A stretch of DNA of 64,000 nucleotides from Octopus sinensis (Eukaryota). The notes beneath the pieces are model-generated. The model saw only the letters and a list, made by a program, of their open reading frames with translations, was not told the DNA's origin and ran no database searches. Positions within the stretch are counted from its first letter, which is position 1. Each line of letters begins with the position of its first letter. Positions 1-64,000 of the stretch are shown here, in pieces. The translations under genes were made by a program, and so were the position numbers. The stretch is taken from contig NC_043001.1 in the NCBI RefSeq assembly GCF_006345805.1, positions 38,006,001 through 38,070,000 on the forward strand, read 5' to 3'.

Positions 1-779
1 AAGGTATGACAAAATTAGGCTTGATAAGGTGCTGGTCAAAGATAATAGCTAAAGCGAGACTGGACTTTGAGGAAATAAAGTTAACGATCATAGATAAAAT
101 GCACATGAGGATAAGAATGACTATCTTGATGATATAATGTTGATATGATATCCAGAGGTTGATGTGTCTAATGAGAGAAAGAAACAAAGAATTTTAGATT
201 TAAATATATATATTTTGTAATATCTAATACTTCTCAGTAGAATTCTTTCTAGGATGAAATTCTAATCCAAATGAGATTTTTTTTTTTTCTTTTTGGAATG
301 GTCTGAAGTAGTGGTTCTTAACCTTAGAAGCAGTATTCCCTTCAAAGCATTGTGAGCTCACAAGAAAACAGTGTGTTGGGGAGATGCTTGATGTTTAGAA
401 AGACTGAGATTTTTTATAGAAGATATTTAAACCAAGTACAATTTTTATATTGTAAACATATTTTTAAAATATGCTTTGTTGTGATTAGAATATGAATAGG
501 ACATTGTATTATCAGTGACTAAGAATATGATTGATGATGTACTAAAGTCCAGCATAACTGGATTTCTTAAAGAATCTGTGACACTAGTCAGTGCAAATAT
601 CTAAAATAAAGCACATGCTGAATAGGGTAGTATAAGAGCATATGGATAGTAGACCACTGCACAAAATTAGCTTTTGTTTATTTAAAATAATTTGCTTTTT
701 TTTTTTTGTTTCTGAGAAACATGGGGGTGAGTGTCTGTAAATTGGGGTTACTAAGTTCAAAAGTTGAGAATCAGTGATC

Positions 780-1700
780 TAGAACAAATGGCTGTGCCCA
801 TAGCCTTTGTAGGCTCAATGAGATCAGTGAGAACAATACAGCTAATATTTGGCCTTAAGAGTTGAAAATCAGTACCTGTAGGGAAAAGTATGTAGAAAGT
901 GATTGCCAAAGGGCTATTAATCTTGGACTAGGCAGCACTATCTCTAACAGATTGTGAGACTCAGGCAAGTTAGTGTACCAACTTGACCAGCACTGTCTGG
1001 CATTTTTCTGCTCTGCATCCAAGCCTCACAATGGAGCCTGACTCAATGTGGTGCCATCACTCATGATTGGCACTCAGCTTCCTAGTGACTGTTTGCACAT
1101 TAGCATTTCCCTGAGGCTTAGCCTCCAAATCTGTGAGCCTTGTGAATGCCACTGGATCCTTTCAGCCTCTATCCACAGTCATGCCATCATAGTACTGGTC
1201 ATCTCCTGTGTCATACTGCCCTTAAACGAGATCATAAAGCATGGCCTAGATACTATTGGCTTCCCTTTACAGCTTGAACCAGTGGGGCTAGACTGAAGGG
1301 GCAATAAAAGGCCTGATGGTATGACAATTTTCCCATTTTGTAGCAGTAGGCCTCTCATCTGGGATGTCTCATGCTGTGACACCTTCTCCAGTGGCAACTT
1401 AGTGCGTTCAACTACCACCCCTGGTTCCACTGCTCATCAGAAAAGCAAACTGTCAAGGTATCAGTTACTCTCTGTTGGGTTTATGATCAAGCTTGTAGCA
1501 GTGGAGGCCTCCAGTGTTCTTTACCCCAAGACCATATCCTTGCTCACTGCTATCAGGGCAGAGATGGCTATCTGCAAGTGTGAGCCCCATGAGTCAGAGT
1601 AGCTGTTCCAGCACATCTGCCTTACTATCCTCTGGAGCAACATTCTTTCTATTTTGTCTGCTTGGACTATGAGGTGCTCTGAATTACAGAAAATTGTAGT
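780..1700 (+). mobile_element. Degraded CRE-clade non-LTR retrotransposon 3' end (zinc knuckle plus restriction-like endonuclease)
   Basis: Broken frames read ...LNEIIKHGLDTIGFPLQLEPVGL*RGNKRPDGMTIFPF...LIWDVSCCDT...VAVEAS..., matching the RPDG...WD...D RLE pattern of CRE elements. Contains stops and frameshifts; boundaries approximate. Confidence 0.65.
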
Positions 1701-1944
1701 TTCCATTCTTTTAAGTTTCTCTGTATAAGTTGCTCTGTTGAATTCTCATTTCTGCAAAATAACTTGCCAGCCTGTTGTTAAAGTTCATATTTAAAACTTT
1801 GTTCCTCCTGTTCTTTTGATGATATCAGAAATGGAATTGATGAATAAGTTTGCTAACTTTTCTTCATAATCCAATCTTAAGGTCTTTCTGTAGAAATTTT
1901 CTTTTATTTTATTTACATTTGATTTTACATGCTAAATTGGATAG

Positions 1945-2341
1945 ACTCTCTCTCTTTTACTCTTTTACTTGTTTCAGTCATTTGACTGCAGCCATGCTGG
2001 AGCACCACCTTTAATCGAGCAACTCAACACCGGGACTTATTCTTTTGTAAGCCCAGTACTTATTCTATCGGTCTCTTTTGCCGAACCGCTAAGTAACGGG
2101 GACATAAACACACCAGCATCGGTTGTCAAGCAATGCTAGGGGGACAAACACACACACGCATATATATACATATATACGATGGGCTTCTTTCAGTTTCCGT
2201 CTACCAAATCCACTCACAAGGCATTGGTCGGCCTGAGGCTATAGTAGAAGACACTTGCCCAAGGTGCCACGCAGTGGGACTGAACCCGGAACCATGTGGT
2301 TGGTAAACAAGCTACTTACCACACAGCCACTCCTGCGCCTA
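1945..2341 (-). mobile_element. tRNA-derived CORE-type SINE, near full length
   Basis: Minus strand begins GGCGCAGGAGTGGCTGTGTGGTAAG (A-box-like) then GGTTCAGTCCC (B-box-like) and the CORE motif ACCTTGGGCAAGT. Related copies lie at ~23770-23900, ~27300-27460 and ~30380-30600. Confidence 0.85.
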
Positions 2342-3755
2342 TATAGACTAGTTCTATATCTTTGATTATCTGTATGAATTGTTGAAGCTGGTATTTTGAG
2401 AGCAACTATTCCACTTTGCAGTCAGATGTAATGTCACTGTCTTAACATTAGAATTGTGTTTAACCTCCAATACTTTTCCTTAAAGAAACTTACTTTCAAC
2501 CTCATGCTAACATCCATCTTCCTTTTGATGTTATATTCTTGAAAAAATGAGTAGTAACCGAGACTTGATTGCTAAAGAAAACATTTTTTTCATTTTAAAG
2601 TGGAATGCTGAGTTGTACATACATGAAGGTGCTAAAGTTTAATGTTATTTTCTGTTATAAGTACTGAGGGAACCACTGCCCTAACATGTACTTTTCCATA
2701 CTTGCATGATTCAGGCAAGAGTATGCTGGAACAATTTTCCATCATGTGTCTGTTTTCTATCATGTATTATATGTCTCGTATTTTTGTAATATAATGGACT
2801 TTGTTATTCAATGTGTCATTTTAAAATTTTGAATGTGGTGACTGAAACTTGATAAACATGTTTCAGCTAAACTTTGGCCCAAGCCATATCTAATTTAATA
2901 GCACCACCTGATAGGATCAGTTAAGTAATTTTTAAATCAAATTTTGTGGTCATCATGATCTATTCAAGTAGGGAGCTCTTGTTGACTGAGATGTATTCAA
3001 GTATAGGTGACTTACCTGATATCCCTTGAAGAAATTTGTCCAGGTATTATTTGAAGATGATGGGATTTTTTTTTCTTTTTTGATTTCTTTTGGGATAACA
3101 TTAATTAGTGCAGGGCCTGTTGAGAAAAAGAAATTATATTGCACTGTATTCAGATGTTGTGAGCCTGAATAAGAAAATTTGGCTGTTATTTTAGTTGCTC
3201 AAGTGACCACACAGAAATCTTTCTTCATTGACTTGGTTGTTGCTTAGTCCCATATCAGTTCTGATGAACCAAATCTATGATGAAAGGCATTCCAGTAAAC
3301 ATCATTTTTTAAATATTTTTTATATCAGGAATTACATTGTCTTATACATCCCTTACTTAAGATGGTAGGTGTATTTGTATTTTGAAGAGGATATGACTGC
3401 TGTTTCCAGCAGGTCATACAATATGTAGAAGTTTCTTTGTTGAACATCAATACTGTATCACTGCCTAACATTACTTGTAAGGCTGTAATACAGCAGAAAA
3501 CAGTTCTTCCACTTTCTGTTTCATTCCTTTAGAGAGGTATGTGATTGAGGTAAGCGGTAATATGAGGTTATGAGTTACTTGAAGAGGGTGTGACAAGTGG
3601 TGAGAAGGTAGCCTGGCAGAGTTCCCATGGCCCTGGAACAGTTAAGATTATTTTTATTTAATTACATAATAATCATTTGAAGAATCACCTTAAGGTTTTG
3701 ACTATGGTGTATGGCTTCTAAATTGTGCTTAGAGTTTATGTATTTTGTAACTATA

Positions 3756-5269
3756 CGCTGAACCGCAAAAGAAACACAATTTTTTCAAATGTTATTTTTA
3801 TATGGTAAATTCTGAAAATTTATTTCGGGGATATAAGTGTAAATATTCCAAGACATGCTGTTTATGGCTGAGACCCAAATTGTAGGTAACCTTTCAACTT
3901 TCCCTGAAACGAGACGCCAAAACACAGCTGCATTGAATGCAGTGGGTGGCAGTTGCAAACAATTGTCATGAAAACCAAAATGCACGTGCATCTCATTGGA
4001 GGTTATGGGTATAAAAATCAGCTCAAACCATATTCCTGGCATTCATAATTTGGATGCATCAAGCATGACCTGATTGTCAGCAGCGCAGAGAGAACATGCT
4101 ATTGGTCAATTGCAAGCAGGGCAGCATACCTGGTTGTTGCGAAAGCTTATAATGTCCATGTCTGCACCATCTATTGCCTGCAACAGTGATACAACAAGAC
4201 CAACAGCACTGCAGACCGTGCCTGCAGAGGGCACTCCTGGGTGACCATGCCCAGGTAGGACTGTTTCATCCACCTTTGACACCTCTGTGATTGCTTTGGA
4301 CTTGCCAGTGTGACAGCTTATGAGACCATTGGCACTGGACAGCAACCCATCAGTGACAACATGGTATAACATCAACTGTCCGCCAACAACCTGCATTGCC
4401 ATCATCATGCTCAAGGGCTTGTCCTTGCCACCCACCACCATCACACATGACTACAGTGGAGCACACTGCACCAACAATGGAGGTCAATAGTCTTCTCTGA
4501 CAAGAGTCAGTAGTGCATTTCTACCTCAGATGGCAGAGTGAGGGTGTGACCTAGGAGGGGTGAATGCAACAGAGATGCATGTGTCATGGAGAGAGATATA
4601 TGGCGTGTACAAAGCATCATGGTTTGGGGTGCTATATACCTGAATCAGAGAATTGGGCCCCATGTGTTCCAAAATGTTGATGCAGGCAGAGGGAATGGCA
4701 TCACAGCACAGCACTACGTTGACCAGATCCTAAGACCTCACATCGTGCCCTTCTTCACATGTCACCATAGCCACATGTTCCAGCAGGACAGTGTTCCCTC
4801 CCACGTCGCCAGGGTCACCATGGAATTCCTGCATCAGAACCATGCAGTGGCCAGCTCTCAGCCCAGATTTGAACCCAATTGAACTCCTGTGGGATGAAAT
4901 CCAGTGACGGTTGAACCAGGTGGTCCCAAGACCAACAGCTTATGTGGAACTGGGAGTAGCTTTCCTCAGAGTGTAGGCACAGGTGCCAATGGCTTTTGTG
5001 AACCACCGCATGCACTCTGTGTACCAACGGTGTATGGGCGTTTTAAACACCCAGGGAGGGCATACACGGTATTGAACATGTCACACCCTACAATGTCAAT
5101 GTGCTAGATCCACCCACTACCAGAACATATGACAACGACCCATAGACTGTAGTCAAAGTGCATCCAAGAAATTGACTTTATCAGATATATCAAAATTTAT
5201 CTCTGACATAATGAAATTAAAACACATTTCACAGTCACACATATCTCGTGTTTCTTTTGCAGTTCAGTG
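3756..5269 (+). mobile_element. Full-length degenerate Tc1-family DNA transposon
   Basis: TIRs CGCTGAACCGCAAAAGAAACAC and GTGTTTCTTTTGCAGTTCAGTG, flanked by TA at 3754-55 and 5270-71. Transposase remnants include SIMVWGAI, FQQDSVPSHVAR and SPDLNPIELLWDEI, with frameshifts. Confidence 0.9.
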
Positions 5270-6014
5270 TATTTTATATTTGGTTTTTAGCTTCTTTCCT
5301 ACATGTTAATATTCTTAATGTGTTGATAAAATATCAAGTATTTTAAAGGAAACATAGATCAAGATAGTTATAGTTGATCTGAAAAAAAAAAGCAAATCCT
5401 TGGAGAAATTTGTGAAGTGAAATTTATTCTACAGACATACTAACTGATGACAATATTTGGTTTTTGCTTGCTATCCTTTTTCTTTTTCCTATTAAACTGC
5501 TTAATGAAATGAGATAAAGTAAACTATTTTTCTGTATTAAGTTTCTTAGAAACAAACTGGATACAGTGAGTGTTGTAAAGTAGGAGTATGCTTCTAGAAA
5601 GCTGAAATCAGAGTTGATCTTCGGTCAAAGCCATTCTACTTTGTTTATACTGATAACAGCTTACAGAAAAGCATTAACATTACCTTTGAATCTGGAGTGA
5701 GAAGACCAACAACAAATAGAAATAGCTTAATAGTTTCTGTAAACATACTAATCGTGTTCCCTCAGATGGAATATGTATTAAATGCTTGGAACAGTCCACT
5801 CAAGAAACCATTGGCTATATTTATTTTGTGCCTTATAAGCAACAACCTTTTTAATACTATCATCATTACATTTCTTTTCTTTATATCAAGTTTTCTTAAA
5901 AATAAAATTATAAATTCAATGTACTTAGATCTATGGTTAAAGTTTTAACAGCTTAATTTTGGGCTTAATATAATTTTTTATTTCCTAATGTTAGAAACAG
6001 TTCTGTATTACCTT

Positions 6015-6922
6015 CTGTCTACCAGAAAGTTTTCGGACTAGTTCTGTAGCATGCCAACAGGTGGCAGCACATAGTAGCATATGCAGTGAGAGCTAGCAGT
6101 GACCTACATGAGGCAGTGTGCTGAGTGACATCACTGCTTATTTTGCAAGTTGTGAAATTTGTGTTTTTGTGATCACAAGTATGATGTAGTGTATGATTTT
6201 GTCATGGACAGGAACGAGCCAACATGAAATTTTGCCTTAAACTTGGGAAGTCTGCTACGGAGACATTGAGCATGCTTCGGCAAGCTTATGACAATGAGGC
6301 AATGGGTTGTACGCAATGTTTCGAGTGACACAGGCACTTCAAAAGCAGAAGAATGTCCCTAGGAGACAGTGAGCGATCTGGAAGACCTGCCATGAGTGTC
6401 ACTCCTGGAAATGTGATATTGTGCATCAAGAATTCATGCCCCAGGGCCAGACCATAAATCAAGAGTTCTACTGCGATGTTTTGAAACATCTGAGGGAGGA
6501 CATTCAGCGAAAGCGACCGGATCTGTGGAGCTTGAAGAATTTGATTCTTCACTATGTCAATGCACCCTGTCACTGAGCTCTCCTCACTCTTGAGTTTCTC
6601 ACCAAAAACAACATGGTATCGCTTCCGCACCCACCCTGTTCACCAGATTTAGCACCTGCAGACTTCCATCTCTTCCCCAAGATGAAAATGCAGCTCAAAG
6701 GTCACTGTTTTAACCACCATTGTTGAGATCCAGAATGAATTATTGACGTCCTCGACTCAGGGAAAATAACTTCCAGGCTGGATTCCAAAAGTGGCAGGAA
6801 CACTGGGACCAGTGAATTGCTGTGCAAGGTGACTGTTTCAAAGGAGATGATGTTAAAACTTGGATAAATAAGTTATTTTTTATTAAACATAATTAGTCTG
6901 ACAACCTTTTGATACCACCTCG
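6015..6922 (+). mobile_element. Internally deleted mariner element
   Basis: Transposase remnants MKFCLKLGKSATET... and LPHPPCSPDLAPADFHLFPKMK. Right end ...GATACCACCTCG followed by TA; left TIR degraded. Confidence 0.85.
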
Positions 6923-7459
6923 TACATTTATATGTCCAAACAAAACCCAACAGCTTTACATTTCATAAGTAGGACTATGAAACTCTTGTTTTGACTATTC
7001 ACATAAATATTTGAATGTTTAGAAACATCATCTTTGATACTATAAAAAGATAAATATAGATTTACTGGGAAAAATAATTAGACAGCCATCATTTTTCAAA
7101 ATATTTCCACCATATTTTTTCTGTTTAGTTAATTAATGCCTATCTTATTTCTTAACCCCTTGTGTTACATATTTCTATCACAAAATGTCCAATTCATGTC
7201 ATTTTCTCACATTTAGTGAGGAAGTTGTTTGCTGAATGTGAGAAAAATGAAATAATCTGGCAATATTTTAAAACCTTGTCATTTAACAACAGTTTAAATT
7301 CAATAAATATGCCTTGCATTACCTTTCTCTTTATTTTAACAATGAAGTGTTATCTCACGTAACTGTCAATTTGGAATTTACAGAAAGAAAAGAATGTTTA
7401 AATAGAACTAACTCTAGCTCTTTTAATACCATGTTGGTATGCAGAGATGAATTATAAAG

Positions 7460-7925
7460 CTGTAATAATAATAATCCTTTCTACTAAAGGAATAAAACCT
7501 GAAATTACATTGACCCCAGTGTTTCACTAGTACTTAATTTATCAACCTTGAAAGGCAAATTTGACCTTGGTGGCATTTGAACTCAGGACGCAAAGATGGA
7601 TGAAATGCTGCTAAACATTTTACTCAGTACGCTAACGATTCTGCCAGCTTGCTGCCTCAATAATAATAATGATAATCCTTAGTGGTAATTCAACTGTCTT
7701 TACATTCTGTTCAAACTCCACCGGAGTCGACTTTGCCTTTCATCCTTTCGGGTCGATAAATTAAGTACCAGTTGCATACTGGGGTTGATCTAATCGATTG
7801 GCCCCCGTCCCAAAATTTTCAGGCCTTGTGCCAAGAGTAAAAAAGAATAATAATAATAATCCTTTCTACTAAAGACACAAGGCCTGAAATTTGTGTGGAG
7901 GGGGGGGGGGCTAGTCGATTAAGTT
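7460..7925. mobile_element. Cluster of Nin-domain SINE copies in both orientations with (AAT)n tails
   Basis: Recurrent GACTTTGCCTTTCATCCTTTCGGGTCGATAAATTAAGTACCAG core and TAATAATAA tails. Confidence 0.8.
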
Positions 7926-7934
7926 ACTGTTAAC

Positions 7935-10900
7935 ACGATGGTTAATAATTTTATGGGTATTTACCAAGTCAGTTGCCAGACATCGGAGCTTCAGTGTATC
8001 CATGCCCAGGGAAGCAAGGCATTCAGAGTATGGTAGATGCCTGATGGAGAGGATTTGCTTGGTTGCACATCTCTGAACAGTTTCTTATCTGAGCAAGATA
8101 TGGGTTCCAGACCGGTGATACAAATTCCAAGTGTGGCCGCACCATAGCCTTAAATAGATAGCTGGAGAGTGGCTGACAAAGGTCTTGCTGATTGATGTCA
8201 AGATAACCCTGGCCTCGACAATTTTAGAGCTGCACAAATTGCTACTGACAGTAATGCCCAGGTCACATTCACAAGAAAACTTCTTGATATTAGTGTTGTG
8301 GAGGGAGTATGTGGATGCTGGGTTTTTCCTCCCAAAATGCATGGTGGTACAATTGTCCACAGCCAGCTTGAGTTGCCAGTCCTTGATCCATTGCTGCAGT
8401 GTGTCCAAGTCCAATTGCAGGAAAGATCTATAGTGTTCAGGATCTGTCCTTTTTATCTCAAGGTACAACATGTCATATTTCAGCATTGTGGCATTCTTTA
8501 AGTTGGCATCTATGTCATTAATGTATGCAACAAACAAAAGGGGACCAAGAACAGATCCCTGCAGTACACCAGATGATATCTTATAGGCTGAAGAATGCTG
8601 TCCTAGAACAGTGATTACCGCTTTTCAGCTGAGAATGGATGACTACAACCAGTTATAAAGATCATCTTTCACACCCATTGCAGAGAGTTTTGCCATAAGT
8701 CTTTCGTGTGACACAGATTAAAAGCTTTAGCAAAGTCAAGGTAAACAACATCCACCCATGAGCCGTCATCAGTGATCCAGGTGATGTCTTCAAGAAACAG
8801 TAAGTTGATCATAGCAGCTGGAGTAAGGGATAAATCCAAATTGTGGGCTGGATAAGGCTGTGAGAATTCCAGAAGTTCCAGACTTTGTGACACAGGATTC
8901 CATCAGTTTGGCAATGCAGCTAGTAAGACTGACTGGACAATAGTTGACAGACAACATGTGGTCACCCTACCCACCACTTTTGAAAAGCAGGTATGTAACA
9001 CCATCAAGACCAGGAGAGGCATAGTGGCACTTATTCTTAAAGTGATGTTGCAACATTGCAGGTGTAAATTTCATAGTTGTTATAGAATTTGATGTCAGAG
9101 TTGGTGGAGATGGTACATTTTGATTTTCAACAGTGAAAATGCCTGCATAGCATTCAGCAATGAGTTCTGTGCACTTGTGTGTACCACTCCCAGACCCCAC
9201 AAAAAACACATATTGCTGACAGCAATAAGATGAAAAGTGCTGCCTCTTTAAAAGTTCCGTCCAGGGAACACTGCCCCCATCCCCAAGCGATGCTAATGGT
9301 TGTTCTACGCATTCTTTGAGATCGTCAGTAATCTGACTTGTGTGGGGTTTGCGAAAAAGACCAACTGGAGAGCGAGGTCTCTACATTGAATGTACATATT
9401 TCCAGAACACTTTACTGTCAGTGTTGGTTGCTATGCATTGTTCAAATTTAAGTACTCTCCTTTCTGTCACCTGCTTGAGATGGATGATTTATTGCGCTTT
9501 TTCTATTTATATCTGATTTATGCAGTTTGTATTCCAGTTCAGCATACAACATTCTTTCCTGACAAGTCTGACTGCTGCAGTCTCCCAAATTGCAATTTTG
9601 GGATGTTTTTTGTGCTTACGCGGTACTGATGTTGTACATACTGTCTATATTGAGCTCAGAATGTTTTGAAGTATAGTATTGTTCTTAGTCTTCATAAATG
9701 ACTTGCCCGACGACCTCACGCAACACACCCTTCTATTTGCCGATGATATCAAACTGCTCACGGTGATATAGAGGATCTTCGTCGATGCCTCCACCAAATT
9801 TGGAGGTGGTCTAACGAATGGGACCTGTGTCTGAACGTGTCAAAGTGCTGTCATCTGCCTGTTGGCTCTCCCCCTGCAACTCAACTTGATTTCGAGCCGG
9901 GTTGTCTGCTGCTGGAGAGGACCGATCAGGTAAAGGACCTGGGTATCTTGGTGGATTCCTCCTTTTCGCCTTCGGCCCAGTGCGTCCATGCTGCCAACAA
10001 AGCACGCGGAATTCTGTTCTTGATTCGACGGTCATTCGGAATGCTCACAGCAGCCATATTCCTACCACTCTATGTCACGCTGGTGAGACCCATATTGGAG
10101 TACGGGATTCAAGCCTCTTCTCCTTATCTCCTCAAAGACATACAGCATCTCGAAAGAGTCCAGAAGCTGGCTACCCGCATGGTTCATGGTCTCAAAAATT
10201 TGTCCTATGAAGAAAGGCTGAGGACGCTCGACCTTTATTCTCTAGAAAAACGCCGCCACCGTGGTGATCTCATTCTCGCCCACAACATCATAAGCGGAAA
10301 GTGTAACCTCTCGAAGAGCTGTTCTTCACTCCTGCTCCAGAGCGTCGGCTGCGGGGTCATTCCGAAAAGCTCTACCTGCGACGATTTCATCTCAATCGAA
10401 GGAGAGGAGCTTTCTCTGTCCGGTTGCGGATCCGTGGAACAAGCTGCCAGACGAGATGGTGAAGATGCCGACGACCGCTTTGTTCAAAGCCTCCCTTGAC
10501 CTCAAGTGGCCTGAACTCTTTACATGAACACCACCCTGTACTTAACTCCATGTCCCCCTACATGGCCTTGCTATTTGCTTTTGAGCCAAATTAACTAACT
10601 AACTAACATTCACATCTCCAGAGTTGTAAAATTCCAACTAGTTTGGGCATTCTAGCTCAGTGCAGTAAGAGTTCCAGTCTAAGCGACCAGTTTGGAAATG
10701 GCTGTGGTCTTTGTTACTGCCCATAAGGGACAAATTGGCAATGATCAGAGTTGCTTAAAGGTTCCTCAGTAGTAACACTAATAACCATTTCAGGAGTAGT
10801 GGTAAAGAGTAGATCCAAAGTTTTGTCACCTCTTGTTGGGGAGTTGACTACTTAGAACCAGTTTGAGTCCAGCACTAGCTCAAGGAAATCATTTGCATTT

Positions 10901-11950
10901 TGCAGCCAACAAAAGGTTTCCCAATCAATCTCAGCATGATTGAAGTTGCCTGCAATAAAAACAATTAGTGGCTGTTTTCCTGATGGCAGTTCTGAAGATA
11001 TCACAAAGTTGTGTGTCCTGATGGTAATTTGGTGGGTGTAGGTAAACAACTCCAAGTAAAAGTGTTGACACAGTCATACATATATCGCAGAAAATTACTT
11101 CTTGTGATTGGTTCAAATCAATGCAAGGAATTGTTGAAAAGTTTGAATGAATGTAGACCATCTCACCACCTCTACAACAATTAATATGGTCTTTGCGATA
11201 CAGGTTGTTGCCAGCTATACTGCAAATCTCATCACAGAATAAGGAATGTGCCCATGTTTCCATGACTGTAATGAAATGGGGGTTGATACCTTTGACGTAA
11301 GAATCAAAAAGATGTATTTTGTTGCACAAACTATGAGCATTTAAGGACAACAATTTGTACCTTGATTTCAGGCTATGATGGTCTGTAGGGGATGGCAGAT
11401 TGTTCTGATTTAGTTTCCCACAGTTTTTTCACTGCCAGCTATTGTGGTACAGTGTATTCGGACCAGCTGGTATCTCCTTTCCATGTTTCACCAACCTTAA
11501 TAAACTTCCATATCTGCCCATCGTCACATAGGCTAAAGCTTTCATGTTGTGCTGAGTTGCGATTTAAGGAAGCTGCAGCATGTAGCTTTGTACGTACATC
11601 AGGTGTTAGGCCAGGGCATGTTCTAAAGGTAATTCTATTTTCACATCTAGCTTTACCAGGGGCTAAAAGGTATGAACGTGCCTCAGTAGAGTTTGAAAAA
11701 GACAGCCTGATTAGTTTGGGTTTTGGTCCTAGTTGACCAAAGCAGAGAACACCCTTTGGAGGAGCACAGCCTAGGTTTTTGGATGAGCTGGCAGCAAATT
11801 CCAGAAGGTCAGCTATGTCCTCTGATACAACAATGGCAATTATTTCGTGGCTAACAGATTCAGTGGCTGTCTCAATGCATCTAGATTTGGCAAGAGCCAC
11901 AGGGAGATTTTTTAGCCAGGCACTCCGATAAGATCTCTCATTGCAGAGTT
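7935..11950 (-). mobile_element. Old CR1/L2-type LINE (ORF1-like region, APE endonuclease, RT), decayed and interrupted
   Basis: ORF fragments: 10931-11353 LSLNAHSL..ITVMETW (endonuclease), 10852-11055 AGNFNH, 8669-8893 VDVVYLDFAKAF and 8085-8537 FVAYINDI..WQLKL (RT). 11439-11900 is ORF1-like. Confidence 0.85.
9677..10607 (+). mobile_element. Young 5'-truncated CR1/L2 LINE nested in the older LINE
   Basis: LFLVFINDLP..LFADDIKL and a 220-aa ORF containing [28 protein letters not shown]; ends in a (TAAC)n tail. Confidence 0.9.
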
Positions 11951-12169
11951 CTACATGAACACTTGATTTGATTTCTGCTATTTCTCATCTTAAAGGTGAA
12001 ATCATTTGTTGTATTTCTGCAAACTCTGTATGGATGGTCGATCTTTGTTGTTGTTGATGTTCTTCAACAAGAATGGTAGGGGAAGACACAGTCATCCGTT
12101 GTTGTTGATGAGAGGTAACGGGAAAGGACGACATGAGTTGCACAGACTTTAAAGAAGTGAAGCTTGCCA

Positions 12170-12680
12170 TAGATGATTTCATACGCAGAACCATGGCTAG
12201 TTTGCAGAGAATATGCCACCTCATCGATGGTCACATTGGTTCACCAGAACCATCTTTCAAGCTTGTTGAGTCTTCACACTAGTGATGGAGGTTGTTGAGC
12301 ATCCTGCTCTCTCTTCATGCTTCACTCTTGTCTGGCCATTTTAAAACTTCTTGATCCATTCATACTCACTTCTATAAGGCAGAGCACTTTCCTTGTACTG
12401 TACTGAAAGTTTATGATGAATTTCAGCCCCTGACACAGCTTCAGACTAGAGAAATCGGATCACTGATTTCTATTCTTCTTTGGTGCACACTGCCAGTGGT
12501 GCAGCTGTGTTTACTCTGTAACAGAAGAAAGAAAACTTGAACAATCTAGGTCAAACTTTGGTTATGTAACCACAAGAGTACCACCTTTTAGTGCACAAGC
12601 ACTGAAGGCAGTGTGGCCAACCTAAAGAAATTTAGACAAAAGTACAGATAATTTTTTACTTCTAGGATTTACTTAGTTTG
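12170..12680 (-). mobile_element. Mariner 5' fragment (HTH region), degraded
   Basis: Minus-strand remnant resembles a mariner N-terminus (..VYEWIKKF..GQTRVKHEERAG..). No intact ORF. Confidence 0.5.
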
Positions 12681-15135
12681 CACTATTACTGTCTTTGGTA
12701 ATAATACCCTTTATTAATTGTAGTTGTGTTTAAGAATAGCAGAGTACTGGACTAAATACCAAACAGTTGTCTCAACTCCAAATTTCACCAAGATGAACTT
12801 TATCTTTCATTTTTCCAGGAAAATAAAATAAATACCAAACTTGTACTAGAGTTAATTCAGTCAAACATTCCTGCTTTACTAATTTTTAGCTTGTGCCAAT
12901 CTAAAAAAAATTATTAATTATAGCTATCTTATATCAATCTTAATTAGGTTTTAAACTCTGGCTGTTATTTTGTTGCCAGACGTTACATCTAGTTTTCATC
13001 ACGTTGCCATGCTACTTCAATTTTCTTATTTTCATATATCAATTTAATACATCTAGTTTTTAGTTACCAGTTTATTTTGTTTCAGCTATGTCTGTTATTC
13101 TCATATAAGAAAAATGTGTTCATTCACCTGTGTGTTTTGCTCAGCCAGTACTTATCTAAAGTTTTAATAGTATTAAGCAAATGGAATACAACTTGTCCCC
13201 TGAATACGCTGTTGTTCTTTCTCACATCTTTCTCCACAGACAGCACTGAACTCAAAATTACAAGTCAATAAAACACTCCTCAACTTTAAAGTGTCATTAC
13301 TCTAAGATTTATTTGTCTTATTTGCTGACATAATGCAATGATGGTAGTGGTGGTAGTAGGATACAAAGTGTTAATCTCTTGACTGATTTTTCAGTATTTT
13401 ACCAGCTTCTACAAAGCTTTTTCAATACTGTAACCAAAATCCCCTGTAATAAACTCTCACGATTTTAAAAAATAGGACTACATTACTAGTTCAAAATATT
13501 ATGACAATAATCTAAATATTAATTAAACACATTTATATTTTTTTATCTGGTGTTTCTATGCTAAGGTCTTCCTCTATGCTATAGATCTGCCTCTATGCTA
13601 TAGGCCTGTTCAAACAAAGCAAACTAGAGCAACACAATAACAAAAGACTTACCATATTCTTCATTAACTTTCAAAAGTGTACTTAAGAAAGCAAAAAAGA
13701 GGGAAAACTCAAAATGGTTAAATATCAGCCAAATCTCTTCCAAATTGTATCTTTTTTATGGACAGAACATTTGAGATAACATAATCTTACATCCCCTAAA
13801 AAGACAATATGGCCATGGTTGGGAAGTCTTTGATCATAGGTCTGCTCCATCAGAATTAACCAGGAACTAAAACATGCTTTTAATGCATGCTTTTGTTGTC
13901 TTCTTTTTAATAAAAAGAAATAACAATTAAGGCTCTTCATATTGGTTTATTAAATGATACTCATAAACTACCACTTTGTGTTCATAAAACTTTGTTGAAA
14001 TTGTTAGAATTCACATTGTAAAATATCATCCTTAGATCTAGGAGACTACAAAACCAGCACTGTGGCTGTAGAAAACTATTTTCATGTATTTCTAGACTAC
14101 TTTAAACTGTTCAGAAGATTAAACTGTATTGATTTACAAATTTTATTCCCACATTAACTAAGGATATACTTATACATACACAGGATGTGCAGGATGCATG
14201 TGATCCCCAAAATAGCAAAACCATTGTTTTTACCTTGCTTGGAATGAACTAACTGTCATTTTATATGGTTCTTAACAATCATTATTCTACTGTCACCCTC
14301 GCTCCATTCTCTCTCTTTCTCTCTCTCTCTCTGACATTTCTGGCACCCCCAACTGATGAGAACAAAATATTTTCTGGTAGCATTTTTTTTGTTTTAGTAT
14401 TTGACAGCTGGGGCTGACTGACATAAGCAGTTCTATCATCTGTTGTTGAATGGTGAGATAGTTTTTTAGTCATAAACTAATATCAAAATACCAACACCCA
14501 CTCCTGTACTAAATCTATATTGTTCCTCCTCCTTCCCACTTCCAACTCCTTCTCTCCACCGCCAACTCCTCCTCCCCACCTCCGATTCCTCCTCCACTGT
14601 TTAAATAGAGATCAGATGGGTTTTCAATTAGCTCTCAGTTTCTATTTTTATAAGTCATTGATGTAATTCTTTAGTTTATCACAGACTTTAAAAAAAAAAA
14701 CAAGTTCATATATGATTTTATGTATTTTTATCAATTAAATCAACAACAAAGGCATTGTTTAGTTTGATGGCCATGTTAGGTTGTGGATATTAACTATTGT
14801 TATTAACTGCTCCTCTTGGGTAATGGTTTGTAGAATTGTTTGCATGTCAGACAAAAGCTTTATGACATCAACTTAACAGCACTTTATGGTTTCACTTCAA
14901 ATCTTACTATGGTTGACTTTCATTCTTCTGAGGGGGCAGTTGGATATTCATATTAAATAAGTATCAATAAAGTACCTTGTGTGAATTCAGGTTTTCTCAA
15001 GTATCACATACCACCAGTCATCCTGGTCCTTTGTCATCTCTTCCATGTGGTTCAAGGTCCTGAGATCAGCCTTCATAACTTTGTCTCCCATTTTCCACAA
15101 GTTCCATCCCTGTTAAGTGATTGACACTACTTATA

Positions 15136-15940
15136 CAGAGTGTCCAAGAATTAACTATTTATCTCAATGAAATCAGGCAAATTAAAAAAAAAACTGACAT
15201 GATTTTATGTTTATTACTTATGATTCCAAAACAAATAGATTTATAAATCTTGCATCAAAACTTTATTGAAAATTTTCAACATGTGCTCTGTCTGTATCCC
15301 TGCAAATTCCAAATCTATCCTTAGTATTACAAAACACATTTTGAGGCATTTCAGAGTTATCTCCTGCACTTCTAACTGAATGTGTTCTTTAAGTTCAGCT
15401 AAACTATTGCCCCATCCAGAGGATGGAGATAGAGAAAACGATTGCAGCTAACTTTTAAAAATGCTGTCACGGACAGATAGGCAAGATCCAACAGGAATCA
15501 TCATCATCAACTTTCCATACTGGCACAGGTTGGATGGTTTGACTGAGGACTGGCAAGCTAGGAGGCTGCACCAGGCTCCAATCTAATCTGGCAGGGTTTC
15601 TGCAGCTGGATACCCTTCCTAACGCCAACCACTCTGAGAGTGTAGTGGGTGCTTTTTACATGACACTGGCACGGAGGCCAGTCAGGTGGCACTGGCATTA
15701 ACCATGCTTGAATGGTGCATTTTACGTGCCACCAGCACTGGCATTGGCTGCACTTGAAAGGTGCTTTTTATGTGAAATGAAAATAAAATTTTCATACTCG
15801 ATGAATGAAAATAAAATTATTTAAAAAATTATAAAAATTTTTTAAATATATACAAAATAAAAAATTCATACACTTTTAACACATCAAATATGATAAATAT
15901 AAATAAAAGTGCGTTTTTATTTATATTCTGGGACACCCTG
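15136..15940. mobile_element. Tc1/mariner deletion derivative inserted into an RTE fragment
   Basis: TIRs CAGAGTGTCCAAGAA and TTCTGGGACACCCTG with TA on both sides. The flanks rejoin as RTE sequence (~14995-16070). It also carries an internal RTE 3' end at ~15498-15770. Confidence 0.75.
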
Positions 15941-16677
15941 TACAGTTGTCCTCATCTTTATATATCACATGTCCATAGCATGGCAGTCTTCTTTCTTGCA
16001 CACTGCATCTGATTCCTTTTATGCCCAATTTTTTCTCTCAACAGATTTGTACTTTCAATTCTTGTAAGTAGTTAAAATAGTCATGCACCATATCAGTTCA
16101 TTGACTTTGTACCTTTTCTACAAATTTGTTGCTTGTGTAACTGGGAAAATTTTTACAGTGTGGCAATAAGTTCTGTACATGATCTACTACCCAGTTCTGA
16201 TTTGTAAATCAATCACAATCATCAAAGCATCAGTGCCCCAACTTCTGTTTTCTTCTTTCCTACGTATCTTAGGTGTTTAGCTTTCCTTCTCATAAATTCC
16301 ACCAACATTGCTTTCTAACTTTCTGGCATCAAGAAAATGACAACTAGTAAGTACTTAGGGTCAAATATATCAACTTATATCCCCACTGCAATATTACTTT
16401 GTCATCTGTGACTTTGCAAAATCTCATTATTCTAAACTAATTCCTCCATCTAGTCAACATTGCCTTTCATTATGATTGTCTGAAAATTTTTTAAAAAATG
16501 AAAGAAATTGTTTTAAATTTCAAGCATTCACTTCATAAAGATTTTTTTTAAGAAATGCCATAAATATCAGTTTTCTGTGATATTTCTCCACCAATTTGTA
16601 ACTTTATCCAGTGTAATAAATCCTTGTCACCATTATTATTACTATGATTATTATTAATATTCATATTTTACTTATAG

Positions 16678-16740
16678 ATCCTGATGTTGTTGTTACCAAT
16701 TTAACAGCTGTGAAGGATGAAACTGCAGGAAGGAAAACTG
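16678..16740 (+). CDS. PDX1: PDX1/SNZ PLP synthase, first identified coding exon (phase 1-1; xPDVVVTNLTAVKDETAGRKTG)
   Basis: tttacttatag acceptor, 63 nt open, GT donor at 16741. Joins in frame (G|GA) to GTFKVKAG of the next exon. Sequence is poorly conserved, so less certain than the other exons. Confidence 0.65.
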
Positions 16741-17364
16741 GTGTGTTTTACACTTTAATTATCTTATAATGTATGACTTCACAAAACTGTTGACTTTTTG
16801 ACACAACCTGTTCACAGCTACAACAGTTGTGATATTTTAATTCTTTTTACAAGGCTAACTTGTTGAAAAATTAAAATTGCTTAACTTCTGAATTTAGGGT
16901 TACAGTTACCACTTCATATTATAGCTAGTTGCAATCTGCTAACATTTTCAACATAACTCATTAGCATAGTTTAGCTTGTATCAATCAAAAAAGAAATCAA
17001 AATATAAATTATTCTCTGTAATATAATGTAATAATGCTAAAGGAAAAGAAATGTTGGTTATATTAAAACAGTAGTTTATAATTTTTTTTCTCCTACTAGC
17101 CATCTTAAAATACAATATGAGAGCAGATTGTGTGAACAGTAAATCCAAACCTTTCTGCTGTATTGACCAATCCTCACAATACAGAATAAAAATAATATAT
17201 AAGTACAGAAACCTCATTCAGACCTCAAGGGTATGAAAATAACTGTAGAATGTGCTCACTGTTTATGGTGATAATCTCTATATACTTAGGTTACCTGAAC
17301 TGAACCAGCAAGAATTATTGCCATAGTTTGTGAGAGTTTTCCTTGGGAAAATATCTTCACTGAA

Positions 17365-18356
17365 ATAATAAGAATAGCCTGGGCAAAGTTCAGAGAGCTC
17401 TTACCTCTGCTGGTGACAAAGGGCCTCTTGCTCAGAGTAAAAGGTAGACTGTATGATGCATGTGTATGAACAGCCATGTTACATGGCAGCGAAACATGGG
17501 CCGTGATTGCTGAGGACAAGCGTAAGCTCGCAAGGAACAAAGCCAGTATGCTCCGATGGATGTGTAATGTCAGTGTGCATACTTGACAGAGTCTAAGTAC
17601 CTTGAGAGAAAAGTTGGACCTGAGAAGCATCAGATGTGGTGTGCAAGAAAGACGACTGTGCTGGTATGGCCATGTAGCGAGAATGAATGAGGATAGCCGT
17701 GTGAAAAAGTGCCACATCCTAGCGGTTGAGGGAACCTGTGGAAGAGGTAGACCCAGAAAGACCTGGGAACATGAGGCCTCACTGAGGCAATGACTAGTGA
17801 CCAAGACCTTTGGAAATATGCTGTGCTTGAGAAGACCTGGCAAGCCAAGTGAGACCATATCCGTGGCCTATGCCAGGGGTGTAACCAGCCCACTTATGCG
17901 TACCTTTCCTTCATTGGACACTAAACTCTGCTTGCGAAAATCTGTTGAGGTAAGTGAAATCAAAATCAAATTCGATGACTGGCATCCGTGCTAGTGGAGC
18001 ACTAAGAGCACCATCCGAGCATGATCATTGCCAGAGCAGCTGACTGGCTTCCATGCCAGTGGCACGTAAAAAGCACCATTTGAACGTGATCATTACCAGT
18101 GTCACCTTACTAGCACTTGTGCTAGTGACACATGAAAAAAACATTGCCAGTACTGCTTGACTGGTCCTCATGCCAATGGCATGTAAAAGCACCCACTACA
18201 CTCTCAGAGTGGTTGGCGTTAGGAAGGGCATCCAGCTGTAGAAACTCTGCCAGATCAGATTGGAACCTGGTGCAGCCATCTGGTTCACCAGTCCTCAGTC
18301 AAATTGTCCAACCCATGCTAGCTTGGAATGCGGACGTTAAACGATGATGATGATGA
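17365..18356 (+). mobile_element. RTE-clade LINE 3' portion in a PDX1 intron
   Basis: RIAWAKFRELLPLL..., RRLCWYGHVARM..GRGRPRKTW; 3' end CCAACCCATGCTAGC..CGGACGTTAAACGATGATGATGAT. Confidence 0.9.
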
Positions 18357-18734
18357 AAAGTCAGAAAGTTTCATTTAAAAGTTTGATAATATTAAATATT
18401 AATCTAGAATCAGTTGACTGGCAGAAATTTTAAGATGATGATCTAACTGCTTTGCAGTATTTAGTTTTTCTCTGTTTTATGTTGAAATGTTACTGTGGTT
18501 AACTTTAACTTCTCTGTTTTCTCACTCTCTCTTGCTTTCTTTTATCCTTACAAATTTGTATTCTTTTTTTGATGTTAGAATTGAATATGATACATTTAAT
18601 CTTTAACATAATGCTTACTTATGTAACCTATTTCAGTTTCATTTAATTTATAGGCTTACATATTATTTTTGCTAGATTCAAGTCATTCTCCTTATAACAT
18701 TAGTAAAATATATGTTTTTATTACTTTATACTAG

Positions 18735-18835
18735 GAACCTTCAAGGTCAAAGCTGGTATGGCACAAATGGCTAAAGGAGGAATCATTATGGATGTTACCA
18801 ATGCAGAAGAAGCATGTATCGCCGAAGAAGCTGGA
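18735..18835 (+). CDS. PDX1: PDX1 exon ([34 protein letters not shown])
   Basis: AG acceptor and GTAAG donor; contains the AQMxKGGxIMDV signature with the conserved Asp. Confidence 0.95.
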
Positions 18836-19018
18836 GTAAGTCTGTCTTTTTTTATTTGTTTTTTGTTGACAATAATGAATTCTTTCTATTGCTTAAGATC
18901 TGCTATAATGTAAGAGCAAAGCAATAATTTGAAATTTATTTTATCAACCTGCAAGAGATGAAAAGTATCATTGATCTTAATTGCATTTGAATGCACAAAA
19001 ATATGGCATCAGACTAAT

Positions 19019-19320
19019 TATTAATTAGCACCAAGTCTCATGTTCTTGGGTTCAAAGTGAATCATCTGTGATCCTTTCTCTTTTCTTACATTAATACTAA
19101 TAATTTATTAATGTAGTTGAAATTAGTTGAAATGGACAGACCAACAGAATGCTAATAGAAGGATTAGCTCACCTTACTATTAATTAGCACCAAGTCTCAT
19201 GTTCTTGGGTTCAAAGTGAATCATCTGTGATCCTTTCTCTTTTCTTACATTAATACTAATAATTTATTAATGTAGTTGAAATTAGTTGAAATGGACAGAC
19301 CAACAGAATGCTCACCTTAC
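19019..19320. repeat. Recent direct tandem duplication (~135 bp identical, period 159)
   Basis: TATTAATTAGCACCAAGTCTC...CCAACAGAATGCT occurs at 19019-19153 and again at 19178-19312. Confidence 0.95.
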
Positions 19321-19801
19321 TGTCTCAAGATCAAACCTACTGGGATCAACTTGTCTTTCAATTTTGGAAGTTAATTCAACCAGCTATATTCTATTGCAAC
19401 TAGAATTAGCATCCTCCCTTCTCAAATGCAAGATTTTTTTTTATAATTTGTGAGTGTATGAAATTGAAGTTTTGCTTTTCCTAAAGATATTAGCAATGTA
19501 AGTAAAATAATTGCAGATAAAATTACTAATTAGTATATGAAAGCAGTTGTCAGAAATATAAAGAAATGTCGTTCAGAAATATATATTTTGAGCTTTTTAG
19601 TAAAGCATATGGAATAGCTTACTCTTTAGCTTGCTGCTCAAAAATAACCTTACAGATTATAACTTCAAGGGTAGTTTTCTTCAAATCAAACTAATTCACT
19701 TTTGCATTATCATCCATAAATGTATGTGGTTCTAAACGAGACTTTCACAGGAAAGTCCTTATCTATTTCTTATGACATAACTTTTTCATTTTATTTCATA
19801 G

Positions 19802-19882
19802 GCTTGTGCTGTTATGGCGCTTGAAAGAGTTCCAGCTGATATTCGCCGCCAAGGAGGTGTAGCCAGAATGACTGATCCCTTG
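19802..19882 (+). CDS. PDX1: PDX1 exon ([27 protein letters not shown])
   Basis: 81 nt, phase 0-0, AG/GTAAG boundaries; [11 protein letters not shown] signature. Confidence 0.97.
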
Positions 19883-20167
19883 GTAAGTAACTTAATGTCT
19901 CTCTCTTGCTTAGCATTGGCCTTCTTAATTCCTTAGAAGGAATAATTTGACATAATTCCAACTTTTAGTAATGAATGGTGTATTGATATGTAATCAACTG
20001 ACAATGTTTTCATGCTAAATAAAGTGGCCATTACAAAGTATCTTACAAATGTAAATTTATCCATTTTTCCCATAGAAGTTAGCATATTTAATTGTTATTA
20101 CAGAAATATTAGGGATTAATTAATATCATTGAAGTTTGCACTAAAATAAAAAAAATTTCCTTTGAAG

Positions 20168-20288
20168 AAAATTAAAGAAATCATGAATGCTGTTACAATA
20201 CCAGTGATGGCTAAAGCCCGTATCGGTCATTTTGCTGAAGCCCAGATTTTGGAGGCTTTAGGTGTGGACATGGTCGATGAATCTGAAG
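20168..20288 (+). CDS. PDX1: PDX1 exon ([40 protein letters not shown])
   Basis: 121 nt, AG/GT boundaries; contains VMAKARIGH with the first catalytic Lys, and DESE. Confidence 0.95.
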
Positions 20289-21043
20289 GTAAATACACAA
20301 GTTTTTAATTACAATTATGAGTTTTGGTCTTTATATTTGATGACTTACTTTTCTGTTTCTCTGATTAAAGCAACCCTAATATTTTCAGATAATATCAAGT
20401 TGTCTTTCTTACATACTCTGTTTTGGGGTTCTTGTTTTGTTATATTTTGCCAGAGTTAATTTCTTATTGTATTTTAACAATTTAATCAACACAGCATATT
20501 AGGGATAACATTTCAGTGATATTAAGTCTGTAATTTTCTTAGTTGTTGTAACCACTTCACTAGATTTTATGTCAGTTTCTGTTCTTGAGCAAAACATAAA
20601 TATCACACAAATCACATTTTCTGCCCTTATAAAGAGAGGTCAGAGAAATCAATATTTTTTTTATCATCATTATCAATCATCATTTATTTTTGTATTGCAC
20701 ATCAAATGACATAACTACTCTGTATGTATTAGCTTTTTTGTGAAGATTGTTTTCAGTTAACATGAATGAGTAGCAACTAAACAATCACAATTTCAAATCT
20801 TCTTAGATTGTTTATTTAGCCCTCTGCTTAGACTGTTTATTTAGCAATACCACATAAGTGTATTTTTCTGTTACTAATGTCTTTGTAAAGTAAGATATGT
20901 TGCTCAATTTGTTATGTCCTTTACATCCTCTAAGTTCAAAATACTGCTACAGAACTGTTTTTAATTTTGAACACTTTGATGGTCCTACCTATATATTTCA
21001 GTAATTCAGGCAATAACATAGACAAGGAATAACTCCAAGTTTC

Positions 21044-21106
21044 GGAATGTATCATACTGCTTTTGGAATGTGTCATACTGCTTTTGGAATGTATCATACT
21101 GCTTTT
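21044..21106. repeat. 3 x 21-bp minisatellite GGAATGTRTCATACTGCTTTT
   Basis: Read directly from the sequence. Confidence 0.9.
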
Positions 21107-21274
21107 GCCAATCTGAATTTAATCTGTCAGTCAAACGGAGAGTAGTTTATAATCATTACTGTTGTATGGGTCTGAAATAATTTTGGCATGCTGCAGAATA
21201 GAGCAGCTGTACTTCATCCCTGCCACATGTAGAACTTAGTGCACATGAGAAAACTCAGCTGCACTCTCATTAAA

Positions 21275-21470
21275 TATTCTTTTCTACTCTAGGCACAAGG
21301 CCTGAAATTTTTGAGGAGTGGGATGCAGTCGATTAGATTGACTCCAGTATGCAGCTGGTACTTAATTTATTGACCCTCGGCGGAATTTGAACTCAGAATG
21401 TAAAGGCAGACGAAATACTGCTAAGCATTTCGCCTGGCGTGCTAACATTTCTGCCGGCTTACTGCCTTAC
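21275..21470 (-). mobile_element. Nin-domain SINE
   Basis: Same family as the 7460-7925 cluster; flanked by a repeated CTCATTAAATATT, a possible TSD. Confidence 0.8.
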
Positions 21471-22908
21471 CCTCATTAAATATTGCACTATTTCTGCTGT
21501 TTGAACCAGTTGATTAACTCCCCTGGTAAGACCGATTTGTTCCAGTAGGCAGTAACTTAATGGGAAAAATGATGAGGTGGTCAGACAAATAGTTGGCAAT
21601 GAGACATGAAAATGTTGATGATGAACTTCAGTCACTTGCTTACTACTTTCTAACTGTAAAAACTTAAGCTCAACTTCACTGACAGTTGAAAATGTTTTCT
21701 AGTGTAGCACACGCTCATAGATAATGGTAGTATTTATTTATCTGTTTTCGCTTAACATATCAACCCTTTTTCTGACCCAATTTTGGATAGTGAAGCAACT
21801 TTTTAGTGTGCATTATAACTGAATCTCATAGAAAGTTTAGCTTTGAACTAATAATATGTTGACTTGGTCCAGAAGATGGTTGACAAAGTTTATCAATTGT
21901 GATAGAGTTATACAGAAGATTTTATTTATTTATTCATATGTAATGTTTGAAGATTAGTTTTTATCATAATATGAAAAACAATAGTTGATACACAGCAGGA
22001 TGGATGTAATCTGTTTGTAAGCAATGAAAGATTACTTTTGTGTAACGGTTGGAATTGTGAAAGAAAACATTTATTTTTACTGTTATATTATACAATTCCT
22101 TGCCTCAATGAGCAAGTGATAAAATCGTAAAGCAATTGAAATAAAGATACATATAGATTTTCCTTGCATAGTTTGTATTTGTGTTCTCGTCATTGTTTAG
22201 TAGTAATTACCAAGAGAGATAGAATGATGTTGTAAGAGAACAGAATTAGAGCTAGTGAGAGTGAAAGAGTGTGGGATGTTTTTCTTTTTCCCTCTGGCTG
22301 TTTGTCTGTCTGCTTTCATGATTCTAGTGGTCAGTTCACTAACTGATGTTAGCTCTCTCTCAACTCGGGAGTTGTCACCAAAGTGACTAACTGGTTGAAT
22401 CGTCACCAAGTGACTAAACTAGTTGAGTCGTCACTAAGTGACTAACTCAGTTGTCCTCGAGTCACTAACTGATTTTTGCTTGGGAGTTCTTGTTTTTATA
22501 ACTATCCAGAAGGATAAACATATCATTGAGAACAATAGATTTAGTTGGTGGTCTTGTTATCTTAATTCTAGCTTTTGGTGAAATAGAAGAGGTTAGAAAG
22601 GTTAAGTGGTGAAGACATTATTTCGGCCTAGCTAAGGAAATCAGAAAAATGTAAAACTCTGTCGCAAAAAAAACCCCATTGATCCACTGTGAGAAAAGAT
22701 CTGTTGAAGTGTTAATTTAAATTTGGCTATGGTGGATTGAATCCACTTCATATATCTATTTATTTTTGTTATTTCTAAGCATGTGTAACAGTGCTATTCT
22801 TCAAGATATTATTTGAAACAGACTTGTGTGATGTGGAGTGAAATACAAAATAGAATGTTTAACATTGAGATAAGTAATTTTTGTTCATTCTCTTTCCTTC
22901 TGTTCTAG

Positions 22909-23055
22909 TCCTCACAGCTGCTGATGTTGACAACCATATTGACAAACACAAGCTCAAAGTTCCTGTTGTTTGCGGAGCACGTGACCTTGGTGAAGCTTTG
23001 CGTCGAATTTCTGAAGGTGCTGCTATGATAAGAACCAAAGGAGAAGCTGGAACAG
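22909..23055 (+). CDS. PDX1: PDX1 exon ([49 protein letters not shown])
   Basis: 147 nt, phase 1-1; EALRRI and [10 protein letters not shown] with the second catalytic Lys. Confidence 0.97.
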
Positions 23056-25278
23056 GTACAGTAGTTTTAATATATCAATTTGTTTTGTTTTATTTTTATT
23101 CTTTTTATTAAAAGACATATTTTTCTCAAAAACACTAGAACAAATAATAGTTAATCTATTTTTATTTCAAGAAGTAGAAGGAAATGTGAGTTAATTATTT
23201 TCATTTTTGACTTTGTTTTTGAGATATTAATTCTTTTTTACTGAATACAAACTAAAGTTGGTATTTGACATTATAAGCAACAACAGGCCTACTGATGAAA
23301 CCCAAACTACTTATCTATCACTTGCTTCTCTTGCTGGCTTTAAATGGCTAGTGGATTATCTATCTTGTGGAAATATAACCACAAAACTAATTCATTGTCT
23401 TATTTGAAAATAAAAATTTGGCAAGTGCTTTGTTGTGCAATTGGTAATGTTGTTGCTAACAAGTGACGGATATCATCATCATCATCATTTAATGTCCACT
23501 TTTCCATGCTTGAATGGGTCAGATGGAATTTGTTGAGGCAGATTTTCTATTATTGAATGTCTTTCCTGTTACCAACCTTCTGTTTCCAAGCAGGGTATTA
23601 TTTTCCCATTGTTAGACATGTTTTTCACAGACTGGAAATGAACACACTTGTTTGTGTGATGATTTACAATCATCATGATGTCTAGTCAAGGGAACACACA
23701 CACACACACTTAGATATGTACATATACATACATACTCACACACATACTTATTTAAATACACATACATACAATGGGCTTCTTCTGGTTACCATTTACCAAA
23801 TCTACTCACAAGGCTTTGGTTAACCCTTGGCTATTGTAGAAGATACTTGCCCAAGGTGTTATGCAGTAGAACTAAACTTGCAACCATGTGACTAGGAAGC
23901 AAAGCTGGTAAGAGCAAGTTTATTGTATACAATGTTCAGGTGCACTACAGATCATCAGATATTCTGCTCTATTTTCTTCTTTATATAACTTCTACTATAT
24001 TGTTTTTCCTATATATGAAATACATTCATTTTTCAGAATAGTAATTGTTTTGTGCAAAACACAGGACCATTTCTTGTAAGAGCACCTTATTGGTACTCTG
24101 CACCCACTCCACTCTGTGATTGATGATGGGAAGGGTGTTAAGGTGTAAAATTCTAATTTAAGCAAAATTTGGAATATAATGCTGTACTGCAAAAATGGTA
24201 AACAAGATGATGATGATACACTTATATTTTTATGTTTTTTACATCTAATTAGATTACAGAACTCCTTTTTAAACTAGGCACAGGCAACTTTTTTTTCAAG
24301 AAGTGAGCTACACTACTATAAAAATTTCAAAAATTTCATCAGGTATGTCATTCAGAAAGTCACACCTGCTGTAGGTTGTCTTTGACTAACTTAAAGTATT
24401 TGATTGATTTTTCATTTAAAAAATATATTTATTCTAATTACAGAATATATTTGTTCCTATGTAACTAATTTAAATAATTACTAAATATATTTTTTATAGT
24501 TAACCAATACAATATCAACTGGCTTGCAATTTGCAAATATATATCCTATTTTAATAATTATATATATTTCATATACATAAAATGCAATTTCTTTTAGTAT
24601 ATAGTATTAAAAGATAGAAATATTGCAAAGTACTGAACTCTTTTTTTTTTTTTAGTTAAGCTTTTTTCTCAGTTAATTTGAGAAGCTGACTTACAATACT
24701 TTTAGCATGTTATGTAGGAGAAGAATTAGTTTTAATTTGTTGTATACTATTGAAATCACAGCTAAAAATTATTCCACAAGGGTATAGTTTTAGTTGGGTG
24801 GTAGCCCTAATCTTTTGTCCTATTTAACACTACAACCTAGCCCTTAGGTGTCATTTAGCAAAGCTATCTCTCTTTCAAGCATTTGGACCAGGCATCCACC
24901 CTTTCTTTACTATTCTCAGAGGCTCTGCATAAGGTCATAAGCAATACTTTTTCTTCCTTGACTAAGATATAAAAGTTGATTTCAATTAAGCTCTTTAAAA
25001 TAAACAGGAAGATGAAGAAATCAATATATTTCTGTTGGCAGAAAAGAAGTTTTAGATAAGTTATAAGTGCTGATTTATTTAGAAGTCAAATGGACAAATA
25101 CTATTTAACTCCAGCAGGATTTGAACTCAGAACACTTTACTCAGATTTTGCTAGTGTCAATATTTTGTCTCTCATTTCAATATTACAAAATTCATCAGTC
25201 AACTCACTACCCAAAATATGCTGTATATATTATTAAGATATTATTTCCAAACTTTTCCTTTTTCTTTGTGCTTTGCAG

Positions 25279-25461
25279 GTGATGTCTCTGAAGCTGTAAG
25301 ACATGCTCGTACTATCAATCGTGAAATTAGAACTGCTCAAGCTATGGACTCAACAGAACTTTATGAATATGCTAAAAAGCTACAAGTTCCAATAGAACTG
25401 TTGCGGAGAACTGCTGAAATGGGTCGACTTCCAGTGGTAAATTTTGCTGCTGGTGGCATTG
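25279..25461 (+). CDS. PDX1: PDX1 exon (GDVSEAVRHART...GRLPVVNFAAGGI)
   Basis: 183 nt, ttgcag acceptor and gtaag donor; LPVVNFAAGG signature. Confidence 0.97.
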
Positions 25462-25734
25462 GTAAGTCTAGTGTTTTCATACAATTCTATACTGTTATTC
25501 ATTGTTGTGATAAGCTCTAATTATAGGATCTACCTCTCAGATATTTGGCATGGACACTCACATTGAACATGTCTGTATTGTATATAGTCACCTTTTTTGT
25601 TAAATGCAGCAGCCAATTCTCACTAAACAAAACATCTTACTCTTTTTCACATATTTTCCATTTACCAAGTTATAGCATGCCTACAATATAAAGTATTATA
25701 AGTGCTTGGACATTTGTATTAGGATTGTAAGGTA

Positions 25735-26080
25735 AGGGTAAAAGTAAAGACCCTCTTTGGTCATGAAGACCATGGGATCGCACCGAGAAAGTTCCCCTCC
25801 AAGGCACAAGTCCGGACAAAGTTGTTTTTTGGAAGACTAGCAGTTGTCCATGCATACCAGCCTCCCCTTTCCATGCCACCGATGTTATCCAAGGCAAAGC
25901 AAAGGCCAGTACAGCTTGGCACCTGTGATGTTGCAACTCATTTCTGCAGCTAAGTGAACTGGAGCAATGTGAAATAAAGTGTCTTGCTCAAGAACACAAC
26001 ACCCAGCCCAGTCTGAGAATCAGGTTTGCTACCTCATGATTGTGAGCCCAGTGAGCTAACCACTGAGCCATGCACCTTCA
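25735..26080 (-). mobile_element. tRNA-derived SINE (Meta-like family)
   Basis: Minus strand starts GAAGGTGCATGGCTCAGTGGTTAG, contains TTCTTGAGCAAGACACTTTATTTCACA, and ends in a (TTTAC)-type tail. Confidence 0.7.
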
Positions 26081-26312
26081 CATTAGAATTGTATATCTTG
26101 CATATCTAAAGTGCTTGAATTATGGTGGTGTCAAGTATTTACTTGGCTACATCTATACTTGAGGTCTGTTGAAGTAAAATTAATCAGACCCAAGAATAAG
26201 ATCACTCCAGCTAATATTTATTTTTTTGTAACTTTTTATGTTATCTTCCATGTAATATCAACTGTTAGTGATATTTACTAATCCAGTGAAAAATATATTT
26301 TGTTTATTTCAG

Positions 26313-26614
26313 CTACTCCAGCTGATGTTTCATTGTTGATGCAACTTGGAGTTGATGGTGTGTTTGTTGGCTCTGGTATCTTTAAAAGTAGTTTACCCGA
26401 GAAACGTGCCAGAGCAATGGCTCAAGCTGTGACCCATTACAATGAACCTTCTGTTCTTGCTGAACTGAGTGAGAACTTAGGTGAAGCTATGTTTGGAATC
26501 CCACATACTGACCGACCACAAGACAAAAGGCGTGAAGGGCCAATAGGAGAGGAAGTGAAGATTTGGAATGCCACTCTAAGCAATCAAAGTTCTTCAACCA
26601 AAGTAAGCAGCTGA
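26313..26614 (+). CDS. PDX1: PDX1 terminal coding exon ([26 protein letters not shown]...stop)
   Basis: tttcag acceptor; [20 protein letters not shown] signature; TGA at 26612-26614; AATAAA at ~26635 and ~26779. Confidence 0.97.
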
Positions 26615-27469
26615 TGACAATCAATAACTGCTCAAATAAACTAGGCTGATAAAATGCTCCTTTTTATAATGACAATTTTTAACCCATGTCTCTCTGAAAT
26701 TCTCTTGACAAAAATTTTATTTTTTCTATTTTTAAATTTGTTTCCTTGTCTCATTCTAATATTTGAAATTGTACATCAAATAAAAGATAATTTTAAGAAA
26801 GAGTTTTGTTCTTTTAGTCTATTTTGTCTTTTATTAAATTTCTCTAGTATTTTTTCGTATTAAATGTAACATCCAATGAAATTTGCAGTTTCTTTGGCAG
26901 AAAATGTTTTCACCATAGCTGTAGACAAGGAACAGCTTTGGTTTTTTGGCTATTCAACCTTCAAGAAATAGTTGTCAAATTTCCTTTATAGAAAACACTT
27001 TAAATAATGTGGTCTGCATTCTGTGTACATAGAACCATGATGGTATGGTCGCAGGTGGAATGCCTTTGATCATAGATTTGCTCAATCAGGACTAACCTAG
27101 GTTAAACATCAAGTAAGACTATTAAAATAATCAACAAAAGTAACCACATTAAAAGAAGCAAAATTACTAGCTTGAAAACAAGGCAATACAAAATAATGAT
27201 TAGTGGTTGTTTGATAGTGATAATAACTGTAAAGTGAATAATTATTTGTTAATTTGAGGTCAATACTAAATAAAGACAACCATGTAAGTAATAATTAGTT
27301 GAGTTGCAGGCATAGCTGTGTGGCTAAGAAGTTTATTTCCAAACTACATGGTTTTAGATCCAGTCCTGCTATGTGGCACCTTGGGCAAGTGTCTTCTACT
27401 AGACCAAGAAAAGCCTTGTGACTAGATTCCATAGATAGAAACTGAAAGAAACCCATTATATATATATCA

Positions 27470-29300
27470 CTATCATAATTGTTTAACATCCATTTACCAT
27501 GCTGGCATGGGTTGGATAGTTCAACAAGGACCAATAGAGGTCTGTACCAAGCTCCAGTGTCTATTTTGGTATGGTTCCTGCTGCTGAATGCCCTTTCTAA
27601 TGTCAATCACTTTATAATGCATTAGGTGCTTTTTTGTGTGTGGAAACTAGTGAGGACACCAAGTAGCTTGCAAGACAAGATTCTCAACTGAGTGGGGGTG
27701 TATTGAAGGAGATGGCTTTATGCCAAGTATGAGAAGTTAAAGAATGATAAAGGAACGGGTATAGGTGTCTTGTAGAGGAGATGCGTAGCTACTCCAGCTG
27801 GAAAAAAGTGATGGTGTGATGAGGTATCAGAGCATTCTTTCAAGTTAACCCTTTTGATACCACCCTGCCTGCAACAGCCCCAGTTCTATGATACAGATTT
27901 CTTTTTTTATGTATCTGAATTAAAACCTTCCATTAAAATTGCATGTTAATTAATGTTCTGAATTCCAGCTTAATAATTACAAACTTAGTTTATTAAATTC
28001 TTCATTATTTTAGAAACTTACTGAAACAAAAAGCAATGCATTTTAACACAAATATGGTAACAAAACGGTTAAAGGCAGCTGAATATAAGATAAGTGGAAG
28101 AGGATTGAACAAGGTAAGTGGAGAGATAAGTTCACAAGAATGTGAAAGGTGGGTGACAAATAAAGATAGGGAAAGAGAAGAGGTGGATGATGAACACAGG
28201 TGGGGGCATGGTCAATGTCGAATATCAGTCTGAGGAGAAATTTGGTGGAGACAGGAGGTCAGGGAGTTAACAGATGGCAACACACATGATGTGAAGTAGG
28301 GGAGTGCAAGAGAGATGTACTGTGCAAGGGGTGAGGGAGGAAATAATGACACAGAGGTAGCAGGGGCTGTACAGGAGAAAAGTCAGGTGAAAGGAGCATT
28401 TGGGTGAAAATAAGATGGTAAGAGATGATATTGGAATTTGAATGACAAAAGAAAATGGTTCCAGGGAGTGATAACTGGTAGCATAAGAGAGGGAATGAAA
28501 GATGTACTGTTCTGTTCTCATATAATTACAGCAATTGAGTGAATAGTGCCATAGTCAGAAGAGCAATGGTGGGGTCAGCATTAGGAAGATAAATCATAGG
28601 AGAGACTCAGCAAGGACAGCTTGGGTGTAGGGCCATGAACATAAACAGTTTTTGAGGCCTCATCTTTGCTGAGATGGATGGAGCTTCTCATGCACAGTAA
28701 CTCACCATCTCAATCTTTTGTCATCTCCTCCATGTGGCTCAACATCTGGAGGTCATTCTTCACTATTTCATCCCACATCTTCCTGGGTCTACTTCTTCCT
28801 TAAGTTCTATCTACATTTAGTAAACAGCACTTTTTTATACAGCTATCTTATCCATGACCATACCAGTGTAGTCTTCTCTCTTGCACATTACATCTAATTC
28901 CTCTTACACCCAAATTTTTCCTGCAACACATTTGCATGTTGTCACACATGAAACTGATGTTACTCATCCAGTGGAGTATGTTAGCTTCCTTTCTTTCTTG
29001 CCTTTGCATGTCCTCTGCATTTACTACTAGGTAGCCTTGCTGTTTGTACACAAGCATCATACAATATGCCTTTCACACTGAGAGAGAGAGACCTTTTGTT
29101 ACCAACAGGGGTAATAGCTCTCTGAACTTTCTCCAATTGGTTTTTATTCTAGTTACTATACTTTCAGGGCATCTTCCTCCACTACTACTTTGGTGACCTA
29201 GGTAACAAAAACTATTTGCTACCTTCAGGAATTCTGTGCATCTTATTATATATTGCTCCTGCATATCTGCCATGCACAAAGAGTTTCTCTAATCTTACTG
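27470..29300 (-). mobile_element. Degraded RTE LINE fragments
   Basis: ORF remnants SFCYLG..RIKTNWRKFRELLPLL and ERRLHWYGH; RTE 3' end near 27475-27630. Confidence 0.75.
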
Positions 29301-29379
29301 TGATTCCACCGCACCACATGTGTCTACAGTTGTCAATAAACATATTGGTCTTTCTGTTCAAATTAAAGTTACTATTAAA

Positions 29380-29810
29380 GCTAATGATAGAAATCTTGGC
29401 AACTTAAGAATTAAGGAAGCTTTGATTATCTATAAATTAAACCCACAAATAAATAATAGATTGGAGCTAGGCACACAATACATAACATGACATACACACA
29501 CAGGCACATTTGCTACATATTAGAAAAGAGGTGATGAAAATTGATTTGTGGAGCGATGAGTTAATAATTGACATCACTAACATTCACGACGAAGAGAAAC
29601 GCTTGAAAATTCAAATATAATCATAGAATTATTTTATCTCTGACAAGAAACATCTTACCAAGGACAGTTCCTTTTTAACCCTGAAGAAGGGACTTGTGTC
29701 CTGAAATATTGGATACATATACGACCAAAGATTACCAGGTAACTTACTTTCAGTTTACATTACTTCATCTTAAAATCTATTTGCATTGTTTGGGCTTTTA
29801 CATCTTTCAA
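29380..29810 (+). mobile_element. Penelope-like element 3' remnant (GIY-YIG C-terminus plus pseudo-LTR)
   Basis: Reads ..LRIKEALIIYKLNPQINNRLE, a typical PLE endonuclease end, followed by CTGAAGA..GAAA. Confidence 0.6.
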
Positions 29811-29861
29811 CATATATATATATATATACACACATATACATTTGTATGTATATGTATATAT

Positions 29862-30381
29862 ACTGGTGAGACCCATATTGGAGTACGGGATTCAAGCCTC
29901 TTTTCCTTATCTCCTCAAAGACATACAACATCTCGAAAGAGTCCAGAAGCTGGCTACCCGCATGGTTCTTGGTCTCAAGCATTTGTCTTATGAAGAAAGG
30001 CTGAAGACGCTCGACCTTTATTCTCTAGAAAAACGACGACACCGTGGTGATCTCTTGCTCACAACATCATAAGCGGAAAGTGTAACCTCTCGAAGGAGCT
30101 GTTCTTCACTCCTGCTCCAGAGCGTCGGCTGCAGGGTCACTCCGAAAAGCTCTATCTGCGACGATTTCATCTCAATCGAAGGAGAGGGGCTTTCTCTGTC
30201 CGGGTTGTGGATCCGTGGAATAAGCTGCCAGACGAGATAGTGAAGATGCCGACGACCGCTCGGTTCAAAGTCTCCCTTGACCACAAGTGGCCTGAACTCT
30301 TTACATGAACACCACCCTGTACATAACTCCATGTCCCCCTACATGGCCTTGCTTTTTGAGCCAAAAAATTAACTAACTAAC
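29862..30381 (+). mobile_element. Second copy of the young CR1/L2 LINE 3' end
   Basis: Nearly identical to 10080-10607; (TAAC)n tail. Confidence 0.92.
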
Positions 30382-30849
30382 ATATATGTGTGTGTACATG
30401 TCTCAGTGTTTGTATCCCCACCATCGCTTGACAACCGATGTTGCTGTGTTTATGTCCCCGTAACTTAGCTGTTTGGCAAAAGACACCAATAGAATAAATG
30501 CTAGGTTTACAAAGAATAAATCCCGGGGTCGACTTCTTCGACTAAAAGCAGTGCTCCAGCAAGGTTTCAGTGACATGACTGAAACAAGTAAAATAAAAGA
30601 CTATGCCATTTTAACCCTGAGCAAAGCCAGGCATCTCTGCTAGTATATATATATAAAATTAAATAAAGTATTATTACCATTGATAATAATAAAAGAGCGG
30701 ACAGCAAGTTTAACCTATGTAGGTAAAAAAAACAAATAAAGTAGGGTATCAGAATACCAATTGCTAGAAAGAGGAGCTAACACTCCAAAACCACAAATAT
30801 CTCACTATTAATAAATACAGTGAATGCAATGAATATAATAAAATGGCTT

Positions 30850-31330
30850 TTTACATGGCACCAGCACTTACAAGCTCAAAAGATTAGGGATGCAAGGGAC
30901 AAACCTATATGCAAGGGCAACCGTACTTTTATCTATCTTGACGAGTCTTTTCAAGTGTAGCAAACTGCCAGGAATCTGTCCCATCATCCTCTCTGTGAGT
31001 CCCAACATTTGTAGATCCTTTCTCACCACTTTGTTGCAAGTCTTCCTGGATCTACCCCTTCCACATTCCCTCTACAATTAGAGATGGGCACCTCTTGATG
31101 CAACTGTCCTCACTCATACACATTACATGGCCATACCAGCACAGTCTTCTCTCTTGCACACTACATCTGATGCTACATATACCCAGTTTTTCTCTCAAAT
31201 CACTTACACTCAGTCATATATGCATACTGACATTACCCATCCAACCTAGCATGCTGGTTTCATTTCTTTCAAGTTTTCACATATCCTCAGTAGTCACAGC
31301 CCATGTCTCGTTGCCATGTAGTGAGACATG
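30850..31330 (-). mobile_element. RTE LINE fragment
   Basis: Reverse-complement similarity to 17480-17850. Confidence 0.75.
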
Positions 31331-31790
31331 AGCTACTGAGGATATGCAAAGACATGAAAAACCTGCTGCACAACACACATATATACCTTACAAATAAAAT
31401 AAGCATTGTATTTGAAGTAATAAATCTAGGCAAAATTACCATTATTTTCATTCAAGAAATTGGCCACCAGCTGTATTTTATTTCCTGGACAATGCCAAGT
31501 ATCCTTTATGTAGTAATTTTTTTTTTTTTAAATGAATGTAATAAGATTGTAATTTAATATACATGAAATTTGAAAAAGGAACTAATAATAATTTGATAAA
31601 ACTGAATATTATAAATGCATTAATATTGAATAGCATATAAAAACATACATATCAAAACCTGCGGCACACACACACACATACCTTTATATATACCCAAATG
31701 ATTTACATATTTATAATTACAATTCATAGTATTAATGCTCATATTTTCAATACAATATAGTTGTTAATTTAAAATATATCAAATTGGAGT

Positions 31791-33137
31791 TTATGACAGA
31801 TTTTCTAATTTAGATTCTAAAGATTTAATAGCACATTCCATCAAATTCATTTTGGCAAGGCAATAATCCAATTCTTTTTTACAGGTAACACCCAGTTCAA
31901 CAGAAGAGGGATGAAAACAAGTTTGGTTCTTTGTGAAATTTTCTTTTGGACACTGTTGAGGCTCAACAGGAGTGATTTTCGTGTCTAATGATGATAATAC
32001 TGGAGAATTTTCTTTGCCTACAAACATTTTAGAAGAATTTAATATCTTTCCTTCTGGATTTTTCTGTTGTAAATCCAGAAGAATCTTTGCAGATTTGACT
32101 ACAGTTTCTGAAATGTTTTCCATCATGGGGTCATGATTAATTTCTTTTGAAGAATTTGAAATCTTTTCAGCATTTTGGGAGGTTCTAGTTAGTGGACATC
32201 TTACTACTTTAGGAATAGTGTTTGAAATGTGATCATCCTGTTCCTCAACACAGTTTGATGGATGATTTAAGTTTTCATTCTGGATTATTAAAAGTTCTTG
32301 GGTTTTTTCTTTCTTTGGAAAGGGTCCTATTTCAACACTTACTGGGAGTTTCTTAATGTTTGATTTCTGTTTTTCAAGAATTACACAACCTTTTGAATTC
32401 GGAGGCAATACAAATTGAGTAATTTGATAGTTCTTTGGAATCCCTAAAGAAGAACAAGCATGGAACAATTTTTTCCCAAGATGCGGTTTAATGGAATAGT
32501 CGGCCTTATCCGTTTTTTCAGTTTGTGTGTCTTCTCGATTGTGTTCAGGTTTATGTAAGTGAGATCTGGTGGCATTTTGTTGATTATAAAAGTGTGTATT
32601 GTTATCAAGATGATATACGGAAGATGTAGGATTTAACACTTTAACAGATTTAGCAGGTTCTTCATTAGCGGTGTTTATACTATTTCTCGGGCCAGGTCCT
32701 TCGTTCGTATTAGATTTGTTGGTTAAAATTCGAGTTTTGCAGCGACCACTTCTACGTGTCACAGTCGGGAACTCTTTACATTTTTGTAGAACTAAATCCA
32801 AAATATGTGTACACATGATCATTTTCATCTCAATAAAGGCTCTATCAATCAAGAACATATTTTTTGTAATGGGAGGTTTATAACACAAAACATCTCGCAC
32901 TATGCGATAGAGATTGTCGACGAAGTGTTTGTTAGTTTTACCATAAAGTTCCAAGCCTCTTTCAGCAATAGCTTTACTAAATTCGCAATTAAACGATGAA
33001 AACACATAACCGTATACAGCAAGGTAGACATCCAAAGTTCCTGAAAGGAAGTCTGATCTACGATAATTAGGAAATTTTACTTGTTTCAGCTTACTTTCAA
33101 GCTTACCTAGACTGTTTACAAGATCTCCAGCCGACAT
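31791..33137 (-). CDS. CEP44: Centrosomal protein of 44 kDa-like, single-exon CDS, 448 aa
   Basis: N-terminus MSAGDLVNSLGKLESKLK..ELYGKTNKHFVDNLYRIVRDVLCYKPPITKNMF...EMKMIMCTHILDLV aligns by eye with the CEP44 N-terminal domain (MATGDL..NDLRFIDAVYKLLRD.FNYKP.LTK.QF). Has a low-complexity middle and a C-terminal coiled coil. Confidence 0.9.
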   Translation of the reverse strand: MSAGDLVNSLGKLESKLKQVKFPNYRRSDFLSGTLDVYLAVYGYVFSSFNCEFSKAIAERGLELYGKTNKHFVDNLYRIVRDVLCYKPPITKNMFLIDRAFIEMKMIMCTHILDLVLQKCKEFPTVTRRSGRCKTRILTNKSNTNEGPGPRNSINTANEEPAKSVKVLNPTSSVYHLDNNTHFYNQQNATRSHLHKPEHNREDTQTEKTDKADYSIKPHLGKKLFHACSSLGIPKNYQITQFVLPPNSKGCVILEKQKSNIKKLPVSVEIGPFPKKEKTQELLIIQNENLNHPSNCVEEQDDHISNTIPKVVRCPLTRTSQNAEKISNSSKEINHDPMMENISETVVKSAKILLDLQQKNPEGKILNSSKMFVGKENSPVLSSLDTKITPVEPQQCPKENFTKNQTCFHPSSVELGVTCKKELDYCLAKMNLMECAIKSLESKLENLS

Positions 33138-33288
33138 CTGTGCTTTTACTGTTAAAATATATCAATTTAAAAAAGAGATTGTGATAAAAAGGATTGTAAC
33201 GTGAATACACGCGCAATTTTAGAACACTAAGTTAAACTGGTAGGTTCACAACGGTATTTACGAAAACCATTGAGCGAACTGTGTTGTA

Positions 33289-33301
33289 ATTGCTAGGAAA
33301 C
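33289..33301 (-). promoter_or_regulatory. Putative RFX X-box in the CpG-retaining region upstream of CEP44
   Basis: Minus strand GTTTCCTAGCAAT is one base from an X-box (GTTNCCTAGCAAC), ~150 bp upstream of the ATG. Confidence 0.4.
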
Positions 33302-33624
33302 CGTACAATAATGGACTGACAACCAATATTTGTAGTTTCGTACTTTTTTATTGTTGCATAACCAAAGCTCAGCTCTATCCAATTACCCATGATTATTCCG
33401 TATTTTAGGAGTATGTGAGACTACATCATACAATGTGTCATTTTCTTGACTCGGAAGTATACAAGATAAATGAAAATTGTTGGCTATTTCTCGTAAATCG
33501 ATTAAATATGCAGAGGCTCACATAATAGCTCAAGTTTCGTACAAATAATTAAAAATACGTAAATGAAAAAAAAAGATCAAATGAACACTTTTTGGAAATT
33601 ATCATTTATTAGCTAATAAAAATG

Positions 33625-33860
33625 TAGCAAAAGGAAGCGAGCTGGCAGAAACAATAGCACGCCGGGCGAAATGCTTCGCAGCACTTAGCGGCATTTCGCC
33701 TGTCTTTACGTTCTGAATTCAAATTCCGCCGAGGTCGACTTTGCCTTTCATCCTTTCGGAGTTGACAAATTAAGTACCAGTTGCGTACTGACATCGATCT
33801 AATCGACTGTCTTCCGCTCCCAAAATTTCGGGCCTTGTGCTTAGTTTAGAAAAGAATAAA
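33625..33860 (+). mobile_element. Nin-domain SINE (young, CpG-rich)
   Basis: GCGAGCTGGCAGAA...GTCGACTTTGCCTTTCATCCTTTCGG...AAGTACCAG. Confidence 0.85.
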
Positions 33861-34331
33861 AGTGTAGCAACCGAAAAAGATAAAGACACAATATTTAATT
33901 TTATCACGAAGTTTAAAATTTTTAGTTACCTAGAAATTATGTTACAAAGTGCCGTTCAAAAGGAAAAGATCCGACGATCATCTCGCATTTGGCGGAGTTG
34001 TGAAATAACTAGCCCTCGAACTCTCAAAACTTATAGGAAAGGTAGTGGAGAAACTTTTTGAAAAAGTTTTTTTTCAGTCGTTATTCCCGTAGTATGGGAC
34101 TCAAGAATGCTAAAAAAAAAAAAAAAAAAAAAACAATAACAAAAAACTACCCTGTCCCTTTCCTCTGAAGTATAGGATTTGGAGAGAGAGAGAGAGAGAG
34201 AGATATTCCTAAACACCTTGGCTGCTATTTCTAGCAAGTCGAGCGAATTGTTAGAAATAGTAGCCGCTTTGTCTCACAACTTTATTGGATTCAAGTCCCA
34301 GTTGAAATTATGTAACGGCACTAGCGATAAA

Positions 34332-35133
34332 GGATCTTTTCCTTTTGATGGACGGAATTTTCTAGTTAACTAAACAATTTGAAACTTCGTATACTGGTAG
34401 AATGTGTCAAAAGAAAACATAATTTGAAACTTCGTATACTGGTAGAATGTGTCAAAAGAAAATATTATTGTTAATGTTTTCTTTTGACACATTCTACCAG
34501 TATACGAAGTTTCAAATTGTTTAGTTAACTAGAAAATTCCGTCCATCAAAAGGAAAAGATCCAGAATGTGTTTATAAAACATCATTTTCTCTTGGTTTTA
34601 TTGAGAAAATTCTATAGTTTGTAAGATATTTCGTCTGAAATTTCGAGCATTTCGGCAATTTTAACCAATCGATTACCTCCATTGAGCTAAAATCATTTGC
34701 TGCGTCTAAAACTGAGACATCCTGTCACTAACCCTAAACCTCACCCTAACCCTAATTTTTTTTTTCTTAATTGTTAAATTAATTTAATTGTTACGCATGT
34801 AAAAAAAACGAAAGCAATGGAAAATAATTAAAACAATTAACAAACAAAATAATTCTATAATTTTATACACAAGCTTTCCGCACGTATACGGAGGTTTAGG
34901 GTTAGTGACAGGATGTTGTCTCAGTTTTAGACGCAGCAAATGATTTTAGCTCAATTAGAGGTGATTCATTGGTTAAAATTCAAAAAATTAAACTGCGTTA
35001 AACAAACGAATTACAATTTTATCAAGAAAGCCAAGAGAAAAAAATGTTTTATTTTGACACATTCTACCTGTATACAAAGTTTTAAAGTGTTTAGTTAACT
35101 AGAAATTGTGTGCCGTTCAAAAGGAAAAGATCC
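34332..35133. mobile_element. Palindromic non-autonomous DNA element (MITE/foldback) with internal rearrangement
   Basis: Termini GGATCTTTTCCTTTTGA and TCAAAAGGAAAAGATCC; long inverted arms; internal TAACCC/GGGTTA repeats. Another terminus copy lies at ~33900-33972. Confidence 0.85.
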
Positions 35134-35659
35134 ATGAGCTGATCTTTTGAACTTTCTCCGGCCTTTGAAGGTTTAACAAAATTATGGCGCCGAAGGCCAA
35201 GTGTTCAAATGTATTTCTTATTGTTTCTATTGTTCTACACATTTCTTGAAGTAAATGCTTTCCTTTTGTTAGAATTCAGAAAATATGTACATTGAGTAGT
35301 AAAAATCTTGTGTTCTCTTATTCACTTCTACTTATTTTCGATGGAATACATTTCTTTTTTACGGATAATGCTTCAAGGCAGTGCCCCAGCATGGCCACAG
35401 TCTAATGATTCAATAAGTACAAAGGTGGGGAGGGGGAATAACGAAATCTATCACTGAGGTGGTTTTGACCAGGCCCAAAAAAATTTGGCGTTTGATACAG
35501 TTGTCTAAAAAGTCTTCAAGGTGGTGCTCCAGCATGGCCGTAGTCTGGTAACTGCAAGAAGCAAGAAAGGAAAAAAATTCTGGGGTCGATACGTTTAACT
35601 AAAACTTCTTCAAGGCGGTACCCCAGCATGTCCACAGTTTAATGACTGAAACAAGTAAA

Positions 35660-36260
35660 TAGGAGTGGAGGAGCTGCAGTCTGCTGTTCACAGACTCTAA
35701 CCATAGTTCAGTATCAAGGACAAGAAGTCTATTATTGGAGTACCTAGTGGGGTAATCTATAGTTGCCTTGATACTTTGGTGGATGGAGTTAGCTACTTGC
35801 TGGATGCTCTCCATTATGTTTCTCTTAGTTTCAACATTACCGTTACTAGAGTTGGTCTTAACTAGGATATTAATGTCATCTACATACCTAATGTAAAGTA
35901 AAAGAGTTGTGGACTGTTCTGCTAAGGATTGCTTAAGTTTTCTGTCCCACCAGGTCATGAAGAGGCTGGCTAAATCTCCAGCTACACCGACACCAATGGC
36001 TGCACCTTGAACCTGCATGTATAGTTTCTTGTTAAACTTTACCATGTAGTTCTTCAAGGTGGTTCTTACGCTAGCCCCTATTGCATGTGCAATCACTCCT
36101 TTCACCTGATTGTGTTGTCAGAGTCTTGGATGGGTACGATCCAGCATTCTGCGGTGTTTTCTTCACTGCTGAGGTGATGGTGGGTGGTCTTCCCCTCTGT
36201 GACCCGGTGGGGGAGAATCAACTGAGGTCATGGTCATCTAAATAGTCACTGTCATAGCTT
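35660..36260 (-). mobile_element. Penelope-like reverse transcriptase fragment
   Basis: 168-aa ORF with YMQVQGAAIG, YIRYVDDI and LLVLDTEL motifs. Confidence 0.8.
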
Positions 36261-36314
36261 AGTCTATTTCACTCTCACAGATTATCTCAACACACACATA
36301 CACGCACGCACACA

Positions 36315-37700
36315 GTTGTCTCGAAATGCAACGTAAATGTGGGCGTAACTTCTTTTTTTATTAACTGATACAGGTTGTTCAAATGGCACGTGTTGGTAGA
36401 GTAACTTCCTCTTTAGTAACTTTTCTTCCAGTTGTTCGTTGCAGGCAAATAATCGGTTCCAAACAGAAACGACTTACTAACATTGATTTCTTGACAAAAG
36501 AGCAATGAAGCTACAGTCCCATGGAGATGACACCATAGACGAAGGCAATATGCATAGATGGAAGAAGTTTAAAGAAGAAGAAACCAATACTGAAGACAAC
36601 CATGCAGTAGGAGACCATCAACTGCAACAACGAACACGAATCGCCGAGTGGGCGAATTGATTCATACAGGTGTTCAGTGAGCTTGCTGCACAGCTTGACT
36701 GGTAGTCACAGTGAATTAAAGATGGTGGAAGACTTTGGATATGAGAAAGTGTGCAAAGTTAGTACTTCGGTAGTTTGACGGAGAGAAGAGTGGAAGTACG
36801 CTCTGATTTGCCAGAAGCGTTTGAAGCAATAAAGAAAAATCTACCTCACTCGATCTGGTGACAGGGAATGAAACATGGGTGTATCTTTATGATTTGGAAA
36901 CGAAGACTATCTATTGCATAGCGTTACACTTCTTCTCTAATGTCTAAGAACTAGTGATTGGACAAGTCATGATGATTGCTTTGGTGAGATGACAATAGTG
37001 TCAGTCACCTTGATTTTCTGGAACGTAACTGTATTGTGAACAGCGGGCGATACACTGCGGCATTCAAAAAACTTAGAAGGGACATTAGGAGGAAAAGACC
37101 AACCAAGAGTCTTAAAACGATTCAATATTTACCATGACTGCACGAGGAGACATATCTTTGGCAACAAATCAGGCAATAATCAGATAGGGGTTGACCAGTG
37201 GTTCTTCATCCACCGTACAGGCCGGATTTGGTACCCTTCGATGCTTACCATTCAGCCCAATGAAAGACAGTTTTCGGTGAGGGGTAGAGATTTGATGATA
37301 CAGATGAGATGAAAGTAGTTACGAAGAAGTGGGTACATCAGTGTACACCTGATTTTTTTTTTTTCGAATAGGTTTTTTGAGTTGAACGATGCCAGAATGC
37401 ATCGTTTATGAGAGAGACTGTTGAGTACTCTACAAACATGCGCAAGCTGAGTTTGCTTTTGTAACAATTCTTGTGGTGAGGAGTTAATTTATGTATGCAT
37501 ACTTTGTCATACAGTTTATGCTTTCACATATTTTCATACATTCACTACATATACTATGTTGCTGAAAGTCATCTACAGTTCGTGCACATTTACTATTTTT
37601 ATGAAGTCAGTACTCTATCTTCCACTCTACACGTTGAGTCATTATTCATTGATTTATAACTCATAACAATTCACAAAGTTCGTTAATTACTTTCTTCGCA
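36315..37700 (+). mobile_element. Degraded mariner element
   Basis: Remnants ..LVTGNETWVYLYD.. and VLHPPYRPDLVPFD (YSPDLAP-like); many disablements. Confidence 0.75.
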
Positions 37701-38268
37701 CCCTTTTCCTCTTCCTCATTTGATATCGTATGTCTTGTTTTATTTTGCAATTGTTCTTCCATCCAACCTTTTACCTTCACACTTATTTAACTTGATCTGG
37801 CCTTCACCACTTCCCTACCATTTCAAATGACCTGGTTTTTGCCAGAAACTTTTACCACCCCATCCCCTTTATTTTCTCCCAGACCGTATCTCTCACACAC
37901 TACACATGCTGTCCTTTCCTGCCTCTCTTCCCACACATACATCACTCCACAATACTTTTCCACGACTGTATTACTGGTCTTTATATTCTTTCTCTTAAAA
38001 GGACAAAATGTGTAATTTTTTTTAACTCCTCACAACAAATTAACTCTCAAGTTCAATAAATGTTAGGCCACATCATCACTGAAGATCTCGTCTAACAAAT
38101 GCTAGGTAAAGACTGCATTACAAAGGCTAGTCTTCCTCTTAAGAACTGGAAAATACTTCAATCCCCTACAACTATCTCAAGTGAGACCTACAATGGATAA
38201 CTGACCTCATATCTAGAGACTAAGACATTCCAACCTCTAGTCCACACACATTGATATGCAAACTTTAC

Positions 38269-39333
38269 CCCAGTGGGATTTTAAGTCAGAACGTAAAGAA
38301 CCAGAGAAAATATTGATGTGCAAATGATTCAGTTTATTCACTGTTCAGTAATAACTTTGTGTATTTGTAACACTCCTTGATTGACTTTTCCTATGAAATA
38401 ATTCAATGTTATGCTATCATCCATCAGATTTTACCAGCCCTCTTAAGTTGGAGGGATAGAGATGTTTTATGTTTTACACAGGACACTGTAGTCGAAGTGA
38501 TGGGGTATAAACTCACAATATTTCAGTCAAGGTTGATAACTCCACTCGAGCATTATAATTTCTCAATATTAGTAATAATTGTAGCCTAACTCTCTCTGCC
38601 TTCTATGTTCTGCATTACTACATTGGTCTGTTCCTGGGAGCTGGAGGGCCTTGTGCCATCTCTATGCAGTTGTTACCCACATCAACACTAATCACTACAC
38701 TGAGTCCTTCTTCAGAACCCTGCCATTTGTAATTCCGTCCCTGCATATGTTTTCTTGCAAATGCTCTAGACGAACTTCAATCATACAGATCACTTTGGGC
38801 TTGAGAGTCTGTGTAGGTCATAGGCACAGCTCCTTCCTCCAAACCAATCCAATAAAAATTGGATGTAACAGGTTTTTTTTTTCAACTTAGTGAATTCTTT
38901 GGCATAAAAGTGTCCAATGTTTAAGGCAATATGAATCATCATTGCCCAGTTTTTTTGTTTTTTTTTTAAATCACAGTTTTGACAACTTTCTGTCTCAGTT
39001 AGGCTATAATCATTACCAATATTGAGAAATCACAATGCCTGAGTGGAGCTATCAACCTTGACTGAAATATTGTGAGTTTAGTGAGTTTATATCCCATCAC
39101 TTAAACTACAATATCCTGTGTAAGAAAAATAAAACATCACTAACCCTCCAACTTAAGAGGGCTGGTAAAATCTGATGGATGATAGCATAACATTGGATTA
39201 TTTCATAGGAAAAGTCAATCAAGGAGTGTTACAAATACACAAAGTTATTATTACTGAACAGTGAGTAAACTGAATCATTTGCACATCAGTATTTGCTCTG
39301 ATTCTTTATATTTTGAGATAAAATCCCACTGGG
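38269..39333. repeat. Long inverted duplication (~320-bp arms, ~400-bp spacer)
   Basis: 38269-38591 is approximately the reverse complement of 38997-39333. Confidence 0.9.
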
Positions 39334-39414
39334 AAAAAAATTTGTCTTTCTTAAAGTATTACTCAAGTACTTAATTTAACCAATCAACCCATCTCCCAAA
39401 TTTTCTGGCTCTTA

Positions 39415-40450
39415 TTATTATTATTATTATTATTATTAAGGCAGCAAGCTGGCAGAATTGTGAGCACCCTGGGCAAAATGCTTAGTGACATTTTATCTGT
39501 CTTTACATTTTCAGTTCAAATTCTGCCGAGGTTAGCTTGGCCTTTCATCCTTTTGGAGTTGATAAATTAAGTACCAGTTGTGTATTGAGGTTGATATAAT
39601 CGACTGCCCCCACTCCTCCAAATTTCAGGCCTTGTACCTATAGTATAAAGGATTATTATTATTATTAAGGCAGCAAGCAGGCAGAATCATTAGCACACCA
39701 GGCAAAATGCTTAGCAGCATTTCATCCATCTTTATGTTTTGAGTTCAAATTCCGCCGAGGTTGGCTTTGCCTTTAATCCTTTTGTGGCCAATGAAATAAG
39801 TATCAGTAAAACACTAGGGTCAATGTAATCGACTAGACCCCTTCCCCCAAACATCAGACCTTGTGCCTTTAGTAGCTATTATTATTAGTATTATTATCAT
39901 TAACAATAATAATTAATAATTATTATTATAGCCATCCTGCTGAGATGAACTTTGCCTTTCATCCTTTTGGAAGTGAAAGGTACATGTCAAGTAGTGAAGT
40001 TGATATAAACAATTGTAGCTTTCACCCAAATTTGGTACCTTGTGCTTAAGTAATCATTATTAAAGAGCGTCAGAAGAAACTCCTTGGGATATCTGTTCCA
40101 ACTCTTTAAGTTTTAAGTTAAAATCTCAGCAAGATCATTTTTACCTCTTCCTTTCCAGTTGATAATATGAAGTATCAGTGAAATACTGAGGTTGGTCCAA
40201 GCATCTGACCTTATGCCTCTTAGGAACAATTATTACTGCTTATATCAAAGCAGTGGCATAGCAGAAATAGTAGGGTCTTAGACTAAATCTTAATGATATT
40301 TAGTCTTGTCTGTTCAAGTTAAGAGGTTACTTATTGCCAAGACCAACTTTGACTTTCATTTTTCCAAGATCAGTAAAATATAAGTGCACTGGAATTAATT
40401 CTGTTAACATTCCTCAACAAATGCATGGACTTGTCATGTAATAAATCATG
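39415..40450 (+). mobile_element. Tandem array of Nin-domain SINEs of differing ages, separated by (ATT)n
   Basis: Repeated AAGGCAGCAAGCTGGCAGAAT...GCCTTTCATCCTTT...AGTACCAG units. Confidence 0.8.
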
Positions 40451-43400
40451 TTTACAAATTAACAACTTTAGATCACTGAAGACAGTGATCAAATGATGTT
40501 AATGAACAAGTATGACTTAAAAAGCCCTTTGAAATGCACTTGAACCATACTACTGGTACTTGCTCCTGTTAAATCCCTCTAAGTTTTTCATAGTTAGTCT
40601 CCCAAATATTCCCCCACCATCTAATCTAAGGGTCTTTCCCCATTTTCCTTTTCCTGTTGTTTTCACATCTTGCAAGTTACTTGCCAATTAGTGCTGGTGG
40701 CACAAAACAAGCACCCAGTACACACTGTAAAGTGGTTGGAGTTAGGAAGTACAGCTAGCCACAGAAACCAAGCCAAAGTTGACATTGGAGTTCAACACAG
40801 GACAGGGGCTTGTCAGATCCTGTCAAACTAACTCATGCCAGCATAGAATACAGAATTAAATGATGGTGATATATATATATATAATTTTCTGTCCAAAAAT
40901 GAAGAAATTATTGCTGGTGTCTTCTTCATATCCTTGACACACCAAGTAGATATCATTTCTAGATAAATAATCTGATGCAGGGTTAATAGGAATACTTCCA
41001 CTGATATTCCAATTTGTAATCACTCACTTCTACAGTTAGGATACTGTATACTCCTACTATAACTTTCATTCCTCATTATTCCTAAAATTCCTTTTGGAAC
41101 TGATCCTACCCAATGTAAAAGAGTGAAATATTTGCTCTTATCAACAAATTAATATCACTGAATTTTACTAACTGCTCCTTTCTCTAATGTCAAATAAAAA
41201 TGATCATTTCATTAACATTTAACTCTTAGTATTCAGTTTACATAGTCAACCATGTATATAAAAAAAGTAGACATTATCAAAAAGTTGGTATGAATTTGTA
41301 TCATACCCTTGAGCAAAGAACTCTATGCACCTCAAACTAACAAGCTAAAAATTAGTTTAAAAAATACCTTTAAAAAACTGAATAAAAAAATAAGTTTATT
41401 ATTTCTAGTTCAAATCTTGATTCTGTATTATATATAAACAGAGCAGACAGAAAAGCATTCAGACAGTAGTTTGGTTAAACAGTATGATAGTTAAGAAAAA
41501 TTATTAGTAACCACATTAATTCTCTCTTAAATCATTCATCTAACACCAGACAAGTTGACCACTTATTCAGTCCTCATCTTACTTTCTCTGGCAGCCATGA
41601 TAAGCATATTATTTAACATTCTATGTAGAGAACAGAACTGGTTCTCTTTCAGCTTTAATCATGGCACATGTTAAACTGAATAAGAAATTTTGGGGGATAT
41701 CTATTTTGATCATTTTGGAAAACATGTACATTAATTTTCAAGTCAGTTACTTCTATGCCAAGATCCACTGGCATACAGTGTTCTAAAAATGACATGATAT
41801 GATTCTACAATGTATTATTCAATTGAAAAATAAAATATATTATTTCTATAATACATTATTGGACTCGACAAACAAAATAATATTATAACATGTACTACAA
41901 ACTTCACTCAACTTTGTAAGGCACTAAAATATTCATAAACATTATCTGCAACCCATCTCTACAACTAATAAACTTATTAATACATTCAAAACCACATCCA
42001 TATAAGCTTTACGTTAATTGATGTTACAAATTAAGATCAATTACATTAACAATGTATTCAACGATGTATTAACCCTGTATTCTCAAATTGTGTTATGTAA
42101 TAACTATTGCATTATTTTTCCAACAAGGTCCATCAAGATTTTTTTTTGTTAGTATTTATTAAAAAAGAGGAAAATAATATATAATCTATTATTGCTTTTA
42201 TTTCTACAAATTCATCTGTTATTTTCCTACAGTATTATTAGTTTGTGTGTGATTTGACACACTTTGGGCTATAAATTTTATTTAAATTTAGTGAACATGT
42301 ATTTATATAGAAATGTGACACTGTTCTACACAATGAATTTGCAGACTGTAACCCAATGTGATTTTAATGCAGCATTTCAATATTAAAAATTTCCTGCCTC
42401 TGAGCTAGACAGTATGTAAAAGGAGAAAATGTAGAATGATAGCAACCATTAATGAAATATTCTTGAAAATGTCTAAGCTTATACAAGTATAAAAAGATAA
42501 TGAAAGAAAACAGTTTAAGAAAATATGTATGCTTGTATATAAAAAAAAGTAGAAAATGTTTCACAAAAATAAACTCGGAAGTCTAGCAATTAATATGTTA
42601 ATAAATATTCTCGTTTATTTCATACGATATTAACAGCTGAAATATTTCAACTTTTGCCAACATGCTAAGTCAGATGGTGTCTGATTAGAGAGGCAGACAG
42701 TCCTACATTACAAACATCACAGTCAAGTGAACCAATAGAGGCTATTAGTTTTCATCTCTAAAGCTTCAACACTCAGGCTACATTTTACCTAATGTTTTGA
42801 GGCAAGATACTGACTAAAATTGGAGAGAGGGATCTTGTGACAAGTTTTTATTACAGTTATTATTGATTTCTTTTTCAATACTGAGATGATAGTGACTGTT
42901 GTAACAGTGACAACAGTTCAGTTTTGCTAAATTCTGAGAAGAGGTTCTTTGTTACGAAGCAAGTGAAGAATACTTAAAATAAAATGCCATCAACTGGCAA
43001 ACATGAAAAAAAAAAAAATAAATAATAAAGATCACGTTTTAGCAAAATAATGGAGACTTTTAGTGATTCTAAAAATGACATATATATTTTTTTTAATGCC
43101 AAGAACAATTGCAGTCTCCCAGTATTAGGAAATGGCTTCAATGAGAATTAAATCAGTCAAAGATTACATGTCTGTGATACAAAGGGGTTACAGTTCCCCA
43201 ATAATTTTTGTTTTATACCAGAAGCATTCATACACTTTATAAATCACACTGATTGAAACTGCAGTTAATATGACATACTTCACATGTAAGAGTACCAAAT
43301 CAATTCTGATTTAAATTAAATGTAAATAATGTGGAAGGTATATATTATTTACAAAAGATAATATTCAAACCAATATTAAATTCTTATAATTTACTTATTG

Positions 43401-46400
43401 AATTCAAGGTTGCTCTGTGCTGATATTGTTTCAATGAAGTTGACATGTAGGTAATGTAAAAAGATTTTAAGGTTCTGGAGATATTAGGCCACCTTAGCAG
43501 TTCATTATTTTAATACTAAATATGATGAAGAAGTAGATCTATGAAAAAAAGTTTTGTATAGCTAACTGACACTTGTATTATGTAGCCAGAATTTCAAAAA
43601 GAATTACCTTTGATCTCTATATTAGTAAAACAGACCTAATATTTTCTTTTTTCAGAATCTCTTTTCCATGTCACAAATTAGTTAATTTAAGAAAGTATAG
43701 TTTGAACTAATAACTGAAACATAAATTATGCACTCTAATAATTTAGGACACTTCATAATGAAATTGATTAATAATAATTAATAATCAACTAATTAGTTTG
43801 TCAAAAATATTCAGAAAAGCTGTTAAAGTTAGCTGTTAAGTTGACTCAATTCTAAAGAAGAAGAAAATGACATGAATATTTAAAGTCAGAATATATCAAA
43901 ATAGCTGCATGGTTAATAAAAACAGAAAGTATTATCATAAATTGTTCTGGTGTTATTACTAATCTATAAATTTAATGTAGTTGAGAATTTGGTGATATAT
44001 TTCATATTTCAGTCATTTGTATCTAAATTCAAAAACAAGTTAATCTTAAGAAAATGGAAAAAAAAAAAGCTGAAACAATTACCATAAGTTACTTTCACTA
44101 ATTATTTTTGTTACTTTATTTAGGGATCTAAGTCAAATCTAGCTAGCAATTAAATAAACTGAAATTTATTTTTAAAAAACCACAGTATACACATTATATA
44201 TTGCATTAGTAAAGGAAAATATATAGTTTATACCTTACAATATAGAATATTTTATGCGAGTTTAACCAAATATAACTAGATGTTCTTAAAGCAGTCTACA
44301 AAACTACTCTTATAGATAAATTCAAAATTATAAAATATTTCCAATTTGATTTCAACAGTGAAATAGATTAAACCCAATTTATTAAAGTAAATTATTTTTC
44401 AATAACTCTGTGTGTGTGTGTGTGTGTGTATATATCTCCATACATATACATAACTGCTATAATTCTGGAAAAGAAGGGTGGCCAATTTCTGAAGGATGAC
44501 ATTTATATCTGAAGAGCAAATAGTTAGCAGTTGCTGGAAATTTGTGAATCAATTAAGAATTTTAAGTGATATAGTTTTAGGGCTAATAAAAATTGAGAAT
44601 ACAAAAAAAGTTCAGAGAAACAGAAACAAAATAACAGTGTTAAAAAATGAAAAAATAAACTTAAGTTGTGTAAACAAAATGAGGCTACCAAATTAAATGA
44701 AATAATTGTATTTCTACAAATAATCTAAAGTAATGATAACTGAAAGAGATACTTTCCCTGATATAAAGTCAGCCATTATACTTGGGTGAAAAATGTAACT
44801 TTTAAGGATGTAAATGCTAAGAGTTTATGGAAATAAGTATTAAATAATTTTGAGACAATGAATATTTTAGGAAAAATCCTTGAAGAGAATTCATCCTGGA
44901 TTGTAAATGTCACTTTAAAGGCATTTTTTTTTTTCATGTTGAAAGAAGAATCGGAAGTGACAGAAAGCAGATTGTTAATGGGAAGAGAATAGCAAAGGAT
45001 AAAGATTTAAAATGCCATGTGACTACCAAAAATTGTTCAAGTACAGAACAGGTGGATATCCCCAACACATGAAGAAATAAATGGTTAGAAATATAACATT
45101 TACAATATAAAAGAATTTTTTAAAGGTTTCACTAAAACTATGATTAATAAATTTATCTTTACCAAATTACTGGGGCATTACATTGCTTCCATAAAATAAA
45201 ATGGTAAGTGTTAAAGAAATTAAGTGATTTAAGATATTTAAAACAATGCTGATTAGTACTTACCTTCATTATTTAGGATAAAAGTGGGGAAAATAGTTGG
45301 GTAATAATTGAAAGGGTCAGAGTACTATATGCCTTGAGTAGCATGCCACACTACCAATTGTATGCAAAATTTGAGATAGATTTCCCTTGAAGAAAGGAAA
45401 TTTCAAAAGTTCAGAGTAAAGCGATACCATAAGTATGTAACCCGGCACCTGACTATTATGAAAATTCACGAATTCAAGCTCTTGTGAGAATATTGTAAAC
45501 TACCTACCCACAAGCATAATTCAGTTGTAAGGCTGAATAGTTAATTTTTTAGAATATTTAACTATAAAAAATGTTAGCTATATATTTCACAACTAAAATT
45601 GTTGGAAAATTTATCTTGTACCAGCATAGAAAATCTAATGTAAATCATTAAAAAATATATTCAGAGGTAATCTCTTCAAGCCAGAATAGTTGATGGTAAT
45701 GACTAGAATCCATTGAGGATTACAGTATTTGAACATGGGACAGTAGTGGTATATGTTCATTTGTTGGTATTTGAAGGAATACTTTTTTATGTACAAAATT
45801 ATGAAGAACTGGAATGTATTAAAAGAAGTTGAGTTTCTAGTAAGAAAGAGAAGTCAGTAATGACACTATATAACAAAACAATAGAAATTTAAGTTAAAAA
45901 TAAAAGTAACATTTGTGAGCCTTACACAACAATCTCTTGTCTTTGGGACAAACATATTAAGTGATTAAATTCATCACTACATGATTATATTGTTAAAACA
46001 AAGCAAATACTAAAATTCAATTTAAATTATTTAAGCTTTGCAAGCACATTTCTACAAAAAGCAATTAATATATTTTTTTTGCATTTAATAAAGATCATTT
46101 AAATAACTACAATTTTTTTTATTTATTTCTTCTACTCAAAGGAAACATGAAGGCTCCACTTTTGATAACTGCAGTCAACAGGTATACCAAACTTTTATCT
46201 CCAATAAAACTTCTAGTACTCATTTTATCCACAGGAAAATAAAGCTGCATTCACTGCAGTGGAGATTTAAACACAGAAACAAGAAAAAAAAAACTACAGA
46301 GTATTCACCTTAAGGCTCTTGTCTCTACAACAAATTTATATCTTACCATCTACAATAGACCAAGAATTAAAGTTAAGCTGAGGGCAGTGTCAGCAATAGC

Positions 46401-47804
46401 ACTGAGTGAGACAACAACTGCATTTATTTATAAATTTGAAACCATTACAAAGTTGCATTTCCTTTAGTACTCAACATCCCTTCCAAACTGCATCCCTAAA
46501 GGAACACAACAGTAGTAGCACATATATCCCTTTCTTAATAGATAATGATAAGCAACATTATATTGAATGAAGATAGTATAGCATTATTGTTATCATTATG
46601 GATTTTTGTTCTAATCCTTCTTAATGTGAAGTTGTAAATAAATGTATAGAATGTATCAAAAACAAGAACCGGGTGTTTTTAAAATAAAAATATCTTCTTG
46701 GTTACAAACAACCAATTAATTTGAAAGAAACATGGAAGATTTAAAGTTTCCATCTTAAATTTAAGAGAAAGCTCTACAGAAAAAAATGGTCTTGCCACTG
46801 AGCCCCAGTATAATTACTGCTACATATTTTATCAATATGTATGAGATCGAAGGTAAATTTATTTCTTATGGGATTGAACTAAGAAGAAATATAAAACAAT
46901 CAGTTAAATATCACATCCTAAAGAATGTAATCAGGCTCATTGCACAAACTCCATTGCCCAAGAAGTTAAATAATGTAATGCTTTTTAAAAAGAACTTTTT
47001 AAATAATAACTAAGTTTACATAAACAAAGAAAGCATCAATAAATTTAAAAGAATTCTGTGAAAACCTCCATCTATAAAGAATTAACCAAATTTGGTAGCA
47101 ATTTGCTATTAAAATACTTATACCTGTATCTGACTTTTGTTGAAGTGGTGTGTACAAAGTTTTAACAGCATCAAAGAAAAACATTTTACTCTCATTTGTA
47201 AGTTTGATGTTTAGCAGACCTTTATTTTTTAAAGGATTTAAAAAAAAAAAAAGACATAAAACTCCAATTTAAGACTGAATTCATTATTCTAATGAAATCC
47301 CATAATACCCTGATCTCTTTCTACCCCAAATAATTTCAAAATTTTGCCTTTTAAGTTTTCTTCTGTAAAGAAAATTAAGTGTATAGAAATCAAATGTTCT
47401 CTTTCTTTGTCTCTATTTTTTCGGCATGTTAATATATTTTTTTTAATTTCTAAATAAATAAATAAAAATAAAATAAAATATTCAAATTAAACTTAATGTC
47501 AACCAAATCAAATCACTGGAACCAGTATCTCAAGCAAAAACAATAAAAAAAATACGGCAAAAAAAAAAGAGGAAAAGTAATGTATTTCTTTTAATCACAT
47601 AGAAATCAAAACAGGTCAACCACACTCAGCTACATATTTAAAAAATTTTTCTTCCAAATGGGGGATGAAGGTTAACTTCATTCATTCCATAGTAAATTTC
47701 TGGCTTTTCCTTAATTAGTCTGTGTCACAGGGGTAGGAAATACAGAAAAACAAGAGCAAAACAGAATTAAGAACAAGTCAATGAACAATAATGGGAGTAA
47801 TCTA

Positions 47805-47843
47805 CTTTGTATATATGTGTGTGTCTGTATATATATATATAAA

Positions 47844-47894
<51 letters not shown>

Positions 47895-49115
47895 AACATA
47901 TATCCATATGCATACACACATGTACATATATATAAACACACATATACACATGTATACATATATATACACATATGTATACATATATACATACACATAAATA
48001 TATACACACACACATAAGTACATATATATATGTATATACACACACATAAACATGTATATATATATATATACACACACAACTATATACACACACACATAAG
48101 TACATATATATATATACACATACATGTATATACACACACACATATACATATATATACACATATAAAACTATGTATGCATGCATGTATATATATATATATA
48201 TGTATGCGCGTGTGTGCGTAATGTGTAGTGCTGTGTTCATCTCAACAGCTGTTCTGGCAATTCAGCCACCAACTTAAATGTTGCATGAGGAGAAGACAAA
48301 GTTCATTTCTATTCAAATTTCAATTCTTTCAGTTGTTTTACAGCCATTTTCAAGTACAGAGATATGTATATGTATGCTCTCAACGTATGTGTTCACATAC
48401 ATACTTAAACATACATATATATATAAAGGTTTGCGTATATGTGTGTGTGTGTGCATGTGTATAATTATATATATATATATATACATGGAAGGGTATATGT
48501 TTATTCAAGCGTGTACACTATCATATCATTTCAATCATCATGCAAATCATCAAACAGCTTTCAGGAAGAGTGAAATTCCAACTAACGTCACAGCAGTCTA
48601 TGTACTAGAGTGGCAGTGGTGCCACTTGCAAATATACCAGGTTTATATATATAAATGTGCATGTGTATGTACAATATACAAAAAGACAGAAATCCACAGA
48701 AACTTACAATGGATAGATGTTTATCAACATGTCATCCATTTTTAGATCCAAACGATATTCAATAAGTTATGCATGAACATATGTATGTATCTACATATGT
48801 AGGTCTGTAAGTAGGTATGTATAATTGTTTACATATATATGTATATACATGTGTGCGTGTATGTATATATATATATATATATACACACACATTTATGCAT
48901 ACAGACAGACACACATCTAAATGCATAAATACATGCATATACTTATACATACTCTTCTCATAATCTACATCCCTATTCAAACATAATCTACACTTATAAT
49001 CTCACATACACACACATACATATAGACACATAATCATGCGTATACATGTATGCACATATGTATATATATATGTGTATGTATATATATATGTATATATAAT
49101 ATATATATATATATA

Positions 49116-49148
<33 letters not shown>

Positions 49149-49203
49149 GATATATATATATGTATATGTATATATATTATATATATATGTATATATGTAT
49201 ATG

Positions 49204-49236
<33 letters not shown>

Positions 49237-49244
49237 GTATGTGC

Positions 49245-49275
<31 letters not shown>

Positions 49276-49886
49276 TATATAACTCATATGGTGATTTATA
49301 TGACATATATATATAAGCATCATCATCTTCATCATCGTCGTCATTTAACGTCCGCTTTCCATGCTGGCATGGGTTGGACAGCATGGAAAGTGGACGTTAA
49401 ATGACAATAATGATGATGATGCTTATATATGTGGCATACAAACCGATATATACATCAATATACGTATATACATCAATATATACATAAATATATTATATAC
49501 ATATATACTTAGAATTAGATAAATACATACATTACATATATACACATATATATGTACATATATATGTACATATATATATATATATATATATATACACATG
49601 TATACACTCAGTAAGACGCAAACATATGTACACATACACACAGGTATATATATATATATATATATTACGTATACACACATATATATAATAATATATACAT
49701 ATACACGCTATATATATATAAATATATATACACATACACACCCACCCACACATGATATATATAAATATATACACATACACATCCACCTACCCACACATAT
49801 GATATATATATATATGTATATATGTGTGTGTGTGTGTGTATATATATATACACACACACACACATTATATATACATGTATATATAA

Positions 49887-49919
<33 letters not shown>

Positions 49920-49920
49920 T

Positions 49921-49976
<56 letters not shown>

Positions 49977-50040
49977 TACATTATATATACATTATATATA
50001 CACGCACATTATATATACATATGCATGTGTGTGAGAGAGA
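47805..50040. repeat. Large compound (TA/CA/TG)n microsatellite field
   Basis: Read directly; it generates the spurious Y/I/C/V/H/T-rich ORFs. Confidence 0.97.
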
Positions 50041-50222
50041 AAACAATGGGAGATCATCATATCATCATATCATTAGAATCTTCATTGATGGAGGTGTTAG
50101 TAAGTCAATAGTGGGTAGAACAATGGTAAACAGGATTCTAGTACCATTGTTAGTCATTAGATTAAGTTCACTCCAGTTTTTAGATACCACCAGTTATTTC
50201 AACTGATAGCTATGTAGTACTG

Positions 50223-50327
50223 CTAGGATATCATCATTTCTTGGTTTTCTTCTTCAACATTGCTGGATTTAGGTGATGACTCAGGAGTTATAAATGAATG
50301 AAGAGGGAGGTTCTGATTAGAAGTTGG
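50223..50327 (-). CDS. ILRUN: ILRUN probable terminal coding exon (PTSNQNLPLHSFITPESSPKSSNVEEENQEMMIS*)
   Basis: Strong polypyrimidine tract plus TGCAG acceptor on minus; phase 0 matches the preceding exon; TAG at 50223-50225. Sequence itself is not conserved. Confidence 0.7.
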   Translation of the reverse strand, partial: PTSNQNLPLHSFITPESSPKSSNVEEENQEMMIS

Positions 50328-50399
50328 CTGCAATCAAGAAGAAAAAGGAAAAATAATTTCTATTTACTTTTGTTAAATGAAATATATAAAATTATATAT

Positions 50400-50442
<43 letters not shown>

Positions 50443-50566
50443 TTAATAAGGGTGAGAGAATTAGATACTAATTTAATAGTATACCTATTCAACACCAAGT
50501 GGCCCAGTGCCCCGAGAAACCTGGATTATTATAATATTTTATAACATATTATAATATTTTATACAA

Positions 50567-50787
50567 AAATAAATATAAGAGAGTGGTCACTATGTGGCTC
50601 ATTCTAGCACTAGTAATAGATCCAATAGGTTTCAACCACAAAATAAATGTTTCCCACGAAAGTCAGCCCGATTGCTCGTGTGAGCTAGCAATCGGGCTGA
50701 CTTTCATGGGAAACATTTATTTTGTGGTTGAAACCTATTGGATCTATTACTAGTGCTAGAGTGAGCCACATAGTGACCACTCTCTTA

Positions 50788-50796
<9 letters not shown>
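50567..50796. repeat. Near-perfect hairpin with 110-bp arms and a 10-nt loop
   Basis: Arms 50567-50676 and 50687-50796; about 2 mismatches by eye. Confidence 0.95.
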
Positions 50797-50832
<36 letters not shown>

Positions 50833-51423
50833 ATTTACTGACTATAGCTGCAAATTCAAAGAAACGTGCCAAATATGTGTTTAATTATGTATTCGAATAT
50901 TAACTCATGTCAAAAATGACCTATTTAAGAATAAAAGTAAAGAGATATACATATTCTTTAATTGTCTTTCAATCATGTGACTGTGGCCAGAATGAGGCAC
51001 CAACTTTTAGAGTATAGTACATTGAGTACATAGACGAGAGAACCAGCAGAGCAGCAGGAAAAATTCTTCAAAATGTTGTTTTGTCTATTTATGTTCCAAA
51101 ATATTCTTTAAACTGGTCATTGCTGGCCAAAATATTCAACTTGTTTTATATTCAAACTGTCCAGATCCAGCCTTTCCCACCTACCCTAGAATGTCGTTTT
51201 AACAATAAAGAAGAAATAAGCATTACATTTGACAAAGTAATCTGAATGCTAAAGGGTAAGACTATATTGCCTCTAATCATCCTAACATCAATAAAATCAA
51301 TATTGGGATTGATTTAGTTGGCTAAATCACTGAATGTGGTGCCCCAGCACAGCACTAATCCAATGATTGAGGCTAATAAAAGAATAAAAGACAATGTAAT
51401 CATAGAGTTTCATCCTTACATCT

Positions 51424-53299
51424 TTTCATATCCTTGTATGCTGGATATATAATATAATGAAGCAAGGGGAAAGAACGTATTTACAAGATGCACTATTATG
51501 ACTATTACACAAGTCTCAATGCTCTCAACCACAGCTCACAACCCGAACTGTCAATTGCTCACAGTTATTTGTTTTATAACCAGTCAGTCCAACTTTAGTC
51601 ACTTGTGGGGTTGTCTGAATCCTTCCACAACATCTCCCCTTTTTAGAATCAGTCTCCTCTATCTTCTCCCCTTTTGAAAATTAAACTCTGCTCAGAGTTT
51701 TAATATCTCTTACATTTAGGGTTCAATTCCAGTGTTTCCGTTCTTTTCCATTTTCTGGTGCTAGAACAAAGTGTTTGTGTGTTGATACCTCAAACGCATC
51801 GTACAATACTTGTATGGAGGATTTCATTTCTCGTGACCATTTTTTTTATGAATCTTTTTTTAAAGTTGTTTAATGTCTTTTATGTTTGACATTTTTTCCT
51901 TTTACCAGGAATAACATTCTTCCAATTTATTTAAAACTCTGCCAGATCAAGATTGGAGCCTTGTGCAGCCATCTGGTTAGCCAGTCCTCAGTCAAATCGT
52001 CCAACCCATGTTAGCATGGAAAGTGGACGTTAAACGATGATGATGACCATCCTCCCAGTTTTTTTTTTACCATATATATATATATATATATATAGGTTTT
52101 TAAAATAAACTGTCACCTAACTTGAAGAATTTTGAAGTATTTTTGTTTTTTCATTTTTATTCAGTATCAGCTTATCAAAGACGGATCTGACCTTTCTAAC
52201 AAACATCAATTCTTCAGGTGATATTCCTGACAGTGTATTCGGATTAGGTGTTATTCAGTACACTCTTAGAAATTGCTGGAGTGCAAAATTGTCCATCATA
52301 CCAAAACAGACTGCTGCTTGATGCAGACTTCCAGCTTGTCAGCCCTGGTCAAACTGTCCAACCCATGCCTGTATAGACAATGGATGTTAAGTGATGATGA
52401 TGATGATTCTTCTGCCACTGCCTGCAAAGTTAAATTTTGATCTTGTTCTAATTTTGTAAATTTCCAGGAACGCATATCTGCATCTTTCTTTGTAGGAAGC
52501 CTCTGAACAAAAATTAAACACTTGAACATGTCCTGGGTTAATTCTTTCAGTTTGAATTTCTCACACTCTCTGTTAACCACTCCAGCATAGGTGATGAAAT
52601 CTTCATTGTCTTTTTTGATTAAATTTAAACATTGCCAGCGAGTAATGAACTGGGAACTTCTTTCACTGAAAATTTTCGATAAAATATTGTTTCATTGAAA
52701 CAAATCTCACCTGGCTTCTTCAGCAGAATATAATTACTATATTTTTCATGTTTGGCAGTGGATAACTTTCTTAAAAGTAGTCATACTTTTTCTCATTGGA
52801 CCAACTTTTACACTCTTCTTTGAAGATTTCTTCATATCTTCAAAAATATGCAGAGAAGGTAATCGCTTCCTCTGGATTATAGCTGAATTCTTCAATTGAG
52901 TTTGCTACACTGTCTGACAAGTACGGACCTGAAGTATTTTCAAACTTCTTCAATATTAATTCCAGCAACTGTTGGCTTTGTTGTTGTTGCTGTTGCAATT
53001 GCACCACAGAGGCCAATAAGTTCTCCATGTTAAAATGACATTTTCTTTGGTCTCGTACCAAAAAAATTTTTTATATGCAAGCTTTAAACAACTCGCTGCC
53101 ACTTTTATATCCTTGTATGTTGCATACATAATATAACGAAGCAGTGAGGAAAGAAAGTATTTACATGACACACTACTATTACTATTACACAAGACACACC
53201 ACTCTCTCAACCATGACTCACAGTGAACTCCTTACCAACCCGAACTGCCAATCACTCACCTTTAGTCACTTGCAGTGTGGTTGGAATCCTTCCACAACA
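51424..53299 (-). mobile_element. Internally deleted Gypsy-type LTR retrotransposon
   Basis: LTRs at ~51424-51632 and ~53103-53299; 5-bp TSD CATCT at 51419-23 and 53300-04; PBS-like GTGGCAGCGAG; PPT AGGGGAGA. Gag remnants include SIEEFSYNPEEAITFSAYF and VNRECEKFKLKELTQDMFKCLIFV. Confidence 0.9.
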
Positions 53300-54195
53300 C
53301 ATCTTCAATAAGTTGTAGCTCTAAGAATGCAACTTCCCAAATAAATTTAGTAAACAAATTTTGATGGTTACACACACGTCCCATCCTCCACAATTTTGCA
53401 AATTATTTAAACTGAAATGTTCTTAAAATATCCATTTAGAAAACTAGGAATTCTCTCTTTCTCTCTCTCTCCACTCAGAGGAAGAGATTGAGAAAAGAAT
53501 AGAGTACATGTAGGAGAAAGTGTTTGGAAGAGTGTAAAGAAAATAAAAAATTGCCTGTAGGGTTACTTAACTGTATCTATTTTGCTTGTTATAGCAACAA
53601 GATTAGAGAGTTTGAAACTCCCACAATGTGGCTTCTCAATGTCAACAATTTTATAACATAAGTAAGGCCGACTTTTGAGATACTTCAGTAACAATTGTAA
53701 AATTAAAACAAGAAAAGAATAAGTGATCAGATAAAACCAAATTTATTTCAGAATAATACTAAGAAAACTAAAATTACATGGTTCTTTTTTGTTTTTAAAT
53801 ATTTGTTCTAAATCATTAATTGTGTCAGTTTTCTTCAAACTACAAGTTGGAGAACTGATAATTGATTTTTCATTATTAGCACAATATCGTATCACAGTGC
53901 AAGACATATCATATTAGTATAAGTCTACCTAGCTGTGGAAAAAGAACATAATATCTTATTGCTTAAACAGTAAGAGTGTATGATTGAAAAATAGTCCTAC
54001 TGTCTAGAAGTAGACAAGAAATCATCCTCCCCAGAGGTTCTGAAATTAGCAGGATTTCCAAAGCCCAAACTCACTTAATTGAAAATGTGTCAGAAAACTA
54101 TTACAAACTCAGTGTGTAATTGTTTTCTGCATCAAGCATTCCTTTCAAATGTGTATTCTATAAAACTCAATAATACAACTGAAAGTTATACTCAC

Positions 54196-54425
54196 ATGTA
54201 ATACAACTTGGTCAGAGTTGTTATAATGGTTTACGCCCTGGGAATGTATGGTGTCTACAGCACCAGTTAGTTCAGAAGAATCCGAGTGGTTGATTTTGGG
54301 GGAATTAACATCAAATGGATTTGAAGGGTTCTGTGCTGATGGCCTGCCAAACTCAAATCGTGACATCTGTTGAGTAACTGCTAATAACCCAGCTTCATCT
54401 ACATTAATTATAACCCAAATTACTT
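54196..54425 (-). CDS. ILRUN: ILRUN/C6orf106 internal exon (EVIWVIINVDEAGLLAVTQQMSRF...)
   Basis: TGCAG acceptor and GTGAGT donor, 230 nt; matches the VIWVILSV..GGLLGVTQQLS motif. Confidence 0.92.
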
Positions 54426-57400
54426 CTGCAATAAAATGAAAAAGTTTACAATGAATATCACTCATTTTAATTGCAAAATATTAACAAAACATTTTTTTAC
54501 TGTTTCCCATGTATTTTTTAATGTTGATATGAATGAGTTGCTGGATATTTGAATATAAATGCTCTCTAACTGAAGGTGGATGTTTTGTGTCATTTTCTTC
54601 TGTACTAATGTTATGTAAAATCTATTTAACAGATTTTAAGCTCAGTAGTTAATGTTAAAGACTAAGTTTCAACCCTTGCAAATAGACTATGACTTCAGGT
54701 CATAGTGGGGAACAGCATTTCAGCCTTTATAGTATGGCTTTGTAGGTTTAGTGTAAACTCTCAATTGATTATCCTACTTCTTTGTAATTTCCTAAGACAA
54801 CAAATCTTTTAACTTACCATTTATATTCAAAGGTATTTAATTTAACTGTATGTCTTGACAGTTCATGTAGAGTTTAGATAGTTTACCATAAAAGTCATAG
54901 CAGGGGGTTCATGTATCCATTATTCACTTGGCATCTAATGATAGTGTTAATTATGCAATATTTCTCAACAAAGTGTTACATTTCTTTTTGTATGAGAGGG
55001 GGAGGGATAACACATTGTCTTGTGTGTTATTGCTCTGATCAACTTCTATTTCTCCCATTTGTTTGGCAAATGGTAATTGCAATTATTGCACCCACCCTGC
55101 CACCAATCTTGATAATTGAAGCAGAACTACCATAATCCTAAAACATTCAATGTTCAAAACATTCTATTTATGCTTGATATTTTTTAGCAAGTGATTGATC
55201 ATAAATAGTGTAGGCTCGGTAGCTTTTCTGTTACTTGTTCAGCATTGAGCATCATTTTTAAGCTATTTGTATACCTCACTTATCTCTGTTTGTGTCATGA
55301 TTCATGTTTTTAACAGCTTTTTTGAGAGCAGAATCTAATGGACTGTTGATATTATTTACTATGCATTCTTGATGGTTGATTTTATTAGGTTATTTCTTCT
55401 CAACAAAGATAATTTATTGGTGCAGCTGCTTCACACTTAACTTTTTTGATATCAACCCTCCTGATATTGCCCTTATGATATAAACTTCCAGTATTTTAAA
55501 GCAAGTTGCCTTTCCTATTATCAACCATTTTACAGTACAGAAGGAGCGCATTTTATTACATGACCAACACTATAGAGATTGTCTACAGAAGTACTAAAGG
55601 AGTACCTTCAATCCAGCATGGATTTTATTCAGAATTTATATTCTCCAAGACATGTCTTTCCATTATGTAAGGAGGCTAAAAAGAGTCTCACAGTGGTAGT
55701 TTGTCTCCTCTATCAGGGTTAGGATTAGTTATAGCTTCCTTGAGGTCTTACAGCGGCATTCCTTGTTAAATGCATCCTCTCTCATGTTAAGGTTTTTATT
55801 CAGAGTTCACTTCTCTCTTAGTATATATTTGCTCCAGCTTGAAGGAGCCAACTCCTTTGTGCAATTAAAACAGAACATTTCTTATATCCTGCTAAGTTTG
55901 TTTAGTCAACCTGAACAGCTGAACTGAGAAGCCACATCTTTGCATGGTGTAAGTGGAAAGGTGTCAAGACACCATGGAAAATTGAAGTTGTCTATCAAAG
56001 GCTACTGCAACCAAAGGGTGGGAGTTTAGGATTATGGTAGTTCTGCTTTAATTATCAAGACTGGTGGCAGGGTGGGTGCAATAATGCATTTGCAAGTTAA
56101 CCCAAGTCAGTTAATGAGTTATATAAATAGATTAATATTAATTATACAGATAAACAAATTTCTAGATTCTGTGAGAGTTTTCATCACTGCTAATGAGAAG
56201 ATAGCTGTTTGAAAGTTACAGATTTGTTCAAGAGAATCACATATAGGAATTTCACTTAAGGTACCTAAATTTCTACAAATTTCAGAGAATTACATGTGGA
56301 GAGGGGAGTGTTGAGAGATAGAGAAAGAAGGGATAAGAGACACACACACACACATTTCTTTTATCCTTTCACTGTTTCTGTCTACAATCAACAATTACAT
56401 TCAACAGAATTAACATACCACATACATAGAAAACAAACATTAGAAATTGTGCTCATCTCTATAATATTCAAACTTCATATAGGTAACAGCAAAGTAGTGT
56501 AAAAAAACACTGCAAGAGCATTATCAAGTACCATATTTTGTCAACAAAGAAACAACAGTAATCCTATCTAGATCTAGATTCTAATATACATAGAAATAGC
56601 TGCAACATAAATATCCTCACTAGCCTCAAACACTGAACTGAAATGCAAACTGCCAACAATAAGTGAAGAGTAACAGCAACTGTCAAACACTGACAAAGTT
56701 TATTTTGCCAGCCAATGTTGTGACCATCACCAGAATCTGTAGAAACAGATTAGATGGTAAAGAGAGGACAATATGTCAAGACTATTACACTGCAACTTCA
56801 ATAAACAAGGGACAAAGATGACCTTAAGTTGTTTTGTAGATCATTCAGACCATGTTGGCATGGAATAATAGATATTGTAGCAATGATGACAACAGTGACA
56901 GAAAAACTAACACTGATAATATTCAATTTTCATATTCATGTCATCCTTCTCTGCGTCAACAAGTTTTAACAGGTATGGGTTGAACATATTTTCAATGCAG
57001 CATCTCTCCCTTTGATTCATTCTACCATTTCATATGTGAGGCTAAACAGTCTGAGCTATGACCTAAGAAGTACTTCCCAAGTATTCCAGACATTTTCTTC
57101 TCTATTTCTAGCAGTGACAGTAAATGCTGTTGCTACCACCACTCTATTTTTCCATACTTACATGTACTGGATCCTTTCATACATTGAGACTTCTAAGATC
57201 AGCTTTTACACTTTTCACATCTTCCTTGGTCTTCCTTTCTCAGTTTAACAAGTTCCTTCTACTCTGATCACTTGACATTTCTTTACCTGCACTATGCCAA
57301 AAATTCTGGACATTTTCTTGTACAGTTGTCATTTATTTGCTCTATGTCACATTCCTGTTCATAATTACCTTTATATATAGTCATCTTCAAAACGATATTT

Positions 57401-59288
57401 TATTTTCTCAAACCAATGTTGCTTCAAAATATATATTCTACTTACATTAGGAGAGATAATTAAAAAAACTAAGAGTAAATACATATTTTGTTACTTCATA
57501 TTCAGTAGCTAATCAGAATTGAGACAAGACCATGCTGCTTTTGATAGCCAATCAGTAGTGAGTCACGATCACATTACTTTCAGCAACCAACCAGCAATGA
57601 TACAGTCACACCCTTTCAATAGCCAATCATCACTGAGACACAATCACATCATCTATGTTAACTTATCAAACATTGATGGTACTTGTGTTTGAACTGTCAC
57701 TCTTCATATGGCATTATGACTGCACACATTTTAGGAAAGACTGGATATTATATAAGCAAAGAAAAAAAAAGAATACCCCTCTCAACAAATAACAAAATGA
57801 CTGGGAAAATGTGTAACAAAATTTTGTGTACAGTTTGTCACCATATTAAAGAACATGAAAAGAAGTAAAAAAAGTGAGCATGATTAAACTAGTTCTAATT
57901 GTCAAACAATAAAAATTTTTAAAAAACAGCAAAATTACAGTTTAAGTGCAAGATAAAAAACATCCCTGAATGGTCTTCTGAGAAGAAAATAGGTAACCAA
58001 AGCTAAGAAATAGTTCTAGAGAGTTCACTGAGCATTTGAAAGAATTTATATCATGGATGTTCACACTACTTCTACACATCCTTTTCTTGTTAGCCAGCCT
58101 GTTATTCCTCTCCATGTCTTGTACACTCATAAGTCTACATTGTGTACACCACATGGAATTCCTACCAACTCCTTTTCTTAATGGTTTGAATATCTAATTG
58201 TTAGACTCAGTTTTAGTTGATTTATTTAAAAAGTCCTAATTTGTTGAAATTACCAACATTTCAGTTAGGTGATGTGAATTATTTTCACTCATTAACTTGT
58301 ATAATACATTTGAATCTACAGCCACTATCCAGTATTATACAAAGCAATATTGACAAAAATATATTCTTTCTTAAATAAAAAGAATTTGAAGCTTTTGTAA
58401 TTTGCTAAATAATGATTATTAAGAGATTATTAAAGTTTTGTACATTGAAAATATAGTAATTGGTAATATTGCTAATATTCATAGCAACTGATGATCAAAA
58501 TATCCTATTGAGGTTAACTATTTGGACAAGTTTCAACTAAAGTCATCCAAACTATTGATAGAGTGTTAAAATCTAAATCAATCCTTTTTGCCTTCTGTGT
58601 AGGATTATCGAAAGTAAAATAAAAAAATTAAAATAGAACCTCATTAAACCTAGTGTACCAAGTTTTCATTTTGATTGCAGAATGCATGATTACTGAGACA
58701 TTCAGCAATAGTTTCAAATCCTAACACAAAATTATTTCAGTTGTTTATGGGCAAGCCACAGCAAATATTGTATTGGTAAAATGTTAAAGTGATGTGAATG
58801 TGGAAAACAAAATTAGCAAGCAAATAATAACTACTGATAATCAAGTCTGAATAAAGTTGAATAAGAGTAGAATACAGACATTTCCAATGGCCAGCTTTGG
58901 AAAGAAATTACCTTGACTACTGCACTCATCCTTATGCAACCACCAACCATGACATTTATGCATCCAGCAAACATTGCCTATTCTCACTGCATGTCCAAAT
59001 AATTATAATTGCTACTTTTGCATGCATTACCCAATGTTTGTTATATCCAGGTTTTTCTCATCACATCTGCTCTCAATTCATCTTTTAAATTCATGTTACA
59101 TATCCAGTGGATTACACTCAATCAAGTCTTCTTCAATCACTGTAAATTTTCAGCATTTACTGCTCAAGTCACACATGCATCACAGATTTAGTTGAACTAT
59201 AACTGACCATATTTCTTTGCATATTTATGCAGACAAAATCAAAGAACTCTAGGCATTCAATTGTTTCAAAAAGTGATAAACCACAAAC

Positions 59289-59486
59289 CTCCAAAATAAC
59301 AACCTGATGGTGTTATCATTCGCCACTGTCCTTGGTAGATGCCTGTTTTAGAAGGACTGACCATATCTATACTTATATCAGTCACTTGACCAGGACTAAG
59401 ACTTACTGACATAACTCTGTCTATATGAGTCATCTGGTCTCCATAACAAAACTTTAAGCAGCAGCCTGGTGGCCAGCTATCATCTC
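59289..59486 (-). CDS. ILRUN: ILRUN/C6orf106 exon encoding the NBR1-like FW domain (GDDSWPPGCCLKFCYGDQM..YQGQWRMITPSGCYFG)
   Basis: 198 nt, phase 1-1, AG/GT boundaries; WPPG.CLK..GDQ and G.YQGQWRM motifs. Upstream exons were not found and presumably lie beyond 64000. Confidence 0.95.
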
Positions 59487-59834
59487 CTACAAAAGACAAA
59501 CAATAGAAAAGAAATAAATTATAGAAATGTTCACAATAGAGTAAATTTAAAAGAACAACACAATAATGTAAAATGATTAATAAGGATATTTTAAAATTAT
59601 TTCTATTTACTAGGTTAGTAGGAGGTGGTTGAAGCACTCAAACTAAATGATATTTAACTTTATCTTTAATCTAGAGAGCTTTAATCCCACTGAAACTGAC
59701 TTTTCATCCATTTGAGGTCAATAAAATAATTCCAGTAATATATACCCAAAACATAAATCAGTAAAGGAAGTTCCTTTATTGCCTACAAGGAATGTTACAT
59801 ATCTAATTAAATATGTAATATACCTTTATAGTGT

Positions 59835-60470
59835 GATACATCATTTAATATCCATTGTCCATGCTGGGATGGGTTGGATGATTTGAACAGGGTTGGTAAG
59901 CTGAGGGGCTGCACCAGACTCCAGTCTGATTTGGCATGGTTTCTATGGCTGGAGGCTCTACCTAATGCCAGCCACTCCAAGAGTATAATGGATGCTTTTA
60001 TGTGCCACCAGCACCAGTGCCAGTTGCATGGCACCAATATCTTCCACAATTACAATTTTACTTTGCCTGATGGGTCTTCTAGTCAAACACAGCATGTTAC
60101 CAAAGGTCTCAGTCATTTGGTATTGCCTCCATGAGGCCCAATGCTCAAGAGGTGCTTTTTACATGCCACCAGCCATATTGTCTCTGTGGGGCCCAATGCT
60201 TGAAAGATGCTTTTTACATGCCAATAGCATGGGGTCCAGTTATGTGACACTGGCATCAGCCACGACTACGATTTCACTTGGCTTGATGGGTCTTCTCAAG
60301 CACAGCATATTGCCGAGTGTCTCAGTCACTAATAATTGTAATTGCCTCTATGAAGCCCAACGTTTAAAGATCATGCTTCACCACCTCACCCCATGTCTTC
60401 CCGAGTTTATCTCTTCCCCAGGTTCCCTCCACAATTAGAGATCGGTACTTCTTTACACAGCTGCCCGCTT
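59835..60470 (-). mobile_element. RTE LINE 3' fragment in an ILRUN intron
   Basis: Reverse-complement similarity to 17700-18356. Confidence 0.8.
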
Positions 60471-60543
60471 CCAGTCTCATAGAGCTTGAAAGCTGATAAC
60501 ACAAGCTCAACATGGATCTCATTAATGGTAAAAAAAGGAAGTT

Positions 60544-60578
<35 letters not shown>

Positions 60579-61236
60579 CATTTCTGCTGTTTTCTGACTG
60601 TTACTTTCTTTAGAATCACATCGTATAAGTGCCATAAGAGTTAAAACTGTTTCTACTTCTTGTTTTCTGAAAAACAAAATCTCAACTCTAAACAACTAAA
60701 TTGATTAGTATAGCAGTCAAATGGTTAGAAGCACCAGGGACAAAGATGACTTATATTGAAATGGAAAGATACATATTCATCTCAGAACTTCCAAATATTT
60801 CTGCCTCTGATATCAGAGCAGTATCTTTATCTCTAATACCATCTTCATGACCAGCCATTAATCTCATCTGCATTATTATCATCATCATCACCTATTGCTT
60901 TGCATACAAGCTCTGAAAAATGTTGTAAAAGTGTAGAACAGAATATGACATTAAGTTAACATTTTCTCAGTGTGCTGAAAAAAATCCAGACTCTAAAACA
61001 ATAACATATTTCAGCTTTTCAAGTCACTCTGTGGATCAATGCTCAGTAAGTTAAGTCATTTTAGACCAAGGATTCTATCATATCTGTAGACATGAAGAGA
61101 AATGCTTTCACCTCACAATATCAATTAACATTTTTCTGTTTTGTAACACGGCCACTTTTCCTTATCACTCCACATTTCCATATTCCTCCATTTGTATCCC
61201 TTTGTTTTGCTAGCATTGATGCATGCTTACATCACT

Positions 61237-61269
<33 letters not shown>

Positions 61270-64000
61270 TGTGTGTGTGTAACTTAAAGGAATAAGGATT
61301 TAGAATCCGAGCAGGTACCTTATTAGTACTCAGAAATAATCCAGGTTCTGATTAACCATATCAAATGATAAGGAACATAGAGAATTATTTCAGATAAACA
61401 ATTACACGGCACTTCACTTGACAGGTAAATCCTGAGTTTGCTTCCTTGGATTTTATATGCTGTATAAAATCTATATAGTCAAAACATCACAAATGAGAAT
61501 GGAGAATTATACATCTTCAAAACTTGTTTATTACAGTATTTTAATCAAATACATGTTTCTGCTGCATAAGTGTCCTAATGTCTCTTAATGTAGCATTTAT
61601 GTACATTTAGTTGGTTCAGTTGAAGTATATATATTTATCCAGGGTAGAAATAGCTATGCAGCTTTGTTCAACATTGCACCTATGCAGGTGGGAGAAGCAA
61701 ACTGAGGAACTCAGTGTCTGATTTAGATATATGTTGTAATCCCAGCACAAGATTAGGCTTACCTTTTCAACAAGTAGAAGATTAAGAGGATTAAAGAATT
61801 CACTAACAGAAAATAGTAAACACTGATAATAAAACGAATATTAATTGTAATAATATGACTGGTGGTAATAATAATTATACGGATATAGTGGAATGTAAAA
61901 TAAATGACTCTAGGAAGAGAATAAATACCCGTTTGGCTAACAATAGAAGTGAAAATGATAATGAGCTTACTGAATATAGTGTAAGGGAGGTAACTGGGCC
62001 CAAACTACACTCATTTGAATCAATTGAATCACGTGAATATAACCAATTTAACATATATAGAAACTTAGTACCCATTGAGAGATAATGTTTCGGAAAAAAA
62101 AAGTTTATAGATGTACAGTTATGGCTGATAGCATTTCCAATTATGATACAAGTTCGTATTCAATGGGCTTTAAGCATAGATTGCATAACCACTTGATTTT
62201 TTGTTCAAATATAAGGATAAAATTAATTGTACAATCTTGAATGAAACACTAAATTTGACTTTAAATGGGCAGTAATTAGTAGAGCTTCACACAAAACTAT
62301 TGGGAAATCAAAGTGTAATCTAAGCTTGGAAGAAATGTTCCAGGTTATAACAACAGGTTATTAAATCATAGACATGAATTAGCTCTGAGATGTGTATATT
62401 CTTTTAGTAAAATGTTTAAGTACTTCCCATATAAGGATTTTTAATAGAATATCACTTGAGTAAAAGATACATAAGCTAACCTAGTCAAATACCATAGATT
62501 TACTCTAGTTAGTCTTTAACAATCTCACAATAAACCTCATCCATCTTTATTTTTTATTTTTTATTATTATTTCTTATTTATTTTTGATTCCTCTTAATCT
62601 ATTTACTTATCTTATAAGGTTCATTCTATCTTCATTAAGTATAGCCATTGAGGGATATACTTCTTGGCCAGGCTTCTTCTACTCCTAAGTATATCAAATA
62701 ACCTATTCTCTTAAATTCTAAAAGGTCATTCTACGTTTAAATAATATCATATTTCAGAGCAACCTCTACAATCATGTACACTGAGCATTTGTGATTCCCT
62801 TACTTCAAGAAGGACAGTTTGCTTCACCCACCCGCATAGGTACAATCTTCAACAAAGTTGCATAGCCATTTCTGCTCTGGATGAATATGTATTGCAACTG
62901 AACCAACTAAATGCACATAAATGCTACATCAAGTGACATTAGGAGGCTTATGAAGCACAAACACATATCAGATTGAAATATTGTAATAAACAAGTTTTGA
63001 AGATGTGTGTGTGCACGCTCATGCTTGCTTGAATGCATGTGTGTGTATAAACTATAAAACATGGGGGTTTAGCTCACAGGTGATCTAAACGATTAGGTAT
63101 GCCTGCACCTCAATAACATAAATAAAGAGCATTGTTTTTAAAAAGGTATCAACATCAAAATCTAGGCATTCATTCTCACACATACATACATATATTTATA
63201 TATGTCAAAACTTATTACTTTGAATTTCAGAGATAAACTCAAGCAAAAATTCTAGAATTTGATCAAATCTTGACTATTGCTGGGTTTAAAATTCTTCAAA
63301 CACACTTAGATCCAATTGCGACAACTCAATAAATAAAGGAAGTAAGTTCACTTCAGATTTACATAAAATGAAGCCACTTCTTTCATAATTTCTTTTATAC
63401 ATAGAGTTCTTTGAGGTCAGTTGAAATATATCTGACTATTTTAAATCCAGATCTCTATACATAATCTTAATTTAAATTTATCTGAAACTCAGAGCAATAT
63501 TTTTTACAAAATTGATACTTTAATTACAAAAAGTATTTAATTTCATATCCAAATATTGAGTGCTCCCTTATTTTATGACACTTGTTCAAACATCTTTCTT
63601 TGTCTTTCTCTCTTTCCATCTCACTTTCTGGTTAAGAAACTGACTGTGGCTAGAGCTGTAGAGGGAAAAGTTGCATCAAGCTTAGACACCCAATACTGTG
63701 TGTCATGACTACTGCTTTCCCAAAGTTGATGCTTATAGGTAATGCAGCTTGCAGAGCCCAAGAGGTTATGGGTCCATTAACATAATTTACTTATGATAGC
63801 AATAAAGATGGAACTCAATTCTTCAATACAGCACCTGGGCTCAGAAGCACAAATATAACTTTGTATGTAATATGTATACAGATGTAAAAGTAATATGTAT
63901 TTTACTTCCAATTTATTTAACACATATTTAATATTAATAGCTATATTTCAATTAGGTGTAAATAATCTGAGAAGCATATAAATGTAGAGCTTTTAGCTGA

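Follow-up and report, generated by a model that had tools for sequence, protein, structure and literature searches.

Can an octopus make its own vitamin B6? The question is raised by a gene for PDX1, the de novo vitamin B6 synthase, in a 64-kb stretch of the Octopus sinensis genome (the window). An initial annotation, made from the sequence alone, described the gene as intact and intron-bearing, with seven GT-AG exons and about 332 codons. PDX1 is not known from vertebrates or insects, and neither group is represented among the protein matches listed in our searches. We propose that the octopus probably has a working, inherited pyridoxal 5ʹ-phosphate (PLP) synthase; judged from sequence, the probability of this is roughly 0.8.

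When all GT/AG boundaries within four bases around the seven candidate exons were combined, only one combination was free of stop codons. The product is 998 nt long: two bases of a split codon, then 331 codons and a stop. These codons correspond, without a single difference, to residues 14–344 of an Octopus sinensis/vulgaris protein already named SNZERR by automated annotation (XP_029636357.1, CAI9722621.1). The first PDX1 exon in the window starts at a splice acceptor and has no start codon. The 12 N-terminal residues of the annotated protein (P0121 in our set) are matched exactly at 5549–5585 of L008, in an exon of 12 codons and 1 base that is followed by a GT donor and lies 4.4 kb upstream of the window. 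Intron 1 is ~21 kb long. The described positions and phases of the seven exons were thus borne out, with 331 codons and a stop, and it is the exon count that needs revision: the gene has eight coding exons, seven of them within the window. Its features are as follows.

G000:C5:38001549-38001585, plus strand: PDX1 coding exon 1 with the start codon, outside the window; placed by the N-terminus match and the GT donor
1..16677, plus strand: 3ʹ part of PDX1 intron 1, given that exon 1 was found upstream of the window
16678..16740, plus strand: PDX1 coding exon 2; residues 13-34, phases 1/1; junction 16740/18735 in three of three putative RNA runs
18735..18835, plus strand: PDX1 coding exon 3; residues 34-67; IMDV with Asp53; in spliced contigs
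19802..19882, plus strand: PDX1 coding exon 4; residues 68-94; in spliced contigs
20168..20288, plus strand: PDX1 coding exon 5; residues 95-135; catalytic Lys110, DESE; in spliced contigs
22909..23055, plus strand: PDX1 coding exon 6; residues 135-184; His144, Arg166/167, catalytic Lys178, GTG loop; octopod changes F150L and F154V
25279..25461, plus strand: PDX1 coding exon 7; residues 184-245; AAGG loop; in spliced contigs
26313..26614, plus strand: PDX1 coding exon 8; residues 245-344; GSG loop, stop codon; in spliced contigs
26615..26802, plus strand: likely PDX1 3ʹ UTR; weakly placed, from a spliced contig of run X2 that extends to 26802, contig ends not being true RNA ends
26779-26784, plus strand: AATAAA in the likely 3ʹ UTR, read from the sequence

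A start codon inside the window was rejected because the annotated N-terminus matches the upstream exon. The O. bimaculoides annotation includes a shorter PDX1 isoform beginning MAQMAKGG. Intron 3 contains a near-exact tandem duplication of ~140–160 bases (19017–19177 and 19178–19320, by reading of the sequence), and an open frame within a PDX1 intron (17289–17867) gave no Pfam match.

The gene belongs to its host genome. PDX1 is carried on a 135.9-Mb contig and is single in the 2.7-Gb genome, all five genome matches falling within this gene. Repeats in its introns (18171–18356 and 21370–21468) recur elsewhere in the window, as had been noticed in the initial annotation, where they were taken for putative SINE/RTE families, and also on the contig that carries PDX2 (see below). 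The adjoining genes bear the eukaryotic Pfam domains CEP44 and N_BRCA1_IG. Contamination is unlikely on these grounds, as had been argued.

The CEP44 domain (E = 4e-25) lies at the N-terminal end of a 456-codon open frame on the minus strand (31794–33161); this frame is either one unusually long exon or else a retrocopy. The N_BRCA1_IG domain belongs to a gene with exons at 59269–59637 and 54148–54480, both on the minus strand; this gene presumably resembles ILRUN/C6orf106.

Is the gene spliced? We examined four of 24 listed sequencing runs. Three are putative RNA runs, which come from three studies and carry two organism labels; the fourth, a large one, is DNA-like. The RNA type is a tool's guess, none of the 24 being recorded as RNA, and the contigs give no expression level or tissue. 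Each of the three putative RNA runs has all six GT-AG junctions between exons 2 and 8 in single contigs, and these spliced contigs have a depth of 286–729, as against 2–11 for the listed unique intron pieces. In the DNA-like run all six junctions are missing, and intron coverage is about 44–54. This shows that spliced PDX1 molecules exist. Together with the single stop-free splice and family profiles above their cut-offs, the contigs support the description of an intact, intron-bearing PDX1 in an animal genome.

The octopus protein scores 351.5 bits with the PF01680 profile (cut-off 27) and passes both NCBIfam PdxS equivalogs, NF003215 (472.9 bits; cut-off 395) and TIGR00343 (460; cut-off 438.45). 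It matches about 32–33 solved chains of the PDX1 family, with Arabidopsis PDX1.3 the best (E = 6e-125) and no animal chain among the ~33. All catalytic residues align with those of the family structures (Arabidopsis PDX1.3, 5K2Z/5LNR; B. subtilis, 2NV2). The octopus protein differs from the solved proteins in its longer N- and C-terminal tails and in the AQMAKGG and PADVS signatures of the animal group. A search of the ESM Atlas returned nothing beyond the family name, and a 50%-identity protein library yielded only distant representatives.

Every motif named in the initial annotation (IMDV, both lysine motifs, and the phosphate-binding GG and GSG) is present in the spliced product. At 17 of 17 key positions checked, octopus PDX1 agrees with at least 290 of the 292–293 other rows of our alignment. 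With a constant offset of 12, Asp53, Lys110, Lys178, Gly182, Gly242/243, Gly264 and Ser265 correspond to Arabidopsis Asp41, Lys98, Lys166, Gly170, Gly230/231, Gly252 and Ser253; two papers (PMC8827014, PMC8313854) assign the acid Asp, the two imine-forming lysines and the phosphate-site residues. The P1 phosphate loops are intact: Gly182/184 (GTG), Gly242/243 (GG) and Gly264-Ser265-Gly266 (GSG). His144 and Arg166/167, which we take to be the P2-site residues, are also present in the alignment. We infer from its likeness to the solved proteins that octopus PDX1 would fold as a (beta/alpha)8 barrel, assemble as a hexamer or dodecamer, and bind PDX2. Plant pseudoenzymes of the PDX1.2 type are defined by loss of catalytic residues; we rejected this identity because those residues are intact, and the match to PDX1.2 is 313 bits versus 420 to PDX1.3.

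Crude NG86 comparisons with five intron-free animal-like loci gave dN of 0.15–0.18 and dS of at least 1.96 in all five cases; since dS is saturated, dN/dS is given as an upper bound only, of ~0.1. This is far from the value of 1 expected of a decaying gene, and both exonic variants in the examined contigs are synonymous. The comparisons indicate that PDX1 is under strong purifying selection. The family is slow-evolving everywhere, with 68% identity between the octopus protein and that of a plant.

PDX1 works with a partner, PDX2, that the initial annotation suggested seeking in the genome. A PF01174 profile search found an intact PDX2 on a different contig from PDX1 (G000:C13514, 67 kb). It has three coding exons, 100% identical to annotated PDX2, and the motifs PGGEST, GTCAG, FIRAP and FHPEL; it scores 167.8 bits with TIGR03800 (cut-off 106). 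From these motifs, its glutaminase triad is Cys117, His226 and Glu228. PDX2 is also annotated in Octopus, Argonauta and Sepia. The contig shares the repeats of the window, and PDX2 is therefore not a contaminant. A PDX1-PDX2 fusion, or a PDX2 within the window, was rejected, as a six-frame motif scan of the window detected neither. Fusion proteins of ~530–620 aa do exist (P0231 and relatives), one of them from the haptophyte Prymnesium parvum.

How would the two subunits make PLP? By analogy with the family, PDX2 would hydrolyse glutamine at Cys117, His226 and Glu228, and the ammonia would be channelled to PDX1. Lys110 would hold ribose 5-phosphate as an imine, and Lys178 would join it to give the cross-linked I320 intermediate. 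Glyceraldehyde 3-phosphate would then be added and PLP released. With the residues intact and the partner present, the suggestion that this animal makes its own vitamin B6 is probably correct.

The genes could instead be inherited and transcribed while the octopod enzyme is weak, or has a narrower or different role such as local antioxidant B6, with dietary B6 handled by salvage. The changes F150L and F154V, common to Octopus and Argonauta and absent in Sepia, affect columns that are 97% and 99% conserved, the only near-invariant columns at which the octopus protein differs. PDX1 and PDX2 are unlinked in octopods. The octopus genome also encodes a pyridoxamine-phosphate oxidase domain of the salvage route, so that the bulk of the animal's B6 may come by another way than de novo synthesis. 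Two reviews say that “most animals” rely on diet for B6 (PMC6253932, PMC6071262). However, all catalytic and phosphate-binding residues are kept, purifying selection is strong and PDX2 is intact. Moreover, both substitutions exchange one hydrophobic residue for another, and their occurrence in Argonauta suggests that they have long been tolerated. We consider a weak or diverted enzyme unlikely.

Where did the gene come from? Intron positions were compared across 27 PDX1 loci on metagenome contigs from a motif scan, assigned to organisms by best match only. Introns are present in 12 of these, 10 most like stony corals and two most like the clam Mactra. In the other 15, the matched part is uninterrupted by introns; these are likely transcripts and were excluded from the intron count, and five of them served for the dN/dS comparisons. 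All 35 introns measured in the 12 loci are at the positions of octopus introns, at codons 68 and 95 (phase 0) and 135, 184 and 245 (phase 1). In 11 of the 12, codon 34 also has an AG acceptor in phase 1, the donors there not being seen. These common introns argue that PDX1 was inherited from the cnidarian-bilaterian ancestor, and not transferred into molluscs. One octocoral-like PDX1 (L118, a contig of 2907 bases) has no introns and may be a transcript or an intron-less gene.

Two coral-like loci, L103 (217–2815) and L112 (2680–7855), carry PDX1 and PDX2 head to head, with PDX2 2.1 and 3.8 kb, respectively, from the codon-34 exon of PDX1. This arrangement suggests a bidirectional promoter. The PDX2 intron of L112 is at the same place as an intron of octopus PDX2. 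Linkage extends to other animals: the PDX1 and PDX2 records of Nematostella and Dendronephthya are on scaffolds of the same size, and those of the snail Gigantopelta share a contig at a distance of four gene models. Contigs of different sizes carry the two genes in O. bimaculoides, O. vulgaris and Argonauta. Octopods thus appear to have separated the pair. The SNZ and SNO genes of the sponge Suberites domuncula are reportedly adjacent, in contrast to the octopod genes. An intron-bearing, head-to-head pair would already have been present in the cnidarian-bilaterian ancestor and would later have been separated in octopods, and lineages that have neither gene would have lost them.

PDX1 is widely distributed among animals. 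The 120 best protein matches include orthologues from cephalopods, a chiton, gastropods, bivalves, the annelid Owenia, anthozoans, a scyphozoan and the sponge Dysidea, and clusters of the listed matches add further corals and Hydractinia. The sponge protein is 77% identical to that of the octopus. Automated annotations of invertebrate homologs, whose existence had been anticipated, span molluscs and cnidarians as well as one sponge and one annelid. For PDX2, annotated records include those of cnidarians and of two choanoflagellates, Salpingoeca and Monosiga. In two Batillaria records (P0016 and P0020), PDX1 is joined to a PF13837 domain; these are likely merged gene models.

We also built a PDX1 tree of 67 rows, chosen from 296 and from later-named proteins, using a quick IQ-TREE run with SH-aLRT support only; it includes no named choanoflagellate PDX1. 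Octopus PDX1 groups with those of Argonauta and Sepia (98). A single set (97) takes in every one of the 24 named animals, together with six rows lacking a species name. This set is apart from Chloroflexota, plant, chytrid and protist sequences. The plant sequence joins Chloroflexota with a support of 93, unstarred. Contrary to the species tree, mollusc and cnidarian PDX1 join (98), with Owenia outside, and both are without the GIN motif near the C-terminus. This grouping could be hidden paralogy or an artefact; a clade of molluscs and Owenia is not rejected (p-AU 0.168). The introns are stronger evidence for inheritance than the tree. Together, the phylogeny and intron positions favour ancestral retention over transfer into molluscs, two histories between which the initial annotation had made no choice.

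A recent horizontal gain by cephalopods or molluscs, or an assembly contaminant, would fit the absence of the gene from vertebrates and insects, in which PDX1 is not known and which do not figure among the matches listed. It also has a precedent, since an SNZ/SNO gene of cyst nematodes is tabulated as horizontally acquired in PMC4901422, citing Craig et al. 2008. The nematode resembles the octopus in being an animal with de novo B6 genes, but its genes are reported as acquired, whereas octopus PDX1, with its coral-like introns, looks inherited. We rejected an acquisition of the nematode type because the nearest relatives of the octopus gene are animals and its introns are common to coral-like loci. 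A recent origin is also at odds with the 135.9-Mb contig and the host repeats, with orthologues in chitons, bivalves, gastropods and cephalopods, and with the rejection of a clade of molluscs and the nearest Caldilineae (p-AU 0.012, for a group picked after the first trees had been seen). The common introns refute it unless the coral-like loci are misassigned, and we regard it as extremely improbable.

A far older event deserves somewhat more weight: PDX1 and PDX2 could have passed from a bacterium, such as a member of the Chloroflexota, into the animal or holozoan stem, gained introns, and then been inherited. This differs from the inheritance that we favour only in what happened before the cnidarian-bilaterian ancestor. 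The best 80 prokaryotic loci that we kept are mostly from Chloroflexota, at 64–76% identity, near the 77% of the sponge, and 50 of the 80 have PDX2 within 1.5 kb. However, short octopus peptides served as seeds for the scan, and the sample is biased accordingly; the slow evolution of the family, with 68% identity even to a plant, also bears on these values. In the tree, Chloroflexota are apart from animals, beside the plant, chytrid and protist rows, and PDX2 is annotated in two choanoflagellates. An ancient bacterial source is improbable, slightly more so than a weak enzyme.

On balance, we favour inheritance from the cnidarian-bilaterian ancestor. De novo B6 synthesis seems likely, with rather less assurance than the presence of the synthase in octopus, to have been ancestral in animals: a head-to-head, intron-bearing pair would predate the cnidarian-bilaterian split, would still be working in molluscs, cnidarians, sponges and some annelids, and would have survived its separation in octopods. 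Octopuses would then be B6 prototrophs.

How much of this is new? Gain and loss of B6 genes were reportedly discussed by Tanaka and colleagues in 2005. Octopus PDX1 itself is already known, being an annotated gene of a known pathway with an animal example since 2001. That example is the sponge Suberites domuncula, with SNZ and SNO (Seack et al. 2001, as cited in PMC7954711); as in octopus, both subunits are in an animal genome. The citing paper states that animals cannot make B6, yet names “some sponges”. In 2021, the vent snail Gigantopelta aegis was credited, from annotation, with B6 synthesis by the host. That paper (PMC7895826) lists annotated SNZERR-like (K06215) and pdx2 (K08681) genes, and the SNZERR-like protein was detected in three of three individuals, by one peptide each. 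Its B6 claim is a pathway mapping, with neither assay nor phylogeny in the text covered, and its two genes are four models apart, unlike the split octopod pair. Fig. 5 of the paper scores B6 synthesis in other molluscs and may include Octopus bimaculoides. With the protein annotated, many animal orthologues known and a snail host credited in 2021, the surprise that the initial annotation attached to PDX1 in an animal was overstated. Our contribution is the evidence for inheritance, from common introns and a coral-like head-to-head pair, and the separation of the pair in octopods.

In the literature covered, which includes few subscription papers, neither a study of cephalopod PDX1 nor an enzyme assay from a mollusc or cnidarian came to light. 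PMC11237949 mentions metazoans once, PMC10192322 deals with symbionts only, and the glass scallop supplements (PMC13212745) have no match for five gene terms. If the trait is ancestral, “animals cannot make B6” describes repeated losses and not a rule. Should activity be shown, a textbook generalisation on animal B6 would be corrected, with a bearing on how feed for cephalopods and for shellfish is formulated. In the symbioses of molluscs and corals, vitamins would then pass in the opposite direction to the one now assumed.
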